The notes beneath the pieces were generated by a model, which saw only the letters and a program-made list of their open reading frames with translations, was not told the DNA's origin and searched no databases. A stretch of 64,000 bases of DNA from contig CAVOMB010000061.1 in assembly GCA_963696935.1 (NCBI GenBank), positions 8,089 to 72,088 on the forward strand. Reading direction: 5' to 3'. The stretch is from an uncultured Thermoleophilia bacterium. GTDB lineage: Bacteria; Actinomycetota; Thermoleophilia; UBA2241. Positions 1-64,000 of the stretch are shown here, one piece after another. Position numbers and translations under genes: made by a program. Every line of letters begins with the position of its first letter. Within the stretch, counting starts at the first letter, position 1.

Positions 1-174
1 GTGTTCAGCCGCGGCCAGCTCATCGAGAACGTGTGGGGCAGCGACGCCGACTTCTACGACGACAAGACGGTGAACGTGCACGTGCGCCGGCTGCGCGAGA
101 AGGTCGAGCACGAGCCCAGCAGCCCCTCCGTCATCCTCACGGTGCCCGGCATCGGGTACCGCCTCGGGACCTGA
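1..174 (+). CDS. OmpR/PhoB-family response regulator, C-terminal fragment (5' end outside window)
   Basis: Frame 1 from base 1 reads VFSRGQLIENVWG...VNVHVRRLREKVE...VPGIGYRLGT, then TGA at 172-174. This is the winged-helix DNA-binding signature. A histidine kinase starts 10 nt downstream. Confidence 0.8.
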   Translation: MFSRGQLIENVWGSDADFYDDKTVNVHVRRLREKVEHEPSSPSVILTVPGIGYRLGT

Positions 175-184
175 GGACGGCCTC

Positions 185-1579
185 ATGCGTACGCGCTCCC
201 TGCGCTGGCGGCTCGCGCTCACCTACGCGGGCATGGCGCTGCTCACCGCCGTCCTCCTGGGCGGCATCCTCATTGCCGTGCTGGCCAACCACTACACGCG
301 CGCCGAGGACCAGTACCTGACGGCGAGCGCCAAGCTCGTCGTCGCCGACCCGCCGCCGCTCACCACGATGTCCGACCTGACGTCGTGGGCTACGGCGGCG
401 GCGCTCACCACCCAGACGCGCGTGCAGGTGTACGCGAGCGACGGCAGGCTCATCGTCGACTCGGGGTCGCCGAACGCCCTCGACGCCGAGTCGCTGGTCG
501 GCGGCGGCTACGGGTACGGTCGCCAGGACCACGACCAGCTGCCCGACCCGCTCGGCAACGGACTCTTCGGCAGCGGCGGCAGCGCGCGCAGCAGCCGGTC
601 GCTCACCATGGGCATGCAGAACGGCGCCTACGTCAAGCTGTCCGAGGGGCCTGCATCCGGCCGCGACGCGCTGATGAGCGCCATCGTGGCCTGGATCCTG
701 GCGGCCGCGCTGGCCGTGGTCCTCGCGGCCGTGGCCGGCTGGCTGATCGCGCGCCGCATCTCGCAGCCGGTGATCGCTCTCACCGAAGCCAGCGACCGCA
801 TGGCGGCCGGCGATCTGGGCGCCCGCGCCCCCGTCGCCGGCGGCGACGAGGTCGGGCGCCTCGGCGAGTCCTTCAACGGCATGGCGGCGCGCGTGGAGAC
901 CACGGTCACGTCGCTGCGCCGGTTCGTCGCCGACGCGGCCCACGAGATCGGCACGCCGCTCACGGCGCTGCAGGCCGACCTCGAGCTGGCCGAGCGCAAG
1001 GCCTCCGGCGACGACGAGCGCCGGCTGGTGGGCCGGGCCCTCGACCAGACCGCCCGGCTGGCCGGCCTCTCCAACAACCTGCTGCAACTCTCGCGCCTCG
1101 AGGCCGGCGAGCCGGTGGCCGAGGCGCAGTGCGCGGACCTGGCCGGCGTCGCGCGCGAGCTGGCCGACGGCGTGGCCTCGCGCGCCGAGCAGGCCGGCGT
1201 GGAGCTCACGCTGGACGTGGCGCCGGAGGCGCTCCCCGTCCCGCTCGACCGGACGCGCCTGCAGACGGTGCTCGCCAACCTGCTCGACAACGCGGTGAAG
1301 TTCACGCCCGAGGGCGGCACGGTGTCGCTCACGGTGCGGCGCGAGGGAGCCGACGCCGTCGCCACCGTCGCCGACACCGGCGTCGGCATCCCGGACGAGG
1401 AGCAGCGCGAGGTCTTCGAGCGCTTCCACCGCGCGCGCAACGTCTCGGCCTACCCCGGCAACGGCCTGGGGCTCGCCATCGTCAAGGCGGCGGTGGACCG
1501 GGCGGGCGGCACCGTCACCTTCGCCAGCTCGGAGGCCGGCACGACCTTCCGTGTGCTGCTGCCGGTCGCCCCTGCCTAA
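185..1579 (+). CDS. Sensor histidine kinase (TM-HAMP-HisKA-HATPase)
   Basis: 464-aa ORF with two hydrophobic segments, a HAMP-like linker (ISQPVIALTEASDRMAAGDL), an H-box (DAAHEIGTPLT), and N/G boxes (LLDNAVKFT, DTGVGIP, GNGLGLAIV). Confidence 0.9.
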   Translation: MRTRSLRWRLALTYAGMALLTAVLLGGILIAVLANHYTRAEDQYLTASAKLVVADPPPLTTMSDLTSWATAAALTTQTRVQVYASDGRLIVDSGSPNALDAESLVGGGYGYGRQDHDQLPDPLGNGLFGSGGSARSSRSLTMGMQNGAYVKLSEGPASGRDALMSAIVAWILAAALAVVLAAVAGWLIARRISQPVIALTEASDRMAAGDLGARAPVAGGDEVGRLGESFNGMAARVETTVTSLRRFVADAAHEIGTPLTALQADLELAERKASGDDERRLVGRALDQTARLAGLSNNLLQLSRLEAGEPVAEAQCADLAGVARELADGVASRAEQAGVELTLDVAPEALPVPLDRTRLQTVLANLLDNAVKFTPEGGTVSLTVRREGADAVATVADTGVGIPDEEQREVFERFHRARNVSAYPGNGLGLAIVKAAVDRAGGTVTFASSEAGTTFRVLLPVAPA

Positions 1580-3957
1580 GCGGGCCGGCGTTCGTCCCCG
1601 GACGGCACCGCGCCCGCCGGCGTCACACCCGCCGGGCCGGCGCCGTCGCCCCCGCCCCCGTCTCCGTCGTTCCCGCTGCTGCCCTCGGGCGCGACGACGT
1701 GCGGCGGGAGGGCCCGGCTGCGCGGCAGGCCCTGCGCCCGCCGCCGCCTGGGAGCGAAGGCCCCGGCCGCGTCTCCGGTGACTGGAGCCGGCGCCGGCCG
1801 GATGGTGGATCCCAGCCCTGCGCCCTTCGTCACGACGATCGCCCCCCCGGGCGTCGCTGCGACGGCGGCCGTCACTCCGGCCGCGGGCTTCCTGGGGATG
1901 ACGTTGATGATCGCCTCGCAGGGCAGGTTGTCGAGCACGTAGTCGATAGTACGGCCGAACACCTTGTCGGCGATGCGGCGCTTGCCCTGCGAGCCGAGGA
2001 CGATGACCTCGGAGTGGCGCTCGATCGCCGTCTCGACGATCGCCCGGCCGGCCGACCGCGCGGTGACGACCACCGGCGTGAGCTCCACCCTGAACATGTC
2101 CGCCGCCTGCGCGGCGCGCTCGAGCACCTGCCGCGCGCGCTCGCGCTCCTCCGGCAGCCTCGCGTCGATGGGCAGGTTGAGCGGCACCTCGATCACGTAG
2201 AGCGCGTCGATGGACGAGTTGCGCTCCGTTGCGAGCTGGCAGGCCAGCACCATCATCTCCTCGCTCACGGATGTGTCCTTCACCGGCACCAGCAGCTGGT
2301 CGTAGACCACGTCGTCCTGCAGTGTCTGCGGGAGGGTGGGCGACTTGACGGTCTTGGTGAGCGAGTAGCCCTGAGCCTTGCGGAAGATGACGTACGCGAC
2401 GATGCCCACAGCGACCCAGGCGATGCCGATGAGCCCGCTCCTCGGCTTGAAGTAGAGGATGACACACCACACGGTGAAGGTCGCGAGCCCACCGAAGACG
2501 GCCGTGAGCGGCACCGACGTCTTGCCGATGGTGACGTTGAGCGGGGGACGGAACGGCCGCGGCAGGTCCGGCTCTTTGTGCCGCAGCACGATGACCGAGA
2601 GGTGTGCCGCCGTGAACGCGATCATCGACCCGAAGGCGTAGAGGTCCGCCAGCATCGGGATCTCTCCGGGCAGGATGAGGATGATGGCGACGATGCCGAA
2701 CAGGATGATGGCCACGTACGGCGTGAGTCTCGTGGGGTGTACGCGGCCGAGCGCGCGCGGCAACTGCCGGTGCTGGCCGAGTGAGAACGCGAGTCGCGAC
2801 ACCCCGATGATGCCGGCGTTGGTGGCGATGAAGAGGATGGTCGCGGCGAGGATGCCCACCCACGGCCCGAGGATCCAGCGCAGCCACGCCACGTTGTCCG
2901 GCAGGAATCGGACCATCCCGAGCACCGGGTCCGCGAGGTAGTTGCTGCCCAGCTGGGTGCCGTACAGGTTGGTCACCTGCTCCCCATCGACCGTGATCAC
3001 GTCGCCCTTCGGCTCCTGGGCAGGGATCACGGTGGTGCCGTTCGGCAAGGTCTCGACCGGCACGAACGCCGTCACCGATGGATCCGACTTCAGCTTGTAC
3101 GTCCCCTCCGGCTCGGAGGGGACGACCTGGACCGGCACCGTCATGCCGGTGGCGGGGTCGACGGGCACCGTGTTGGTGCCTACGTTCATGACCGACAAGG
3201 CCGCCAGCGGCATGCCGATGTACACGACGAGGACGGCGATGATGACGAAGTTCATGGAGCGCGGCACGTCCCTGTCGGGGTTGCGCGCCTCCTCCGCCAT
3301 GTTCGATATCGTCTCGATGCCCGTGTAGGCAACAGTGCCCATGGCGAGGCCGTAGAGGAACTGGCTCCAGGTCGGCGCGACGCCCCAGTGGATCTGGTCG
3401 ATAAGGATCCTCGGCTCCAGCAGCAGGACGAGCGCGATGATCATGATCAGGACCTGTGTGCCGAGGTCGAGGAGCGCCAGGACGACGTTGAGGGCGGCGG
3501 CCTCCTTGATGCCGACGATGTTGATGACGACCAGCACCACGATGGTGATGGCGCCGCCGATCACGTTGTACGGCGGCTGCTTGAGGATCGGCCAGAAGAT
3601 CGAGAGGTACTGCGGCACGAACAGCGCCGAGATGGCGATGGTCGCCGTGTACGTGAGCATCTGCGCCCAGCCGATACCGAAGCTGGCGAACTCGTTGAAG
3701 GCGCGGCGCGTGAAGCTCGAGGCGCCGCCCGCCTCGGGCATGGCGGCCGTGGCCTCGGAGTAGGACCAGGCGGTGGCGACGAAGAGGCAGCCGGTGATGA
3801 CGAACACGGCCGGCGTGAGGCCCAGGGCGGCGACGGCGACGACGCCCAGAGCGTAGTAGATGGAGGAGCCTACGTTGCCGTAGGCGGTGCTGAAGAGCGC
3901 ACCGACGCCCAGCACCTTGTGCAGCGAGTGTCCTTCTCGGCGCTTGCGGCGTGCCAC
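1576..3957 (-). CDS. APC-family amino acid/polyamine permease fused to a C-terminal universal stress protein (USP) domain
   Basis: 793-aa ORF. The N-terminus is polytopic (GALFSTAYGNVGSSIYYALG...). A USP-like module follows (LLVPVKDTSVSEEMM...SEVIVLGSQGKRRIADKVFGRTIDYVL), then about 100 aa of Gly/Ala/Pro-rich tail. The stop overlaps the convergent kinase stop. Confidence 0.85.
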   Translation of the reverse strand: MARRKRREGHSLHKVLGVGALFSTAYGNVGSSIYYALGVVAVAALGLTPAVFVITGCLFVATAWSYSEATAAMPEAGGASSFTRRAFNEFASFGIGWAQMLTYTATIAISALFVPQYLSIFWPILKQPPYNVIGGAITIVVLVVINIVGIKEAAALNVVLALLDLGTQVLIMIIALVLLLEPRILIDQIHWGVAPTWSQFLYGLAMGTVAYTGIETISNMAEEARNPDRDVPRSMNFVIIAVLVVYIGMPLAALSVMNVGTNTVPVDPATGMTVPVQVVPSEPEGTYKLKSDPSVTAFVPVETLPNGTTVIPAQEPKGDVITVDGEQVTNLYGTQLGSNYLADPVLGMVRFLPDNVAWLRWILGPWVGILAATILFIATNAGIIGVSRLAFSLGQHRQLPRALGRVHPTRLTPYVAIILFGIVAIILILPGEIPMLADLYAFGSMIAFTAAHLSVIVLRHKEPDLPRPFRPPLNVTIGKTSVPLTAVFGGLATFTVWCVILYFKPRSGLIGIAWVAVGIVAYVIFRKAQGYSLTKTVKSPTLPQTLQDDVVYDQLLVPVKDTSVSEEMMVLACQLATERNSSIDALYVIEVPLNLPIDARLPEERERARQVLERAAQAADMFRVELTPVVVTARSAGRAIVETAIERHSEVIVLGSQGKRRIADKVFGRTIDYVLDNLPCEAIINVIPRKPAAGVTAAVAATPGGAIVVTKGAGLGSTIRPAPAPVTGDAAGAFAPRRRRAQGLPRSRALPPHVVAPEGSSGNDGDGGGGDGAGPAGVTPAGAVPSGDERRPA

Positions 3958-3979
3958 GGCTGGTCCTGAACGAGCCCGG

Positions 3980-4207
3980 TCAGGCCCTGAAGCCGGGCTC
4001 GCGCACGACCATGACCGGGCGGCTCGCGCGCATGATGACCGCCTGGGAGACGCTGCCTGTGGACGCAGAGCGGAGGAGGGAGCGCGGGCGGCAGCGCGGC
4101 ACCCTGACCTCTATGGGCGTCTCAGACGCCGCCACGAGGTCCGCGGCGGCCGCCGCCGCCGTCCAGGCGCCGGGACCGTCGGATGCGAGCAGGATCCTCT
4201 CGACCAT
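3980..4207 (-). CDS. Very short USP-like protein (75 aa), possibly an internally deleted USP
   Basis: The N-terminus MVERILLASDG and the C-terminus STGSVSQAVIMRASRPVMVVREP resemble the two ends of a USP domain, but the middle is missing. It sits directly upstream of the APC-USP gene. GGAGG lies upstream of the ATG. Confidence 0.35.
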   Translation of the reverse strand: MVERILLASDGPGAWTAAAAAADLVAASETPIEVRVPRCRPRSLLRSASTGSVSQAVIMRASRPVMVVREPGFRA

Positions 4208-4232
4208 CTCACCCCTCCTGGCGCACGGACCG

Positions 4233-4265
4233 GGACTGCTTCCTGAGGGTCAATTGAAGCAGTCC
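4233..4265 (-). terminator. Perfect 10-bp hairpin downstream of the NarL-type regulator gene
   Basis: ggactgcttc (4233-4242) pairs with gaagcagtcc (4256-4265) across a 13-nt loop. There is no clear U-tract. It could also be a 5'UTR element of the downstream USP gene. Confidence 0.35.
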
Positions 4266-4363
4266 TGGCCTCGCCCTACATCAAGCGGCGGGGGGAACGT
4301 CTCTCCATCAGGACGACTGACTCGCTCCTCAGTCGAAAGGCGGAGGGACGCAGCGCTGTGGCT

Positions 4364-5011
4364 TCAGACGAAGCCGCGACGGATGGCCAGCGCCGTGGCC
4401 TCCGTGCGCGAGGAGACGCCGAGCTTGGCGATGATGCTGCTCACGTGCGTCTTGACGGTCGCGACACCGATCATCAGGCGCTCGCCGATGTCGGCGTTGC
4501 TGAGGCCGTCGGCCATGAGCTTGAGCACCTCCTGCTCGCGCGCGGTGAGCGTGTCTGCCTGGGGCCGCGGCGAGGAGACGGAGCGCACGAGCACGTCCGC
4601 GGCCTCGGGCGCCAGCGTGGAGCGGCCGGCGGCGGCCGCGCGCACGGCGTCGGCCAGTTGGTCGGCGGACACGTTCTTCATGAGGTAGCCGATGGCCCCC
4701 GCACGCAGGGTCTCACCGATGAGGTCCTCGTCGGTGAAGCTGGTGAGCGCCACCACTTTGGTGTCGGGGCACATCTCGAGGACCCGTCGCGTGGCCTCCA
4801 CCCCCGACATGCCGGGCATGACGAGGTCCATGAGCACCACGTCGGGGCGCAGCTCGGCGCACAGCCGCAAGGCCTCCTCGCCGTCCCCGGCCTGCCCGGC
4901 GAGCTCGATGTCGTCGAACATGCCCAGCACGACCTCGAGCCCGCTACGCACCAGCACGTGATCGTCGACGATGACGACCCTGATCTTCCTCTCGCCGCCG
5001 CGCTCCGGCAC
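4364..5011 (-). CDS. NarL/LuxR-family response regulator
   Basis: Receiver domain (KIRVVIVDDHVLVRSGL...VVLMDLVMPGMSG...) plus LuxR HTH (LTAREQEVLKLMADGLSNADIGERLMIGVATVKTHVSSI). I chose the GTG at 5011 because GGGAGG lies 5 nt upstream. The long upstream ORF extension is an out-of-frame shadow overlapping the kinase gene on the same strand. Confidence 0.9.
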   Translation of the reverse strand: MPERGGERKIRVVIVDDHVLVRSGLEVVLGMFDDIELAGQAGDGEEALRLCAELRPDVVLMDLVMPGMSGVEATRRVLEMCPDTKVVALTSFTDEDLIGETLRAGAIGYLMKNVSADQLADAVRAAAAGRSTLAPEAADVLVRSVSSPRPQADTLTAREQEVLKLMADGLSNADIGERLMIGVATVKTHVSSIIAKLGVSSRTEATALAIRRGFV

Positions 5012-5025
5012 CGCGCCTCCCTCGA

Positions 5026-6522
5026 TCAATCCTCTCCGCCGCCGCGCCGCCACTCGGCGGAGACGGTCGTCCCTCGCCCCGGCTCGCTCTCGACGCTCAC
5101 GGCGACCCCGGAGTCCTCCGCGCGCTCGCGCATCATCGCGAGCCCGAAGTGCTCCGGCGTCACGGTCGCCTCGTCGAACCCGTGCCCGTCGTCGCGCACG
5201 CTCAAGCGCACGACCGGCCCGGACATGTCGAGCATAACCCACGCCTCGCTCGCACCCGAATGGCGGCTCACGTTCTGCAGCGACTCCTGGGCGATGCGGA
5301 ACAGCGCCACGCTGACGTCCTGAGGCAGCTGAGCTCCCGGGTGCATGTCCAGATGGACGTCCACGCGGGAGCTGCCGCCGGTGGCCGCGGCCAGCTGCTC
5401 CACGAGCGTGGACAGCGAGGCGTCGGCGAGCGTGTCGGGCCGCATCTCCATGAGCAGCGTGCGCATCTCGGCGAGCGCGCCGCGCGCGAGCCGCTCCACG
5501 TCTTGCACGTTGACCCTGGCCTCCTCCGTGGTCGGCTCCCAGCGGCGACGGATGGCCTCGGCCTTGAGGCTCGCGGCGAACAGCGACTGGGTGACGGAGT
5601 CGTGCAGGTCGCGCGCCAGCCGCGAGCGCTCGGTGGCGGCCGCGGCCCGCCCGATCTCGTCGCGCAGGCGGGTGTTCTCGATCGCCATGGTGACCTGCGT
5701 CCCGAACGACGCGGCCAGGCGGACGTCGAGGTCGCTGAACTCGCGCTGTTCCCGGTAGCCGAGCGCGAGCACGCCGTACCCCTCGTTGCGCACCAGCAGA
5801 GGGACGGCGAGCTGGGCTCCGCGTCCGCCGTCTCCGCTCACCGCCACCGGCCGATGCTCTCTGAGCGCCCTCACCATCGCGTCGCCGGTCTGGGCCAGCG
5901 GGACGGCCGGGCTGAAGCCGGACCCGCCTGTGGCCGCCGCAAGGCGCAGCTCCGCCTGGTCCGCGTCGTAGCGGTAGACGCAGCAGGTGTCGCTGCCGAG
6001 CAACTGGCCGGCCTGCTCGATGGCCTGGACGAGCAGCTCGGAGAGCGGGCGCTCCGTGTCCAGCACCGCGACCTCCTGCAGGGTCTGCAGCTGCGCCGCC
6101 AGCGACTCGAGGCGCCCGGACGTGGACTTCTCCGTCTCGTAGAGCTGCCCCACCTGCGTGAACAGGTACGACAAGGCGATCAGGGCGGCGCCGCTGAGTG
6201 CGCTGAAGCACACCACCGTGATCGTCGGACCGTCCAGGCGATCCTGGACGATGATGATGTAGATGGCGAGCCCGAGGCAGACCAGCGCGACGGCGATGGT
6301 GTCGCGCACGCGCAGCGTCAGCGCGGCAAGCGTGACCGGGACCAGGTAGAAGCCGGCCATGGGGTAACTCACGAACCTCACGTCGAGCACCAGAGCGCCG
6401 GCGATGGCCGCCACCACAAGTACGACCACCTGCACGCGGTGGCGTCCGAGCGCCGCCACCCGCTCGAGCAGCCGGGCGAACCGGCGGTCGTGATAGGCGG
6501 TCTGACCGGCGGTGGTCGCCAC
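5026..6522 (-). CDS. Sensor histidine kinase with membrane, GAF and HisKA_3/HATPase domains (NarX/DesK type)
   Basis: 498-aa ORF with N-terminal TM helices, a GAF-like region (LLGSDTCCVYRYDADQAELRL...), an H-box RSRLARDLHDSVTQSLF, and ATPase boxes (QESLQNVSRHSGA, DDGHGFD). It lies upstream of its NarL-type partner. Confidence 0.9.
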   Translation of the reverse strand: MATTAGQTAYHDRRFARLLERVAALGRHRVQVVVLVVAAIAGALVLDVRFVSYPMAGFYLVPVTLAALTLRVRDTIAVALVCLGLAIYIIIVQDRLDGPTITVVCFSALSGAALIALSYLFTQVGQLYETEKSTSGRLESLAAQLQTLQEVAVLDTERPLSELLVQAIEQAGQLLGSDTCCVYRYDADQAELRLAAATGGSGFSPAVPLAQTGDAMVRALREHRPVAVSGDGGRGAQLAVPLLVRNEGYGVLALGYREQREFSDLDVRLAASFGTQVTMAIENTRLRDEIGRAAAATERSRLARDLHDSVTQSLFAASLKAEAIRRRWEPTTEEARVNVQDVERLARGALAEMRTLLMEMRPDTLADASLSTLVEQLAAATGGSSRVDVHLDMHPGAQLPQDVSVALFRIAQESLQNVSRHSGASEAWVMLDMSGPVVRLSVRDDGHGFDEATVTPEHFGLAMMRERAEDSGVAVSVESEPGRGTTVSAEWRRGGGED

Positions 6523-6625
6523 GCATGCCTCCTCGACGCTGACCGCCTCAGCCTACCGCCCGCAGTGCCCGGCACCAAGGAGCGGTAGGCTGCGACATCC
6601 TGCCACCTGTGGCAGTATCGCCGCC

Positions 6626-7498
6626 ATGGACGCCCGCACCCTGATAGACCGCCGCTACTCCTGCCGCACCTACCTCGACCGGCCGATCTCGGCCGGCGAC
6701 CAGACGGCGCTCGAGGAGTGCATGGCACGGAAGACGCGGGGGCCGCTCGGCACGTCCGCCCGCTTCGGCCTCGTCGCGGCGTCCTCCGACGACGAGGGCG
6801 TGCTCAAGCGCCTCGGCACCTACGGGTTCATCAAGGGCGCGCGCGGCTTCATCGTCGGCGCCGTGCGCAAGGGGCCGGGCGACCTCGAGGACTACGGCTA
6901 CCTGCTCGAGGAGGTCGTCCTGGAGGCCACCGGGATCGGCCTGGGCACCTGCTGGCTGGGCGGGACGTTCACGCGCAGCGCCTTCACGTCCCGCTTCGGC
7001 GGCGTCTCCCGCGACGAGGTCATCCCGGCCGTGGTCTCCACCGGCTATCCGGGAGACGACGGCTCCGGGCGCATCCGCGAGCGCGAGGAGGGCACGCGGC
7101 GGTTCCCGCCCGGCGAGCTGTTTTTCGCCGATGAGCTCGGCGTGCCGCTCGCCGACGGAGCGGACGGCTACGGCGAAGCGCTCGAGGCCGTGCGCATGGC
7201 GCCGTCGGCGACCAACAAGCAGCCCTGGCGCATCGTCCGCCGCGGCGACGACTGGCACTTCTACCTGTACCGCACCAAGGGCTACGGCAAGGGCAGTCCT
7301 TGGTTCAAGCTACTGCGCATCGCCGACCTGCAGCGCGTGGACCTCGGCATCGCCATGTGCCACTTCGAGTTGGTGGCGCGGCAGAACGGGCTGGACGGAG
7401 GCTGGAGCGTCGCCGACCCGGGCCTGACGCTGCCGGCCCCGGGCGTCGAGTACACGGCCACCTGGCGCGCCGGCGCGCCCGGCGGCTCGCGCGGGTAG
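6626..7498 (+). CDS. Nitroreductase-family flavoprotein
   Basis: [22 protein letters not shown]..., [13 protein letters not shown], and [13 protein letters not shown] are typical nitroreductase-fold motifs. I took the ATG at 6626, which is the 39th codon of the 6512 ORF. Confidence 0.8.
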
Positions 7499-7894
7499 AT
7501 CGCCGGTCGGCCACTCCCCAGTGCGAGCCAGCAGTTCCTCGAACGCGAACGGCTTGACGAGATAGTCGTCGGCGCCGGCATCCAGCCCGGTGACCTTGTC
7601 GGCGGTCGTGTCCCGCGCGGTGAGCATCAGCACCGGCACGGTCAGACCCCGGTCGCGCAGCTCGCGGCAGAGGGTGAAGCCGTCCACCCCGGGGAGCATC
7701 ACGTCGAGGACCAGCAGGTCGTACGGGAGCTGGTCCCCGGAGCCTGCGGCGTCGGGAGCGCCGCGCCGGGCCGCGAAGCGGCGGCGCGCGGCGCTCCCGT
7801 CGTACAGCACGTCCACGGCGTAGCCCTCGGCCTCGAGCCCCGACTTGAGGGCCCGGACCAGTTTCTCGGCGTCCTCGACGACCAGGATGCGCAC
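7310..7894 (-). CDS. Receiver-domain-only response regulator (OmpR-like, output domain missing)
   Basis: [28 protein letters not shown]...[14 protein letters not shown]...LMLTARD...[18 protein letters not shown] is followed by non-homologous sequence. The last roughly 190 nt run antisense into the nitroreductase gene. GTG at 7894 has GGAGG 9 nt upstream; an alternative ATG is at 7942. Confidence 0.6.
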
Positions 7895-7969
7895 GGGTCC
7901 GGCCTCCTTCGCAGGTCGCGTCGCCTCCAGCCTCGCCCGCAACTCGTCGCGGAGTCAACTCCGACCGGT

Positions 7970-8566
7970 ATGATGAGGCCGCCCGCCCAGCCCTCGAGAG
8001 GAGCCGCCACGTCCGGCCGGCAGCGCAGAGTCGAGCGTGCCCAGAACATCAGCCGCATGTGCCTGGTGTGCGGGCGTGACAACCCCCTGGGCCTCCACGC
8101 CCGCTTCTACGAGCTGGCGCCGGAAGAGCCTTCGGCCGCCGGCGCCGCCGCGGAGCCGACCCCCGCGGGCCCCGAGCTCCTCGGCGTGTTCCACGTCCTC
8201 GAGGAACACCAGAGCTACCCCGGCCGGCTGCACGGCGGCATCAGCTCGACCATCCTCGACGAGACCATCGGCCGGGCCATCCTGCTGGTGCAGCCCGGCG
8301 CGTGGGGCGTCACCGTCGAGTTCGCAGTGAGGTTCCGCCAGCCGGTGCCCCTGGATGAGGAGGTGCGCTGCGTGGCGCGCATCACGCGCGACACCAGCCG
8401 CCTCTTCGAGGGCACCGGCGAGATCCTGCTCGCCGACGGCAGCGTCGCCGTCGAGGGGTCCGGCAAGTACCTCAAGCAGTCGCTCGAGGGCATCACCGAC
8501 CTCGGCTTCATCGAGCGCGAGTGGTTCGCCGACTCGCGCGAGATGCCGGGCGAGGTCGAGCTGTAA
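7970..8566 (+). CDS. PaaI/hotdog-fold thioesterase
   Basis: MCLVCGRDNPLGLHARF..., SYPGRLHGGISSTILDETIG, and GVTVEFAVRFRQPVP match the PaaI family pattern. An alternative start is the ATG at 8057. Confidence 0.75.
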   Translation: MMRPPAQPSRGAATSGRQRRVERAQNISRMCLVCGRDNPLGLHARFYELAPEEPSAAGAAAEPTPAGPELLGVFHVLEEHQSYPGRLHGGISSTILDETIGRAILLVQPGAWGVTVEFAVRFRQPVPLDEEVRCVARITRDTSRLFEGTGEILLADGSVAVEGSGKYLKQSLEGITDLGFIEREWFADSREMPGEVEL

Positions 8567-8599
8567 GGCCCGCCGCCCGGCTGCGCGCCGCGGCGGGCC
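8567..8599. terminator. GC-rich hairpin between convergent genes
   Basis: ggcccgccgc (8567-8576) pairs with gcggcgggcc (8590-8599). It starts immediately after the thioesterase TAA. Confidence 0.45.
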
Positions 8600-8610
8600 C
8601 GGGAACGCGA

Positions 8611-8644
8611 GAGGGCGGGCGACCCTCCCGGACCGCCCGCCCTC
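8611..8644. terminator. Second GC-rich hairpin between convergent genes
   Basis: gagggcgggcg (8611-8621) pairs perfectly with cgcccgccctc (8634-8644) across a 12-nt loop. Confidence 0.45.
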
Positions 8645-8683
8645 GGCATCTTCACTGCACGGCCTCAGCGGCCGGAGCAGTCG

Positions 8684-9409
8684 TCACTTCGCCTTGAACG
8701 TCTTGGTCACACTCTTGGCGGTGAAGGTAGGGGTCGCCTTCACGCTGACCTTGACCTGATACGAACCCTTTTTGAGGACCTTGTACTTCCACGAGTAGGC
8801 ACCCTTCGCGGACGCCTTGGCCGTGGCGGCCTTGGCCTTGACCCACTTCGTGCCGACCTTGCGGTTCACCAGGATGGCGATCTTCGCGCCGGCCAGCTGG
8901 GCGATCGGGGTCGCGGTCCCGCTGATGGTCACCGTCTTGCCGACCTTGACCGTGGTCGGCGCGGCCTTGGCGGTCATGACCGTGCGCACGGCGGTGGCCG
9001 TCGGCGTCGGCGTCGGCGTAGGTGTCGGCGAGGTGTAGCCGTGACAGCCGACTGTCGTGCCGCAGCCGTTCGTCTTGTGCTGGTTCGAAGCGAGGATGGC
9101 GGTGACGCCGCCGTGGCACTTTCCGCAAGCCTTCGGCGTGACGCCCTTGTTCGCGGCCGCGAAGCCATCCGCATGGCACGAGGCGCAGGAGCCGCCGGAG
9201 TAGAGGCCGGCGTGCGTCGGATTGCTACTGTGCTTGGCAGAGGTGTGGCAGGCGTAGCAGGTCGTGTAGCTGGCCTGGGCGTTGGCATTCTGCGCGACCA
9301 GCAGCGCAGAGAACATGGCCAGCGCTATCAGCAGCGCGAGGACGACGACGGCCATGGTCCTGTTCCGGTGTACGTGCACGTTCCCCAATGGTGTCTCCCT
9401 TCGTTGCAT
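8684..9409 (-). CDS. Secreted multihaem c-type cytochrome fused to a Lys-rich Ig-like C-terminal domain
   Basis: Sec signal peptide (MAVVVLALLIALAMFSALLVAQNANA/QA). Three CxxCH motifs (CYACH, CASCH, CGKCH) plus CGTTVGCH lie within about 85 aa. A (TP)5 linker follows, then a beta-rich domain (TVKVGKTVTISGTATP...SYQVKVSVKATPTFTAKS). ATG at 9409 is preceded by GAGGTGG; an alternative ATG is at 9355. Confidence 0.7.
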   Translation of the reverse strand: MQRRETPLGNVHVHRNRTMAVVVLALLIALAMFSALLVAQNANAQASYTTCYACHTSAKHSSNPTHAGLYSGGSCASCHADGFAAANKGVTPKACGKCHGGVTAILASNQHKTNGCGTTVGCHGYTSPTPTPTPTPTATAVRTVMTAKAAPTTVKVGKTVTISGTATPIAQLAGAKIAILVNRKVGTKWVKAKAATAKASAKGAYSWKYKVLKKGSYQVKVSVKATPTFTAKSVTKTFKAK

Positions 9410-9433
9410 CCCACCTCGGACAGTGGAGGTGAA

Positions 9434-9439
9434 AATATA
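9434..9439 (-). promoter_or_regulatory. Candidate -10 box (TATATT) upstream of the cytochrome gene
   Basis: The minus strand reads gagTATATTttcacc about 25 nt upstream of the 9409 ATG. It lies in a locally AT-enriched stretch. The -35 (TGGTGA) is weak. Confidence 0.25.
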
Positions 9440-9724
9440 CTCGATTGCGCTCTTCTTCACCACTCGCACGACTACTTGGCAGGAGACTCAAGAGGAACGG
9501 GCGGGCAAATCACGGGTTTTCCCTTAACGGATGGGGGGCCCGGGAGGATGCGGCTGGGTGTGCGCCCCCCTGCGTCTCCTTCGATCGATCCGTCCGATTC
9601 AACTAGCAAGACGCACATTACCTGATTGTGCGGGGATTCACAACAGGAGAGGGCGGCAGGCTCTGCGGCCCACCGCCCTTTCGAGCGAACGCTGCGCGGG
9701 ACTTCACGTCCGGCCCTCCGACGT

Positions 9725-10050
9725 CTAACGCTTGACGGTGAACGTCGTGGCGTTGCCGGCCCCTGCGGACGTCGTCACAACGCTCACCCCGCGCTTGCCG
9801 GCCGTCGGCGTGAGCTTGGTGATCTTGGCGTGACCGGCACGGTCGTCACCGTGAAGGTCCCCACACTCGCGATGGTCCCCCGGTCGTCGTGATGGTGATG
9901 GGACCACTGGTGGCTCCCGCAGGCACTGTGACCTTCAAAGACGCGGGCGTGTCGACGGTGAACGTCGGGGCGGTCGCCGTGCCCACCTTGACCTCGGTGG
10001 TACCTGCGAACTGCGTGCCGGTAGTCCGTGCGCCGGTGCTACGGTGTGGC
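9725..10050 (-). pseudogene. 3' remnant of an IPT/TIG-repeat surface protein gene, frameshifted
   Basis: The minus strand reads GTQFAGTTEVKVGTATAPTFTVDTPASLKVTVPAGATSGPITITTTGG. After a 1-nt shift in the C5 run at 9877-9881 it continues TIASVGTFTVTTVPVTPKITKLTPTAGKRGVSVV...TFTVKR, then stop. This is the IPT/TIG domain pattern. No N-terminal part or signal peptide is present. Confidence 0.5.
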
Positions 10051-10163
10051 GCTGGCCGGCGAAGACGACTGACCGGCGCGTCCCATCGGACAACACAGGT
10101 TCCTGCAGGCTCGCGCCGAACATGCCGATACAGATGGAGCGATCGAAGCCAGCGGGAGCTTCA

Positions 10164-10646
10164 GTGCGCGACACGACACTACAGCGGGTATTCCTCACGT
10201 TCGCAGCCGGCGATCTGACCCGGGCACGGCCTGTGGCCGCCCGTCTGCTGGCCGGCGGCGGCATCGCCCTCGACCAGGCCTTCACCAGCGAACCCTTCGC
10301 CGGTCAGCGCGGCGACATCATCCGCGCCAGCCTCCTCGCGAGACTCCGCCACAGCGCGAGCGCGCTCTGCCTGTACGGTGCGAGGACCACCGACGACGAC
10401 TGGGTCCGCTGGGCGCTCGAGACGGCCGCCGACCTCCGGCTGCCGCTGCTCGGCGTTGCGCTGCCGGGCGAGGTCTCCGGCGACAGCGAGCGGTACCTCA
10501 CCCGTCTCGGCGCCGAACTGGTGCCGCTGGTCCGCGACGACATCGTCGCGCGTACGCACAGCTTCGCGACGCGCCGCGTCGCGCGGCCGCTCGACGCGGC
10601 GTCGATCGCCGAGACGCTGCGCCTCATGCGTCACCCCATCCGCTAG
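10164..10646 (+). CDS. TIR-like domain protein (DUF1863/ThsB-like pattern)
   Basis: RVFLTFAAGDLTRARPVAARLL...GDIIRASLLARLRHSASALCLYGARTTDDDWVRWALETAADLRLPLLGVAL follows the layout of MTH538/ThsB-type TIR-like domains (beta-A FISY-like strand, then S.WV.WE, then short strand). High GC3. GTG at 10164 has GGGAG 6 nt upstream; alternative ATGs are at 10122 and 10134. Confidence 0.45.
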   Translation: MRDTTLQRVFLTFAAGDLTRARPVAARLLAGGGIALDQAFTSEPFAGQRGDIIRASLLARLRHSASALCLYGARTTDDDWVRWALETAADLRLPLLGVALPGEVSGDSERYLTRLGAELVPLVRDDIVARTHSFATRRVARPLDAASIAETLRLMRHPIR

Positions 10647-10657
10647 CACTCTCGCTC

Positions 10658-11482
10658 GTGCGCCCGCGCCCGGTCATCATCACCGCCGCGCTCACCGGGT
10701 CGCGGATCACCAAAGAGCAGTGCCCGGCCGTGCCGATCACGCCCGCCGAGATCGCGGCCGAGGGCACCGCCGCGTGGCGAGCAGGCGCCGCAGTCGTCCA
10801 CATCCACGTGCGCGACGCGAGCGGTCAGGGCGCGCAGGACATGGACGCGTTCGGTCAGGTCGTGGAGACGCTCCGCGCCGAGACCGACGCGATCCTCTGC
10901 CTCACCACCAGCGGGATCCCGGGCAGGAACCTCCCGACTGTCGAGCGCATCGCGCCCCTGCGGCTGCAGCCCGAGATGGCCAGCTTCGACGCCGGGACCA
11001 TCCAGATGGACGCCGGCCTCTTCGTCAACGAGCCGGCGTTCCTCGACGCCCTGGCGGCCGAGGCGCTGGCGCGCGGCGTCAAGCTCGAGCTCGAGTGCTT
11101 CACCCTCGAGATGGTCGAGACGGCGCTGCGGTACCACGCCGAGGGCAAAATCCCGGCGCCGCTGCACTTCCAGTTCGTCACCGGCACACGGCACGGCATG
11201 CCGGCGACGGCCGCGGCGCTCGTGGAGGCCGTCGCGCTGCTGCCGGAGGACGCGACCTGGTCGGTCATCGGCGTCGGCCGCAGCCAGACGCCCATGGCGA
11301 TGCTGGCGCTGGCCATGGGCGGTCACGTCCGCATGGGCCTGGAGGACAACATCCACTACCGGCGCGGCGAGCTGGCCACCGGCAACGCGCAGCTCGTCGA
11401 GCGCGCCGTGCGCCTGGCCGGCGAGCTCGGACGGCCGGTCGCGTCGTCCGCCGAGGCGCGCGAGCTGCTGAGCCTGGGCTGA
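10658..11482 (+). CDS. 3-keto-5-aminohexanoate cleavage enzyme family (BKACE/DUF849)
   Basis: PVIITAALTGS...PITPAEIA...AGAAVVHIHVRD...LCLTTSG...MGGHVRMGLEDN are hallmark BKACE motifs. Confidence 0.85.
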   Translation: MRPRPVIITAALTGSRITKEQCPAVPITPAEIAAEGTAAWRAGAAVVHIHVRDASGQGAQDMDAFGQVVETLRAETDAILCLTTSGIPGRNLPTVERIAPLRLQPEMASFDAGTIQMDAGLFVNEPAFLDALAAEALARGVKLELECFTLEMVETALRYHAEGKIPAPLHFQFVTGTRHGMPATAAALVEAVALLPEDATWSVIGVGRSQTPMAMLALAMGGHVRMGLEDNIHYRRGELATGNAQLVERAVRLAGELGRPVASSAEARELLSLG

Positions 11483-11544
11483 CCGGCGGAAGGTCGGGGC
11501 CGGGCGCCTCGCGCCGCCGGGAGCCCTCGCGGGCGCCCCGTCCG

Positions 11545-12861
11545 TCAGCCGCGCGCGAGGCCGTCGGCGACTGTCAGCACCTCGTCGAGGATGCCCAGAC
11601 CCGTCGCGATCTCGTCGCGCCCGACGACGAGCGGAGGCGCGACCAGGAGCAGGTTCCCGTGCGGATACACGTGCAGGCCGCGGTCGAGGGCGGCGCGCCT
11701 GAGCGCCGCCACAGGCGCTGCGGCCTCGCCGCGCGCCGCGTAGGGCACCAGCGGCTCGCGGGTCTCGCGGTCGCGCACCAGCTCGAGACCCCACAGCAGG
11801 CCGATGCCGCGCACCTCGCCGACGGACGGGTGCGCGCCGGCGAGCTCACGGAGGCCGGCCCCGAGCGCCTCGCCCATCACCGCGGCGTTCGTCACCAGTC
11901 CCTCTTCGCGCAGCGCCTCGACGGTCGCGACTCCGGCGGCGCACGCGAGCGGGTGCCCGCAAGCGGTGAGCCCGCTCGCGAACTCGTGCTCCTCCAGCCA
12001 CGGCCGCAGCTTCTCGCTCACGACCACGGCGCCGAGCGGCACGGCGCCGCCGCTGATGCCCTTGGCCAGCGTCATGATGTCGGGAACGACGTCCCAGTGG
12101 TCGCAGCCGAACCAGCGTCCCGTGCGGCCGAACCCGGTCATCACCTCATCCAGGATGAGCAGGATGCCGTGCCTGTCGCAGACCTCGCGGATGGAGGCGA
12201 GGTAGCCCGGCGGCGGGACCAGCACACCGTTGGCGCCGGTGACCGTCTCCAGCAGCACCGCGGCCACGGACTCGGGACCCTCGAACGTCAGGATCTCCTC
12301 CAGGTGGGGACCGCCGGCGCAGACGGGGCACGCGGCGCCGGCGGGATGCGGGCCGGCGACGCAGCGGTACGGGTAGGGGTCGTGCAGCCGCACGACCCCC
12401 GGCACGGAGGGCTCCGCCGGCCAGCGCCGCGAGTCTCCGGTGAGCGCCGCGGCGCCCGCGGTCGCCCCGTGATAGCTGCGGTAGCGGGCGACGATCTTCT
12501 GGCGCCCGGTCACCCACCGCGCGAGCTTGACCGCGTTCTCGTTGGCGTCGGCTCCCCCGGTCGTGAACAGCGTCATGCCGAGGTCGCCCGGCGTCACCTC
12601 CGCGAGCAGCAGGGCCAGCTGCGACCGCGGCTCGCTGGCGAACGACGGCGCCAGGCCGTACAGCGTGCCCGCCTGGCGCCGCACCGCCTCGACCAGCCGC
12701 GGGTGCTGGTGTCCGAGACCGGCGTTGACGACCTGGGAGGCGAAGTCGAGGTAGCGCCGGCCCTGGTCGTCCCAGAACCAGCACCCCTCCCCACCGGCCA
12801 CCCGGACGGGGTCCAGGCCGGCCTGCACGCTCCAGGAGTAGATGACGTGTTCGCGGTCCAC
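11545..12861 (-). CDS. Class-III (omega) aminotransferase, PLP-dependent
   Basis: 438-aa ORF with GEGCWFWDDQGRRYLDFASQVVNAGLGHQHP, ILLILDEVMTGFGRTGRWF, and TLAKGISGG (PLP lysine). Confidence 0.9.
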   Translation of the reverse strand: MDREHVIYSWSVQAGLDPVRVAGGEGCWFWDDQGRRYLDFASQVVNAGLGHQHPRLVEAVRRQAGTLYGLAPSFASEPRSQLALLLAEVTPGDLGMTLFTTGGADANENAVKLARWVTGRQKIVARYRSYHGATAGAAALTGDSRRWPAEPSVPGVVRLHDPYPYRCVAGPHPAGAACPVCAGGPHLEEILTFEGPESVAAVLLETVTGANGVLVPPPGYLASIREVCDRHGILLILDEVMTGFGRTGRWFGCDHWDVVPDIMTLAKGISGGAVPLGAVVVSEKLRPWLEEHEFASGLTACGHPLACAAGVATVEALREEGLVTNAAVMGEALGAGLRELAGAHPSVGEVRGIGLLWGLELVRDRETREPLVPYAARGEAAAPVAALRRAALDRGLHVYPHGNLLLVAPPLVVGRDEIATGLGILDEVLTVADGLARG

Positions 12862-13036
12862 GCCGCGACTCTATCGGGTCCGCCCGGCGCCTGCAGCGCA
12901 GCCGCGGAGGCCCAGCACCGCCGGCGCAGAGGCCCTGTACCTCACTGCGCCGCTTGAACCCCAGACGGCCGGGGCACCAGAGCTGTAAGGAGACAGCCCG
13001 GCAGCCGGCCGGCTCCCTTCGATCCGGGAGGACACC

Positions 13037-13732
13037 ATGAACATCGGCATCATCGGCTCCAGCACCGTGGCGCAGACGCTGGCGACGAAGCTGCTCGAGC
13101 TCGGCCACAGCGTGATGGTCAGCTCACGCGACACCTCGCTGGCCAAAGACCTCGGCCCCCGCGGCACCGTTCCGTCGGCGGCGGACTTCGCCGCGGCGCA
13201 ACGCGCGCTCGGCCGCGAGGCGGCGGCAGGCGGCTTCGCCGACGCCGCCGCCCACGGCGAAGTCGTGATCAACGCCACGGCCGGCGGCCATTCGCTGGAG
13301 GCCCTGGAGGCCGCCGGCGCCGCCAACCTCGCCGGCAAGATCCTCGTCGACGTCGCCAACGCCCTCGACTTCTCGCGCGGCACGCCGCCCACACTGCTCT
13401 TCTGCAACACCGACTCGCTGGCGGAGCGGATCCAGGCCGCGTTCCCCGAGGCCCGCGTGGTGAAGACGCTCAACACGATCACCGCCATGGTGATGGTCGA
13501 CCCGGCGCAGTTCGAGGAACCCACGGCGATCTTCGTCGCCGGCAACGACCAAGCGGCCAAGGACTGGGTGCGCACGGAGCTGCTCGAGGGCTGGTTCGGC
13601 TGGCGGCAGACGCTGGACGTGGGCGACGTCACCGCCGCGCGCGGCCTCGAGATGTGGATGCCCCTGTGGCTGCGCCTGATGAGCGCGACCGGCACGCCCT
13701 TCTTCAACATCCGCATCGTCAAGGCCGGCTGA
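13037..13732 (+). CDS. NAD(P)-binding oxidoreductase of the F420-dependent NADP reductase (Npd/F420_oxidored) type
   Basis: MNIGIIGSSTVAQTLATKLLELGHSVMVSSRD is a Rossmann N-terminus. The length and C-terminal pattern fit the family. GGGAGGA lies upstream of the ATG. Confidence 0.7.
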   Translation: MNIGIIGSSTVAQTLATKLLELGHSVMVSSRDTSLAKDLGPRGTVPSAADFAAAQRALGREAAAGGFADAAAHGEVVINATAGGHSLEALEAAGAANLAGKILVDVANALDFSRGTPPTLLFCNTDSLAERIQAAFPEARVVKTLNTITAMVMVDPAQFEEPTAIFVAGNDQAAKDWVRTELLEGWFGWRQTLDVGDVTAARGLEMWMPLWLRLMSATGTPFFNIRIVKAG

Positions 13733-13813
13733 GTTCGGTCAGAATGGGGCCGGCCGGTGCCGCATCGCGACCGGCTGGGTACAAGCCGGACAATCAAGCC
13801 GGAAGGAGAGCGC

Positions 13814-14854
13814 GTGACCAAGGTGACCGACGACCGCGGCGACGCGGCGCTCGTGGAGTTCATCCGCCGCCTACCCAAGGCCGAGCTGCACCTGCACATA
13901 GAGGGCACGCTCGAGCCGGAGTTGCTGCTCGAGCTCGGCAGGCGCAACGGCATCGAGCTCCCGTGCTCCACCGCCGAAGAGTGCCGCGCGCAGTACCGCT
14001 TCAGCGACCTCCAGGCCTTCCTGGACATCTACTACGAGGGCGTGGCGGTGCTGGTCACCGAGCAGGACTTCTACGACCTGACCATGGCCTACGTGCGCCG
14101 GGTGGCAGCCGACGGAGCCCGGCACGTGGAGGTGTTCTTCGACCCGCAGAGCCACGTGCCGCGGGGCGTGCCGTTCGCGACTCTGGTCGGCGGCCTCACG
14201 CGCGCGCTGCGTGAAGGGGAGGCTGAGTACGGCGTCAGCTGGCGGCTGATCATGTGCTTCCTGCGCGACCGGCCGGCGGCCGAGGCGCTGGAGATGCTGG
14301 AGCTCGCGCTGCCTCACCGCGACGTCATCGCCGGCGTCGGGCTCGACTCGGCCGAGGTCGGCCACCCTCCGGACGCGTTCGCCGAGGTGTACGAGAAGGC
14401 CCGGGCGGCGGGCTTCGTCGCCGTCGCGCACGCCGGCGAGGAGGGCCCGCCCCAGTACATCAAGGACGCTCTGGACGTGCTCAAGGTGCGCCGCGTCGAC
14501 CACGGGGTCGCCGCCGGCAAGGACCCCGCGCTGATGCGGCGGCTCGCCGACGAGCGCGTCCCGCTCACCATGTGCCCGCTGAGCAACCTCGAGCTCCAGG
14601 TGACGCCGGACCTCTCGGAGCACCCGCTCAAGAAGCTCCTGGACGCCGGGCTGGTGGTGACCGTCAACTCGGACGACCCGGCGTACTTCGGCGGTTACCT
14701 GCTGGACAACTACGTGGCGGTGCAGCGTGCGCTGGGCCTGAGCAGGCACGACCTGGCCCAGCTGGCGCGCAACTCGATAGCCGCCTCGCTGCTGCCCGAC
14801 GAGCGCAAGGCGGCGCTCGTCGGGGAGATCGACCTGGTCGCGGCCGCGACCTGA
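13814..14854 (+). CDS. Adenine deaminase of the adenosine/AMP deaminase superfamily (type 2)
   Basis: LPKAELHLHIEGTLEPELLLELGRRNG, HAGEEGPP, and VTVNSDDPAYFGG match the family. GTG at 13814 is preceded by GGAAGGAG. Confidence 0.85.
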   Translation: MTKVTDDRGDAALVEFIRRLPKAELHLHIEGTLEPELLLELGRRNGIELPCSTAEECRAQYRFSDLQAFLDIYYEGVAVLVTEQDFYDLTMAYVRRVAADGARHVEVFFDPQSHVPRGVPFATLVGGLTRALREGEAEYGVSWRLIMCFLRDRPAAEALEMLELALPHRDVIAGVGLDSAEVGHPPDAFAEVYEKARAAGFVAVAHAGEEGPPQYIKDALDVLKVRRVDHGVAAGKDPALMRRLADERVPLTMCPLSNLELQVTPDLSEHPLKKLLDAGLVVTVNSDDPAYFGGYLLDNYVAVQRALGLSRHDLAQLARNSIAASLLPDERKAALVGEIDLVAAAT

Positions 14855-14884
14855 CGGCGGTCGGGACCCGGGGCGACCGTCCGC

Positions 14885-15661
14885 TCAGGCGGTCACGCCG
14901 CCGTCCACCACGAAGGTGCGGCCGGTGACGAAGCTGCCGTCGTCGCTCGCCAGGAACGCGACGGCGGCGGCCAGCTCTTCCGGCCTCCCGATGCGCTTGA
15001 GCGGATACTCGTCCTCCATGCCCTCGCTGTACGCCGGGTCGTCCGCGTCGGCGATCGCTTTGGCGAGCATCGGCGTGTCGAAGACCGCCGGGCTCACGCT
15101 GCACACGCGCACGCCGTCCGGCCCGTGGTCGATGGCCAAGGCGCGCGTCATCATCACCACGCCGGCCTTGGCCGCCGAGTAGGCCGCGGCGTTGGGCTCG
15201 CCGTGGATGCCCGAGTCGCTGGCGAGGTTGACGATGACACCCGAGCCGCGCGGCGCCATGTGGCGCAGGCCCGCGCGGCACATGAAGTACACGCCCTTCA
15301 GGTCGGTCCCCATCAGGCGGTCGTACTCCTCCTCGCTCATCTCGACGATCGGCTTCTCGATCCAGATGCCGGCCGAGTTGACGAGGATGTCGAGGTGGCC
15401 GAGACGCGCGACCGCCTCCTCGACCATGCGGTCACAGTCGGCGACCACGGAGACGTCGCCGAGCACCACGGTGTGCCCGGGCTCGTGGCCGCCCCACGCC
15501 GAACGCTCCGAGGCCTCGGCGGCCACGGCGGCCGCCCTCGCCTCGTGCCTGCCGCCGACGGCGACGCTCACGCCCTCCTCGGCGAGCCGCCAGACGATCG
15601 CCTCTCCGAGGCCCGAGGAGCCGCCGGTGACCAGCGCTGTTTTGCCTTGCAGTCCGCGCAT
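14885..15661 (-). CDS. Short-chain dehydrogenase/reductase (SDR)
   Basis: [15 protein letters not shown] (TGxxxGxG), NSAG, and YSAAKAGV (YxxxK) are present. 258 aa. Confidence 0.9.
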
Positions 15662-15669
15662 CGTGCCTC

Positions 15670-16155
15670 CTACTGCGCCGCGTAGCCGCCGTCGACCGGC
15701 AACAGCGCGCCGGTGATGAAGCTCGCGTCATCGTTGGCCAGGAACGCGACCGTCGCAGCCGCCTCTGAGGGCAGGCCGATGCGGCCGATCGGGTGGTACT
15801 CGTTGAGCAACTCGCGGTACGAGTCCGGAGTCATGCCGATCCGGTACGACTCGCGCTCGAACAGCGGTGTGTCGATCTCGCCGCAGCAGATGGCATTCAC
15901 ACGGATGCCATGCTGCGCGTAGTCGAGCGCCATCGCCTTGGTGATCTCCCGACGCCGCCTTTGCTCGCGCAGTAGGCGGCGCCGTTGCGCTCGCCCACCA
16001 GAGCCGCCACCGCCGGCGGCCTTCGCGAAGCTGATCTGCGTGGCGGCGATCGCGGCCAGCGCGGTGCGCAGTCCCGTGCCGTGACTCGTGCCAGGAGCGC
16101 TCATGCGCGGACCTCCCCCGTCGTCGCCTGCCCCGCCCCGAGGGCGTAGCAACAC
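15670..16155 (-). pseudogene. N-terminally truncated, frameshifted SDR paralogue
   Basis: The C-terminal half is intact (EITKAMALDYAQHGIRVNAICCGEIDTPL...[16 protein letters not shown]). The catalytic YCASKGGV lies in another frame, with a missing G in the run at 15948-15950 and a probable extra G near 16011. There is no room for the Rossmann N-terminus before the next gene. Confidence 0.55.
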
Positions 16156-16228
16156 GATACGTCGCGGGATGCGGACGTCAACGAGCGATCTTCGGCAAGC
16201 TGAGCACCCGCCGCCGGGCGCGCCGGCG

Positions 16229-16939
16229 TCAGACGGCGGCGAAGCGCTCGCGGAAGCGCGCGGCCGCCCCCGGCGCGAGCGGGCGGCCGTGCGAGAAGAG
16301 CGCCGCCTCGAACTGCAGCTCCGCCAGCCGGTGCAGGCTGCGCATGCCTTCGGCGATGTCCTCGTAGAGGGGGCCGACGCCGAGCCTGCCGCCCAGGTCG
16401 GTGGCGGCGTCGCCGACGATCAGCACGCCGCGGTCCCGCGGCAGCAACAGGGAGATATGACCCTCGGTGTGGCCCGGGGTGTGCACGACGGAGGCGCCGA
16501 AGGGCAGCTCGTCGCCGTCGTGGAGGTCGTGCTCGACGGCGAGGGGGTCCCCGTCGGGCATGGGTCGCAAGGACATGGTGCGGACGATGACGCCGCGGAC
16601 CGCTCCGGGGCCCGGCTCCAGTTGCCGGTAGGTCTTGCCCTCGCGGACGAGCGCCGCGTCCTCCGCGCCCATCCACACCTCGGCGCCCGTGTGCTCCTTG
16701 ACCGCGGCGAGCCCGCCCACATGGTCGCCGTGCAGGTGGGTGATGACCACGCCGCGCAGCTCGCGCGGCCCTCTCCCAAGCGCAAGGATACCCCCGCCGA
16801 TGCGCTCGGCCGCGGCGTCGACGCCGGTATCGACGAGCCAGAGCCCGCCGCCGTCGTCCTCCACGAAGAACACGTTCACGAATCCGAGGCCGAGCTGGTA
16901 GACGCCGCTCGCGACTTGCCTGGGCACCGACGCTTTCAT
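16229..16939 (-). CDS. MBL-fold metallo-hydrolase
   Basis: VITHLHGDHVGG (HxHxDH), HTPGHTEGH, and a 236-aa length. ATG at 16939 is preceded by GGAGGAGAG. The rest of the 693-aa track ORF is an antisense shadow. Confidence 0.85.
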   Translation of the reverse strand: MKASVPRQVASGVYQLGLGFVNVFFVEDDGGGLWLVDTGVDAAAERIGGGILALGRGPRELRGVVITHLHGDHVGGLAAVKEHTGAEVWMGAEDAALVREGKTYRQLEPGPGAVRGVIVRTMSLRPMPDGDPLAVEHDLHDGDELPFGASVVHTPGHTEGHISLLLPRDRGVLIVGDAATDLGGRLGVGPLYEDIAEGMRSLHRLAELQFEAALFSHGRPLAPGAAARFRERFAAV

Positions 16940-17134
16940 GGCTCTCCTCCGACGGATGTGCCTGTCCTGCCGTCCAGTATGGCACGCGAGTGGGTAGGAA
17001 GGCCGCGTCGGACCTCCTAAGAGGTTCAGATTCTCTCGACCGCAGCCGATAGTGCGAGCAAACGGGGGCGCGCGGGGCGCGTACCTCCACAGCACCGCCT
17101 CGACGAGGCGGCGGGGACCGAGGAGGAACACAAC

Positions 17135-18181
17135 ATGACCGTCGGAGAAGTCTTCTCGAAGGCCTTCGAGCTGTGGAAGAAGGACGTGCTCTGGCTGATC
17201 CTCGCCGCGCTCGTCGTGGGGCTCGTCATCGCCGTCATCATGGGCCTCATGCTCGCCATCGTGTTCGGCGTCGCGCTCGGCGGGGTGGGCCTCGGCTACA
17301 ACTCGGCCACCAACAGCATGAGCGGAGTCGGCGCCGGAATGATCGGCCTGGCCGTCGTGGCCTACGTCGTCGGGCTGTTCCTCATCATGGTGCTGGGCAT
17401 GACGTTCCACGGCGGCATCTTCGAGATGGTCATCGGCGCAGCCCGGAAGAACCGGCCGGCACGGTTCGGCGACGTCTTCAGCGGGTTCAAGAAGTTCGGC
17501 GCCTACGCGCTGTTCGCCGTCGTCATGTTCGGCATCGTGCTCGGCCTGACCCTGCTCAACATCATCCCGGTCATTGGTTTCATCGTCATGATCGTCGTGC
17601 TCGTCTGGATCGGGGTCATGTGGCTGTATGTGCTTCCGCTGATCGCCGACAAGGGAATGACGTTCGGCGACGCCCAGCGGCGCAGCCGCGAGATGGTCGG
17701 CGGCGTCGGCTTCTGGAACACGCTCGGGCGCCTGATCCTGCTGCTCGTCGCCATCTGGATCGTCGGCCTCATCATCGCCCTCATCACCGCCGGCCTGAAC
17801 AAGGCGTCCTCGAGCGCCGGCAGCATCGTCGGCGGCCTCCTCCTGATCGTCTTCGAGGTCATCGTCGGCCCGTACGTCGTCTGTTACATCTCGGCGATGT
17901 ACCTGGACTCCGCGGCGCCGGCGCCGGCCGCCGCGGGCGCCTACGGCGCCGCCCCGCCGGCGCCGCCGGCCGCGGGTGCCTTCGCCTCTCCGCCCGCCCC
18001 GCCGGCGCCGCCGGCCGCACCGGTCACGCCTCCGGCGACACCAGCGGCAGCCCCTGCCGACACCGCCCAGACCGCGGTGACCGAGGCCGCCGGTGATGCG
18101 GCCCCCGACGCGCCGGCCGTGCCCGAGATCCCGCCGGCGCCGCCGGCGAGCTCTCCGCCGCCTCCGCCGCCGCTCGCCTGA
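17135..18181 (+). CDS. Polytopic membrane protein with proline-rich C-terminal tail
   Basis: 348-aa ORF with about 6 hydrophobic helices. The tail reads ...PPAPPAPPAAPVTPP...PEIPPAPPASSPPPPPPLA. No family assignment beyond a DUF975-like topology. Confidence 0.65.
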   Translation: MTVGEVFSKAFELWKKDVLWLILAALVVGLVIAVIMGLMLAIVFGVALGGVGLGYNSATNSMSGVGAGMIGLAVVAYVVGLFLIMVLGMTFHGGIFEMVIGAARKNRPARFGDVFSGFKKFGAYALFAVVMFGIVLGLTLLNIIPVIGFIVMIVVLVWIGVMWLYVLPLIADKGMTFGDAQRRSREMVGGVGFWNTLGRLILLLVAIWIVGLIIALITAGLNKASSSAGSIVGGLLLIVFEVIVGPYVVCYISAMYLDSAAPAPAAAGAYGAAPPAPPAAGAFASPPAPPAPPAAPVTPPATPAAAPADTAQTAVTEAAGDAAPDAPAVPEIPPAPPASSPPPPPPLA

Positions 18182-18185
18182 GGCG
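18121..18185 (+). repeat. 65-nt direct repeat, copy 1 (encodes the shared C-terminal tail plus stop)
   Basis: gcccgagatcccgccggcgccgccggcgagctctccgccgcctccgccgccgctcgcctgaggcg differs at 2 positions from 19099-19163. Confidence 0.9.
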
Positions 18186-18349
18186 ACGCAGAGCACGCCC
18201 ACCGCGAGCAGCGGGGGCCGCATCAGCGGCCCGCTCTTCGCCGGTCGGCTCCTAGCGCGCCGTGCGCGGGCACGCAGGAGCACGACGCGCGCTAGGGAAC
18301 ACCACTCCAACGCCTCGGAGAGGCGCCAAAAGACTCGAGGAGGACTCTG

Positions 18350-19159
18350 ATGGACTCAAACATCACGTACCAGGCGAGCGACGGGCTCGCGGCGGGGGTG
18401 ATGATCGTCATCTGGCTGTTCGCCATCGCGTTAGCCGTCCTGGCGATCATCGGCCTGTGGAAGACGTTCCACAAAGCGGGGCTGCCGGGCTGGGCCGCCA
18501 TCATCCCCTTCTACAACGAATACAACATCGTCAAGATGTCCAACCGGCCCGTCTGGTTCTTCTGGGCCATGCTGGGCTGCAGCCTGTTCGCGTGGATCCC
18601 GGTCCTCGGCTTCATCCTCATCATCGGCCTGACCGTGCTCTGGGTCTTCATAGCGCTCGACATCGCCGCCAACTTCGGCCAAGGTACTGGCTTCGCCATC
18701 CTGCTGATCATCTTCCCGTCGATCATGTTCCTGATCCTCGGATTCGGCAGCGCTCAGTACAACAGAGTGGCGGCTCCCGGCTCGGCCGGATTCGGCTCGC
18801 CGCCCATGCCGGCCAGCGGAGGCTACACCGCTGCTCCGCCGCAGCCGCCGGCCGCGAATACCTACGCCGCTCCGCCGGCCCCTCCGGCGCCGCCGGCTGC
18901 CCCGGTGACGCCCGCCCAGACGGCCGCGGCGCCCGTGACACCCGTGACGCCGACAGCGCCCGTGACGCCTCCAGTCATGCCTCCGGTCACACCGACAGAG
19001 GCTCCGGCCGCCGAGACCGCCGTGACCGAGCCTCCTGCAGCCGCTCCCGAGGCCGCTCCCGAGGCCGCCGATGCGGCGGCCCCCGAAGCCCCCGCCGCGC
19101 CCGAGGTCCCGCCGGCGCCGCCGGCGAGCTCACCGCCGCCTCCGCCGCCGCTCGCCTGA
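18350..19159 (+). CDS. DUF5684-like small membrane protein with proline-rich C-terminal tail
   Basis: WKTFHKAGLPGWAAIIPFYNEYNIVKMSNRPVWFF is the motif I associate with DUF5684. The tail reads ...PPAPPAPPAAPVTP...PEVPPAPPASSPPPPPPLA. Confidence 0.65.
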   Translation: MDSNITYQASDGLAAGVMIVIWLFAIALAVLAIIGLWKTFHKAGLPGWAAIIPFYNEYNIVKMSNRPVWFFWAMLGCSLFAWIPVLGFILIIGLTVLWVFIALDIAANFGQGTGFAILLIIFPSIMFLILGFGSAQYNRVAAPGSAGFGSPPMPASGGYTAAPPQPPAANTYAAPPAPPAPPAAPVTPAQTAAAPVTPVTPTAPVTPPVMPPVTPTEAPAAETAVTEPPAAAPEAAPEAADAAAPEAPAAPEVPPAPPASSPPPPPPLA

Positions 19160-19163
19160 GGCG
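19099..19163 (+). repeat. 65-nt direct repeat, copy 2
   Basis: 63/65 identical to 18121-18185, including the stop codon and 5 nt beyond it. Confidence 0.9.
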
Positions 19164-19183
19164 GGCCACGGAAGGACGGCCGT

Positions 19184-19218
19184 GAAGGGCCGGGGCTGCG
19201 CTGCAGCCCCGGCCCTTC
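19184..19218 (+). terminator. Intrinsic-terminator-like hairpin after the DUF5684-like gene
   Basis: gaagggccggggctgc pairs perfectly with gcagccccggcccttc (16 bp, 3-nt loop), followed by ggcttcc. Confidence 0.55.
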
Positions 19219-19302
19219 GGCTTCCCGGGCCCATGACCGGCAGGCCGGGGCGCGTAGACCAATGGCCTGTTCCGGCAACGGTGCTATGTGGATAGGAATA
19301 AC

Positions 19303-19413
19303 GTGGCCGCCGGCTCAGGCGGTCGAAACGGAGGAGGGGCACAGGACTACATCTTCGCGGAGAGCTGGTCGAACCAGGTCTTCGGGGGCTTCAACGGCTG
19401 CCCCTCCACCTGA
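19303..19413 (+). CDS. Candidate small ORF (36 aa), unknown function
   Basis: VAAGSGGRNGGGAQDYIFAESWSNQVFGGFNGCPST. The last 22 codons all end in G/C and the composition is not the Arg/Ala/Pro-rich junk typical of shadow frames. AGGA lies 5 nt before the GTG. No homology recognised. Confidence 0.2.
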   Translation: MAAGSGGRNGGGAQDYIFAESWSNQVFGGFNGCPST

Positions 19414-19509
19414 GGACATCGCCGCTCGGCGCGGGACGAACCGGGGTCCGTGGAGACCCTTCGCCCGGAGGAGCGGGGGTAGGTATGTCGTCCGGACCCT
19501 GGTGCCTCC

Positions 19510-19545
19510 GATGGCGCCATTGTTTGTGCCAACAATGGCGCCATC
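19510..19545. repeat. Perfect 15-bp inverted repeat with 6-nt loop
   Basis: gatggcgccattgtt (19510-19524), then tgtgcc, then aacaatggcgccatc (19531-19545). Locally AT-rich, in a 525-bp convergent intergenic region. Confidence 0.9.
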
Positions 19546-19685
19546 CAAGGCTCCTACCCCCGAACGACATACCCCCCCGCCCCGGTCCCGGCTACCCGAG
19601 GGTCCGAACCGCCGCCGGAGCACATTGATGCGCAGCCGCCCTACCGCCGCTCGCGCGCGCGTCGGTGCGCCGGAACGCCGGGACG

Positions 19686-21158
19686 TCAGTGCGCCGGCGC
19701 GCCCGGGGCCGGCTCGTGCGGGCCGCGTGTGAGCGAGACGGCCGCGCCGATCAGCGCCAGCGCGGCGCCGGTCAGCATCGCGTACTGATAGCCGGTCGCG
19801 TAGGCGCTCACCGCGTGGGCGGCCACGGCGCCGCCACCGCCTCCGTGAGTGAGCAGCAGACGCCCGCCCACCGCGCCCAGCTGACTGGCCGCGATGCCGC
19901 CGAGCAGCGCGACGCTGAGCGCCTGCCCAGAGGTCCGCATGGTGCTGAGGAAGGCGCTGGCCTGGCTGAGCTGATCCCGCCGGACGCTGCCCATGACGGC
20001 CGACGTATTGGGCGCGCTGAACGCCGCCATGCCCAGTCCGACGACGACTAGGGCGCCGGCCACGTGCCACAGTGGCGCGGTCGCGCTGATGAAGGCGAGC
20101 AGGACCATGCCGGCGGCGAGGGCCACCATGCCGCCGGTGGCGAGCACGCGCGAGCCGATGCGGTCGCTCAGACGGCCGCTGAACGGGCTGAGAGCGGCCA
20201 TCAGCAGCGGCTGGCTCAGCAGCAGCCAGCCGGTCAGCGAAGCGGAGCGGCCCTGGACGAGCTCGAGGAAGATGGCGGTCAGCAGGCCGATGCCGTACAG
20301 CGCCATGTAGTTCAGCAGGGCCGCGGTGTTGGCGGCGGCGAACAGCCGGTTCTTGAGGACGAGGTCGAGGTCGAGGATCGGTGACTCGACCCGCCGCTCG
20401 TGGAATATGAAGGCGACCAGGGACACCGCCGAGAGCGCCAGCAGGCCGATGGTCGCCGGAGAGGCCCAGCCCCACTGCACCGAGAACGTCAGCGGAACCA
20501 GCAGGCAGACCAGGAAGGCTCCGAGGAGCACCGAGCCGAACCAGTCCAGGCGGGGACCGCTTTCGCGCTCGCTGCGCGGCAGCATGAACCAGCCCCAGAG
20601 CAGCACGATGATGCCGATGGGGATGTTGATGAGGAAGATCCAGCGCCAGCCGACGGCATCGGTGATGAAGCCGCCGAGCGGAGGGCCGACCGTCAGGCCG
20701 ATGTACACGGCCATCACGTTGATGCCGAGGGCGCGACCGCGTTCGTTGGGGGGGAAGACCGCCGTGACGATCGCCGCCGACGTAGCGCCCATGAAGGCAG
20801 CCCCCCCACCTTGGATGATGCGCGACACGATGAGCCAGGCGTCGTTCATGCTGGCCGCGCACAGGATGGAGGCGAACGTGAACACGGTGATGCCGAACAG
20901 GTAGTAGCGCACGAGGCCGTGCTGGTCGGCGAGACGGCCGGCCGGGATGAGCAGGACTGCCGTCGTCAGCAGGAACGCGGCCGAGACCCACACCGCGGCC
21001 GTGAAGCTCAGGTGCAGGTCCTTCCCCATCACGGGGAGGGCGACGCTGACGATGGAGCCGTCCAGCGGTACCATGAAGGCGCCGACGGACGTCAGCGCCA
21101 GCAGTTGCCAGCGGCGCCGGTGAAGATCCTCGTCGGTGATGCGTTTGATGAGTGCCAC
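19686..21158 (-). CDS. MFS transporter, DHA2/EmrB-like (14-TMS type)
   Basis: LDGSIVSVALPVMGKDL, GRLADQHG, and IIQGGGAAFMGATSAAIV match the family, and the length is about 490 aa. GTG at 21158 lies 14 nt after the upstream gene's TGA. The track ORF extension overlaps that gene. Confidence 0.85.
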   Translation of the reverse strand: MALIKRITDEDLHRRRWQLLALTSVGAFMVPLDGSIVSVALPVMGKDLHLSFTAAVWVSAAFLLTTAVLLIPAGRLADQHGLVRYYLFGITVFTFASILCAASMNDAWLIVSRIIQGGGAAFMGATSAAIVTAVFPPNERGRALGINVMAVYIGLTVGPPLGGFITDAVGWRWIFLINIPIGIIVLLWGWFMLPRSERESGPRLDWFGSVLLGAFLVCLLVPLTFSVQWGWASPATIGLLALSAVSLVAFIFHERRVESPILDLDLVLKNRLFAAANTAALLNYMALYGIGLLTAIFLELVQGRSASLTGWLLLSQPLLMAALSPFSGRLSDRIGSRVLATGGMVALAAGMVLLAFISATAPLWHVAGALVVVGLGMAAFSAPNTSAVMGSVRRDQLSQASAFLSTMRTSGQALSVALLGGIAASQLGAVGGRLLLTHGGGGGAVAAHAVSAYATGYQYAMLTGAALALIGAAVSLTRGPHEPAPGAPAH

Positions 21159-21172
21159 GAGCGCGGCCGCCC

Positions 21173-21841
21173 TCAGGAGACCCAGGACACGAGCTCGTCC
21201 AGGGCGGCGCGCGAACGCGCGAAGGTATTGGCCGCCGCCTCGAGATCCGGATGCCCGAGTGTGACCGCGACGACCATGCGCTTCTCCTCGGATCCCGGCA
21301 GCAGCGAGCGCAGGATGCCCGGATACCGCACGAGGGTCGTGGTGATGCACGTGCCGAGTCCCTTGTCGTAGGCGGCGAGGCACACGCTCTGCACGAACGA
21401 CGCGGTGTCGTAGCTGGCGGACGCATCGACAAGACAGTTCTCGAAACCGAAGACGAGCAGAACGGGTGCGCCGAAGCAGTCGGCCATGCGCGCCATCGAG
21501 GCGGCCGGGCCTGAGGCTTCACCGGCCGCCTCGAGGGTCGCCGTCCGCGACTTCATGAGGGCGACCGCTCGGGCCGAGCACGCACCGGGCCAGTCGGGAG
21601 TCGGCGTGCCCGGCAGGTCGTGCGCGTCCGCCTCTTCGCGCTCGACGGCGGCCTTGAAAGCGGTCTTGAAGCGCTCGAGGGCCTGTCCCGTGACGGCCCA
21701 GACGTTCCACGCCTGCGTGTTGCGCGACGACGGCGCCCAGCGCGCCTCGTCGAGGATCTCGCGGATGAGGTCCTGCGGGACCGGCTCGGTGGTATAGGCG
21801 CGGATACTGCGGCGCCCGCGGATGACGTCCTCGAACTCCAT
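21173..21841 (-). CDS. Nitroreductase-family flavoprotein
   Basis: MEFEDVIRGRRSIRAYTTEPVPQDLIREILDEARWAPSSRNTQAWNVWAV. ATG at 21841 is preceded by AAGGAG. Confidence 0.85.
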   Translation of the reverse strand: MEFEDVIRGRRSIRAYTTEPVPQDLIREILDEARWAPSSRNTQAWNVWAVTGQALERFKTAFKAAVEREEADAHDLPGTPTPDWPGACSARAVALMKSRTATLEAAGEASGPAASMARMADCFGAPVLLVFGFENCLVDASASYDTASFVQSVCLAAYDKGLGTCITTTLVRYPGILRSLLPGSEEKRMVVAVTLGHPDLEAAANTFARSRAALDELVSWVS

Positions 21842-21919
21842 CGTGAGTCGCTCCTTGGTCAGTGATGAGTCTGTGGTGAGCCTACATCGTGCGCGGCCAG
21901 GGTACGACACGCAGGCGAC

Positions 21920-22564
21920 TCATCGCAGCAGCGCTCGCACGACGGACAAGCCACGCGCGGCGTCGTCGCACCAGGCGTCCGCGCCGACCTGGTCGCTCGC
22001 CGTTTGATCCACGGGAGCGCCGCCGATGACGATCGGCAGGCGGCGCTCCCAGCTCGCCGTGCGCTCCCGCACGAAGGCGATGGTCTGCTTCATGCTGTCG
22101 TAGCCCGTGGTCAGCAGGGAGGAGAGGCCCAGCACGTCGGGGCGTTCGCGCTCGACGGCGTCCGCGATCTGCTCCGGGGGCACGTTGACGCCGAGGTCCA
22201 CCATGTCGTAGCCCTCGGCGTCGAAGAGGGCGATGACGATGTTCTTGCCGATGTCGTGGATGTCGCCGCGCACGGTGGCGATGACCATGCTGTGCTCCCG
22301 AGCGGCGTGCGCGGAGATCTCCCTGCGCGGGACGAGGATTCCCGCCGCCTCGCGGAAGATCTCGCCCGCCATGATGAGAGCGGAGATGAAATAGGTGCCT
22401 TCCTCGTACATCTTGCCGACGCGCTCCATGCCCATGCGGCACTCCGCAAGCAGGGTCGCGGGGTCCTCGCCCGCCTCAAGGCGGCGGCGAATGGCGGCGA
22501 TCGCCCCGCGCTCGTCCATCCGCACGATGAGGTCGTCGAGGGTGGTCTCAGGTGTGGCCGTCAC
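21920..22564 (-). CDS. Cobalamin-binding corrinoid protein, type B (copy B1), co-transcribed with a GntR regulator
   Basis: B12-binding_2 cap helix region followed by a Rossmann-like B12-binding domain with DxHxxG (VRGDIHDIGKN) and SSLLTT. GTG start lies 4 nt after the GntR1 stop, with GAGGAG upstream. Confidence 0.85.
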   Translation of the reverse strand: MTATPETTLDDLIVRMDERGAIAAIRRRLEAGEDPATLLAECRMGMERVGKMYEEGTYFISALIMAGEIFREAAGILVPRREISAHAAREHSMVIATVRGDIHDIGKNIVIALFDAEGYDMVDLGVNVPPEQIADAVERERPDVLGLSSLLTTGYDSMKQTIAFVRERTASWERRLPIVIGGAPVDQTASDQVGADAWCDDAARGLSVVRALLR

Positions 22565-22568
22565 GCGA

Positions 22569-23327
22569 TCATCTCCTCGCCTCGCCGGAACCGACGATGC
22601 CGACCGTTGTCGAGAGGCTGAGGCGGTCGGCGCGCCCGACGAAGCGGCCCCAGCTCTCGGGACGGTCCTCGAAATCGTAGAAGAGGTGTTCGAGGATCCA
22701 CGCCGAGGTGCCCGGCCGCTCGTTCAAATAGGCGGCCTCTGCCTTCGTGAAGGCCGACGCATGCAGGGTCAGGCGGCCATACTTGATGTCCGACCCCGCC
22801 GCGCCGGAGAACAGATCCTGCAGCGCGGTCACGCCGAGCTCGGCCTCGACCAGCGGCCGAGCGGGATCGAAGACCAGGTACTCGCTGTGGTAGAAGAGCG
22901 ACTCTTCCCCGCGCCTGAGCAGCCGCTTGATGGAGATGACGCGGTCGTCCTCCCCGACTTCGAGCTTCTCGCGCACCCGCGCCGAAGGCGAGACGATGCG
23001 CGCCTCGATGATGTGCGCCTCGATGTCGGGGTCGGCAAGGTACTGCTTCAGCTCGCGGAGGTCGAAGAGCGCGGTGCCGAGCTGCGGTACCTTGACGAAC
23101 GTCCCGCGACCGTGCTCCGTCACGGCGACGTCCTCGCGCACGAGCTCGGCGATCGCCCTGCGCACGGTCATCGGACTGACGCCGTAGGCGGCGCAGAGCT
23201 CGGCCTCGGACGGCAGGCGGTCCCCGGGCCGATACCCCCCCCGTGCGATGCTCTCGCGGATGCCGCGAGCGAGCTGAGCGTAGGGCGGCTCGAACGAGTC
23301 TCTGTCGATGGGAGCGCTCCGGTTCAC
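22569..23327 (-). CDS. GntR-family transcriptional regulator, HutC subfamily (wHTH + UTRA), copy 1
   Basis: PPYAQLARGIRESIARGGYRPGDRLPSEAELCAAYGVSPMTVRRAIAELV plus a UTRA-like C-terminal domain. Confidence 0.9.
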   Translation of the reverse strand: MNRSAPIDRDSFEPPYAQLARGIRESIARGGYRPGDRLPSEAELCAAYGVSPMTVRRAIAELVREDVAVTEHGRGTFVKVPQLGTALFDLRELKQYLADPDIEAHIIEARIVSPSARVREKLEVGEDDRVISIKRLLRRGEESLFYHSEYLVFDPARPLVEAELGVTALQDLFSGAAGSDIKYGRLTLHASAFTKAEAAYLNERPGTSAWILEHLFYDFEDRPESWGRFVGRADRLSLSTTVGIVGSGEARR

Positions 23328-23356
23328 GTCGCCAATCTAGCACTTCCCTACTTCCC

Positions 23357-23385
23357 TAGACCACTGGGGAATCGTGCGCTATACT
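23357..23385 (+). promoter_or_regulatory. Candidate promoter for the corrinoid-A1/MT1 operon, overlapping a CTAG-containing operator-like site
   Basis: TAGACC (23357-23362), 17-nt spacer, TATACT (23380-23385). The -35 lies inside cCTAGACCACTg, which resembles a HutC/DasR-type half-site. Confidence 0.3.
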
Positions 23386-23462
23386 GCCTCGTACTGGTGT
23401 CGCTGCCAAACGGCGTGCGGCGCAGCGGCGAACGAGTCTAGCACCGTCAGGGAGGCGCAGAG

Positions 23463-24098
23463 ATGTCACGAGAGCTGACCGACGCCATCGTCGGCGTGCG
23501 TGAGGAGGAGGCCCTCGGCCTCGTCAGGAGCATGCTCGACGCCGGCACAGATCCGAAGGCCGTGCTGGACGAGGCCAAGGACGCGATGACCGAGCTCGGG
23601 CGCCGCTTCGAGTGCGAGGAGGCCTTCATCCCCGAGCTCATCATGGGCGGTGAGATCATGAAGAACATCGCCGACGAGCTGAAGCCGCATCTCAAGGGCG
23701 AGAGCGACGACGCCAGGCGTGGCACGGTCGTCATCGGCACCGTGCAGGGCGACATCCACGACATCGGTAAGGACATCGTCGTGATGATGCTCGACGTCAA
23801 CGGATACGAAGTGCACGATCTCGGCGTGGACGTGCCGGCGGACAGGTTCATCACCGAGATCCGCGAGAGCGGCGCCCAGGTCGTCGGCCTCAGCGGTCTG
23901 CTGACGTTGGCCTTCGACTCGATGAAAGCGACCGTCGACGCGATCAGCGCCGCCGGCCTTCGCACTCAGGTCAAGATCATGGTCGGAGGCGCCCCGGCGG
24001 ATGCCCAGGTGCAGGACTACACCGGCGCCGACGGCTGGGGCAACGACGTCGGCCAGGCGCTCAAGCTCTGCGCCGAGTGGACAGGAGGGGAGGCCTGA
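23463..24098 (+). CDS. Cobalamin-binding corrinoid protein, type A (copy A1)
   Basis: EAFIPELIMGGEIM, TVQGDIHDIGKD (DxHxxG), and GLSGLLT match the family. GGGAGG lies upstream. The stop overlaps the MT1 start (TGATG). Confidence 0.9.
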   Translation: MSRELTDAIVGVREEEALGLVRSMLDAGTDPKAVLDEAKDAMTELGRRFECEEAFIPELIMGGEIMKNIADELKPHLKGESDDARRGTVVIGTVQGDIHDIGKDIVVMMLDVNGYEVHDLGVDVPADRFITEIRESGAQVVGLSGLLTLAFDSMKATVDAISAAGLRTQVKIMVGGAPADAQVQDYTGADGWGNDVGQALKLCAEWTGGEA

Positions 24099-25354
24099 TG
24101 AGCCCGACAGGCGAGGAGCTCTACAAGCAGCGCGAGCAGCGTTTCAACGACATCGTCGCGCTCCAGAAGCCGGACCACGTGCCCGTCATCGGTCACAACA
24201 TCCACTACTTCGCCGACCTCTGGAAGGGTCACTCCCGCAAGGAAGCGGGCTACAACCACACCCAGCACTACGCCGCCATCAAGGATGCGACCATCGAGTT
24301 CGGCTGGGAGTTCGTGCCCGCCAACGCGCTGTTCGCAGCCGACGGCTACGAAGCCCTGGGCATCAAGCAGCTGCGCTGGCCCGGCGGCGACCTGCCCGAC
24401 GACGTCGGCTTCCAGTTCGTCGAGGGCGAGTACATGCTCGCCGACGAGTACGATGAGTTCCTGGCCGACCCGAACGGCTTCACGGTCCGGAAGATCTTCC
24501 CGCGCATCGCCGACAACCTGGCGGGGTTCGAGCAGGTGCCGATCCCGCCGCTCTACTTCATGGCCAACACCTACTACCTGCTCAACGTCGGCGGACCGCT
24601 GCTCGGCGCGCCGCCGCTGCGCAAGGCTCTGGAGAGCCTGCTGGCCATGTCCGACGCGGTCGGCAGCTACTTCGCCGCGGACGCCGTCAACGCCCAGGAG
24701 ATGACCGCGCTGGGCTGCCCGCGCACTTGGGGAGCACCCATAATCCCCGCCTTCGACGTGGTCTCGGACATGCTGCGCTCTCTCCGCGGCAGCACGCTGG
24801 ACATGTATCGCCATCCCGACCAGCTGCTCGCCGCCATCGACCTCATACAGCAGGCTCAGATCGGCCTCGCGCTAATGGTCATGCAGGCGACCGGCAACCC
24901 GCGCGTCTTCATCCCGATGCACCGCGGCGCGGGGGGGTTCATGAGCGACGAGCAGTTCGAGAAGTTCTACTGGCCGTCGTTCAAGGGTCTTGTCATGGCG
25001 GTCATCGAGGCCGGCGGCGTGCCCTGCCCTCTCTTCGAGGGCGACTACACGCCGCGCCTCAAGTACCTCGCCGAGCTGCCGGCGGGCAAGGTCGGCGGCC
25101 ACTTCGACAAGGTCGACCGCAGGAAGTTCAAGGAGATCCTTGGCGACAAGATGTGCTTCTGGGGCAACGTGCCGGTCTCGCTCCTGTGCACCGGCACGCC
25201 GCAGCAGGTCAAGGACGACGTCAAGGAACTCATCGACCTCTTCGGCGACACCGGCGCGCTGATCCTCGACTCCGGCCTCGGCATCCCCGACGAGGCGCGG
25301 CCGGAGAACCTGCACGCGATGCGCGAGGCGGCTGAGGAGTACGGCGTTCTGTGA
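24098..25354 (+). CDS. URO-D-superfamily corrinoid-dependent methyltransferase (MtaA/O-demethylase MT-like), copy MT1
   Basis: 418 aa with URO-D-like C-terminal barrel motifs (FIPMHRGAGGFMSDEQFEKFYWPSF..., CFWGNVP, LILDSGLGIPDEARPENL). Translationally coupled to corrinoid protein A1. Confidence 0.8.
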   Translation: MSPTGEELYKQREQRFNDIVALQKPDHVPVIGHNIHYFADLWKGHSRKEAGYNHTQHYAAIKDATIEFGWEFVPANALFAADGYEALGIKQLRWPGGDLPDDVGFQFVEGEYMLADEYDEFLADPNGFTVRKIFPRIADNLAGFEQVPIPPLYFMANTYYLLNVGGPLLGAPPLRKALESLLAMSDAVGSYFAADAVNAQEMTALGCPRTWGAPIIPAFDVVSDMLRSLRGSTLDMYRHPDQLLAAIDLIQQAQIGLALMVMQATGNPRVFIPMHRGAGGFMSDEQFEKFYWPSFKGLVMAVIEAGGVPCPLFEGDYTPRLKYLAELPAGKVGGHFDKVDRRKFKEILGDKMCFWGNVPVSLLCTGTPQQVKDDVKELIDLFGDTGALILDSGLGIPDEARPENLHAMREAAEEYGVL

Positions 25355-25394
25355 TGCTTGCGCGCTTTCCGGGAGTGTGTAGGGTGGCCGCATC

Positions 25395-26159
25395 GTGACG
25401 GACGCTCCACGCAACGATTCGCGGCGCTCTGAGGAGCGGCCGGGCGGGCTCAAGCTCATCGCCTGCCCGGCCGTCATCGGCGAACTGGCCGACGGCGCTA
25501 CGGAGGGCGTCGACTGCCACGAGCTCGAGGCGCAGCTCCACGTGAGCCCGGAGCGGCTCAAGGAGGCGCTGCGCGTCGCCGTGGCCGAGGCCGACACGCC
25601 GGGCGCGACGATCGTGCTCGGTTACGGCCTCTGCTCCAATTCCGTGCTCGGCCTCAGGACCGAGCACGCCACGCTCGTCGTGCCCAGGGTCGACGACTGC
25701 ATCGCCATGCTGCTCGGCTCCAATGAGGCCTTTGCGGCGGAATCCGAGAAGGAGCGCGGCAGCTACTACGTCGCCAAGGCGTATCTGGAGGAGTGCGACA
25801 CGATCATGAGCGAGCACGAGAAGCTCGTGGAGAAGCGCGGCCGGGAACGCGCCGAGCAGATGATGCGCCTGCTGCTCGCCCACTACACGCGCATCGTGCT
25901 CGTCGACACCGGCCGCTACGACATGGAGCCGCATCGAGCACGTGTCGCCGACTTCGCCGAGACCTTCGACCTCGCCGTCGAGGAGGTGCCGGGCACGACG
26001 CGTATCCTGGACGCGCTCGTGGAGGGCGAATGGGGCGAGGACTTCGTCGTCGCTCCTCCCGGACACGAGCTCACCCTCCGGGACTTCCGGCCCGAACTCT
26101 TCGCCGGCGGCGCCTCCTCCCCGCCCCCAGCCGCATCGCACGGTACCCGGCAGGCGTGA
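25395..26159 (+). CDS. DUF1638 domain protein
   Basis: LKLIACPAVIGEL..., IVLGYGLCSNSV, VPRVDDCIAMLLGS, and GSYYVAKAYLEE match the DUF1638 pattern, which recurs next to corrinoid methyltransferase genes. GTG start. Confidence 0.7.
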   Translation: MTDAPRNDSRRSEERPGGLKLIACPAVIGELADGATEGVDCHELEAQLHVSPERLKEALRVAVAEADTPGATIVLGYGLCSNSVLGLRTEHATLVVPRVDDCIAMLLGSNEAFAAESEKERGSYYVAKAYLEECDTIMSEHEKLVEKRGRERAEQMMRLLLAHYTRIVLVDTGRYDMEPHRARVADFAETFDLAVEEVPGTTRILDALVEGEWGEDFVVAPPGHELTLRDFRPELFAGGASSPPPAASHGTRQA

Positions 26160-26733
26160 ACGTCCTCTGCATCGCCGGCTTCCTCGGTAAGACGACTCAT
26201 CGGGGTCGCGCGCGCCATGACCCAGCGCGGCCTGCAGCTCGCTGTGATCGAGAACGAGATCGGCGAGGTCGGCGTCGACGACGGCTACGTCCGCGAGCAG
26301 GGCCTGCCCGTCCAGGAGTTCTTCGGCACGATGCATCTGCTGCACCCTGCAAGCCGGACTGGTGGAGGCTCTCCGCGCCGTCGAGAACCGGTACGGACCG
26401 GACTGGGTGATCATCGAGTCCACCGGGCTGGCCGCGCCGGGCGATCTGCTCGGCCTCGTGGTCGACAACTCTCCGGACCTCGACACGATACGTGTACTGA
26501 CGCTCGTCGACGCCGTGCGCTGGCCGATGCTCCTCGAGGTGGTCGAACCGTTGGTCACGGCCCAACTCGAGGTCGCCGACATCGTCGCCGTCAACAAGGT
26601 GGACGAAGTCGACGAGGAAGCACTGGCCGCGGTCATCGAGAGCGTCGGCCGGATCGCCGGCGAGGCGACCATCCTGGCGGTGTCGGCGACCACCGGCGCC
26701 GGCATGAAGCGCTGGCTGGGCGCCGTCGTCTGA
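26158..26733 (+). pseudogene. G3E-family (COG0523/CobW-like) GTPase, disrupted
   Basis: Three frames are needed. Frame A gives VNVLCIAGFLGKTT, a P-loop lacking two residues of GxxGxGKT. Frame B gives LIGVARAMTQRGLQLAVIENEIGEVGVDDGY. Frame C gives CICCTLQAGLVEALRAVENRYGPDWVIIESTGLA...AVNKVD. The shifts are near 26196-26200 and 26325-26331. Confidence 0.6.
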
Positions 26734-26930
26734 TGAGCGAGCACGGCGGCCGCGGTCACGATGGCCACGACCTTGCGGTGGGCGGCCACGGCGACCTCGC
26801 GTTCCATGTCACGGCTCTCGCGGCCGAGCCGGCGCTCACCGGAGGCGGCGCCGGCATGGCCCGAGATGCCGTCCTCACGGTCAATGTCATCGTGTTCGGC
26901 GTGGACGAGCGGACGCTCCCTCTGTCGTGA
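26733..26930 (+). CDS. Candidate small His/Gly-rich ORF overlapping the GTPase stop (TGATG)
   Basis: MSEHGGRGHDGHDLAVGGHGDLAFHV... (65 aa). The start overlaps the upstream stop. His-rich stretches are common in G3E metallochaperones. No homology recognised. Confidence 0.25.
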   Translation: MSEHGGRGHDGHDLAVGGHGDLAFHVTALAAEPALTGGGAGMARDAVLTVNVIVFGVDERTLPLS

Positions 26931-27131
26931 CGAGCGCCTGGTCGCGCGCGACCGGCGCCGAGACCGTCTGGCGGCGCTAGTCCCGCTCGGCAACGGCTGC
27001 GACGTCCGCGACCGCGCCGCCTGCCAAGCGGCCGCGACCCCGGGTCGCCAAGCCCGCGCGGGACGTGGCCCCGCGCGCCCCGACACACTCAGGCGACCAC
27101 TCTCACCCTCGGCACGTCGGCGACGGGGAGA

Positions 27132-27168
27132 GGAGGGGCGGGACGGGCTCTTCGCCCGCCGCCCCTCC
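27132..27168. terminator. GC-rich hairpin between convergent transcription units
   Basis: gaggggcgg..cgggc pairs with gcccg.ccgcccctc (27133-27167) with a small bulge. It lies 54 nt from the MT2 stop. Confidence 0.4.
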
Positions 27169-27221
27169 CCGTTGCCGCTCGCCGTCGGCCCGCAGGCCTG
27201 GTCACGTCGCCTAGGGCACGC

Positions 27222-28571
27222 TCAGATCTCCGCGCCGTACTTGCGTCCGGCGTCGATGAACGCCTTGTACGCGGCCGGGTCGGCCTCGTCCAGGACGATG
27301 CCGCTGCTGAGAATGAAGCCCCCGTCCTTGGCGGTCTTGCCGAGCAGGTCCTTGACGTAGGCGTCCATCTGCTCCGGAGCGCCCATCGTGAACAGCGCGG
27401 CGGGCACGTTGCCGCCGATACACTGGCGCCGGCCGACGGTGGCCTTGGCGCGCTCCATGTCGGTGGCGTCGAACATCCAGACCATGCGGCCGGCGGGGAT
27501 GTCCTCGTCGGCGATGACCTCGAGGCGCTCGTTGTAGGCGCCCTCGGCGAAGACCCACGGCACGAGGCCCTCTTCGATCAGGCCGAGCAGCACAGCCTTG
27601 AAGCTCGGCCAGTAGAGCTCCTTGTAGTCGGCATCGGACATGAAGCCGTCGGCGCCCTTGTGGATCGGGATGAAGACGATCGGGTTCCCCGTCATGTTGC
27701 TCGAGCGGACCGCGAACTCGACGGCTTGCGGCGCGAGCCGGTCCATGGCGGCCTTGAGCTTGTCCGGCTGGCGGAACTTGTCCAGCATGAGGCCGCGGGT
27801 GCCGCGCATGGTGTCGCCGAGGATGTCGTAGGGAGCCTTGGTGGCGCCGCCCGCCGTCTGCGGGATGCCCAGGGTGGCCATGACCCTGCCGTCGGCCGCC
27901 ATGGCCGCCTGCATCCACTCCATGGCGGCGTCGCCGGCCTCGGCCAGCTTCTTGAGCATCTCCTTGACCGGCGGAGCCGAGAAGCCGGCGAAGAGCGGCG
28001 GCGTGAAGGGCATCTCCACGAGATCCGTCCACGGCGCGAGCATCGAGAACGGCTCCATCGCGCCGAACACGCGCGGCAGGTAGGTGCGCTGCCAGTATGT
28101 GCCCGGATCCTGGATGAGAGCGGGGTACTCGTCGCTCTTCATCCACTCCTGCTCGATGTACTGGTAGGAGGTGTCGTCCGGCGTGCCGTGCCCGGGCCAC
28201 TTGTAGAGGTGGTAGTCGAGGATGTCGAAGACCTTGCCCGGCACGATGCTCAGGGTCGAGGCGAGCCCGTCGGGCATCGTCTCCTCGTGGAACTTGAACC
28301 AGTCCTCCTTGAAGATCTCGTAGTCGTAGTACGCCTGCTTGCCGGTGTGGCCGTAGAAACGGAACGGCAGGAGGCCGATCGCCGGCGCGATCGGCACGGT
28401 CGCGGGCTTCTTGAGATCGAGCACGTCGCGGTACAGCTGTACGCGGTCACGGTAGGTCTGCGCTACCTCGGGCGAGGCGAACTCGAGCGGCACGTTCTGC
28501 CAAGCGTCGAGCCGGAACGCCAGCCGCTCTTCGGACGTCAGCTCTTTCCAGTTATCAGGCAGCATCGTCAT
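27222..28571 (-). CDS. URO-D-superfamily corrinoid-dependent methyltransferase, copy MT2
   Basis: 449 aa, a paralogue of MT1 (FIPIHKGADGFMSDADYKELYWPSFKAVLLGLIEEG, CIGGNVP, ILSSGIVLDEADPAAY). Its start overlaps the corrinoid A2 stop (ATGA). Confidence 0.8.
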   Translation of the reverse strand: MTMLPDNWKELTSEERLAFRLDAWQNVPLEFASPEVAQTYRDRVQLYRDVLDLKKPATVPIAPAIGLLPFRFYGHTGKQAYYDYEIFKEDWFKFHEETMPDGLASTLSIVPGKVFDILDYHLYKWPGHGTPDDTSYQYIEQEWMKSDEYPALIQDPGTYWQRTYLPRVFGAMEPFSMLAPWTDLVEMPFTPPLFAGFSAPPVKEMLKKLAEAGDAAMEWMQAAMAADGRVMATLGIPQTAGGATKAPYDILGDTMRGTRGLMLDKFRQPDKLKAAMDRLAPQAVEFAVRSSNMTGNPIVFIPIHKGADGFMSDADYKELYWPSFKAVLLGLIEEGLVPWVFAEGAYNERLEVIADEDIPAGRMVWMFDATDMERAKATVGRRQCIGGNVPAALFTMGAPEQMDAYVKDLLGKTAKDGGFILSSGIVLDEADPAAYKAFIDAGRKYGAEI

Positions 28572-29200
28572 GCACCCCCCACCCAGGTCTTGGCGAGCTC
28601 GACCGCAGCCACGGCGTCCTTGCCCCAGTCGTCGGCGCCGGCGAACTCCACGACGTCACCGGTCACGGGCGCCCCACCGAGCATGATCTTCACGTCGTCG
28701 CGCAGGCCGGCCTCCTCGATGGCGGCCACGGTGGCCTTCATCGACTCGAAGGCGACGGTGAGCAGGCCGCTGAGGCCGAGGATCTGTGCCTTGCTGTCAC
28801 GGACCGCGTCGACGACCTTCGCGACCGGCACGTCGACCCCCAGATCCACGACGTCGAAGCCGCCGATGTCGAGCATCGTCACCACGATGTCCTTGCCGAT
28901 GTCGTGGATGTCGCCCTGCACGGTGCACATCACGACGGTGCCGAGCTTCTCGCCGCCGGAGTCGGCCTTGAGGTAGGGCTTCAGCTTGGCCGTGATGCCG
29001 GTCATGATCTCGCCGGCCATGATGAGCTCGGGGATGAACGCCTCGCCGTCGGCGAACCGCTGGCCGATCACTTCCATGGCTTCCCTGCAGGCGGCGACCA
29101 CGCTGAGTGGGTCGGCGCCGCCCTGCAGCAGCTCACCGGCGATCCGCAGCGCGTCGTCTTCGCGCAGCTCGATCACCGCATTCTTCAGTTCGTCCGGCAT
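28568..29200 (-). CDS. Cobalamin-binding corrinoid protein, type A (copy A2)
   Basis: EAFIPELIMAGEIM, TVQGDIHDIGKD, and GLSGLLT match the family. ATG at 29200 is preceded by GGGAGG. The track ORF extension upstream is spurious. Confidence 0.9.
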   Translation of the reverse strand: MPDELKNAVIELREDDALRIAGELLQGGADPLSVVAACREAMEVIGQRFADGEAFIPELIMAGEIMTGITAKLKPYLKADSGGEKLGTVVMCTVQGDIHDIGKDIVVTMLDIGGFDVVDLGVDVPVAKVVDAVRDSKAQILGLSGLLTVAFESMKATVAAIEEAGLRDDVKIMLGGAPVTGDVVEFAGADDWGKDAVAAVELAKTWVGGA

Positions 29201-29260
29201 TGGGCCTCCCAGGTCCGACTGTGCACGGCAAGCGTCCACCGTGACTTTCCGTAAGCGCCA

Positions 29261-29290
29261 TGACATAATATATAGATAAATAGACAAAGT
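29261..29290. promoter_or_regulatory. AT-rich island (about 20% GC) in the divergent A2/GntR2 intergenic region; likely promoter/operator core
   Basis: tgacataatatatagataaatagacaaagt is striking in a roughly 70% GC background. It contains -10-like hexamers on both strands (CATAAT, TATATT) and TAGA(C/T) repeats. Confidence 0.4.
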
Positions 29291-29329
29291 GCAAGTGAAG
29301 CCGCGTTGCGCTGATAGGATGCGCCCAAG

Positions 29330-30136
29330 ATGGATGACCAGACACCAGCCGCAAGACTCGCGCCGCTCGCGCCGCTCGACCGCGATTCCTACGAGCCGGC
29401 GTATATGCAGCTCGTCAACGTACTGAGCCACGCGATCGCGACGGGGCAGTACCGGGCCGGCGACCAGCTTCCCACCGAGGCCGAGCTGTGCGCCGCCTGG
29501 GACGTGAGCCCGATGACCGTGCGCCGCGCGATCGGCGTGCTGCTCGACCGCGGGGCGGTCAGCACCACACGCGGGCGCGGCACCTTCGTCAAGCCGCTGC
29601 AGCTGGCCTCGGCGACCTTCGAGCTCAGCACCTTCCGCGAACTGCTGGGAGATCCGCGCGTCGAGGCCAAAGTGCTGGAGGCGCGCGTCGTGCCGGCGGG
29701 CGCGCGCGCTGCGGCCAATCTGGCCGTCCCTGAAGGGACGCGCATCATCAGCATCCGGCGTCTGTTGGCGCGCGGTGCAGAACCTCTGATGTATCACCGC
29801 GAGTCGCTCGTCTACGATCCGACGACGCCCACCGTCGAGTCCGAGCTCGGCGTCACAGCCCTACGCGACCTCTTCGAGGGCAGCCTCGGAGCCGGCCCCA
29901 AGCAAGGGGAGCTCATCATCCACGCCTCAGTCCTGACCGAGGACGAGGCACGCCACGTGGATCGTCCCCCCGGCAGCGCCGCGCTGGTGCTCGAGCACCT
30001 CTTCTACGACTACGACGACGCGCCGATGAGCTGGGGGCGCTTCGTCTGCCGCGGCGACCTGCTGCAGTTCCACGCCCGCATCGGTGTCCAGGCGCCGGCG
30101 CCGGAGACCAAGCCACGCTCGAGGAGGCGCTCATGA
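29330..30136 (+). CDS. GntR-family transcriptional regulator, HutC subfamily, copy 2
   Basis: EPAYMQLVNVLSHAIATGQYRAGDQLPTEAELCAAWDVSPMTVRRAIGVLL plus UTRA. A paralogue of 22569-23327. Confidence 0.9.
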   Translation: MDDQTPAARLAPLAPLDRDSYEPAYMQLVNVLSHAIATGQYRAGDQLPTEAELCAAWDVSPMTVRRAIGVLLDRGAVSTTRGRGTFVKPLQLASATFELSTFRELLGDPRVEAKVLEARVVPAGARAAANLAVPEGTRIISIRRLLARGAEPLMYHRESLVYDPTTPTVESELGVTALRDLFEGSLGAGPKQGELIIHASVLTEDEARHVDRPPGSAALVLEHLFYDYDDAPMSWGRFVCRGDLLQFHARIGVQAPAPETKPRSRRRS

Positions 30137-30804
30137 GGCCCAGACCGGGCCTCGACCCGGCGTCGCTCGTCGGTCGCGTCGCCGCGCTCGACGAGCAGGG
30201 CGCTCTCGAGGCCGTCCGCGCCAGGGTCGCGGGCGGCGACGATGCCATGGCGATCATCGCCGACTGCCAGCGTGGTCTGCAGTTGGTCGGCGAAGACTAC
30301 GCCTCCAGCGTGTACTTCATCAGCGGCCTCATCATGGCCGGCGAGATCTTCCGCGAGGCGATGGAGATCCTGGAGCCGCTGCTGCCGGCTGCCGGCGAGC
30401 GTGCCTCGGTCGAGGCGCCAGGCGGCGTGCTCATCTGCACCGTTCGTGGCGACATCCACGACCTCGGCAAGAACATCGTCATCATGATGCTGCGCTCCCA
30501 CGGCATCGTCGTGCACGACCTCGGCGTCGACGTGTCCCCGGACGAGGTGGTACGCAAGGCCCTCGCATTGCAGCCAGCCGTCCTCGGCCTCTCGGGCCTT
30601 CTCACCGCCGCCGCCGAAGGCATGAAGGCGACGGTCGCGGCGGTGCGCGACGCCGGGGACCAGATCCGCGCCCTGCCGATCATCATCGGCGGCAGTATCG
30701 TGAGCGAGGAGGCGTGCGCCTGGACCGGCGCCGACCTGTGGGCCAACGACGCCTCGCGCGGCGTGCGGCTCATCCGCGAGGCGATCGCCGCCAAGCGCGG
30801 CTGA
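30133..30804 (+). CDS. Cobalamin-binding corrinoid protein, type B (copy B2), translationally coupled to GntR2
   Basis: YFISGLIMAGEIFREA, TVRGDIHDLGKN (DxHxxG), and GLSGLLT match the family. The start overlaps the GntR2 stop (ATGA). Confidence 0.85.
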   Translation: MRPRPGLDPASLVGRVAALDEQGALEAVRARVAGGDDAMAIIADCQRGLQLVGEDYASSVYFISGLIMAGEIFREAMEILEPLLPAAGERASVEAPGGVLICTVRGDIHDLGKNIVIMMLRSHGIVVHDLGVDVSPDEVVRKALALQPAVLGLSGLLTAAAEGMKATVAAVRDAGDQIRALPIIIGGSIVSEEACAWTGADLWANDASRGVRLIREAIAAKRG

Positions 30805-30844
30805 CGACGGCCGCGCGCACCGGCCCGCCCGCGCGTCCACGAGC

Positions 30845-30874
30845 TTGACAGCCGCCCGCCCTCTGTCCTACGGT
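30845..30874 (+). promoter_or_regulatory. Candidate sigma-70-type promoter of the trp operon
   Basis: TTGACA (30845-30850), 18-nt spacer, TACGGT (30869-30874, TANNNT). About 60 nt upstream of trpE. Confidence 0.35.
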
Positions 30875-30932
30875 TCCCAGACCGCTTGCCGAAATGGCAG
30901 GCACGTGATGAAGGGCCCGGTGCTCACCGGAG

Positions 30933-32521
30933 GTGTCACATGATTGGCCCGTGGCGAAGGACATACGAGTAACCCCTGAGCTGGTCGAGGTACGCCGCCT
31001 CGCACTGGCCCACAACGTCCTGCCCATCACCCACTCGTTCGTCTCCGACCTCGAGACCCCCGTCTCCGCGTTCCTCAAGCTGGGCGCGCCGCGCCGCGCG
31101 TTCCTGCTGGAGAGCGCCGAGCAGGGGCAGCACATGGGCCGCTTCTCGTTCCTCGGTGTCGGCGCCCGCGCGCTGGTCACCTACCAGGACGGGCGCCTCA
31201 CGGTCCAGGAGAACGGCGACCGCCTGAGCGTCGACCACGACGACCCGTTCACGGCCGTCGCCGACCTCATGCGCAGTTACCGGCCGCCCACGAGCGGCGT
31301 GGCCGCCGACCTGCCGCCGCTCGCCGGCGGCCTCGTCGGCTACTTCGGCTACGACCTCGTGCGCCGGCTCGAGCCGCTGCCTGACGCCCCGCCGGACGAC
31401 CTCGGCCTGCCGGAGATGGCGTTCCTGCTGGCCGACACCGTCCTGGTCTTCGACCACCTCAAGCACACCATCACCATCGTCGCCAACGCGTTCGTGGACG
31501 GGCGCGACGTGGACGGCCCCTACGAGCGCGCCGTGGAGCGCATCGCCGACGTGCGCGCCAAGCTGGCCGCGCCCCTGCCCGCCGGCGCGGCCGGGCGCAT
31601 GGTGGACGCGGTGCAGGTCGCCGGCGGCGCGGGCGCGAGCGGGCGGGCGGCCGCAGGCGGCCCCGCCCCCTCGCGCCCGGTCACCTCATCCATGACGCGC
31701 GAGCAGTACGAGGCCGGCGTGGAGCGCTGCCGCCAGTACATCTACGCCGGCGACGCCTTCCAGATCGTGCTTAGCCAGCGCTTCAGCACGCCGGTGGACG
31801 TGACGCCGTTCTCCATCTACCGCGGCGTCCGCGCCGTGAACCCGAGCCCGTACCTCTACTACATCGCCTTCGACGACTTCGCCCTCTGCGGCTCCAGCCC
31901 CGAACCGCTGGTCACCGTCCAGGGCGAGCGCGTGGAGACACGGCCGATCGCCGGCACCCGCCCGCGCGGCGCGAGCGCGGCCGAGGACCGGCGCCTCATG
32001 GACGACCTGCGCGCCGACGAGAAGGAGCGCGCCGAACACGTCATGCTCGTCGACCTCGGACGCAACGATCTCGGCCGCGTCTGCGTGCCGGGCACCGTCA
32101 AGGTGGACGAGTTCATGGAGATGGAGCTCTACTCGCACGTCATCCACATGGTCTCGTCCGTGAACGGCACGCTGGCCGAGGGCAACGACCCGGCGGCCGC
32201 GCTCAAAGCCGCCTTCCCGGCGGGCACGGTGAGCGGCGCCCCCAAGGTGCGCGCCATGCAGATCGTCGACGAGCTGGAGACGGTGCGCCGCGGCCCCTAC
32301 GCCGGCGCGATCGGCTACCTGAGCTACGGCGGCGACCTGGACACCTGCATCTGCATCCGTACGGTGGTGGTCAAGGACGGCGTGGCGCACGTGCAGGCCG
32401 GCGCCGGCATCGTCGCCGACTCGGTGCCCGCCATGGAGTACGCTGAGACCAGGAACAAGGCGGCCGCCCTGCTGCGCGCCATCGACCTCGCCCACGAGCA
32501 GTTCGGCGACGGAGGTCCCTC

Positions 32522-32525
<4 letters not shown>
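30933..32525 (+). CDS. trpE: Anthranilate synthase component I
   Basis: LETPVSAFLKL, FLLESAEQG, GGLVGYFGYD, IAGTRPRG, and GAIGYLSYGGDLDTCICIRT match the family. An alternative GTG is at 30951. Confidence 0.9.
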
Positions 32526-33185
<660 letters not shown>

Positions 33186-33196
<11 letters not shown>

Positions 33197-34232
33197 CGTC
33201 CTGAGCGCGGCCCTCGGGCAGCTCAGCGCCGGCCGTGACCTCACGGAGGACGACGCCCGCGGCGTGCTGCTGGAGATCATGGGCGGCCGCGCCACGGACG
33301 CTCAGACGGCCGCCTTCCTCAGCGCGCTGCGCGTCAAGGGCGAGACCGCGGCCGAGATCGTCGGCATGGCCAAGGCCATGACTGAGCTCGCCGAGAAGGT
33401 CGAGGTGGACGCCGACGTGATCCTCGACACCTGCGGCACCGGCGGCGACCACGCCGGCACCTTCAACATCTCGACGGCGGCGGCGCTCGTGGCCGCGGGC
33501 GCCGGCGTCACCGTGGCCAAGCACGGCAACCGCTCGGCCACCAGCAAGTGCGGCAGCGCCGACGTGCTCGAGGCCCTCGGGGTCGCCATCGACCTTGCCC
33601 CCGGGCAGGTGAGCCGCTGCATCGCCACGTGCGGGATCGGGTTCATGTTCGCGCCCCGCCACCACCTGGCGATGAAGCACGTCGCGCCCGTGCGCCGCGA
33701 GCTCGGCATGGCCACGACGTTCAACCTCATCGGCCCGCTCACCAACCCGGCCGGCGCCAGGCACCAGCTCATCGGCGTGGCCGACGCGCGCTACGTGGAC
33801 CGCATCGCCCAGGCGGTGCGGCTCATGGGCAACGCGCGCAACCTGATCGTGCACAGTGACGACGGGCTGGACGAGATCACCACGACCTGCGCGACCAGCG
33901 TGGTCGAGGTGTTCGCCGGCCAAGGCTACGACGAGCGGTACGAGGTCACGCCCGAGCAGTTCGGTATGCGGCGGGCACGGCTCGAGGACCTCGCCGGCGG
34001 CGACGCCGCCGAGAACGCGGCTCTGCTGCGCGCCGTCGTGGACGGCGCGCCGGGGCCGCACCTGGACATCGTGCTGCTCAACGCCGGCGCGGCGCTGTAC
34101 ATAGCCGAGGCCGCGGGCAGTATCGACGAGGGCGTGGACGAGGCGCGGCGCGCCGTCGCCCACGGCGCCGCCCGCGCCAAGCTGGACGCCCTCGTCGCCA
34201 CCAGCCGGCGGCTCGCCCGGGAGGACGCGTGA
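33186..34232 (+). CDS. trpD: Anthranilate phosphoribosyltransferase
   Basis: DTCGTGGD, HGNRSATSKCGSADVLEALG, and FMFAPRHH match the family. ATG at 33186 is preceded by GAGGAGA; an alternative ATG is at 33171. Confidence 0.9.
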
Positions 34233-35107
34233 GCGGCGCGCCACACTCACCCGGCGGCCCGCCCCGGCCGGCCCTGCCCTACGAGCAGCCGAACCCGGGC
34301 GGCTTTCTCGCCGAGATGGTCGCCGGGTCGCGTCGGCGCGTCGCCGCGGCGCGCGTCGGCGGCAGGCTGCGGCGGCCGGAGCACCCCGGCGAGCCCGGCC
34401 GCCTGCGCGAGGCGCTGGCGCGCCCGAGTTGGACGCCCGGCGCCCCCAGCCCGCAGCTTGCCGTCATCGCCGAGGTCAAGCGGCGCTCGCCGAGCAAGGG
34501 AGACATCGCGTCGGAGCTCGACGCGGTCACGCAGGGGCGCGCCTACGAGGCCGCCGGAGCGGACGCGATCTCCGTGCTCACCGAGCCGACGCGCTTCGGC
34601 GGCTCGCTCGACGACCTGCGCGCCGTGTGCGCGGCGGTCGAGCTCCCCGTGCTGCGCAAGGACTTCATCGTGGACAAGGGGCAGATCTGGGAGGCGGCCG
34701 AGGCGGGGGCCGCCGCCGTGCTCCTCATCGTGGCCATCCTGGGGGACGACCGCCTGCACGAGCTGCTCATCGAGGCGCTCGACTGCGGCCTCGACCCACT
34801 GGTGGAGGTGCACGACCTCGGCGAGACCCGCCGCGCCACCCGCGCCGGCTGCACGCTCGTCGGCATCAACAACCGCGACCTCGTCACCCTTGAGGTGGAC
34901 ATAGCCACCACCGAGTACCTCGCCCCCGCCCTGGGCCCCTGCATGTTCCCGGTGAGCGAGAGCGGCATCGTCACCTCCGCCGACGCCTGCCGCGTGGCGC
35001 TCTCAGGCGCCCGCGCGCTGCTCGTCGGCGAGACGCTCGTGCGCGCTCCCGTCGAGGAACTCTCGCAGGTCATCTCCGACCTCAAGGACCCGGGGTGGCC
35101 GGCGTGA
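34229..35107 (+). CDS. trpC: Indole-3-glycerol phosphate synthase
   Basis: IAEVKRRSPSKG, ISVLTEPTRFGGS, LRKDFIVD, and VGINNRDL match the family. GTGA overlap with trpD. Confidence 0.9.
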   Translation: MSGAPHSPGGPPRPALPYEQPNPGGFLAEMVAGSRRRVAAARVGGRLRRPEHPGEPGRLREALARPSWTPGAPSPQLAVIAEVKRRSPSKGDIASELDAVTQGRAYEAAGADAISVLTEPTRFGGSLDDLRAVCAAVELPVLRKDFIVDKGQIWEAAEAGAAAVLLIVAILGDDRLHELLIEALDCGLDPLVEVHDLGETRRATRAGCTLVGINNRDLVTLEVDIATTEYLAPALGPCMFPVSESGIVTSADACRVALSGARALLVGETLVRAPVEELSQVISDLKDPGWPA

Positions 35108-35793
35108 CCCTGATCAAGGTCTGCGGCCTCACCCGCGCCGAGGACGCCCGACTTGCGGCCGAGCTCGGCGCGTGGGCGCTCGGCTTCGTGCTGACCGGGA
35201 GCCCCAGGCGAGTCCGCGCAGGCGAGGCGGCGGAGCTCATCGCCGCGGCGACGCGCGCCGACTACGGCGCGTCCGGAGAAAAGCCCGGGCGCTCGCCGCA
35301 CGCCGTCGCCGTGGTCACCACCGAGCCGGCCGGCTGGGTCGCCGACGCGCTCGCGGAGAGCGGCGCCGACGCCGTGCAGCTCTCCGCCGGCGCCGACGGC
35401 CCAGGCGTCGCACAGATCCGGGAGGCGGCCGCGCGGCTGCGGCGGCGGCCGCTCGTCATCGCCGCCGCCGACACGCCGGACGTGGCGCTCGCCGACTTCG
35501 TCCTGCTCGACGCGCGTACCGCCGGCGCCTACGGCGGCACCGGCGAGACCCTCGACTGGGAGGCGCTCGCCGCGGACCCCGCCACGCCGGCCGGAGACGT
35601 CGTCGTCCTCGCCGGCGGCCTGCTCCCGGACAACGTCGGCGCAGCCATCGCCGCGCTGCGCCCCGCCGCCGTCGACCTCTCGAGCGGCGTGGAGAGCGCG
35701 CCGGGCGTCAAAGACCATCAGGGACTGCGTGACTTCTTCGCCGCAGTGGTACAAGCGGACGGAGGGGCGGCCATGAGGAGGATCACAGGATGA
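35095..35793 (+). CDS. trpF: Phosphoribosylanthranilate isomerase
   Basis: [13 protein letters not shown] and GGTGETLDW match the family. An alternative GTG at 35104 overlaps the trpC stop (GTGA). Confidence 0.85.
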
Positions 35794-37049
35794 GCATCGA
35801 GACACGCTTCGGCCCGTACGGAGGCCGGTTCGTCCCCGAGACGCTCATCCCGGCGCTCGACGAGCTGACCGCCGCCTACGAGGAGGCGGCGGCCGACACG
35901 GCCTTCCAGGCCACACTGGCTCACCTCCTCTCCGAGTACGCCGGCCGCCCCACCCCGCTCTACCACGCCGAGCGGCTGAGCGCGCGCTGCGGCGCGACGG
36001 TGCTGCTCAAGCGCGAGGACCTCTGTCACACCGGCGCCCACAAGATCAACAACGTCCTCGGTCAGGCCCTGCTCGCGAAGCGGATGGGCAAGCGCCGGGT
36101 GATCGCGGAGACCGGCGCCGGCCAGCACGGCGTGGCCACCGCGACGGCCTGCGCCCTGCTCGACCTCGAGTGCGCCGTGTACATGGGCGCCGAGGACGTG
36201 CGCAGGCAGGAGCTCAACGTGGTGCGCATGCGCCTGCTCGGCGCGACCGTCGTCCCCGTGGAGAGCGGCTCCCGCACCCTGAAGGATGCGATGAACGAGG
36301 CGCTGCGCGACTGGGTGACCAACGTGCGCGACACCTTCTACTGCATCGGGTCGGTCGCCGGCCCGGCCCCGTACCCGTCCATGGTGCGCGACTTCCAGGC
36401 AGTGATCGGCGACGAGACCATCTCCCAGGTTCGCGAGCGGTACGGGCACCTGCCCGACGAGGTCGTCGCCTGCGTGGGCGGCGGCTCCAACGCGATGGGC
36501 ATCTTCAACGCGTTCCGCGACCTCGCCTCGGTGCGGCTCACGGGCGTGGAGGCGGCCGGCGAGGGACTGGACGGCCGCCACGGCGCGCCGCTGGCCAAGG
36601 GCACGCCGGGCGTGCTGCACGGGTCGTACAGCTACCTGTTGCAGGACCCCTGGGGACAGGTGACCGAGGCGCACTCCATCTCGGCCGGGCTGGACTACCC
36701 GGGCGTGGGGCCGGAGCACTCGTGGCTCAAGGACTCCGGCCGCGCGGCGTACGCAGCGGCGACCGACGTGGAGGCTCTCGCAGCCTTCCGCACGCTCTCG
36801 GAGCTCGAGGGCATCATCCCGGCGCTGGAGAGCGCCCACGCCGTGGCCTACGTGCTGCGCGGGCCGTCGGACGTCGAGCCCACCGCGCCGTCGCCGTCCC
36901 AGACCGGCAGGTTCACGATCCCGGGAGAGGCCGAGTTCGACCCGACGGCCACGCGGTTCGCCCGCGGCGACCTCGTGGTGGTCAACCTCTCCGGCCGGGG
37001 AGACAAAGACGTCTACGAGGCCGGAGCGAAGCTGGGGGTGCTTCCATGA
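35790..37049 (+). CDS. trpB: Tryptophan synthase beta chain
   Basis: [33 protein letters not shown], and NLSGRGDKD match the family. It carries a roughly 25-aa insertion before the C-terminal strand. Confidence 0.95.
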
Positions 37050-37098
37050 GCGGTCTACCTACGGTGGCCCGCTCGCGTACGCCCGAAGAGGAGGCGTC

Positions 37099-38049
37099 AT
37101 GAGCGTGCGCAAGCTGCCGCATCCGCCGGCGGGCCAGGAGCCCAGGCCGCCGGCGTCGGAGGAGCCGGCTGGCGGCCACCTCGCCAACCCGGACGAAGAA
37201 GTCCCGGCGCTGCCGCGCGACCTCGCGCCGCGACTGAAGCGCGCGTTCCGCGCGCCGCGCGCGCGGCGCGCGGCGCTCATCCCCTACCTCACCGGCGGCC
37301 ACCCGACGCTCGAGACCAGCAACGCGCTCATCGAGGCGCTCATCGACGCCGGCGCCGACGTCGTCGAGCTCGGCGTGCCGTTCTCCGACCCCATCGCCGA
37401 CGGCCCGGTGGTGCAGCAGTCGACGCACGCGGCACTCACGGCGGGTGTGACGCCGGACGACGTCCTCGCGCTGGCGGCGGCGCACAGCGCCGCCGTGCCG
37501 TTCGTGCTGCTCACGTACCTGAACTCGGTGCTCGCCTACGGCGCCGAGCGGTTCTTCCAGCGGGCCGCGACCGCGGGCGTGGAGGCGCTGGTGATCCCCG
37601 ACCTGCCGCTGGACGAGGCCGACGGCCGCGATGTCGCCCTGGCGCGCGAGGCCGGCGGGCTGGCACGCCTCGCCGCCGGCGCCGGCGTCTCGCTGGTGCC
37701 GATGGCGACGCCGACGAGCATCGGCGAGCGCCTGGACCTCGTCGCCGCGGCGGCCACCTCGTTCGTCTACTGCGTCGCCGTGACCGGCGTGACCGGGGCG
37801 CGCGCGGAGGTCGGCAGCGAGCTGCCGGAGCTGCTCGCGCGCCTGCGTGAACGCACGGACGCGCCGCTCGCGGTGGGCTTCGGCATCTCGACACCCGAGC
37901 AGGCGGCGAGCGTGGCATCGCTGGCGGACGGCGTGATCATCGGCAGCGCGCTCATCGACGCCGTCTCCCGGGCGGAGTCCCCGGACGCCGCCTGCGCAGC
38001 CGCCGGGCGGCTGATCGGCGACGCGAGCAAGGCAATGGCCGGCGCATGA
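37099..38049 (+). CDS. trpA: Tryptophan synthase alpha chain (with roughly 40-aa N-terminal extension as annotated)
   Basis: ALIPYLTGGHP, VELGVPFSDPIADGPVVQ, and GFGISTPEQA match the family. The true start is uncertain. Confidence 0.9.
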   Translation: MSVRKLPHPPAGQEPRPPASEEPAGGHLANPDEEVPALPRDLAPRLKRAFRAPRARRAALIPYLTGGHPTLETSNALIEALIDAGADVVELGVPFSDPIADGPVVQQSTHAALTAGVTPDDVLALAAAHSAAVPFVLLTYLNSVLAYGAERFFQRAATAGVEALVIPDLPLDEADGRDVALAREAGGLARLAAGAGVSLVPMATPTSIGERLDLVAAAATSFVYCVAVTGVTGARAEVGSELPELLARLRERTDAPLAVGFGISTPEQAASVASLADGVIIGSALIDAVSRAESPDAACAAAGRLIGDASKAMAGA

Positions 38050-38074
38050 CCGGCCCGGCTCCCGGCGGCACGGC

Positions 38075-38338
38075 ATGAGGATCAAGCTCCCGCGGAAGAA
38101 GGCAGACAAGCGCTTTCGCCTGTTCATCGCGGACGCCGAGGACGCTCCTCCCGACCACCGGTACAGCTCCTTGAAAGCGGCACTTCGAGCATTCGACGAC
38201 CTCGAAGAGCGCTGGAAGCACCTCGCCTGGATCATCGAGTATCAGGAGGAGCCGAGTCTTGGCGGCATCCCCCTCGCCCGGGACGTCGTCCACCTGAGGT
38301 ACGGCGTGCGCACGGAGGACTCGCAAGCCGGGGAATGA
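38075..38338 (+). CDS. Hypothetical small protein (87 aa)
   Basis: Protein-like composition (MRIKLPRKKADKRFRLFIADAED...WKHLAWIIEYQEE). No family recognised. The RBS is weak. Confidence 0.4.
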   Translation: MRIKLPRKKADKRFRLFIADAEDAPPDHRYSSLKAALRAFDDLEERWKHLAWIIEYQEEPSLGGIPLARDVVHLRYGVRTEDSQAGE

Positions 38339-38580
38339 TCGGCGACGCCGCGGCAGGGACGGCGCAGCCCTCGATCTTGTGCGGCTCGTCGACGAGCTCG
38401 ACCACGATGGGCAGGTCGGCTGCGCGCGCCGTACCCCAGGTAGCCCTGTAGCACCGTCGCACCCGCGAGGTGCTGCTCCCGCGCCGCCTCGACGATCGCC
38501 TCGTACAGGGGCTTGTGGTGGTAACGGTCGCTGTCGCCGACGAACACCCGCAGCAGCTCAGCCTTCTCCGGCAGATGCAT
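38242..38580 (-). pseudogene. DUF190 (CrcB-associated) gene, disrupted
   Basis: MHLPEKAELLRVFVGDSDRYHHKPLYEAIVEAAREQHLAGATVLQGYLGYGARS is in one frame and ADLPIVVELVDEPHKIEG in a second frame. About 12 residues appear to be missing between them. Confidence 0.5.
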
Positions 38581-38950
38581 CGCTCCCCCTCCCCCAGATG
38601 AGCCGTGAGGCCACGAGGCCTCCATACAGGGCCACCGCCCCCAGCCCGTTCTGCAGGGGCAGGTTGGCCGCGGCACCGACCCACTGCGCGTCGCGGGCCA
38701 GATCCGTGGTCCCCAGCATGAACCCCCGAGAACGTCGAGAACGCCCCAGGAACCCGATGAAGACGATGACGCGCGCCTCGCCGCTCAGCCCCCAGCGGCT
38801 CTCGAAGAGTCCGAAGGCGAGACCCGCGACAAGACAGCCCGTCACGTTCACCGCCATCGTACCCCAGGGGAAACGGGCGCCGGCGGCGCCCTGCACGAGG
38901 CCGGAGAGGCCGTAGCTGCAGAGCGTCCCCGCGGCGCCCGCGCATCAGCA
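38558..38950 (-). pseudogene. crcB: Fluoride channel CrcB gene, disrupted
   Basis: FPWGTMAVNVTGCLVAGL and FMLGTTDLARDAQWVGAAANL are in the ORF frame. The conserved GFLG-AFSTFSG motif lies in another frame between two G-runs (38744-47 and 38723-27). The N-terminal AGAAGTLCSYGLSGLV is preceded by an in-frame TGA. Confidence 0.55.
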
Positions 38951-39118
38951 GCAGCAGTCGTGTCGCCACTCGTCCCTCCGTTCCGTCGCGTACCAGTCCC
39001 CGGAACGAAAAGAGGCCTCCGCCCGGGGGGCAGAAGCCATCAGCGCAGTGCGCGTAACGCGAGCCTCATCGCGGCGCAGACCTCCCGCGCGGAGCCGCCG
39101 TGGTGGTGGGCAGAGAAA

Positions 39119-39194
39119 TGGTGGGCGACGTTGGAATTGAACCAACGACCTCGTGCTTGTCGAGCACGCGCTCTCCCAACTGAGCTAGTCGCCC
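39119..39194 (-). tRNA. tRNA-Val (anticodon GAC), CCA encoded
   Basis: GGGCGAC-TA-GCTC-AGTTGGGA-GAGC-G-CGTGC-TCGACAA-GCACG-AGGTC-GTTGG-TTCAATT-CCAAC-GTCGCCC-A-CCA. All four stems pair perfectly. 76 nt. Confidence 0.95.
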
Positions 39195-39247
39195 ACGCAG
39201 GAACGGGAGTATAGCAAGCCCGCGCGCGCCTGTCAGCCGACGGGTGT

Positions 39248-39682
39248 GTGGTGAGCGACAAGGTTGTTCCCGACCGCGTCCGCGACAATGATGAAGGCGT
39301 GATCGGCTACACCATCAGGCGGCTGTACCAGCTCGCCATCGTCATGCTGGGCATCACGTTCATCACCTTCGGCATGCTCAAGACCGTGCCTGGCGACCCG
39401 GCGCGCTTCCTCGCGGGCAAGCTGGCGACTCCGCAGCGCATCGAGTTCGTGCGCCACCAGCGCGGCCTTGACCTCGGGACCCTCATCGGTGGCGCGTTCA
39501 TCGTCGAGATGATCTTCAATCGTCCCGGCATCGGCTACATGTTGCTGGACGCCACGAGTGGTCGCGACCCCGCCGTCATCGCCGGCGGCACGATCTTCGT
39601 GAGCTTCTTCTTCGTGCTCTGCAACCTGCTGGTCGACCTCGCCTACGCCTGGGTGGACCCGCGCGTCCGCCTCGGCGATTAG
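39248..39682 (+). pseudogene. Internally deleted DppB/OppB-type ABC permease remnant
   Basis: The N-terminus (IRRLYQLAIVMLGITFITFGMLKTVPGDPARFLAG...RHQRGLD) is joined directly to the C-terminus (GGAFIVEMIFNRPGIGYML...NLLVDLAYAWVDPRVRL). About 170 aa are missing, including the EAA loop. No partner ABC genes are nearby. Confidence 0.6.
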
Positions 39683-39942
39683 CCAACGCAGCCGGGCTAA
39701 CGAGCGGGGCGCCGCAGGCGCACCGCTCACTGACGGCCCGGGCCGCCCGGGCGAGCAGGCAGGCGACCGGCAGCCGCCTTGGCCTCCGGAGGGGGCTCCC
39801 TGCACAGGCGAGAGATTGTCCCGCCTGGTGGGCGCGCGGCCAGCCTGAATCCAGGAACGATGGCCCCCGCGCGCGTCCCTCCGTGCGCCTGTGAAGGAAG
39901 ACTGACGCCCGGGTGCCGCGTCGGCTGACCCGGGACGCACGA

Positions 39943-40000
39943 ACGGCTGAGGCCGGGCCGGCCCCCCTTTGGGGCTCGCCCGGCCTCAGCCGTTTCTTCT
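39943..40000. terminator. Strong hairpin with T-tract between convergent units
   Basis: acggctgaggccgggc (39943-39958) pairs perfectly (16 bp) with gcccggcctcagccgt (39978-39993), followed by tttcttct. It lies 40 nt beyond the helicase stop. Confidence 0.6.
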
Positions 40001-40032
40001 GCAGCGCCGCGAGGCGCCGGCGCGTCAGCGCG

Positions 40033-41766
<1,734 letters not shown>

Positions 41767-42021
41767 GGTCTCTCTCTTCCTCGGCGACTCCGTACGCGGC
41801 AACGTACCACCGTCCGGGGCAGGCGAATGCTCGCCCGGGATCAGAGGTGTGCGCGGGAGTTCGTCTTGTAGGGGGCCACCCTCGGGGCGGCCAGACTCAG
41901 TACGGACGGGTGTTCCTTTCAGTCCAGAACACTGCCCGGTAATCACAATGTCTGCGGGATCTGCTTGGGGAGGAAGTGCCCGGCGCGCTGCGCCTGGGCC
42001 AAAAACCGGCTCCCATGGATG

Positions 42022-42045
42022 AAACAGAGCTTATCAGCTCTTTAT
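42022..42045 (-). terminator. Small hairpin plus U-stretch downstream of the diguanylate cyclase gene
   Basis: The minus strand reads AGAGCT-GATA-AGCTCT, then GTTTC, in a locally AT-rich patch about 70 nt after the stop. Confidence 0.3.
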
Positions 42046-42113
42046 TGTACCCTCAAGCGCCGCGCCTCACGCGGGCCATCCCGGACCGCACCTCAGAGGC
42101 GGCTTCTCGGGCC

Positions 42114-43298
42114 TCACTCTCCTCCGCGCGCGTGCTTGGCCTCGTACATGCGCGTGTCGGCCTGGTCGAGCAGCCCACGCGGGTCCTCGAGGCCGCGCCA
42201 GTCCGTCAGCACCTCGCCGTGGCTGAGCCCGAACGGTACCCCAAGACGCTCGGCGGCCGCGGCTACAGCCACGTCGAGCCGCGCACCGAGCGCGTCGGGC
42301 TTGATCTCGTCAGTCTCCGCCACCACGCAGAACTCGTCACCGCCGAGCCGGGCTATCAGGTCGGTCTCACGGAAGGCGGCGCGCAGCGCCCCCGCGACCG
42401 CCAAGATGACCTCGTCGCCGCGCTCGTGGCCGTAGGTGTCGTTGAGCGCCTTGAAGTGGTCGATGTCGCCGTACCCGACGATCACCGGCCGCCCCGAGCG
42501 CTTGGCGCGCTTTGCCTGCTCGGGCAGCATCAGGTCCAGCCCGCGACGGTTGAAGAGCCCGGTGAGCGCGTCGCGCAGCGTGAGATCCTCGAGCCTGTGG
42601 ACCTCGCGCATCCGCTCGCGGATGTCGCGCGACATGGTGAGCACCACGAGCTCGCCAGCCACCTCCGTGAGGCTGGAGCCGATCTCGACGGGGATGAGCT
42701 CCCCGCCGCGGGCGCGGCGCACGCTCTCGTAGTGGATCGTGCCCTCCTTGAGCAGCTCGGCCATCTTGTGCCGCAGCTGTCCGGGCTTGGGTGCGGCGTC
42801 CACGGCCCGCGGCGTGAGCCCGAGCAGCTCCTCCCTGGTGTAGCCGAGCAGCTCGCAGGTCGCGTCGTTCACGGCGATGAACCACGTCGGCTCGCCGGCC
42901 GCGTCGAGACCGTGCAGGTACACGGGGTCGGCGCTGTGCTCGAAGAGCAGGCGGTAGCGACCCTCGCTGGCGGCGAACAGCTTCTGCGCCAGTCCGGCCG
43001 ACTCCGCCGCCTCCTCCAGGCGCCTGCGCTGCCGCTCGAACCGGTCCACGGCGGTCCCGACCAGTACGCCGATGATGAGGTAGCCCACGGCCGTGACGAT
43101 GTAGTCCTCGAGGTCGCCGTCGTGGACGATGAGGAAGGCGACGGTGGCGACGAACGTCGCCCACAGCGCGACGACGAAGCCTCCACGCACGCCGAGGTAG
43201 AAGGCCGCGACGACCACGAGCGGCACGCCGAGGATCTCCAGCACCTCCAGCGGCAACAGCAGAGCCGCGGCACCGAAGCCGGCCGCGAGAAGCACCAT
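42114..43298 (-). CDS. Membrane-anchored PAS-GGDEF diguanylate cyclase
   Basis: N-terminal TM helices, a PAS domain (GRYRLLFEHSADPVYL...), and a GGDEF domain with an intact RETD I-site and GGDEF motif (FRETDLIARLGGDEFCV). A possible upstream CTG start at 43325 follows GGAGG. Confidence 0.9.
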   Translation of the reverse strand: MVLLAAGFGAAALLLPLEVLEILGVPLVVVAAFYLGVRGGFVVALWATFVATVAFLIVHDGDLEDYIVTAVGYLIIGVLVGTAVDRFERQRRRLEEAAESAGLAQKLFAASEGRYRLLFEHSADPVYLHGLDAAGEPTWFIAVNDATCELLGYTREELLGLTPRAVDAAPKPGQLRHKMAELLKEGTIHYESVRRARGGELIPVEIGSSLTEVAGELVVLTMSRDIRERMREVHRLEDLTLRDALTGLFNRRGLDLMLPEQAKRAKRSGRPVIVGYGDIDHFKALNDTYGHERGDEVILAVAGALRAAFRETDLIARLGGDEFCVVAETDEIKPDALGARLDVAVAAAAERLGVPFGLSHGEVLTDWRGLEDPRGLLDQADTRMYEAKHARGGE

Positions 43299-43552
43299 GA
43301 TCCAGCTGATCCGGCGTGAGTGCAGGGCGGACCTCCTAACCGATGCTTCATGGTGCCCGCTCGAGGCCTGCCTGAGTCAGCCGCCCCGATCCCCTCTCTC
43401 AGTTCGTCATGTCGGTGTCGACGCGGACGGTCTTGACTGAAGTGAACCCACGCCAGCTCGGGTCGAACGAACGCGGGTACCGGATCGCAGCCGCCCTTTC
43501 CGCGTAAGTGGCGTACTACGCGCCTGATAGTTGGCAGAAGGCGGACTGTGTA

Positions 43553-44551
43553 TTACGCAGAGGGTGCGGACCAGGGGTAGGTGTCGGCGACGGCCTGCAG
43601 GCGGGCGCGCGTGGGCTCGTCGCAGAACGCGCCCGCCACCGCGTGCTCGTACATGGCCCGCGGTGTGTGCCCCAGGCGGGCGGCGACGGTGGAGTCCTCG
43701 GTGAGCGACGTCTGCATGAGCACAGGGTCGTCGCTGCCGACGGAGCACTTCACGCCGGCGGCGAGCATGGCAGGCAGCGGGTGGTCGTCGAGCGAGCTCA
43801 CGACGCCGGTGCGCAGGTTGCTCACCGGCGTGACGTCGCACACGATGCCGCGCTCCGCGAGCTCGGCCAGCAGCGTGGGGTCCTCCGCAGCGCGCACGCC
43901 GTGCCGCAGGCGGTCGGCGTGAAGGTCGTCCAGGGCCGAGCGGACGGAGGCGGGGCCGGCCGTCTCCCCGGCGTGCGGCGCCGCCTTGAGCCCGCCCTCC
44001 CTGGCGATGGCGAACGCCCTCGCGAACGGGGCGGGCGGGAAGCGGTGCTCGCTCCCGCCCAGGCTGATGCCGGCCACTCCGCGCTCGCGGTAGCGGACGG
44101 CCCACCCGGCGAGCTCCTCGCCGGTCTCGGGCGGGAAGTTGCGCGTGACGTCCGGCGTGAAGCGCAGCTCCACGCCGTGCCGCTCGCGCGCCTCTTCAGC
44201 GCCGTCGCAGTAGCCGTCGAACACCTCCTGCCACGGCGTGCCGCGCAGCACCGGCTCGGACGGCGAGAACAGCGGCTCCGCGTAGAAGCAGCCCTGCGCC
44301 GCCAGCTCGGCGGCGTAGTCGGCCACGATCTGGCGGAAGTCGTCGTGACGCCGCAGCACGGCCGTCGTCTTGACCCACACCCGGATGAAGCGGTCGAACC
44401 CGCTGAAGCGGCAGAACCGCTCCAACCCGGCCACAGAACGTGCCGGGAGCTTCACGTCGTTCCGGCGCCCAAGCTCGAGCAGCCGCTCGGGCTTCACGGT
44501 CGCCTCGAGGTGCACGTGGAGCTCGATCTTGGGGTACGGTGCGGCGTTCAC
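43553..44551 (-). CDS. add: Adenosine deaminase
   Basis: PKIELHVHLEATVKPERLLELGRRN, HAGETAGP, and SVGSDDPVLM match the family. Confidence 0.85.
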   Translation of the reverse strand: MNAAPYPKIELHVHLEATVKPERLLELGRRNDVKLPARSVAGLERFCRFSGFDRFIRVWVKTTAVLRRHDDFRQIVADYAAELAAQGCFYAEPLFSPSEPVLRGTPWQEVFDGYCDGAEEARERHGVELRFTPDVTRNFPPETGEELAGWAVRYRERGVAGISLGGSEHRFPPAPFARAFAIAREGGLKAAPHAGETAGPASVRSALDDLHADRLRHGVRAAEDPTLLAELAERGIVCDVTPVSNLRTGVVSSLDDHPLPAMLAAGVKCSVGSDDPVLMQTSLTEDSTVAARLGHTPRAMYEHAVAGAFCDEPTRARLQAVADTYPWSAPSA

Positions 44552-44653
44552 CGGCCCATGCTATCGCAGCCGCAGAGGCAGCCATTGACCGATGCGCGCG
44601 CGCCGTGTAGATACGTGTGCAGACCGTCGCCACCTCGTCCCGGGAGACCCGTC

Positions 44654-45646
44654 ATGCGGAGGACAACCCTTGCAGTCATCGCCGTCGCCATCCTCACCGC
44701 CGTGCTCGCGCTGGGCATCGGCGCCGTCAGCACACGCACCTCGCACGCGGCGGAGCAGCAGACTCCCGTCGCCGGACCCACCGCCGGCACCGACGCCTAC
44801 GAGTACATGGCGGAACTCAGCGACGAGATCGGCTCGCGCGTCGCCGGCCTCTCCAGCGAGACGCGCGCAGGCGACCGCGTCCTGCAGTGGTTCTCCGACC
44901 TCGGGTACACGCCGGACACGCAGGACTTCACGTTCACCAAGGGCGGCGATATACGTCACTCGCGCAACATCATCGCCGTCAAGCCCGGGGTCGGCAGCAA
45001 GGAGATCCTCATCGGCGCCCACTACGACTCGGTCAACGTCGGCCGGGGCGCGTTCGACAACGCCAGCGGCGTGGCCCTCATGATGGAGCTGGCCGACGCT
45101 CTGCGCGACGAGAAGACGCCGTACACGCTCGTCTTCGTGGCCTTCGGCGCGGAGGAGGAAGGCCTCAAGGGCTCCACCTTCTACGTCAACCAGATGAGCG
45201 ACGAGGCACGTGCCACTACCGCACTCATGATCAATTTCGACTCGGTCGCGACCGGCGACCGCGTGTACTGCTACAGCAGCAAGGGCGCGGCCTGGCCGCA
45301 GCTGGCGCTGCGCAGCATGGCGCGTGGGCTCGGCACCTACTTCCTCACCAGCCCGGGCCTCAACAAGACATACTCCTACGGCACGACCGGCGACTGGAGC
45401 GACCACGTGGCGTTCCGCAAGGCCGGCATCCCCTACCTGTACTTCGAGGCGACCAACTGGCTGCTGGGCGAGAAGGACGGCTACCAGAACACGGCCAAGG
45501 ACCGCGAGGTCTGGCACAGCAAGAAGGACTCGCTGAGCTACATCGAGCAGCGGTACCCCGGCCGGATGGAGCGCCAGCTGGACGAGGAGTTCACGGCGCT
45601 CGCGGCGTTCCTCACCAGGTACGAGATCCCGGCCGAGCAGCAGTGA
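44654..45646 (+). CDS. Secreted M28-family aminopeptidase
   Basis: Signal peptide (MRRTTLAVIAVAILTAVLALGIGAV). Also ILIGAHYDSV, AFDNASGVALMMELA, FVAFGAEEEGLKGS, and DWSDHVAF. Confidence 0.85.
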   Translation: MRRTTLAVIAVAILTAVLALGIGAVSTRTSHAAEQQTPVAGPTAGTDAYEYMAELSDEIGSRVAGLSSETRAGDRVLQWFSDLGYTPDTQDFTFTKGGDIRHSRNIIAVKPGVGSKEILIGAHYDSVNVGRGAFDNASGVALMMELADALRDEKTPYTLVFVAFGAEEEGLKGSTFYVNQMSDEARATTALMINFDSVATGDRVYCYSSKGAAWPQLALRSMARGLGTYFLTSPGLNKTYSYGTTGDWSDHVAFRKAGIPYLYFEATNWLLGEKDGYQNTAKDREVWHSKKDSLSYIEQRYPGRMERQLDEEFTALAAFLTRYEIPAEQQ

Positions 45647-45689
45647 CCGCCGGGCGCGGGGGCGCAGCACCGCCGCGCCCTCCCCGCCG

Positions 45690-46214
45690 TCAGCGCACGA
45701 ACTCGTCCGCCAGCAGTTCCATGAGGAGCGCGTCGCGCCACACGCCGTCCTCGACGCGCTCGTAGCGCCGCAGCACCCCGACGCGCCTGAACCCGAGCTT
45801 CTCGTAGACGTGGACGGCGCGGGCGTTCTCCGCCGCCGGGTCCACGGTCAGGCGGTGGTGCCCGCGCACGTCGAAGAGCCAGGCGATGAGCGTGCGCATG
45901 GCGTCCAGCCCGACACCGCGGCCCTGGGCGGCTGTGCCGACGAAGATGTCCACGGCCGCCGAGAAGTAGTCAGGGTCGGTCTCCTCGCTGAACTGGATGC
46001 AGCCGGCCACCTCGCCGGCGGCGACGATCGCGAAGGTGACGGCGTCGCGCTCGTCCACCCGCTCCCACTCTGCCCGGCGCCACCAGCGCGCGACCTCCGG
46101 CTCGTCGAGGACCGCCAGCAGGACCGGCAGGTCCGCCGGCGTCACCGGGCGCAGCGTGATCAGCCTGCCGTGCAGTTCAGGCTCCTCCGGCAGCGGTGCT
46201 TCGCCCGCGCTCAC
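45690..46214 (-). CDS. GNAT-family N-acetyltransferase (AAC(6')/RimL-like)
   Basis: LITLRPVTPADLP..., AAQGRGVGLDAMRTLI, and NARAVHVYEKLGFRRVG match the family. The GTG start lies 1 nt after the prfB stop. Confidence 0.85.
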   Translation of the reverse strand: MSAGEAPLPEEPELHGRLITLRPVTPADLPVLLAVLDEPEVARWWRRAEWERVDERDAVTFAIVAAGEVAGCIQFSEETDPDYFSAAVDIFVGTAAQGRGVGLDAMRTLIAWLFDVRGHHRLTVDPAAENARAVHVYEKLGFRRVGVLRRYERVEDGVWRDALLMELLADEFVR

Positions 46215-46215
46215 G

Positions 46216-47377
46216 CTACTTTCGCTTCTCGCTGCCCCCGGCGCGCCACACGAGGTATGCGTGGACGAAGCCGTCGAGGTCGCCGTCGAGCACGCTCTGC
46301 GCGTTGCCGACCTCGTGGCCGGTGCGCATGTCCTTCACCATCTGGTAAGGCTGCAGGACGTAGCTGCGGATCTGGCTGCCGAAGTCCACGTTGACCACCT
46401 CGCCGCGCTCTCGCGCCAGCTCCTCGGTCCGCTTGCGCTCCTCCAGCTCCACCAGCTTGGACTTGAGCATGTGCATGGCGACGGTCTTGTTCTGCAGCTG
46501 CGAGCGCTCGTTCTGGCACTGGACCACGATATTGGTCGGCAGGTGCGTGATGCGGATGGCCGAGCTGGTCTTGTTGACGTGCTGCCCGCCGGCGCCGCTG
46601 GAGCGGTAGGTGTCGATGCGCAGGTCGTCGTCGTTGATCTCGACGTCGACGTCGTCGCTGACCAGCGGGGACGCATCGACGGAAACGAAGCTCGTGTGGC
46701 GGCGGTTGGCGGAGTCGAAGGGGCTCATGCGCACGAGCCGGTGCACACCGCGCTCCGCCTGGATGAGCCCGTAGACGTTCTCGCCCTCGACCGTGAGCGT
46801 GGCGCTCTTGATCCCCGCCTCGTCGCCGTCCTGCAGGTCGTTCATCTCGACCTTGAAGCCGCGCTGCTCGAACCAGCGCAGGTACATGCGCAGCAGCATC
46901 TCGGCCCAGTCCTGCGACTCGGTGCCGCCGGCGCCGGGGTGGATGGTGAGGATGGCGCCGCCCTCGTCGTACTTGCCGCTGAAGAAGCGCTGCTCCTCGC
47001 CGCGCTGCAGGTCGGCCTCGAGGGAGTCGACGCCGCGCACGAGCTCCCCGAGGAGCTCCTCGTCCACGGAGTCACCGCCCAGCTCCTCGCGCACGAGCTC
47101 CTCGGTGGTCTCGAGATCGGCGAAGCGGGCTTCGACCGCGGCGAAGTCCTCGAGCCGGCGCTTGGCCCGGCTGTACTCGGCGGACACGGCTGAGGCCTTG
47201 TCCTGCTCGTCCCAGAACCCGGGAGCGCGCATGCGCTCCTCGAGGGCCTCGATCTGCTCTGTCAGCCTGGGGGGGTCAAAGATAGCTCCGCAGCCAGCCG
47301 AGGCGCCCTGAGGCTTCCTTCAGCCGCTCGCGGAGCTCATCCAGTTGAACGAGCGCTTCTGAGGCGGTGGGACTCAT
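46216..47377 (-). CDS. prfB: Peptide chain release factor 2, with programmed +1 frameshift
   Basis: ORF0 is ATG at 47377, then [33 protein letters not shown], then TGA (47278-47276). The site CTT TGA C is preceded by GGAG. The +1 frame continues [24 protein letters not shown]..., with the SPF and GGQ (GAGGQHVN) motifs. Confidence 0.95.
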
Positions 47378-47492
47378 GACCGAGGTAGTGTACCCGAATC
47401 AGCGAAGTGCTTCAGCCGGGCGGCGTGACCGCCGACACAGGTCCCATCAAGTCCATGACGCCGCTTGCGGGCATACTGCTTCGTGAGCGGCC

Positions 47493-50400
47493 TTGGGGAG
47501 ACGGATGGCGGGCACGGCGAAGCACAGAGAGACGGCACGGCACGGCGACGGGAGGGAGCGGCGCGGCGAGGCATCCTCGAGCCGCGCGGCGGTCCCGGAG
47601 CTCCCCAGCGTCGGCATGGACTCCATCGCCGCCGCCGTTCTCGTGTGCAGCGCCGACGGCACCATCGTCGGTCTGAACGGCGCGGCCGCCACCCTGCTCG
47701 GCGTGGAGCGCGCCGACGTCGTCGGCACGTCGCTGGCGGAGGTCAGCCGGTGGGCCGGCACGTGGGTCACCGAGACGGGTGACCCGATCGAACCCGCGGA
47801 GTCCACGGTGGCCAGACTGGACTTCGCCGGCCGGCGGGTGGAGGGCGAGGTCGTCGGCGTCCGGGGCAGGGACGAGCATGCGGCCACTTGGCTGCGTGTC
47901 TCGGCGGAGCCGTTGTTCTCCTCCGCCGGCGTGCTCGAGGACGTCGTCCTCACGCTGGTCGACATCACCGCGCTCAAGAAGACCAAGGACGCTCTCGAGC
48001 GCGCCGCGGCCGACCTCCGGGAGCTCGTCACCACCCTGCCGGACACCTATGTGTACGTGGACGCCTCCGACGTGGTGGGACGCATCGCCGGCGCGCGTGC
48101 GCCCGGGCACGGCGTCCCGCGCGCCTTCACAAGCGACGGGATCGGCGAGTCTCTTTGGGAGTCGCTGTCCGAAGACGCCGCCCGCAGGCTGCGCCAAGCC
48201 GCCGCGCTGGCGCGCGCCACCGGCAAGCCCGTGACGGCGGAGATCGCCTCGGTCACGCCGGCGAGCGTCGTGTACGACGAGGTACGCCACTTCCCGCGTA
48301 ACGACGGCAGCCTGACGCTGATCGTCCGCGATATCACCGAGAACCGGAGGGCCGCGGAGGCGTTGCGGCAGAGCGAGGAGAAGTACCGCACGCTCTACCT
48401 GCACACGCCGGTCATGCTGCACTCCATCGACGGCGAGGGCCGCCTGCTGAGCGTCAGCGACCGCTGGCTGCAGCGGCTCGGGTACACAAGCGAGGAAGTA
48501 CTGGGCCGGCACGTGACCGACTTCCTCACGGAGCAGTCTCGGTGCCGGGCGTTGGAGGAGTCGCTCCCGCGCTTCTTCGCCACCGGGGTGATCGAGGACC
48601 AGGCGGAGCAGATGGTGGCCAAGGACGGTTCCGTAGTGGACATCCTTCTCTCCGCCACCTCGGAGCGCGCCGGCAACGGCAGCGTGATCCGGTCCCTCGC
48701 CGTGCTGGTCGACGTCACCGAGCAACTGCGGACTGAGCGCGAGCTCGCCGAGCGCGACCGGACGATGGAGAACCTCCTCGCCAACGTGCCGGGGCTGGCC
48801 TACCGTTGTGCCAACGATCCCGATTGGACGGCACTGCTGCTGAGCGACGGCTGCCGGGATGTGACGGGCTATGAGCCGGCCGAACTCGTTGGCCCCGGCA
48901 GTCCCACCTACGCCGGGATCATCGTTCCCGAAGATCGCCAGGACGTATGGAACCGCATCCAGGCCGCACTCGCGGACGGGGAGCCCTGGACCATCACGTA
49001 TCGCATCGTCACCAAGGCAGGCGAGACTCGCTGGGTCTGGGAGCGAGGGGTCGGCGTTCACGGTGACGACGGCACCCTCCAGTATCTCGACGGGTTCGTC
49101 AGCGACATCACCGAGCTGCGCACTGCCGAGGACGCGCTCCGCGAGCGCGAGCAGATGCTCTCCGCCGTCGTCGCCAGCCTCCCCGGCGCCGTCTACCGCA
49201 GCGAGCTCCGAGAGCCGTGGCGCACCACGTTCCTCAGCGGGGGCTCGAGGGACCTGCTGGACCGCGACCCCGAGACCGTCGTCGCGGGCGAGATGCTCTG
49301 GGCGGACTTCGTGCACCCAGACGATGCGCACCTGCTCGGCGAGGACATAGAGCGCGACCTCTCCGCGGGTTCGCCGACGACGGAGTCGGAGTACCGTATC
49401 CTCACCGCCGGAGGAGAGCCACGCTGGGTGCTCGACCGGGCGATGTTCGTCCGCGACGCGAGAGGAGAACCCGTCGAGCTGATCGGCATGCTGTTCGACG
49501 TGACCGGCCTGCACGGGGCGCTCGAGGCTCGCGCCGAGAGCGAGCGCCGTCTGCGCACCATCATCGACAACATCCCGGGCATGGTGTACCGCTCTCAGGC
49601 GGTGGCGCCCTGGAGCGACGAGCTCATCGCCGGCGGCGACGTCAGCGTGACCGGCTACTCGGTCGAGGAGCTCACCGCCCCCGACTTCCGCTGGGACCAG
49701 ATCATGCACCCGGAGGACGTCCCGCGGCTGGAGGAGGCTTCTCGCATCGGCGCCGAGACCGGGCGCGGGCAGACCGAGTACCGCATCCGGGCAAAGGACG
49801 GCGCCGAGCGCTGGTTGCTCGACCGCTTCACGTTCCTCAAGGACGACCACGGTGTACCGGTGGCGCAGGAGGGCATCCTCGTCGACATCACGGAGCAGCA
49901 CCGGACCGAGGATGAGCTGCGGGCCTCCCGCAGCGTGCTCGAGCTGCACGCGCGTGTCGCGACGATCTTCCTGACCGCGGACCCGGACAGGATGTTCACG
50001 GAGGTCCTCGGGGTCATCCGGGAGGTCCTGGGGGCGCGGTGGGGCTTCTTCGGCTACCTCGACGCGGACGGCGCCCTCGTGGCCCCCTCCGTGGACAAGG
50101 AGGTCTGGGAGGCCTGCCGGGTGGAGGGCAAGCCGATGCGGTTCCCGCCGGAGGTGTGGAGCGACAACACCTGGTCGCGCGCCATCCGCACGAGACGCTC
50201 GCAGAGGCTGGAGGGCGAGGGCACGGTGCCCGAGGGCCACCTGCCCATCGGCCGCGCCGTGGCGACGCCGATCGTGCACGGCGAGGAGAGCATCGGCGTG
50301 CTGATCCTGGCGGAGCGCGAGACGGCCTTCGGCGACGAGGACGTGCGCCTGCTGGAGGACCTCGCCGCGACCATCGCGCCGGTGTTGCACGAGTGGCGTG

Positions 50401-52115
50401 AGCGGATGGAGCAGGAGTCCGCGCGCGAGGAGGCCGAGCGCGCGCTGCGCGAGTCCGAGCAGCGCTACCGCTCGCTGTACGACGGCTCGCCCGTCGGCGT
50501 CTTCGTGTACGACGCCGGCCTGACGTTCCTCGACGGCAACGGCGCGCTCGAGGAGATCCTCGGAGGAGAGGCGTCACGGTACGTCGGCACGTACATCCCC
50601 GACGTCATCACCGAGAGGGCCCTCCTGACCCCGCTCGAGGAGTCGGTCCAGGGGCGTGAGAGCATCTCAGAAGGCCCGTACAGCGCCGCGGACGGGCGCG
50701 GATTCTGGCTCACTCTCAAGGCGGCGCCGCGGTACGACGCCGACGGCAGGATCGTAGGAGGTACAGCCGGCCTCATCGACAGGACCCGGCAGCGTGAGAG
50801 CGAGGAGCAGGTCCGCCACCTTCTGCTCCACGACCCGGTGTCCGGCCTCGCCAACCGAGCGCTCCTCGAGGAGCGCGTGGGCCAGGCGCTCAAGCATGCG
50901 CAGCGCAAGCGCCTGTCCTTCTCGCTCGCCGCCTTCCGCGTCGACCGCTTCGACACGGTCGAGTCGTCGCTCGGTCACACGGACATAGACCTGCTGCTGA
51001 AGGAGCTCGGCCGGCGGCTCCAGCAGGCCGGGCGCGCCGAGGACACCGTCGCGTACCTCGGCTCCGGCGCCTTTGCCGCGCTGCTGCCGGGCGCGGCGGG
51101 CCCGGTGGAGGCCACCGCCGCCGTCGCCGGTCTGCTCACGGCCGTGAGCGAGCCGCTGGTGGTGGAGCACCACGAGCTCTTCCTGTCGGTCAGTCTCGGC
51201 GTGGCTATCTACCCCACAGACGGCGCAGTGACCAGCGAGCTCCTGCGCAACGCCGACACCGCTATGCGGCAGGCCTCGGACGCCGGCGGCAGCCGCTGGC
51301 AGTTCTTCCACCCCGGGCTGAACGAGGAGCAGGCGGACCGGCTGGAGCTCGACGCCGAGCTGCACCGCGCCCTCGAGGGTGACCAGTTCTTCCTGGAGTA
51401 CCAGCCGCTGGTCGCCACCGCGACCGAGGAGATCGTCGGCGTGGAGAGCCTCGTGCGCTGGCGCCACCCGGAGCGCGGGGTACTGCAGCCGATGGACTTC
51501 ATCCCCGTCGCCGAGGACTCCGGGGTCCTGACCGCCATCGGCGAGTGGGTCCTCCGCGAGGCGTGCATGCAGGGGCGCGCCTGGCACCGGCAGTTCGGCA
51601 AGCCGCTGCGCATGGCCGTCAACATGAGCGCCCGGCAGCTCCACGACGAGGCCTTCGTCGCCATGGTGCGGCGCACGCTGCGCGCGACGGGGTTCGATGC
51701 GCACGCGCTCGAGCTCGAGATCACCGAGACCGCGGCCATGCGCGACGCGCGCCACACCGCCCAGATCCTCGGCGCTCTGCGCAAGATGGGCGTGCGCGTC
51801 GCCCTCGACGACTTCGGCACGGGCTACTCGTCGCTCAGCCACCTCGTGCGCCTGCCGATCTCGACCGTCAAGATCGACCGGTCGTTCGTGCGCGACCTGC
51901 TCACGGTACCGGAGCACGCCGCGGTGGCCGCTTCAGTGATCGCCCTGGGCCACCGCCTGGGGCTGACGGTCGTGGCCGAGGGCGTCGAGACCATCGGCGA
52001 GCGCGGCGCGCTACGGGACGAAGGCTGCGACGCCATCCAGGGCTTCCTGTACAGCCGGGCCGTGCCGGCGCCGGAGTGCACGGAGCTGCTCCGCGCCGGC
52101 GTCATCCACCGGTAG
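47493..52115 (+). CDS. 1540-aa multi-PAS/GAF signalling protein with degenerate GGDEF and intact EAL domain
   Basis: At least 6 PAS/PAC repeats (recurring G.P.W...YR...G..RWV motif) and a GAF domain. The GGDEF domain has RAED-x5-GSGAF. The EAL domain has EYQPLV, ELEITE, DDFGTGYSSL, KIDRSF, AEGVE and QGFL. Confidence 0.9.
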   Translation: MGRRMAGTAKHRETARHGDGRERRGEASSSRAAVPELPSVGMDSIAAAVLVCSADGTIVGLNGAAATLLGVERADVVGTSLAEVSRWAGTWVTETGDPIEPAESTVARLDFAGRRVEGEVVGVRGRDEHAATWLRVSAEPLFSSAGVLEDVVLTLVDITALKKTKDALERAAADLRELVTTLPDTYVYVDASDVVGRIAGARAPGHGVPRAFTSDGIGESLWESLSEDAARRLRQAAALARATGKPVTAEIASVTPASVVYDEVRHFPRNDGSLTLIVRDITENRRAAEALRQSEEKYRTLYLHTPVMLHSIDGEGRLLSVSDRWLQRLGYTSEEVLGRHVTDFLTEQSRCRALEESLPRFFATGVIEDQAEQMVAKDGSVVDILLSATSERAGNGSVIRSLAVLVDVTEQLRTERELAERDRTMENLLANVPGLAYRCANDPDWTALLLSDGCRDVTGYEPAELVGPGSPTYAGIIVPEDRQDVWNRIQAALADGEPWTITYRIVTKAGETRWVWERGVGVHGDDGTLQYLDGFVSDITELRTAEDALREREQMLSAVVASLPGAVYRSELREPWRTTFLSGGSRDLLDRDPETVVAGEMLWADFVHPDDAHLLGEDIERDLSAGSPTTESEYRILTAGGEPRWVLDRAMFVRDARGEPVELIGMLFDVTGLHGALEARAESERRLRTIIDNIPGMVYRSQAVAPWSDELIAGGDVSVTGYSVEELTAPDFRWDQIMHPEDVPRLEEASRIGAETGRGQTEYRIRAKDGAERWLLDRFTFLKDDHGVPVAQEGILVDITEQHRTEDELRASRSVLELHARVATIFLTADPDRMFTEVLGVIREVLGARWGFFGYLDADGALVAPSVDKEVWEACRVEGKPMRFPPEVWSDNTWSRAIRTRRSQRLEGEGTVPEGHLPIGRAVATPIVHGEESIGVLILAERETAFGDEDVRLLEDLAATIAPVLHEWRERMEQESAREEAERALRESEQRYRSLYDGSPVGVFVYDAGLTFLDGNGALEEILGGEASRYVGTYIPDVITERALLTPLEESVQGRESISEGPYSAADGRGFWLTLKAAPRYDADGRIVGGTAGLIDRTRQRESEEQVRHLLLHDPVSGLANRALLEERVGQALKHAQRKRLSFSLAAFRVDRFDTVESSLGHTDIDLLLKELGRRLQQAGRAEDTVAYLGSGAFAALLPGAAGPVEATAAVAGLLTAVSEPLVVEHHELFLSVSLGVAIYPTDGAVTSELLRNADTAMRQASDAGGSRWQFFHPGLNEEQADRLELDAELHRALEGDQFFLEYQPLVATATEEIVGVESLVRWRHPERGVLQPMDFIPVAEDSGVLTAIGEWVLREACMQGRAWHRQFGKPLRMAVNMSARQLHDEAFVAMVRRTLRATGFDAHALELEITETAAMRDARHTAQILGALRKMGVRVALDDFGTGYSSLSHLVRLPISTVKIDRSFVRDLLTVPEHAAVAASVIALGHRLGLTVVAEGVETIGERGALRDEGCDAIQGFLYSRAVPAPECTELLRAGVIHR

Positions 52116-52234
52116 CAAGGCTCGACGCACGCAACGCACCGCGCTCAGAAGTGGTGCGAAGCCGCGTTCGAGCGCCGCAGCGATGCGCTATGCGGAGGAC
52201 GAGTGGTCATGGCGCGCCGGAGTCGCGGAGCGAC

Positions 52235-54880
<2,646 letters not shown>

Positions 54881-55011
54881 TGGGAATCGACTCCAAGGGT
54901 AGGATGGCGGACTTCTCTACCCATTGTCGCACAGCCTGCGAGGTTCGGTGCACGCCGGCCGCCCGGCGCCCCGAAGGGCTGACGAGGCCAGCCGTGCGCG
55001 GATTTCCGCTC

Positions 55012-55048
55012 GATTGAAGGGTGCCCCCAATCGGCGCACCCTTCGATC
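55012..55048 (-). terminator. Hairpin downstream of hpf
   Basis: gattgaagggtgc pairs with gcacccttcgatc (13 bp including one G-U), 11-nt loop. It starts 16 nt after the hpf stop. Confidence 0.45.
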
Positions 55049-55063
55049 AGCCCGCTTCCCTCG

Positions 55064-55684
55064 TCAATTCTCCGCCGGCTCGATCAGCCCGTAGTGGCCG
55101 TCGTTGCGGCGGTACACCACGTTGGTCCGGTTGGACTCGGCGTTCGTGAAGACGAAGAAGTCGTGGCCCACGAGCTCCATCTGAAGCGTCGCCTCGTTGA
55201 TCGACATGGGCTTGAGCGCGAACTGCTTGGTCTTGACGATGCGGCCGTTGTCTCCCGCGTGCACGGCGTCACCGGCGGTCTCGTCGGCGAGCGCCGCCTC
55301 CGCAGCGACGGGCGCGAGCTCCGCGACCGCCTCGACCGGCGCGACGATCTTCTCGTGCCCGTGGCGGGTCTTGCCGTGGACCTTGTCGTGGTACTTCTTG
55401 ACGCGGCGCACGAGCTTGTCGCTCACCAGGTCGATCGCGGCATACATGTCGGTTGATGACTCGCGCGCCCGGATCACAGGTCCGCGGGTGAACACCGTCG
55501 CCTCGGCGATGCACGGTTCGGAGATGCTCGGGTTCTTCTCCACCTGGAGCTCGAGCTCTACCCTCGTGACCTCGTCGATCTTGCGCTGCTGCAGGAGCTT
55601 GTGGACGTGCTCCATCTTCTCGTTTGCGTAGTCCTGCAGGGCTGGCGTCACGGTGACATTACGACCCTTGATCTGAGTTTTCAT
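55064..55684 (-). CDS. hpf: Ribosome hibernation promoting factor, long form
   Basis: MKTQIKGRNVTVTPALQDYANEK..., plus a C-terminal dimerisation domain (IVKTKQFALKPMSINEATLQMELVGHDFFVF). ATG at 55684 lies 8 nt after AAGGAG and overlaps the comF stop (ATGA); an alternative ATG is at 55690. Confidence 0.9.
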   Translation of the reverse strand: MKTQIKGRNVTVTPALQDYANEKMEHVHKLLQQRKIDEVTRVELELQVEKNPSISEPCIAEATVFTRGPVIRARESSTDMYAAIDLVSDKLVRRVKKYHDKVHGKTRHGHEKIVAPVEAVAELAPVAAEAALADETAGDAVHAGDNGRIVKTKQFALKPMSINEATLQMELVGHDFFVFTNAESNRTNVVYRRNDGHYGLIEPAEN

Positions 55685-56520
55685 CGACATCGCTCCTTAG
55701 GGACGGCGTGGTCTCGCGATGCTTGGCAAGCGCTCGCACGGACGGTCCGCGCGAAGGTGAAGGTGTGGGAGTCGAGACCGGCGTTAGCGAGCGCTTGCGC
55801 ACACTGGTTCAACGTTTCACCTGTGGTGTAGACGTCGTCAACAATGATCACTCGCCTAGGCTTGGTACCTACCCCGAAACCGGGCTCTCGCAACGCGAAC
55901 GCGTGATGGACGTTGGCGGCCCGCGCGGCCCGGCTGAGCCCGCTCTGGCGGGCGCCGTGCCGCACGCGACGGAGCAGCGGAGCATAGGCGAGCCCGGCAT
56001 CCGCTGCAAGCCGACGGGCGAGCGACTCGGCAAGGTCGAAGCCGCGGTCCCGCCGATGGTCGTGATGCGCGGGCACCGAGGTGACGACCACCTCCGCGCC
56101 GCCGGCGCCGGCGCCGCGGACGGCGCCGGCGAACGCCGGGGCCGCCCTCACGGCGAGCTCGTCGGCGAGCGAGCGAAGGGCACGGAACTTGCACGCGGTG
56201 ACGAGCGCTCTCGCCGGCCCGTCGTAGCAGTACGCGGCGGACGCCGCCGTGAAGGCGAGGTCGCGGCCGACGCACTCGCGGCAGGCGGGCATGCGGCGGG
56301 CGGCGGAGCCAGGACGCGGCGGCCGGACCGGCCTGCCGGCGCGGCGCGACGGAGCGCCGCAGCGGCCGCAGCGGTCGTCCGGCAGAGGATGGAGTTCCGC
56401 GGCGCAGGCCTCGCAGAGCCAGGTCCCCGGGGCGCGACAGACGACACAGCGCCGCGGGAAGACCAGGTCGAGCAGGCCGTCGAGTGCGCCCCTGGCTTGC
56501 ACCCGCGGCCCCCGGATCAC
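55681..56520 (-). CDS. comF: ComF-family phosphoribosyltransferase-like protein
   Basis: N-terminal Cys-rich zinc-finger region (FPRRCVVCRAPGTWLCEACAAEL...CGRCG...CREC) plus a PRTase motif (VIIVDDVYTTGETL). The GTG start overlaps the upstream stop (GTGA). Confidence 0.8.
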   Translation of the reverse strand: MIRGPRVQARGALDGLLDLVFPRRCVVCRAPGTWLCEACAAELHPLPDDRCGRCGAPSRRAGRPVRPPRPGSAARRMPACRECVGRDLAFTAASAAYCYDGPARALVTACKFRALRSLADELAVRAAPAFAGAVRGAGAGGAEVVVTSVPAHHDHRRDRGFDLAESLARRLAADAGLAYAPLLRRVRHGARQSGLSRAARAANVHHAFALREPGFGVGTKPRRVIIVDDVYTTGETLNQCAQALANAGLDSHTFTFARTVRASACQASRDHAVPKERCR

Positions 56521-57664
56521 TTCCCGCCGTCCCCGTGTGAGTGCGCGCCCGCGTCCAGGCACGTCCGCGGCTCCAGCCGCGCGCCGGCGTCCACGAGCGC
56601 GTGAGGGCCGACCTCCGAGCGGTCGCCCACCACGGAGTCCTCGTGGACGACGGCCTCGTGGTGCACCACGACGTTGCGCCCGAGGATGCTGCCGGCGAGG
56701 CGTGAGTCGCGGCCGGCCCTGGCCCCGTCCCAGTGGATGACGCCCTCGAGCACGGCGCCGTGTTCGACCACGCAGCCGTCGCCGATGATCAGCGGGCCGA
56801 TGAGCTCGGCGCCGCCCTCGACCATGCAGCCGGCGCCGAGCAGCACCGGCGGATCGATGCGCACCCCGCCCTCGATCTGGGTGCCCTGGCCGACCCACAC
56901 GCGCGGAGCGATCTCGCGGCCGGGCACCCGCACGTCGACCCGGCCTAGCAGCGCGTCGAAGTTGCCGACGCGGTACTGCTCGATGTTGCCGACGTCGTTC
57001 CAGTAGCTCTCCAGCCGCCACGCGTGGAACGGGCGACCGTCCCGCAGCAGCGCCGGGAAGACGTCCTTGGCCCAGTCGACGAACGCGCCCGGCGAGATGT
57101 AGTCGAAGATCTCCGGCTCGAACGCGTAGATGCCGCAGTTGCACAGGGTCGACCGGGCCTCCTCGCGCGGAGGCTTCTCCTGGAAGCCGGTGATGCGCAG
57201 GTCGGCGTCGTGCACCACCACGCCGTAGAGCGACGGGTCTCCGACCTCTTTGACGGCAAGGGTGGCGATGCCGCCGGTGCGCCGATGCGCCTCGAGAAAG
57301 GCGCTGAGGTCGATGTCGGTGAGCCCGTCACCGCTCATGACGAGGAAGGTGGAGTCGCCGAGGAAGTCCCGGAACGCGTCGGCGCCACCGGCGGTGCCCA
57401 TGAGTTGCTCCTCGAGGTTGTACCGCAGTTCGACGCCGAACTCGCCGCCGTCCCCGAAGCAGGCGCTGATCTTGTCCGGGTGGTAGTGCAGGTTGGCGGC
57501 GATCTCAGTGACTCCGTGACGCTGCAGGAGGTGCAGCAGGTGTTCCATGACCGGCCGGTTGAGGATGGGGACCATGGGCTTGGAGGTCAGGCCGGTGAGC
57601 GGGTAGAGCCGCGTGCCCAGGCCGGCCGCCATGAGGTAGGCGCGCACCGCCGCCGAGTCGCGGC

Positions 57665-57668
<4 letters not shown>
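56517..57668 (-). CDS. NDP-sugar pyrophosphorylase (nucleotidyltransferase + left-handed beta-helix domain)
   Basis: LMAAGLGTRLYPLTGLTSKPMVPI, LVMSGDGLTDIDL, and WNDVGNIEQY, followed by hexapeptide repeats. The GTG start overlaps the mtnA stop (GTGA). Confidence 0.85.
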
Positions 57669-58810
<1,142 letters not shown>

Positions 58811-58825
58811 GGCGACTGCTCCGGC

Positions 58826-60680
<1,855 letters not shown>

Positions 60681-61775
60681 TCAGTCGCCGGAGACGGCGA
60701 GGCCGGCCTTGAACGCCTGGATCGCGTCCACGGGCGTGGGGTCGACGCCGTACAGCAGGGCGAGATAGCAGGAGACGAAGTCGCCCAGTTGCACCAGCGA
60801 GAAGAGCCGCGCCAGCGCGGAGTCGCCGCGCGCGGCCACCAGCTCGCCGGCCACGCCGAGCGCCTGATACTCGCGTGAGGTCAGCTCCGCGCGCCTCGTG
60901 AGGCGCTTCTCGGCCTGGAGGTCGTGCAGGAACAGGGCGACGGTGGCCTGGCTCACGTGCGGCAGACTGGTCCAGCCCATGAGCTCGTTGTGGTCGAGCT
61001 CCGGCAGTTCGTTGAAGAAGGCCGGAGCCTTGGCGTTCTCGTTGATCTGGCCCTTCCAGCGCCTGGCGACGGGCGCCGTGGGCCCGGCTCCGTACACCAC
61101 GACCAGTCTGTTCTCAAGTAGGCGTGCCAGCGCCTTCGCCGGGTTCTGTCCGTCGCCGCAGCCGGGGTCGAGCAGGTCGTTGTCCGCCTCGAGCTGCGCC
61201 ACGGTCCCGGCCACGTCGGCGGCGTGGTCGCGGCACAGGCCCGCCGCCTCCAGTGTCGCGAGCAGCGCCGTGGAGAGCGACCCCACGGCCGCCCGCGGCT
61301 GGCCGTCGCCGGGGATGGTGACGAGCGGCAGGCCCTCGCGTTCGGCGAACGCGCCGAGGCTGCCGCCGGACGTCACGCACACGGGCGCGCCGCCACGCGA
61401 CCGCGACTGCTCCGCGCACGCGAGCGACTCTTCGGTCTGGCCCGAGTAGCTGGCCACCACCACGAGCGTCTCCGGACCCACCCACTCCGGCAGGTGGTAG
61501 CCACGCACCACGGCGGCCGGCACGGCCAGACCGGGCAGCGCCGCGAGGACCAGGTCGGCGCCGATGGCGGAACCGCCCATCCCGCAGACCACGAGCCCGC
61601 TGGGCTCGGCCGGCGGGATCGCCGGAAAGGTCCCGAAGAACGCGCCGGCAAGCCGCGCGCGAGCGTTTTCGTACCCGTCGCGGAGCTGGCTGGGCAGCCC
61701 GGCGACCTCGCCGAACATGCCGGAGGTGTCGATCTCGGCGACCCGCGCCGGGCCCAGCTCGATAGCCGCCGCCAT
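60681..61775 (-). CDS. Bifunctional phosphoglucose/phosphomannose isomerase (SIS domain)
   Basis: VVCGMGGSAIGADL, VVASYSGQTEES, FFNELPELDHNE, and the 364-aa length match the family. Confidence 0.85.
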   Translation of the reverse strand: MAAAIELGPARVAEIDTSGMFGEVAGLPSQLRDGYENARARLAGAFFGTFPAIPPAEPSGLVVCGMGGSAIGADLVLAALPGLAVPAAVVRGYHLPEWVGPETLVVVASYSGQTEESLACAEQSRSRGGAPVCVTSGGSLGAFAEREGLPLVTIPGDGQPRAAVGSLSTALLATLEAAGLCRDHAADVAGTVAQLEADNDLLDPGCGDGQNPAKALARLLENRLVVVYGAGPTAPVARRWKGQINENAKAPAFFNELPELDHNELMGWTSLPHVSQATVALFLHDLQAEKRLTRRAELTSREYQALGVAGELVAARGDSALARLFSLVQLGDFVSCYLALLYGVDPTPVDAIQAFKAGLAVSGD

Positions 61776-61776
61776 C

Positions 61777-63126
61777 TCAGCCCTCGAGGATCACGGAGAG
61801 CACGAGGTCGCGCTTCTCCTCCATGAGCTCCTGCGAGTCGGCCCCGAGGTTGAGGCGCAGCAGCGGCTCGGTGTTGGACGACCGCACGTTGAAGTGCCAG
61901 TCGGGGTAGTCCACGGAGATGCCGTCGAGGTGGCCGAGCTCGCCGTCGGCGAAGCGCTCCTCGATGCGGGCCAGCGCCGCCGGCGCGTCGTCGACCACAG
62001 AGTTGATCTCGCCGCTGATGAAGTACTTGCTGCGCAGCGGCTCCAGGAGCTCCGCCATCGTCGCCTGCTTGCGCGACATCAGGTCGAGGATGAGCAGCGC
62101 CGGGATGAACCCCGAGTCGGCGTTGTAGTTGTCGGCGAAGTAGTAGTGGCCGGACACCTCGCCGCCGAACAGGCCTCCCTCGCGGCGCATGCGCTGCTTG
62201 AAGAAGGCGTGCCCGACGCGGTTGAGCAGAGGCACGCCCCCGTTCGCCGTGATGACGTCGGGCACGGCGCGGCTGGCGCGCAGGTCGTAGAGGATCTTCG
62301 CGCCCGGGTTCTTGATCAGCAGAGCCTCGGCGAGAAGCGCGGTGACGAAGTCGCCGGGCACGAACTCGCCGACCTCGTCGATGAAGAAGCAGCGGTCGGC
62401 GTCGCCGTCCCAGGCGATGCCGAGGTCGGCCTTCTCGGCCACCACCCGCTCGCGGATCTCGCGGCTGTTCTCCTCGAGCAGCGGGTTGGGCTCGTGGTTG
62501 GGGAACGTGCCGTCCACCTCGAAGTACATCTCGACACGGTCGAGGGCCGTGCCCTTGAAGACGAGGGGCGCGAGCTTGCCGCCGACGCCGTTGGCGGCGT
62601 CCATGACCACCCTGTACGGACGGAACCCACTGGGGTCTACCAACTTGTGCAGATGCTCGACATAGGCCGGATAGATGTCGCGCGTCTCGAGCATGCCCCG
62701 GTGAGACATCGCCGGCAGGTCGGTCAGCGCCTGGGCGCGCTCCTTGAGCTCCGGGATGCCGGAATCTCCGCTCAGGGGCAGCGCGCCGTCCTGCACGAGC
62801 TTCATGCCGTTGTACTGCGGCGGGTTGTGCGACGCGGTCACCATGGCCCCGCCGTCCAGCCCGTGCGAGGCGACGCCGAAGTACAGCATCTCCGTAGGCA
62901 CGAGGCCGAAATCCACGGTCGCCGCGCCGGCTGCGGCCGCGCCGGCCGCGAACGCCTTCACGAGGCCTGACGACGAGGGCCGGGGGTCCATGCCCGCACC
63001 GAGCCGGGACGCGCCCAGCTGCTGCGCCAGGGCGCAGCCGATGCGCTCGGCGGCGGCCTCGTCGAGCTCCTGCGGGTACAGGCCGCGGATGTCATAGGCT
63101 TTGAAGATGCCGTCGGGGATGGTCAT
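61777..63126 (-). CDS. manB: Phosphomannomutase/phosphoglucomutase
   Basis: FKAYDIRG, MVTASHNPPQYNGMKL (active-site Ser), GIAWDGDADR, and GGEVSGH match the family. Confidence 0.9.
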   Translation of the reverse strand: MTIPDGIFKAYDIRGLYPQELDEAAAERIGCALAQQLGASRLGAGMDPRPSSSGLVKAFAAGAAAAGAATVDFGLVPTEMLYFGVASHGLDGGAMVTASHNPPQYNGMKLVQDGALPLSGDSGIPELKERAQALTDLPAMSHRGMLETRDIYPAYVEHLHKLVDPSGFRPYRVVMDAANGVGGKLAPLVFKGTALDRVEMYFEVDGTFPNHEPNPLLEENSREIRERVVAEKADLGIAWDGDADRCFFIDEVGEFVPGDFVTALLAEALLIKNPGAKILYDLRASRAVPDVITANGGVPLLNRVGHAFFKQRMRREGGLFGGEVSGHYYFADNYNADSGFIPALLILDLMSRKQATMAELLEPLRSKYFISGEINSVVDDAPAALARIEERFADGELGHLDGISVDYPDWHFNVRSSNTEPLLRLNLGADSQELMEEKRDLVLSVILEG

Positions 63127-64000
63127 GCGCGTTCTCTCTTCCTGAGCTGTTCGTAGAACTGCACGGAGTTGTCCGGCAGCTCGGTCTCCGGGTACAGGCA
63201 GATCCCGCCGGTCAGCCGGTTGCCGGCGCCGACCACGCAGTTCTCGCCGAGGACGGCGCCTTCGAGCTGCGTCCCGACGCCGACGCTCGAGCCACGCACC
63301 AGGATGCTGCCCTCGACCTTGGCGTGCGCGCCGATGACCACGTCCGCCTGCACGACCGCCTGGGTGACCGTCGCGCCCTCGCCGACGCTGCAGCCGTCAC
63401 CCAAGACCGTCAGCGGGCCGACCCGGGCGCCTGCCGCGACGCTCACGCCGCCGGCGATGTAGCACGGGGGCACCATGCGAGCGCCCGGAGCGACGACCGC
63501 CCCCGGCGCCACGTACAGGTACTGGGGTCCGAGGGCCTCGCCGGCGCTCGTCTCGAGCTGCCGCTCGAGGATGTCGAAGTGCGCCTGCAGGTAGCTGTCC
63601 GGTGTGCCGATGTCGCGCCAGTACCCACGGTCCACGTGACCGTACAGGGAGCCGGCCGCGGCCAGTTTGGGGAACACCCCGCGCTCGATCGAGAAGAGCC
63701 GGCCGCGCGGGATCATCTCCAGCATCTCCGACTCCAGCACGTACACGCCCGCGTTGATGAGCGCCGTGCCCTCCCACTCCCCGGGCTTCTCCAGGAAGCT
63801 GGCCACGGAGCCGTCTTCCCGCAACTCGACCAGACCGTAGCGGCGCGGGTCGTCGACCGGCGTGAGGAAGATGGTGCCCATGCCGCCCTTGGCCACGTGC
63901 GTAGCCGCGAGGGCGGTGAGGTCGACGTCGCTGAGCACGTCGCCGTTGAAGACGAAGAAGCTGCCGTCGTGGAGCACGGCCGCGCAGTTGGCGATGGCGC
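63123..64000 (-). CDS. Mannose-1-phosphate guanylyl/NDP-sugar pyrophosphorylase, 5' end outside window
   Basis: FVFNGDVLSDVDL, RRYGLVE, INAGVYVLE, and YWRDIGTPDSY, followed by hexapeptide repeats. The reading frame is open to the window edge. The stop overlaps the manB start. Confidence 0.85.
   Translation of the reverse strand, partial: AIANCAAVLHDGSFFVFNGDVLSDVDLTALAATHVAKGGMGTIFLTPVDDPRRYGLVELREDGSVASFLEKPGEWEGTALINAGVYVLESEMLEMIPRGRLFSIERGVFPKLAAAGSLYGHVDRGYWRDIGTPDSYLQAHFDILERQLETSAGEALGPQYLYVAPGAVVAPGARMVPPCYIAGGVSVAAGARVGPLTVLGDGCSVGEGATVTQAVVQADVVIGAHAKVEGSILVRGSSVGVGTQLEGAVLGENCVVGAGNRLTGGICLYPETELPDNSVQFYEQLRKRERA

What the first reader, a model, noticed from the sequence alone, without database searches (positions are those of the whole stretch)
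21920..30804. Mirror-duplicated corrinoid methyltransferase locus lacking the usual partner enzymes
Two paralogous modules lie in inverted orientation.
- Left module: corrinoid protein B1 (21920-22564,-) <- GntR1 (22569-23327,-) | divergent promoter | corrinoid protein A1 (23463-24098,+) -> URO-D-family methyltransferase MT1 (24098-25354,+).
- Right module: MT2 (27222-28571,-) <- A2 (28568-29200,-) | divergent promoter | GntR2 (29330-30136,+) -> B2 (30133-30804,+).

All four corrinoid proteins keep the DxHxxG cobalamin-ligand motif. A1 and A2 read GDIHDIGKD; B1 and B2 read GDIHD[IL]GKN. They fall into two clear sequence types.

Known corrinoid methyl-transfer systems combine a substrate methyltransferase, one corrinoid protein, a methyl-acceptor methyltransferase (THF/pterin or CoM type) and an ATP-dependent RACE/RamA activase. 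I find no acceptor methyltransferase and no activase in the window. There are also two corrinoid carriers per methyltransferase.

Where MtaA/MtbA-type enzymes carry an HxC zinc motif, both MTs appear to read H-R/K-G (FIPMHRGAGGF, FIPIHKGADGF). That would argue against thiol (CoM) methylation and for an O- or N-demethylase-like role. The alignment behind this is inferred by eye.
Basis: partly seen in the sequence, partly recalled or inferred. Interest (0 to 1): 0.8.

Follow-up and report, generated by a model that had tools for sequence, protein, structure and literature searches.

The report
Paired corrinoid demethylase regulons in Thermoleophilia
A soil actinobacterium carries two related, separately regulated gene sets that probably strip methyl groups from plant-derived compounds using vitamin B12; the enzymes are of a known kind, but their regulator-linked second B12 protein and unusual helper genes have not been described.

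Summary
The eight genes exist as described, and all domain calls and motifs hold. The two modules are old paralogs (35-54% identity). The mirror layout is conserved in related uncultured soil Thermoleophilia MAGs.

MT1 and MT2 are substrate-side "MT I" enzymes of the UroD superfamily. The family profile hits the chloromethane enzyme CdmB at E 4e-67 and MtaA only at E 0.86.

- DUF1638, a decayed CobW-like GTPase and a decayed ~150-aa ORF after MT1.
- A nitroreductase and an MFS transporter after B1.

The 64 kb hold no acceptor methyltransferase or activase. This is a lineage trait. MT II or RACo lie next to homologous MT genes in 0 of 23 Thermoleophilia-type loci, against 21 of 64 loci from anaerobes. 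DUF1638 shows the reverse pattern (13/23 vs 1/64). Unlinked partners have precedent.

The B-type corrinoid protein always directly follows a HutC-type GntR (17 of 17) and moves with it as a cassette. It has diagnostic residues. In one spirochaete cluster it is the only local carrier.

Verdict: a new variant of a known system. The substrate, the acceptor and the role of B are unresolved.

The parts
19686..21165 (-). MFS transporter, last gene of the GntR1-B1-NR-MFS operon. The maximal ORF runs to 21383. The likely start is near 21165, judged from homologs of about 490 aa.
   Evidence: Pfam MFS_1 E 2e-57. The NR-MFS pair is conserved beside the A-MT-DUF1638 module in L006, L007, L008, L010, L085 and L086.
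21173..21910 (-). FMN nitroreductase-family protein (NfnB-like). The probable true start is the ATG at 21844, giving 222 aa as in relatives.
   Evidence: Pfam Nitroreductase E 3e-26. Best PDB hits are 3gr3 (1e-21) and 2wzv NfnB. The BluB model scores 48 bits against a cut-off of 150, so it is not BluB. Found in 7/23 high-GC loci and 0/64 others.
21920..22564 (-). B1, the GntR-linked (B-type) corrinoid protein, 214 aa.
   Evidence: B12-binding_2 + B12-binding. DxHxxG, SxL and GG motifs are retained. Homologs are 214 aa. It begins 4 nt after the GntR1 stop.
22569..23327 (-). GntR1, a HutC-subfamily repressor (GntR HTH + UTRA).
   Evidence: Pfam GntR 1e-21 and UTRA 7e-15. NCBIfam hits are to HutC/PhnF-type models, below cut-offs.
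23336..23385 (.). Divergent control region of module 1. It holds the inverted repeat ACTTCCCTAGACCACTGGGGAAT (23350-23372; ideal form ACTTCCCTA-N6-TAGGGAAGT), TCTAGCAC boxes at 23336 and 23437, and a sigma70-like promoter for A1 (TAGACC-17-TATACT, 23357-23385).
   Evidence: Phylogenetic footprint invariant in 7 relatives. The palindrome is perfect in L085 and L086, and CTAGACCA[CG]T is found in the control regions of the 11 GntR1-type loci (10 fetched loci plus the window), with one further match outside them (L025). Promoter scan.
23463..24098 (+). A1, the MT-linked (A-type) corrinoid protein, 211 aa.
   Evidence: Pfam. Best PDB hit is 4jgi at 1e-45. Its stop overlaps the MT1 start. A CP-MT fusion exists in relatives (P0098/L016).
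24098..25354 (+). MT1, a UroD-superfamily substrate:corrinoid methyltransferase (MT I type), 418 aa.
   Evidence: Pfam URO-D. CdmB 9rui hits at E 1e-25 with the single sequence and 4e-67 with the profile. The AF2 model (pLDDT 81) matches UroD-fold structures with TM 0.62-0.68. H275, G277, E314, D340 and C353 are invariant.
25395..26159 (+). DUF1638 protein, 254 aa, intact. Candidate corrinoid maintenance or reactivation factor.
   Evidence: PF07796 E 7e-40. C80, C102, H49 and D101 are invariant and C24 and D100 nearly invariant. Found in 13/23 high-GC loci vs 1/64 others. Literature link to B12-dependent MetH: PMC5764234, PMC12478193.
26156..26733 (+). Short CobW/G3E-family GTPase gene, apparently a pseudogene. 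It has a 6-nt deletion in the P-loop (GFLGSGKTT becomes GFLGKTT), a 5-nt deletion and a 1-nt insertion relative to intact orthologs.
   Evidence: Pfam cobW hit to the C-terminal part only. DNA alignment with L006, L008 and L013. Intact orthologs of 195-196 aa resemble NF041053. The gene is absent in L010.
26733..26930 (+). Remnant (65 aa) of a conserved ~140-155-aa ORF that follows the CobW-like gene in relatives.
   Evidence: Alignment with L084, L085, L006 and L008 orthologs. The window copy lacks about 55 internal and about 20 C-terminal residues, including the GC[TI]LVGH[IV]KG motif. No Pfam or NCBIfam family.
27222..28571 (-). MT2, the paralogous MT I-type methyltransferase, 449 aa.
   Evidence: Pfam URO-D. 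35% identical to MT1. Orthologs are 81-83% identical in L007, L008 and L010.
28568..29200 (-). A2, an A-type corrinoid protein, 210 aa, overlapping the MT2 start by 4 nt.
   Evidence: Pfam. 54.5% identical to A1.
29241..29290 (.). Divergent control region of module 2. It holds the conserved ATAATATATAGATAAATAGA (29265-29284), related to the perfect HutC-type palindrome TGTCTAGACA seen in L085 and L086, and a sigma70-like promoter for GntR2 (GTGACT-17-CATAAT, 29241-29269).
   Evidence: Footprint across 6 loci. Motif comparison. Promoter scan.
29330..30136 (+). GntR2, a HutC-subfamily repressor.
   Evidence: Pfam UTRA 2e-19 and GntR 4e-16.
30133..30804 (+). B2, a B-type corrinoid protein, 223 aa, overlapping the GntR2 stop by 4 nt. 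It is followed by the trpEGDCFBA operon, which is unrelated.
   Evidence: Pfam. 44% identical to B1. trp genes identified.

Best explanation
The locus holds two paralogous, separately regulated 'front ends' of corrinoid-dependent demethylation systems in an uncultured soil Thermoleophilia bacterium.

Proposed mechanism for each module:
1. A HutC-type GntR repressor sits on a palindromic operator that overlaps the divergent promoters. It is released by a small-molecule effector.
2. This induces an A-type corrinoid protein and a UroD-superfamily MT I. The MT I takes a methyl group from a substrate onto Co(I) of A, giving CH3-Co(III)-A. The substrate is most likely an aryl methyl ether from plant or lignin material. 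A haloalkane or another methyl-X compound is possible.
3. The methyl group is then passed to tetrahydrofolate by a pterin-binding MT II, and oxidised Co(II) is re-reduced by an activase. Both are encoded elsewhere in the genome.
4. DUF1638 acts locally in corrinoid maintenance. In relatives it works with a short CobW-like GTPase and a ~150-aa protein, both decayed here.
5. The MFS transporter moves substrate or product. The nitroreductase handles a redox step or the phenolic/quinone product.
6. The B-type corrinoid protein is a second, cobalamin-competent carrier that is inherited and expressed as a unit with the GntR. Its specific role is unresolved (spare or basal carrier, or regulatory partner).

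Shown here: gene content, family placement, conservation, operator footprints and neighbourhood statistics. Inferred: substrate, acceptor, repression logic, and the roles of DUF1638, NR, MFS and B.
For: Family placement:
- The MT family profile hits CdmB over its full length at E 4e-67, UroD at about 1e-8 and MtaA at 0.86.
- CdmB's clade comprises the O-demethylase MT I enzymes MtvB, OdmB, VdmB and MtoB (PMC13222342).
- A1 and B1 are both closest to 4jgi and 1y80. From my own knowledge these are O-demethylase-type corrinoid proteins.

A-MT coupling:
- A and MT overlap in both modules. There are 58 A->MT pairs in 86 loci and a CP-MT fusion, P0098.

Link to folate in homologous clusters:
- L071 reads B<-GntR | MT I -> FTHFS -> Pterin_bind -> RACo. 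L076 reads A -> MT I -> Pterin_bind.
- MT II is found in 18/64 and RACo in 8/64 non-Thermoleophilia loci.

Lineage trait:
- 0/23 high-GC loci have MT II or RACo, while 13/23 have DUF1638.
- Pfam lists for L001, L003, L004, L084, L085 and L086 agree.

Regulation:
- Invariant footprints overlap the predicted promoters.
- The operators travel with the regulons.

Substrate hints:
- L085 has phloretin-hydrolase-like, chalcone-isomerase and EthD genes.
- L004, L014 and L017 have VAO-type flavoproteins.

Prior survey:
- Soil Actinobacteriota express methyl-O and methyl-N corrinoid methyltransferase genes (PMC10805028).
Against: - No MT II or activase could be shown for this organism. Only 64 kb of it are available, so 'encoded elsewhere' is an assumption.
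- The probes used for the census come from distant phyla and could miss divergent versions. The loci are not phylogenetically independent.
- The substrate is not established. The nearest characterised enzyme (CdmB) acts on haloalkanes and not on methoxylated aromatics.
- The family's invariant H-x-G motif is absent from CdmB.
- The function of DUF1638 is unknown. Its AF2 model has no structural neighbour.
- In alphaproteobacteria DUF1638 co-occurs with RamA and does not replace it (PMC5764234).
Confidence: 0.6

Rival explanations
1. The GntR->B pair is a corrinoid-state sensor. B is not primarily a carrier. It is a regulatory partner whose cobalamin state (apo/holo, Co(II), or CH3-Co(III) made by the MT when substrate is present) modulates DNA binding of the HutC-type repressor. 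That would couple operon expression to B12 availability or methyl flux.
For: - 17 of 17 GntR genes in the loci are followed at once by a corrinoid protein, in Actinomycetota, Deltaproteobacteria, Spirochaetes and Firmicutes. The spacing is -8 to +16 nt.
- The cassette is gained or lost as a unit. It is absent from the left module of the syntenic L085 and L086.
- B1 always pairs with GntR1-type and B2 with GntR2-type.
- B-type proteins have lost residues that are nearly invariant in MT-linked carriers (K171, R167, W206, M109 in A1 numbering) and gained their own (G45, Y53, S61, P177 in B1 numbering).
- In the HMM test, 3 of 5 cross-phylum GntR-linked proteins prefer the B-type model, while 34/34 MT-linked ones prefer the A-type model by 66-113 bits.
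Against: - In L071 the B-type protein is the only corrinoid protein within 10 kb of an otherwise complete MT I/MT II/RACo set, and in L003 it is the only one near the MT. There it presumably carries methyl groups.
- There are no GntR-B12 fusions among the top 120 homologs.
- B keeps all cobalamin-binding motifs of working carriers.
- UTRA domains normally bind small molecules.
- Strict separation of B from A in NJ trees has only 24-44% bootstrap support.
Confidence: 0.25
2. This is a self-contained, non-canonical system. It would need no MT II or ATP-dependent activase. For example, MT shuttles methyl groups between two carriers or two substrates, or DUF1638 with the nitroreductase forms an alternative oxygen-tolerant reactivation route that replaces RACE.
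For: - DUF1638 and MT II/RACo are distributed in a complementary way between lineages.
- The DUF1638-CobW-orf150 trio is conserved, and DUF1638::CobW fusions exist (P0138, P0189, P0204).
- An FMN reductase is co-conserved in 7/23 high-GC loci.
- DUF1638 has conserved Cys/His/Asp residues, which are candidate metal or cluster ligands.
Against: - Absence from a 20-64-kb neighbourhood says nothing about the rest of the genome.
- There is precedent for unlinked activases (PMC13222342).
- DUF1638 co-occurs with RamA in alphaproteobacteria (PMC5764234).
- The CobW-like gene and orf150 are decayed in this window and absent in L010, so the trio is not essential for this locus.
- No biochemical activity is known for DUF1638.
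Confidence: 0.1
3. MT1 and MT2 are methylcobamide:thiol (MtaA/MtbA/Mlp-like) methyltransferases. They would act on the acceptor side, methylating a thiol or selenol.
For: - They share the UroD fold. The Foldseek TM-score to MtaA 4ay7/4ay8 is 0.66-0.68, the same as to UroD.
- True MtaA/CmuA-family genes do occur with the same DUF1638-CobW accessory genes in L084.
Against: - NCBIfam MtaA/CmuA/MtbA models score 21-41 bits for MT1 against cut-offs of 235-600, and give no hit for MT2.
- The profile-to-MtaA E-value is 0.86, against 4e-67 to the MT I enzyme CdmB.
- H-x-C is replaced by an invariant H-x-G.
- The proteins are 418-449 aa with the N-terminal extension typical of MT I. MtaA-type enzymes are about 340 aa.
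Confidence: 0.03

Closest known systems
Corrinoid-dependent O-demethylase systems of anaerobes (OdmABCD/Vdm of Acetobacterium dehalogenans, MtvABC of Moorella thermoacetica, Dhaf O-demethylases, MtoABCD of Methermicoccus)
   Same: - A UroD-superfamily MT I of about 420-450 aa, encoded next to a two-domain corrinoid protein (cap + Rossmann, His-on DxHxxG).
- The closest solved corrinoid proteins are 4jgi and 1y80.
- Homologous clusters in anaerobes carry pterin-binding MT II and RACo (L071, L076).
   Different: - No MT II or activase in the window or in any Thermoleophilia neighbourhood examined.
- DUF1638 (plus a CobW-like GTPase and a ~150-aa ORF) follows the MT gene instead.
- Each regulon has a second, GntR-coupled corrinoid protein.
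- The host is a soil actinobacterium, not a classical strict anaerobe. Its oxygen relationship was not determined here.
CdmBCA chloromethane dehalogenase/methyltransferase of Acetobacterium dehalogenans (PDB 9rui; PMC13222342)
   Same: - The closest solved homolog of MT1 (E 1e-25 single sequence, 4e-67 profile, full-length alignment).
- An MT I + CP arrangement.
- Its activase is encoded elsewhere.
- It does not depend on zinc.
   Different: - Only about 25-30% identity in the alignment (estimated by eye).
- The family-invariant motif P-x-H-[RK]-G-A-[DG]-G-F-M is W--YN-S-F-L in CdmB, so the active-site chemistry may differ.
- cdm has an adjacent MT II (CdmA).
Split methionine synthase / MtgC glycine-betaine system of aerobic roseobacters, with DUF1638 and RamA-like proteins (PMC5764234, PMC12478193)
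   Same: - A DUF1638 gene sits next to a stand-alone corrinoid protein gene in an organism that is not a classical anaerobe.
- Partner enzymes are scattered around the genome.
   Different: - The substrate methyltransferase there is MttB-type or MetH-derived, not UroD-type.
- No GntR-CP cassette or CobW-like gene is reported there.
- The DUF1638 role is inferred from mutant fitness only.
Type 1 mlp gene clusters (MtaA-like proteins + CP + RACE; PMC10418091) and MtaA/MtbA CoM methyltransferases
   Same: UroD-superfamily enzymes working with a corrinoid protein.
   Different: - Those are MtaA-like enzymes (more than 25% identical to CoM methyltransferases, about 340 aa, thiol/selenol chemistry) with an in-cluster RACE, found in strict anaerobes.
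- MT1 and MT2 fail the MtaA-family models.

Membership tests
UroD-superfamily MT I (substrate:corrinoid methyltransferases; CdmB/MtoB/MtvB/OdmB/VdmB clade) | UroD-type TIM-barrel fold | tested here: met
   Pfam URO-D E 1e-17 and 2e-14. The AF2 model (pLDDT 81) matches UroD-fold structures with TMt 0.62-0.68 and E about 1e-9.
UroD-superfamily MT I (substrate:corrinoid methyltransferases; CdmB/MtoB/MtvB/OdmB/VdmB clade) | Closer in sequence to a characterised MT I than to UroD or MtaA, including the N-terminal extension | tested here: met
   The profile of 24 family members hits CdmB at E 4e-67 in three stretches spanning profile positions 1-413. UroD hits at 3e-8 and MtaA at 0.86.
UroD-superfamily MT I (substrate:corrinoid methyltransferases; CdmB/MtoB/MtvB/OdmB/VdmB clade) | Encoded next to its cognate corrinoid protein | tested here: met
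   A1/MT1 and A2/MT2 overlap by 1 and 4 nt. There are 58 such pairs in the fetched loci and a CP-MT fusion, P0098.
UroD-superfamily MT I (substrate:corrinoid methyltransferases; CdmB/MtoB/MtvB/OdmB/VdmB clade) | Catalyses methyl transfer from a substrate to Co(I) of the corrinoid protein | not testable with these tools
   Needs biochemistry.
Complete four-component O-demethylase system | Pterin-binding or MtrH-type MT II and a RACE/RamA activase present | tested here: not met
   None in the 64-kb window. MT II or RACo are found in 0/23 high-GC loci. Presence elsewhere in the genome could not be tested.
MtaA/MtbA methylcobamide:CoM methyltransferases | Match to the curated family models, and the H-x-C...C zinc motif | tested here: not met
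   TIGR01463 scores 39.7 bits (cut-off 235). NF004889 scores 41 (cut-off 244). MtaA/MtbA equivalog models score 21-27 (cut-offs 400-600). MT2 has no hit. The motif is an invariant H-x-G.
Methyltransferase-cognate corrinoid proteins (B12-binding_2 + B12-binding) | Two-domain architecture with the DxHxxG...SxL...GG cobalamin-binding signature | tested here: met
   All four proteins have the architecture. G100, D101, H103, D104, G106, S148, L151, G181 and G182 are at least 90% conserved over 87 proteins including the B-type. Scores against TIGR02370 are 108-166 bits, below its cut-off of 215.
GntR family, HutC subfamily | N-terminal GntR winged HTH plus C-terminal UTRA effector domain | tested here: met
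GntR family, HutC subfamily | Binds a palindromic operator of the GT-N-TA-N-AC type in its own control region | tested here: inconclusive
   Conserved palindromes (ACTTCCCTA-N6-TAGGGAAGT, and TGTCTAGACA-like) overlap predicted promoters. Binding was not tested.
DUF1638 (PF07796) | Match to the family model | tested here: met
   E 7e-40, 137 bits against a cut-off of 27. The function of the family is unknown.
CobW/G3E P-loop GTPases | Intact reading frame with a GxxGxGKT P-loop | tested here: not met
   The window copy has lost two P-loop residues and is frameshifted twice relative to intact orthologs. It is classed as a pseudogene, with the caveat that the assembly has at least one other probable indel error.

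The most novel reading that the evidence does not exclude
Soil Thermoleophilia may run UroD-type corrinoid demethylases with two undescribed support modules.

1. A HutC-type GntR and a dedicated B-type corrinoid protein form a sensor pair. It would read the cobalamin or methyl-cobalamin state and set operon expression.
2. DUF1638, a short G3E GTPase and a ~150-aa protein form a corrinoid loading or reactivation system. It would take the local place of the ATP-dependent RACE activase, perhaps as an adaptation to oxic soil.
Probability: 0.15. Interest if true: 0.75.

Novelty: new variant of a known kind. Interest (0 to 1): 0.45.

Why it matters
Corrinoid-dependent demethylation of methoxylated aromatics and other methyl-X compounds is textbook chemistry of strict anaerobes. 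Surveys now show that soil Actinobacteriota express such genes (PMC10805028), but nothing is known about how these systems are organised, regulated or kept reduced there.

This locus and its relatives define a conserved Thermoleophilia architecture with two testable handles:
- A regulator-corrinoid protein cassette that recurs across phyla.
- The DUF1638/CobW-like/orf150 set. This could give a function to a widespread domain of unknown function already implicated in B12-dependent methionine synthesis.

If these bacteria demethylate lignin- or flavonoid-derived ethers in soil, that is a route of C1 flow not yet counted in soil carbon budgets.

Tried and rejected
- **Source look-up.** An exact-sequence look-up of the window's DUF1638 protein found nothing. 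The organism was inferred from 83-93% identical homologs in MFD soil MAGs.
- **DUF1638 structure.** The AF2 model (pLDDT 85 for the best model, 56-65 for the other four) has no significant PDB neighbour (best E 0.009, TM 0.25 or less). A sequence search of the PDB was also empty.
- **BluB idea for the nitroreductase.** Rejected. It is NfnB-like, and the BluB model scores far below its cut-off.
- **Cobalamin riboswitch or other structured RNA.** None. Only a tRNA at 39122-39194. The A1 leader hairpin is no better than shuffles (z 0.03).
- **B-type as a strict clade.** NJ bootstrap support is only 24-44%. An earlier run was invalid because of NaN distances, and one timed out. I replaced it with diagnostic residues and an HMM classification.
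- **Rosetta-stone fusion of GntR with a B12 domain.** None among the top 120 B1 homologs.
- **Type 1 mlp gene cluster.** Rejected. That is a different enzyme subfamily with an in-cluster RACE.
- **C353 as the equivalent of the distal zinc cysteine of MtaA.** Considered. The weak profile alignment to 4ay7 does not support it, and I could not make a residue-level structural alignment.
- **Foldseek and CdmB.** Foldseek could not rank CdmB, because 9rui does not appear among the Foldseek hits, probably because it is not yet in that library copy.

Full report
**1. The observation**

The window is about 70% G+C, so genes were called by third-position GC.
- Four proteins with B12-binding_2 + B12-binding.
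- Two with GntR + UTRA.
- Two with URO-D.

The quoted motifs are present. All-vs-all BLASTP confirms two corrinoid-protein types: A1-A2 54.5%, B1-B2 44%, A-B 38-41%. It also confirms paralogy of the regulators (54%) and the methyltransferases (35%), with E-values from 1e-39 to 1e-88.

The same mirror layout occurs in related MAGs (L006 and L010; L007 and L008 with insertions). There the orthologs are 83-94% identical. So the two modules are old paralogs, not a recent duplication. In other relatives (L001, L009, L015) both A-MT pairs sit in one operon behind a single GntR-B pair.

**2.

- Downstream of MT1 lie a DUF1638 gene (25395-26159; PF07796, E 7e-40) and a CobW/G3E-type GTPase gene.
- Alignment with three intact orthologs shows the window's GTPase copy has lost six bases inside the P-loop, five bases further on, and gained one base. 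L010 lacks the gene altogether.
- The next ORF (26733-26930) is a 65-aa remnant of a conserved ORF of about 140-155 aa, with motifs GC[TI]LVGH[IV]KG, FHxTxL and NxIVFGV.
- Downstream of B1 lie an NfnB-like FMN nitroreductase and an MFS transporter.
- Downstream of B2 the trp operon begins.
- One caveat applies. The SAH hydrolase gene is also frameshifted near 59,770. The assembly therefore probably contains indel errors. Even so, 5- and 6-nt deletions plus an internally deleted neighbour argue for real decay.

**3. What the methyltransferases are**

- MT1's best solved relative is CdmB (9rui), the chloromethane:corrinoid MT I of Acetobacterium dehalogenans (E 1e-25).
- A profile of 24 family members hits CdmB along its whole length at E 4e-67. 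It hits UroD at about 1e-8 and the CoM methyltransferase MtaA only at E 0.86.
- NCBIfam MtaA/CmuA/MtbA models score 21-41 bits against cut-offs of 235-600 for MT1. They do not hit MT2.
- An AF2 model (pLDDT 81) has the UroD fold.
- CdmB belongs with the O-demethylase MT I enzymes MtvB, OdmB, VdmB and MtoB (PMC13222342).

MT1 and MT2 are therefore substrate-side MT I enzymes.

H275 and G277 are invariant, as are E314, D340 and C353. As an argument about chemistry it is weak, because some O-demethylase MT I enzymes contain zinc and others, including CdmB, do not (PMC13222342). CdmB itself lacks the His.

**4. Who has it**

More than 1,400 homologs exist. The closest (58-90% identity) are all uncultured soil Thermoleophilia/Actinomycetota MAGs. 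Relatives at 38-50% identity are in Dehalococcoidia, Desulfobacterales, Syntrophorhabdaceae, Moorellales, Spirochaetes and Asgard archaea.

**5. The missing partners**

The whole window was scanned. It contains no pterin-binding/MtrH methyltransferase and no RACE/RamA activase.

In anaerobes the partners are often adjacent:
- L071 reads B<-GntR | MT I -> FTHFS -> Pterin_bind -> RACo.
- L076 reads A -> MT I -> Pterin_bind.

A tblastn census of all fetched neighbourhoods gives the following:

| Gene | High-GC (Thermoleophilia-type) loci | Other loci |
|---|---|---|
| MT II | 0/23 | 18/64 |
| RACo | 0/23 | 8/64 |
| DUF1638 | 13/23 | 1/64 |
| Short CobW-like GTPase | 8/23 | 0/64 |
| ~150-aa ORF | 6/23 | 0/64 |
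| Nitroreductase | 7/23 | 0/64 |

- Fisher p is 0.001 for MT II or RACo and 1e-8 for DUF1638. For loci of 15 kb or more it is 0/18 against 11/32, p = 0.004.
- These p-values overstate independence, because many MAGs are close relatives. The probes also come from distant phyla.
- Precomputed Pfam lists for six Thermoleophilia loci agree.

The lack of local partners is thus a lineage trait, and it has precedent. The Cdm activase is unlinked (PMC13222342), and roseobacter corrinoid systems are scattered around the genome (PMC5764234, PMC12478193). It does not show that the system works without them.

**6. DUF1638 and its companions**

- The order DUF1638 -> CobW-like GTPase (about 195 aa, nearest NF041053) -> ~150-aa ORF recurs after CP/URO-D genes. 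In L084 these are true MtaA/CmuA-family enzymes.
- Three database proteins fuse DUF1638 to the GTPase.
- DUF1638 has invariant C80, C102, H49 and D101, and nearly invariant C24 and D100. It has no structural neighbour.
- Mutants of a DUF1638 gene in Phaeobacter are methionine auxotrophs, like mutants in split MetH and a RamA-like protein, and the two families co-occur (PMC5764234).
- A later paper lists DUF1638 as predicted to help recharge cobalamin (PMC12478193).

A corrinoid maintenance role is the best guess. It is an inference.

**7. The B-type corrinoid protein**

- Across 87 corrinoid proteins from the loci, every one of the 17 that directly follow a GntR gene differs from the 58 that precede an MT gene.
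- A-B identity never exceeds 45%. Each GntR-linked protein is closer to a GntR-linked protein of another locus than to any MT-linked one.
- Diagnostic residues separate the types. B-type has G45, Y53, S61 and P177 (B1 numbering). The MT-linked type has A, F, P and K at those positions in 56-58 of 58 sequences.
- The MT-linked type has its own near-invariant M109, R167, K171 and W206 (A1 numbering), which B-type lacks.
- HMMs were trained on Thermoleophilia sequences only. All 34 MT-linked proteins from other phyla prefer the MT-linked model by 66-113 bits. Three of five GntR-linked ones prefer the GntR-linked model. Two Firmicutes cases are intermediate.
- A strict tree split is weakly supported (24-44% bootstrap).
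- GntR and B are separated by -8 to +16 nt.
- The pair behaves as a cassette. L085 and L086 are syntenic with the window but lack GntR1-B1 on the left.
- On the other hand, B keeps all cobalamin-binding motifs. It is also the only local carrier in L071's otherwise complete cluster and in L003.
- No GntR-B12 fusion was found.

I therefore treat B as a competent carrier that is tied to the regulator. I keep the sensor model as the main rival.

**8. Regulation**

- Footprinting across relatives shows an invariant ACTTCCCTAGACCA[C/G]T upstream of A1. It is part of the inverted repeat ACTTCCCTA-N6-TAGGGAAGT, which is perfect in L085 and L086.
- An invariant ATAATATATAGATAAATAGA lies between A2 and GntR2.
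- Both elements overlap sigma70-like promoters.
- The GntR-less A-MT-DUF1638 module of L085 and L086 carries ATAATGTCTAGACAAAT, a perfect GT-N-TA-N-AC palindrome of the HutC type.
- So the operators travel with the regulons.
- There is no riboswitch.

**9. Substrate**

The substrate is not established. Context hints point to plant aromatics:
- Phloretin-hydrolase-like, chalcone-isomerase and EthD genes inside the L085 cluster.
- VAO-type flavoproteins beside other islands.
- The closest carrier structures, which are O-demethylase-type (their identity is from my own knowledge).

Haloalkanes remain possible, given CdmB.

**10. Comparison and verdict**

This works like the front half of an anaerobe-type O-demethylase. 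It passes the membership tests for MT I and for the cognate corrinoid protein. It fails those for MtaA-type enzymes and for a locally complete four-component system.

Soil Actinobacteriota have already been reported to express such genes (PMC10805028). GntR genes near corrinoid methyltransferase genes have been noted in passing (PMC4791908). I found no description of the GntR-corrinoid protein cassette or of the DUF1638/CobW/orf150 set in UroD-type clusters.

It is a new variant of a known kind, of moderate interest.

Noticed in passing
window 58826-60250 (-): The S-adenosylhomocysteine hydrolase gene is split by a frameshift near 59,770. The N-terminal part (…IKGEDDED) is in a different frame from the rest (YYAHINA…). 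Because the gene is probably essential, this looks like an assembly indel error and not a pseudogene.
   Followed up: partly
L003:17883-20644: A GCV_T-family (folate-binding aminomethyltransferase/LigM-like) gene sits directly upstream of an MT2-like URO-D gene. It lies behind an ABC transporter and near a GntR-B pair and hydantoinase genes. It could be a folate-dependent partner or a parallel demethylase.
   Followed up: no
L085:11868-15237: Two DAPG/phloretin-hydrolase-like genes, an EthD gene and a chalcone-isomerase N-domain gene lie between two corrinoid methyltransferase modules. This suggests flavonoid catabolism linked to demethylation.
   Followed up: no
L004, L014, L016, L017, L018 (e.g. 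L014:13222-16820): Thermoleophilia also carry islands with a non-URO-D MttB-family methyltransferase, its own corrinoid protein and a TetR regulator with a zinc-ribbon. A conserved YheO-type PAS/HTH regulator plus an aminotransferase follows tandem MT1-like genes.
   Followed up: partly
L084:6912-11768: True MtaA/CmuA-family enzymes (340 and 351 aa; TIGR01463 at 191 and 121 bits) occur with a corrinoid protein and the same DUF1638-CobW-orf155 trio. So the accessory set is shared between different corrinoid methyltransferase types.
   Followed up: partly
P0138, P0189, P0204 (L086:10001-11329): DUF1638 is fused to the CobW-like GTPase domain in three database proteins. In unfused relatives the GTPase start (GTG) overlaps the DUF1638 stop codon (GTGA).
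   Followed up: partly
window 1576-12870, compared with L084:11769-19036: A block with an amino-acid permease, a GAF-HisKA_3 sensor kinase, a nitroreductase and a class-III aminotransferase lies upstream in the window. The same families flank the corrinoid cluster in L084, and a TM1586-type nitroreductase neighbours the cluster in L001.
   Followed up: no
window 47487-52115 (+): A 1,542-aa signalling protein with multiple PAS domains, a GAF domain, and GGDEF and EAL domains. A separate PAS-GGDEF protein lies at 42114-43376 (-).
   Followed up: no
window 27100-27200: A G+C-rich hairpin region lies between the decayed accessory genes and the end of MT2. It is probably a bidirectional terminator. 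It matched only as weak chance hits to miRNA models.
   Followed up: no

Follow-up and report, generated by a model that had tools for sequence, protein, structure and literature searches.

Demethylation of lignin-derived aromatics, of chloromethane and of methylamines is carried out by corrinoid-dependent methyltransferase systems, which take a widespread part in anoxic carbon cycling. A 2026 study describes their regulation as largely unexplored (PMC13222342). The window analysed here, a stretch of 64,000 nucleotides, carries two modules in which the gene of a GntR-type regulator is followed at once by the gene of a corrinoid protein (type B), and in which another corrinoid protein (type A) is encoded divergently beside a methyltransferase. 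What might a regulator do with a corrinoid protein of its own? The initial annotation, made from the letters of the window, had proposed that B is a partner sensing B12, methylation or redox state for the regulator, conceptually a CarH split into two polypeptides, with a dedicated second methyl carrier as the alternative. Its authors knew of no described GntR/corrinoid-protein regulatory pair, and our literature search agrees: no such pair was found described, the only remarks located being on GntR genes near methyltransferase and B12-binding genes in Eubacterium. In this study we define a cassette made up of a repressor, its dedicated corrinoid protein and an operator, together with its sequence signatures and its wide distribution, and assess the contrasting readings of what B does within it.

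Results

Two modules pairing a HutC-type regulator with a B-type corrinoid protein

The genes of the two modules, with the evidence for each assignment, are as follows.

Module 1
19686-21383, minus strand: MFS transporter, downstream of the nitroreductase gene; start uncertain, the reading frame overlapping its neighbour (Pfam MFS_1, 2.4e-57)
21173-21910, minus strand: nitroreductase-family gene, downstream of B1; start codon uncertain (Pfam)
21920-22564, minus strand: B1, B-type corrinoid protein, 214 aa (Pfam, alignment)
22569-23327, minus strand: GntR1, HutC-type regulator, 252 aa (Pfam and identity to GntR2)
23463-24098, plus strand: A1, A-type corrinoid protein (Pfam, alignment, NCBIfam)
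24077-25354, plus strand: MT_a, UroD-superfamily methyltransferase I (MT-I), 425 aa (Pfam, NCBIfam search)
25395-26159, plus strand: DUF1638 protein, a recurrent third cassette member in other loci (Pfam, 6.6e-40)

Module 2
27222-28571, minus strand: MT_b, UroD-superfamily MT-I, 449 aa (Pfam URO-D; best PDB match CdmB, 1.1e-24)
28568-29200, minus strand: A2, A-type corrinoid protein, divergent from GntR2 (alignment; NCBIfam TIGR02370, 165.7 bits)
29330-30136, plus strand: GntR2, HutC-type regulator with winged helix-turn-helix (HTH) and UTRA domains, 268 aa (Pfam)
30133-30804, plus strand: B2, B-type corrinoid protein with four-helix cap and Rossmann B12-binding domain, 223 aa (Pfam)

Pfam domains and coordinates agree with the initial description of a HutC-type GntR regulator followed by a type-B corrinoid protein in both modules. 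The two regulators, 54% identical, have the architecture of the HutC subfamily, an N-terminal PF00392 winged HTH (GntR1, 1.2e-21; GntR2, 3.7e-16) and a C-terminal UTRA domain of chorismate-lyase fold (PF07702; 6.7e-15 and 1.5e-19, respectively). An AF2 model of GntR2 (pLDDT 81.7) had YvoA/NagR, YydK, DasR and PhnF as its best PDB folds, and its sequence matched 2ra5 and DasR. For B2, Pfam returned B12-binding_2 plus B12-binding, and the AF2 model (pLDDT 86.5) was closest, by structure and by sequence, to the O-demethylase corrinoid protein 4JGI, with MttC, MtmC and MetH among the other top Foldseek matches.

B1 and B2 are 44% identical to each other, A and B proteins 38%, and MT_a and MT_b, the MT-I enzymes of the two cassettes of the window, 35%. 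NCBIfam holds no curated family for GntR1/2, B1/2, MT_b or the DUF1638 protein, and the latter had no significant match among PDB sequences. The nitroreductase-family protein showed a weak BluB similarity, under the NCBIfam cutoff; the order B1-nitroreductase recurs in locus L115. An Rfam scan of the window returned one tRNA and no cobalamin riboswitch.

Gene coupling, operator and promoter-like sites

In module 2 the start codon of B2 (ATG, 30133-30135) and the stop codon of GntR2 (TGA, 30134-30136) form the ATGA overlap that had been read there initially, and in module 1 the genes are separated, as had also been noted, by four nucleotides (TCGC, 22565-22568), with GAGGAG at 22573-22578; both readings were confirmed on the sequence. 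The same -4 overlap recurs in about 24 other modules. Among 78 modules in all, 28 have overlapping GntR and B genes and 42 have them 0-30 nt apart (70 of 78 together), the largest spacing being 82 nt.

The divergent promoter region has a conserved putative operator, ACTTatATAGGGAAGT, recognised as a cross-phylum motif. A palindromic element of the ACTTnnnTAGGGAAGT type, of the kind that HutC regulators bind, is predicted from sequence upstream of GntR in both window modules; of 53 independent loci, 44 have it as well, the best match of the whole locus to the batch-1 position weight matrix (PWM) lying there at most 260 nt upstream of GntR. The window was scored with a PWM built without its own sites, for which shuffled sequences gave a mean of 5.8 bits and a best score of 13.2 bits. 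The candidate sites are listed together with the coupling signal.

23343-23368, minus strand: module 1 operator-like element, core AGTGGTCTAGGGAAGT at 23350-23365 (PWM, position)
23357-23385, plus strand: promoter-like site for the A1 operon, TAGACC-17-TATACT (consensus scan only)
29241-29269, plus strand: promoter-like site for GntR2-B2, GTGACT-17-CATAAT with TG (consensus scan only)
29263-29288, plus strand: module 2 operator-like element, TAATATATAGATAAAT plus AGACAAA (PWM; aligned with the cross-phylum motif)
30121-30136, plus strand: coupling signal, GAGGAGG at 30121-30127 plus the ATGA stop/start overlap at 30133-30136 (read from sequence)

The module 2 element is an AT-rich island within DNA of 70% GC and scores 12-15 bits on both strands, of which only the minus-strand match (15.1 bits) exceeds the best shuffle. 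The module 1 element, at 11.5 bits, lies above the shuffle mean and below the best shuffle, so that its score alone is not beyond chance; its position between divergent genes supports it, and the same TGGTCTAGGGAAGT variant also occurs in the orthologous loci L088, L091 and L115. The putative -10 of the GntR2-B2 promoter abuts the module 2 operator, and the putative -35 of the A1 operon falls within that of module 1.

The pair is conserved across phyla

A co-occurrence survey placed the pair well outside the source genome, which clearly rejects the first ground for refutation named in the initial annotation, a pair confined to this genome. From metagenomes, 80 loci were chosen by the regulator alone, and a corrinoid protein was encoded directly downstream of GntR in 62 of the 65 that were testable (95%), which is far above chance. 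Genome loci with the pair belong to Actinomycetota, Chloroflexota, Bacillota, Desulfobacterota and Syntrophorhabdales, and altogether at least five phyla are represented, with metagenomic instances numbering in the hundreds. Among isolates, Desulfosarcina variabilis (L027) and Desulfosporosinus sp. HMP52 (L011) carry the cassette, whereas the lineages of L094 and L095 naturally lack B. Wherever a B-clade protein is encoded (Thermoleophilia, Chloroflexota, Syntrophomonadaceae, Desulfobacterota, Syntrophorhabdales), GntR lies upstream of it at every locus. The pair duplicates as a unit, and the pairing persists across the duplication, as the initial annotation had noted: at 60% identity or more, GntR1 goes with B1 in 11 of 11 loci and GntR2 with B2 in 6 of 6.

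What surrounds the pair differs from locus to locus: A-MT pairs come in different numbers, DUF1638 changes position and strand, MT-II and RACo may be present or absent, and the transporters are not constant. In 30 of 55 loci DUF1638 is encoded beside GntR and divergently from it; in others, namely L009, L071, L130, L132, L146, L147 and L155, it comes directly after B, sometimes with a 4-nt overlap with the B stop codon. In some Firmicutes the adjacency is kept in reverse order (CP-GntR-RACo, CP denoting the corrinoid protein); the GntR-linked proteins of Firmicutes are A-like at the signature positions described below, so that the linkage does not depend on the B signature.

Five long proteins retrieved as apparent GntR-B fusions with a concatenated GntR2+B2 query (P0261, P0281-P0284) all proved to be frameshift artefacts, metagenome singletons with out-of-frame stretches, and no genuine fusion was found among close relatives.

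B follows the regulator rather than the methyltransferase

Per locus, the number of corrinoid proteins equals the number of methyltransferases plus the number of GntR genes (nCP = nMT + nGntR): the counts (GntR, MT, CP) are (1,1,2) in 31 loci, (1,2,3) in six and (0,1,1) in 18. Mirror-tree comparisons point the same way, with r(GntR,B) = 0.84 against r(B,MT) = 0.28, the latter falling to a partial correlation of -0.04 once GntR is given; for comparison, r(A,MT) = 0.57 and r(GntR,MT) = 0.36. B adjoins GntR, not MT-I, and shows neither genetic coupling nor residual co-variation with the cognate methyltransferase. In locus L082 one strand encodes RACo, MT-I, an A-type corrinoid protein, a pterin-binding MT-II and DUF1638, the other GntR-B; MT-II and RACo were confirmed in further loci. 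Since complete operons have an A-type protein of their own, and many A-MT pairs lack GntR-B within 10 kb, B does not appear to be needed as a carrier.

Within the regulators themselves, conservation over 71 sequences is nearly as high in the UTRA domain (0.65) as in the HTH (0.73), although the MT-I enzymes linked to them span 22-88% identity, which suggests one common ligand for UTRA and not a set of diverse substrates.

Sequence signatures of the B clade

B-type proteins form a clade separate from the A-type. In the window the former carry YFIS[AG]LIMAGEIFREA and VRGDIHD[IL]GKN, the latter EAFIPELIM[GA]GEIM and TVQGDIHDIGKD. The motifs quoted in the initial annotation as a systematic difference are exact in the window, and the contrast of SG/SA with PE/GD extends clade-wide; the residue before GDIHD (R or Q), also considered as a marker, separates the types in the window but fails across the clade.

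Comparing 71 B with 56 A sequences, we found the cobalt-ligand motifs DxHxxGK, SxL and GG retained in B: D107, H109, G112 and K113 are invariant (71/71), only one of the 71 lacks S154 of SxL, and GG too is conserved. B is predicted to bind a corrinoid. By contrast, the acidic residue of FxPE/D (E/D65) is E or D in 100% of A and G or A in 100% of B, and of the other A-type invariants Lys182 is replaced in B by Pro, Trp217 by Leu or Ile, and the GLRD loop, at 176-179, is gone. At these positions the carriers of known structure, 4JGI and 1Y80, resemble A, whose invariant surface residues presumably make the docking contacts with MT-I, MT-II or the activase. TIGR02370 scores are 107.7 bits for B2, 136.4 for B1 and 154-166 for the A proteins, all under the family cutoff of 215.3 bits, so that the model is too narrow to decide membership. 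Nor did the specific MtaC, MtbC and MtgC models claim B1 or B2.

In a 50%-cluster library, all 35 B-like clusters are stand-alone proteins of at most 271 aa, and corrinoid domains fused to URO-D, Pterin_bind or MtrH are all A-like. The long proteins of this library consist of an A-like domain joined to URO-D, Pterin_bind, MtrH or DUF1638, and none of them includes GntR; in the natural DUF1638-CP fusion, P0428, the corrinoid domain scores slightly A-like, not B-like. Taken together, the counting rule, the mirror tree, the lost A invariants, the stand-alone condition of B and the complete operons tie B to the regulator and not to the methyltransferases.

Discussion

A proposed cofactor-state reporter for the repressor

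The reading that we favour, at a probability of about 50%, is that B is a non-catalytic reporter of cofactor state for a HutC-type repressor, the two forming a conserved two-gene cassette comparable to AerR with CrtJ. The cassette would control a divergent corrinoid-dependent methyltransferase operon of the O-demethylase/CdmB type. A GntR dimer would bind the 16-bp palindrome-like operator overlapping the divergent promoters and keep the catabolic operon repressed, probably along with its own transcript. B, a putative non-catalytic paralogue of the methyl-carrier corrinoid protein, would be made in fixed ratio with the repressor, bind a corrinoid, and signal the state of this cofactor through direct contact with the repressor, for which the unusually well conserved UTRA domain is the probable site. 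That B reports B12 state to the repressor is suggested by the conservation of the pair, its coupling and the tracking of the regulator by B, and the sensing role initially proposed is partly supported; corrinoid binding by B, the regulatory role itself, the physical contact between GntR and B, the sign of the regulation and the state sensed are inferred. As to that state, a distinction of methylated from unmethylated cofactor and one of holo from apo forms take roughly equal, larger shares of this reading, and that of oxidised from reduced a smaller one.

Were B such a co-regulator, control of transcription by B12 proteins would extend from light and redox responses in photosynthesis (CarH, AerR) to substrate catabolism, and a protein partner would join the effector repertoire of HutC/GntR regulators. 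Were it catalytic, these enzyme systems would turn out to have in B, together with DUF1638, a further component so far overlooked.

Alternative readings

The strongest rival, plausible though not favoured, is that B does the work of a corrinoid protein without regulating anything, either as a second methyl carrier or by assisting cofactor loading, storage or reductive reactivation alongside DUF1638, RACo or the nitroreductase-like protein. GntR would then sense an ordinary small molecule through UTRA, and B would merely be co-transcribed with a repressor heading its regulon. HutC regulators often head the catabolic operon under their control, and GntR1-B1 runs on into the nitroreductase and MFS genes, so that sharing a transcript with a repressor implies by itself no regulatory role; moreover, co-inheritance of adjacent genes alone can give a GntR-B correlation. 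B keeps every motif of a working carrier, its closest structure is an O-demethylase carrier, and its sequence places it in the methyltransferase carrier family, not with CarH or AerR. DUF1638, presumed to be a corrinoid-reactivation factor, is linked nearly as tightly, lying beside the cassette in most loci and directly after B in the seven named above, which fits a biochemical job more than a regulatory one. The natural fusion of DUF1638 to a corrinoid domain in P0428 speaks for this rival, as do the genetic evidence that a split methionine synthase requires DUF1638 along with a RamA-like activase and a corrinoid protein (PMC5764234) and the CP-GntR-RACo order of Firmicutes. The A-like character of the linked Firmicutes proteins and the lack of a genuine GntR-B fusion among close relatives count against the regulatory reading. 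Against it, B copy number goes with GntR and not with MT-I, no co-variation with MT-I or A remains after accounting for GntR, residues invariant in A-type carriers are gone, B is never fused to enzyme domains, and an A-type carrier is already present in complete systems, many A-MT systems having no B nearby. Nor does this view account for the regulator being the gene that B adjoins in 95% of loci, DUF1638 and the A-MT pairs changing place around it. The narrower proposal of a dedicated second methyl carrier is weakened by the counting rule, the mirror tree and the lost A residues.

Returning to the regulatory reading, a sub-model that we regard as unlikely holds that MT-I methylates B when substrate is present, and that methyl-Co(III)-B frees GntR from its operator. 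One regulator family could in this way sense many chemically different methyl donors, in keeping with conserved GntR/UTRA sequences beside diverse MT-I enzymes (the 22-88% range; the low GntR-MT correlation), with the 35%-identical enzymes of the two window cassettes, and with the retention in B of the His-on cobalt site that serves Co(I)/CH3-Co(III) cycling. The near-zero partial correlation between B and MT-I argues against it, as does the loss of the A-type surface residues presumed to dock MT-I, MT-II or the activase. Slightly more doubtful still is the form in which B is a decoy substrate of MT-I (or of MT-II in reverse) and methyl-cob(III)-B releases the HutC repressor, induction being read from catalysis and not from ligand binding; if true, operons for chemically unrelated substrates, whether methoxylated, halogenated or N-methyl, could all make use of one conserved cassette.

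That the adjacency is without function, a product of hitch-hiking or of recent shared ancestry among the loci sampled, is very improbable: the loci were picked by query similarity and are thus orthologues, and neighbouring genes are co-inherited, but the pair persists in at least five phyla despite reshuffled surroundings, in 62 of 65 loci, with very short intergenic distances and a reversed-order variant.

Relation to known regulators and carriers

The concept of a split CarH has a precedent in AerR/PpaA, stand-alone B12-binding co-regulators of CrtJ/PpsR in which cofactor state modulates the repressor (PMC9144470), but B is no sequence relative of CarH or AerR. The likeness to the Rhodobacter proteins lies in the two polypeptides and in a stand-alone four-helix cap with a Rossmann B12 fold (AerR 7TE2 aligns with the predicted model of B2 at TM 0.64). 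The differences are that B has no AerR sequence match at E<=1e-5 and has a methyltransferase-type DxHxxG site, that its presumed partner is a HutC/GntR protein and not the PAS-HTH protein PpsR, and that the genes proposed to be controlled are those of corrinoid methyltransferases, not of the photosystem; light sensing by GntR-B is unlikely given the habitats sampled. CarH/LitR shares a B12 module of the same fold, CarH standing at about ranks 34-50 of the B2 fold matches, but is a single polypeptide with a fused MerR HTH, and neither B1 nor B2 matched it in NCBIfam or among PDB sequences. CarH senses adenosylcobalamin and bears the cap motif Wx9EH, whereas the cap helices of B2 contain no Trp. 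In the Salmonella eut and pdu systems, induction of a B12-dependent pathway likewise needs the cofactor as well as the substrate; EutR and PocR are single AraC-type proteins which bind these ligands themselves, with no separate B12-binding protein.

The carriers of three-component systems (4JGI, MtoC/CdmC, MtaC, MtmC, MttC) resemble B in domains, cobalt-ligand motifs, gene neighbourhood and best sequence and structure matches, and differ from it in clade, in having E/D65, K182, W217 and the GLRD loop, and in the linkage of B to a regulator. GntR1 and GntR2, for their part, share domain architecture and fold with DasR, NagR/YvoA, PhnF and HutC; unlike in such small-molecule repressors, the regulator gene is here obligately coupled to that of a corrinoid protein, and UTRA is conserved across systems for different substrates. 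The predicted operators, 16-bp palindromes of the ACT...AGT type with a central TA/CTAG, are close to the consensus of the DasR dre site, and the module 1 core has a dre-like half.

Organization of the two modules

Genes in the window, whose G+C content is ~70%, were called by third-position GC content and Pfam matches, and their arrangement corresponds to two head-to-head modules:

19686-23327, minus: MFS transporter, nitroreductase, type-B corrinoid protein B1, regulator GntR1
23463-26733, plus, divergent from the preceding group: type-A corrinoid protein A1, methyltransferase I MT_a, DUF1638, cobW-like gene
25395-26159, plus: the DUF1638 gene of the preceding group
27222-29200, minus: methyltransferase I MT_b, type-A corrinoid protein A2
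29330-30804, plus, divergent from MT_b-A2: regulator GntR2, type-B corrinoid protein B2

Both regulators contain GntR and UTRA domains, and all four small proteins (A1, A2, B1, B2) contain B12-binding_2 and B12-binding domains (Pfam). MT_a and MT_b are UroD-superfamily enzymes sharing 35% identity; among solved structures, MT_b comes closest to CdmB (1.1e-24), the Acetobacterium methyltransferase I for chloromethane, to which O-demethylases are related (PMC13222342). Neither a pterin-binding methyltransferase II (MT-II) nor a RACo activase was found within the window.

The initial annotation placed an ATGA overlap between GntR2 and B2 at 30133-30136 and a 4-nt gap between GntR1 and B1 at 22565-22568; both were borne out, with GAGGAGG at 30121-30127 and GAGGAG at 22573-22578 respectively, and the motif differences it quoted between A and B proteins proved exact. 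The 79-kb contig may contain frameshifts, as the cobW-like gene indicates; the GntR2/B2 overlap is nonetheless corroborated by the same overlap in many orthologous loci. This GTPase gene (26160-26733) is spread across three reading frames, which hold, in this order, the remains of a P-loop (GFLGKTT), the stretch AVIENEIGEVG and a Pfam-matching C-terminal part (26362-26733), and represents either a pseudogene or indel errors in assembly.

Conservation of the pair

In a forward test, a B-type profile was searched against a genome set with a single representative of each species, and tblastn served to annotate the loci. Among the matches listed, a same-strand HutC regulator lay immediately 5' of every B-like corrinoid protein, in Actinomycetota (Thermoleophilia and others), Anaerolineae, Chloroflexia, Clostridia, Syntrophomonadaceae, Syntrophorhabdales, Desulfosarcina and other Desulfobacterota. 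In the reverse test, 80 metagenome loci were chosen by the regulator alone, among the matches listed; 65 of them extended 500 nt or more beyond the regulator gene, and in 62 of these a corrinoid protein gene lay directly 3' of it; the other three comprised one 1-kb insertion and two related contigs (L094, L095) that had lost B. Loci were sampled by similarity among the matches listed, and these frequencies are valid for the subfamily covered, with a regulator identity of ~43% or more. The pair is conserved well outside this genome, and an adjacency due to chance or hitch-hiking is effectively excluded. In 78 complete modules, with start codons picked by a heuristic, the stop-to-start distance never exceeded 82 nt; 28 modules had a negative value (mostly -4) and 42 a value of 0-30 nt.

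Contigs L094 (6001-8560) and L095 retain GntR and DUF1638 genes, and L094 carries a short, truncated, out-of-frame B remnant and a convergent membrane-protein gene; both are possible natural knock-outs of B. Among Firmicutes, Peptococcaceae, Thermincola and Roseburia MAGs showed the reversed order, with overlapping corrinoid protein and GntR genes and RACo next in two of three:

L032, 10928-14280: reversed order, RACo third
L037, 12054-15353: reversed order, RACo third
L044, 597-1944: reversed order

At the signature positions, the corrinoid proteins of these loci resemble type A; GntR linkage therefore extends beyond the B clade.

B follows the regulator rather than the enzymes

The main rival to a regulatory function sees in B a working corrinoid protein with an accessory role, a serious possibility though not the one we favour. 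It draws on the surroundings of the pair: among the matches listed, DUF1638, which has a genetic link with the reactivation of corrinoids (PMC5764234, PMC12478193), is the immediate divergent neighbour of GntR in 30/55 loci or lies directly 3' of B; P0428 (471 aa) is a natural fusion of DUF1638 with a corrinoid protein, although its corrinoid domain is slightly A-like; and nitroreductase and MFS genes come after GntR1-B1.

Against it, B is tied to the regulator and not to the methyltransferase enzymes. Complete operons already have their own carrier, as in L082, where RACo, a URO-D methyltransferase I (MT-I), a corrinoid protein, a pterin-binding MT-II and DUF1638 occupy one strand and GntR-B the opposite one; the assignments of MT-II and RACo were upheld at other loci. 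Many A-MT pairs had no GntR-B within 10 kb among the matches listed, and the number of corrinoid proteins per locus equals that of methyltransferases plus regulators (GntR, MT and corrinoid protein counts of 1, 1, 2 in 31 loci, 1, 2, 3 in six and 0, 1, 1 in 18, among the matches listed). Evolutionary distances follow the same pattern, B co-varying with neither MT nor A once GntR was controlled for:

Mirror-tree correlations between pairwise-distance matrices of 31 full modules (values inflated by linkage)
GntR-B: r = 0.84
GntR-A: r = 0.66
A-MT: r = 0.57
GntR-MT: r = 0.36
B-MT: r = 0.28
B-MT, controlling for GntR: r = -0.04
B-A, controlling for GntR: r = 0.06

Moreover, the GntR-B cassette duplicates as one unit: at 60% identity or more, GntR1-like regulators accompanied B1-like proteins in 11/11 loci and GntR2-like regulators B2-like proteins in 6/6.

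The proteins themselves also speak against an accessory carrier. GntR-linked corrinoid proteins form a separate clade in a neighbour-joining tree. Comparing 71 B with 56 A sequences, the cobalt-site motifs DxHxxGK, SxL and GG are invariant in both, whereas at the acidic site of FxPE/D (B2 position 65) every A sequence has E/D and every B sequence G/A. B also has Pro in place of the Lys182 of A, Leu/Ile in place of Trp217, and no GLRD loop. 4JGI and 1Y80, carriers with solved structures, are A-like. Among the best 149 cluster representatives, 35 were B-like and all 35 stand-alone, while URO-D, Pterin_bind and MtrH fusions were A-like without exception.

DUF1638 recurs as a third component of the cassette (window 25395-26159; L003, L005, L007-L009, L071, L082, L087-L164), sometimes overlapping B by 4 nt when downstream of it. 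Close relatives L081 (8001-11694), L088 and L091 carry a single hybrid module, with MT_b-A2 divergent from a GntR1-like/B1-like pair, which suggests that the two paralogous GntR-B cassettes recombined with each other; trpE adjoins it in L081 and L091, and in L081 a B2-like fragment of 145 aa lies between B1 and trpE.

Origin of B

Judged from its sequence and predicted structure (pLDDT 86.5), B2 is a methyltransferase-type corrinoid protein, its top match being 4JGI, an O-demethylase carrier from D. hafniense, followed by MttC, MtmC and MetH. The initial annotation had likened the pair to a split CarH system. B does share its fold with CarH, and with the B12-binding co-regulator AerR (7TE2, TM 0.64 to the B2 model), but sequence similarity to either is undetectable, which places B outside both lineages; if a regulator, it was recruited independently of them.

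Regulator and predicted operator

The structure predicted for GntR2 is that of a HutC-type protein, and its best fold matches are YvoA/NagR, DasR, PhnF and YydK. Mean column conservation across 71 non-identical GntR members was 0.65 in UTRA vs 0.73 in the HTH, and the MT-I linked to those regulators share 22 to 88% identity; a common ligand would fit this combination better than diverse substrates.

Divergent intergenic regions have in common a 26-bp element (consensus TACACTTATATAGGGAAGTTGTCAAG). With a matrix trained on first-batch loci, the window left out, the whole-locus best match lay at most 260 nt upstream of GntR in 44/53 second-batch loci, with scores up to 35 bits. The core is an imperfect 16-bp palindrome, ACTTnnnTAGGGAAGT, with fully palindromic variants (CCCTAGGG, CTGTCTAGACAG), as expected of a site that a HutC dimer would bind, and the element is a predicted operator. 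Candidate sites in the window are:

23343-23368: operator-like site
23357-23385: promoter-like hexamer pair, A1 operon, overlapping the site at 23343-23368 (consensus match only)
29241-29269: promoter-like hexamer pair, GntR2-B2, overlapping the site at 29263-29288 (consensus match only)
29263-29288: operator-like site

A sharp AT-rich island, ATGACATAATATATAGATAAATAGACAAAG (29259-29295), matches the position of the operator-like and promoter-like elements within 70% GC DNA. No cobalamin riboswitch was found in the window.

Proposed mechanism

The most likely reading, with a probability of about 0.5, is that GntR is a repressor and the coupled B modulates it according to cofactor state. From the operator, GntR would repress the divergent methyltransferase operon and probably its own transcription, and translational coupling would keep B in a fixed ratio to it. 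B would carry a corrinoid, a binding that we infer, whose state may be sensed as methylated vs unmethylated, making induction dependent on catalysis, as holo vs apo, a gate on cofactor availability with a logic like that of EutR, which requires its cofactor, or as oxidised vs reduced. Two observations argue mildly against direct methylation of B by MT-I: B does not co-vary with MT, and it has lost A-type surface residues.

The initial annotation knew of no GntR/corrinoid-protein regulatory pair, and a full-text literature search likewise found no description of one. GntR genes near mttB and B12-binding genes have been remarked on in Eubacterium (PMC4791908, PMC9303578), a 2026 study considered regulation of these methyltransferase systems largely unexplored (PMC13222342), and a separate B12-binding co-regulator is already known as a concept from AerR and its transcription factor CrtJ (PMC9144470). 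The GntR-B pair merits attention as a widespread and sharply defined system that can be tested directly.

Other features of the window

The nitroreductase-family and MFS genes downstream of B1 on the same strand (19686-21910) recur in that order in locus L115. The former matches BluB weakly, with a score under the cutoff. Because the ORFs called for this pair overlap, the MFS gene probably starts further downstream. A second nitroreductase-like gene occupies 6512-7498. A complete trpE-G-D-C-F-B-A operon (30933-38049) begins 128 nt past B2, and the interval contains no terminator-like site. Further along are a tRNA (39122-39194, minus) and a 1540-aa PAS/GAF-GGDEF-EAL protein (47493-52115).
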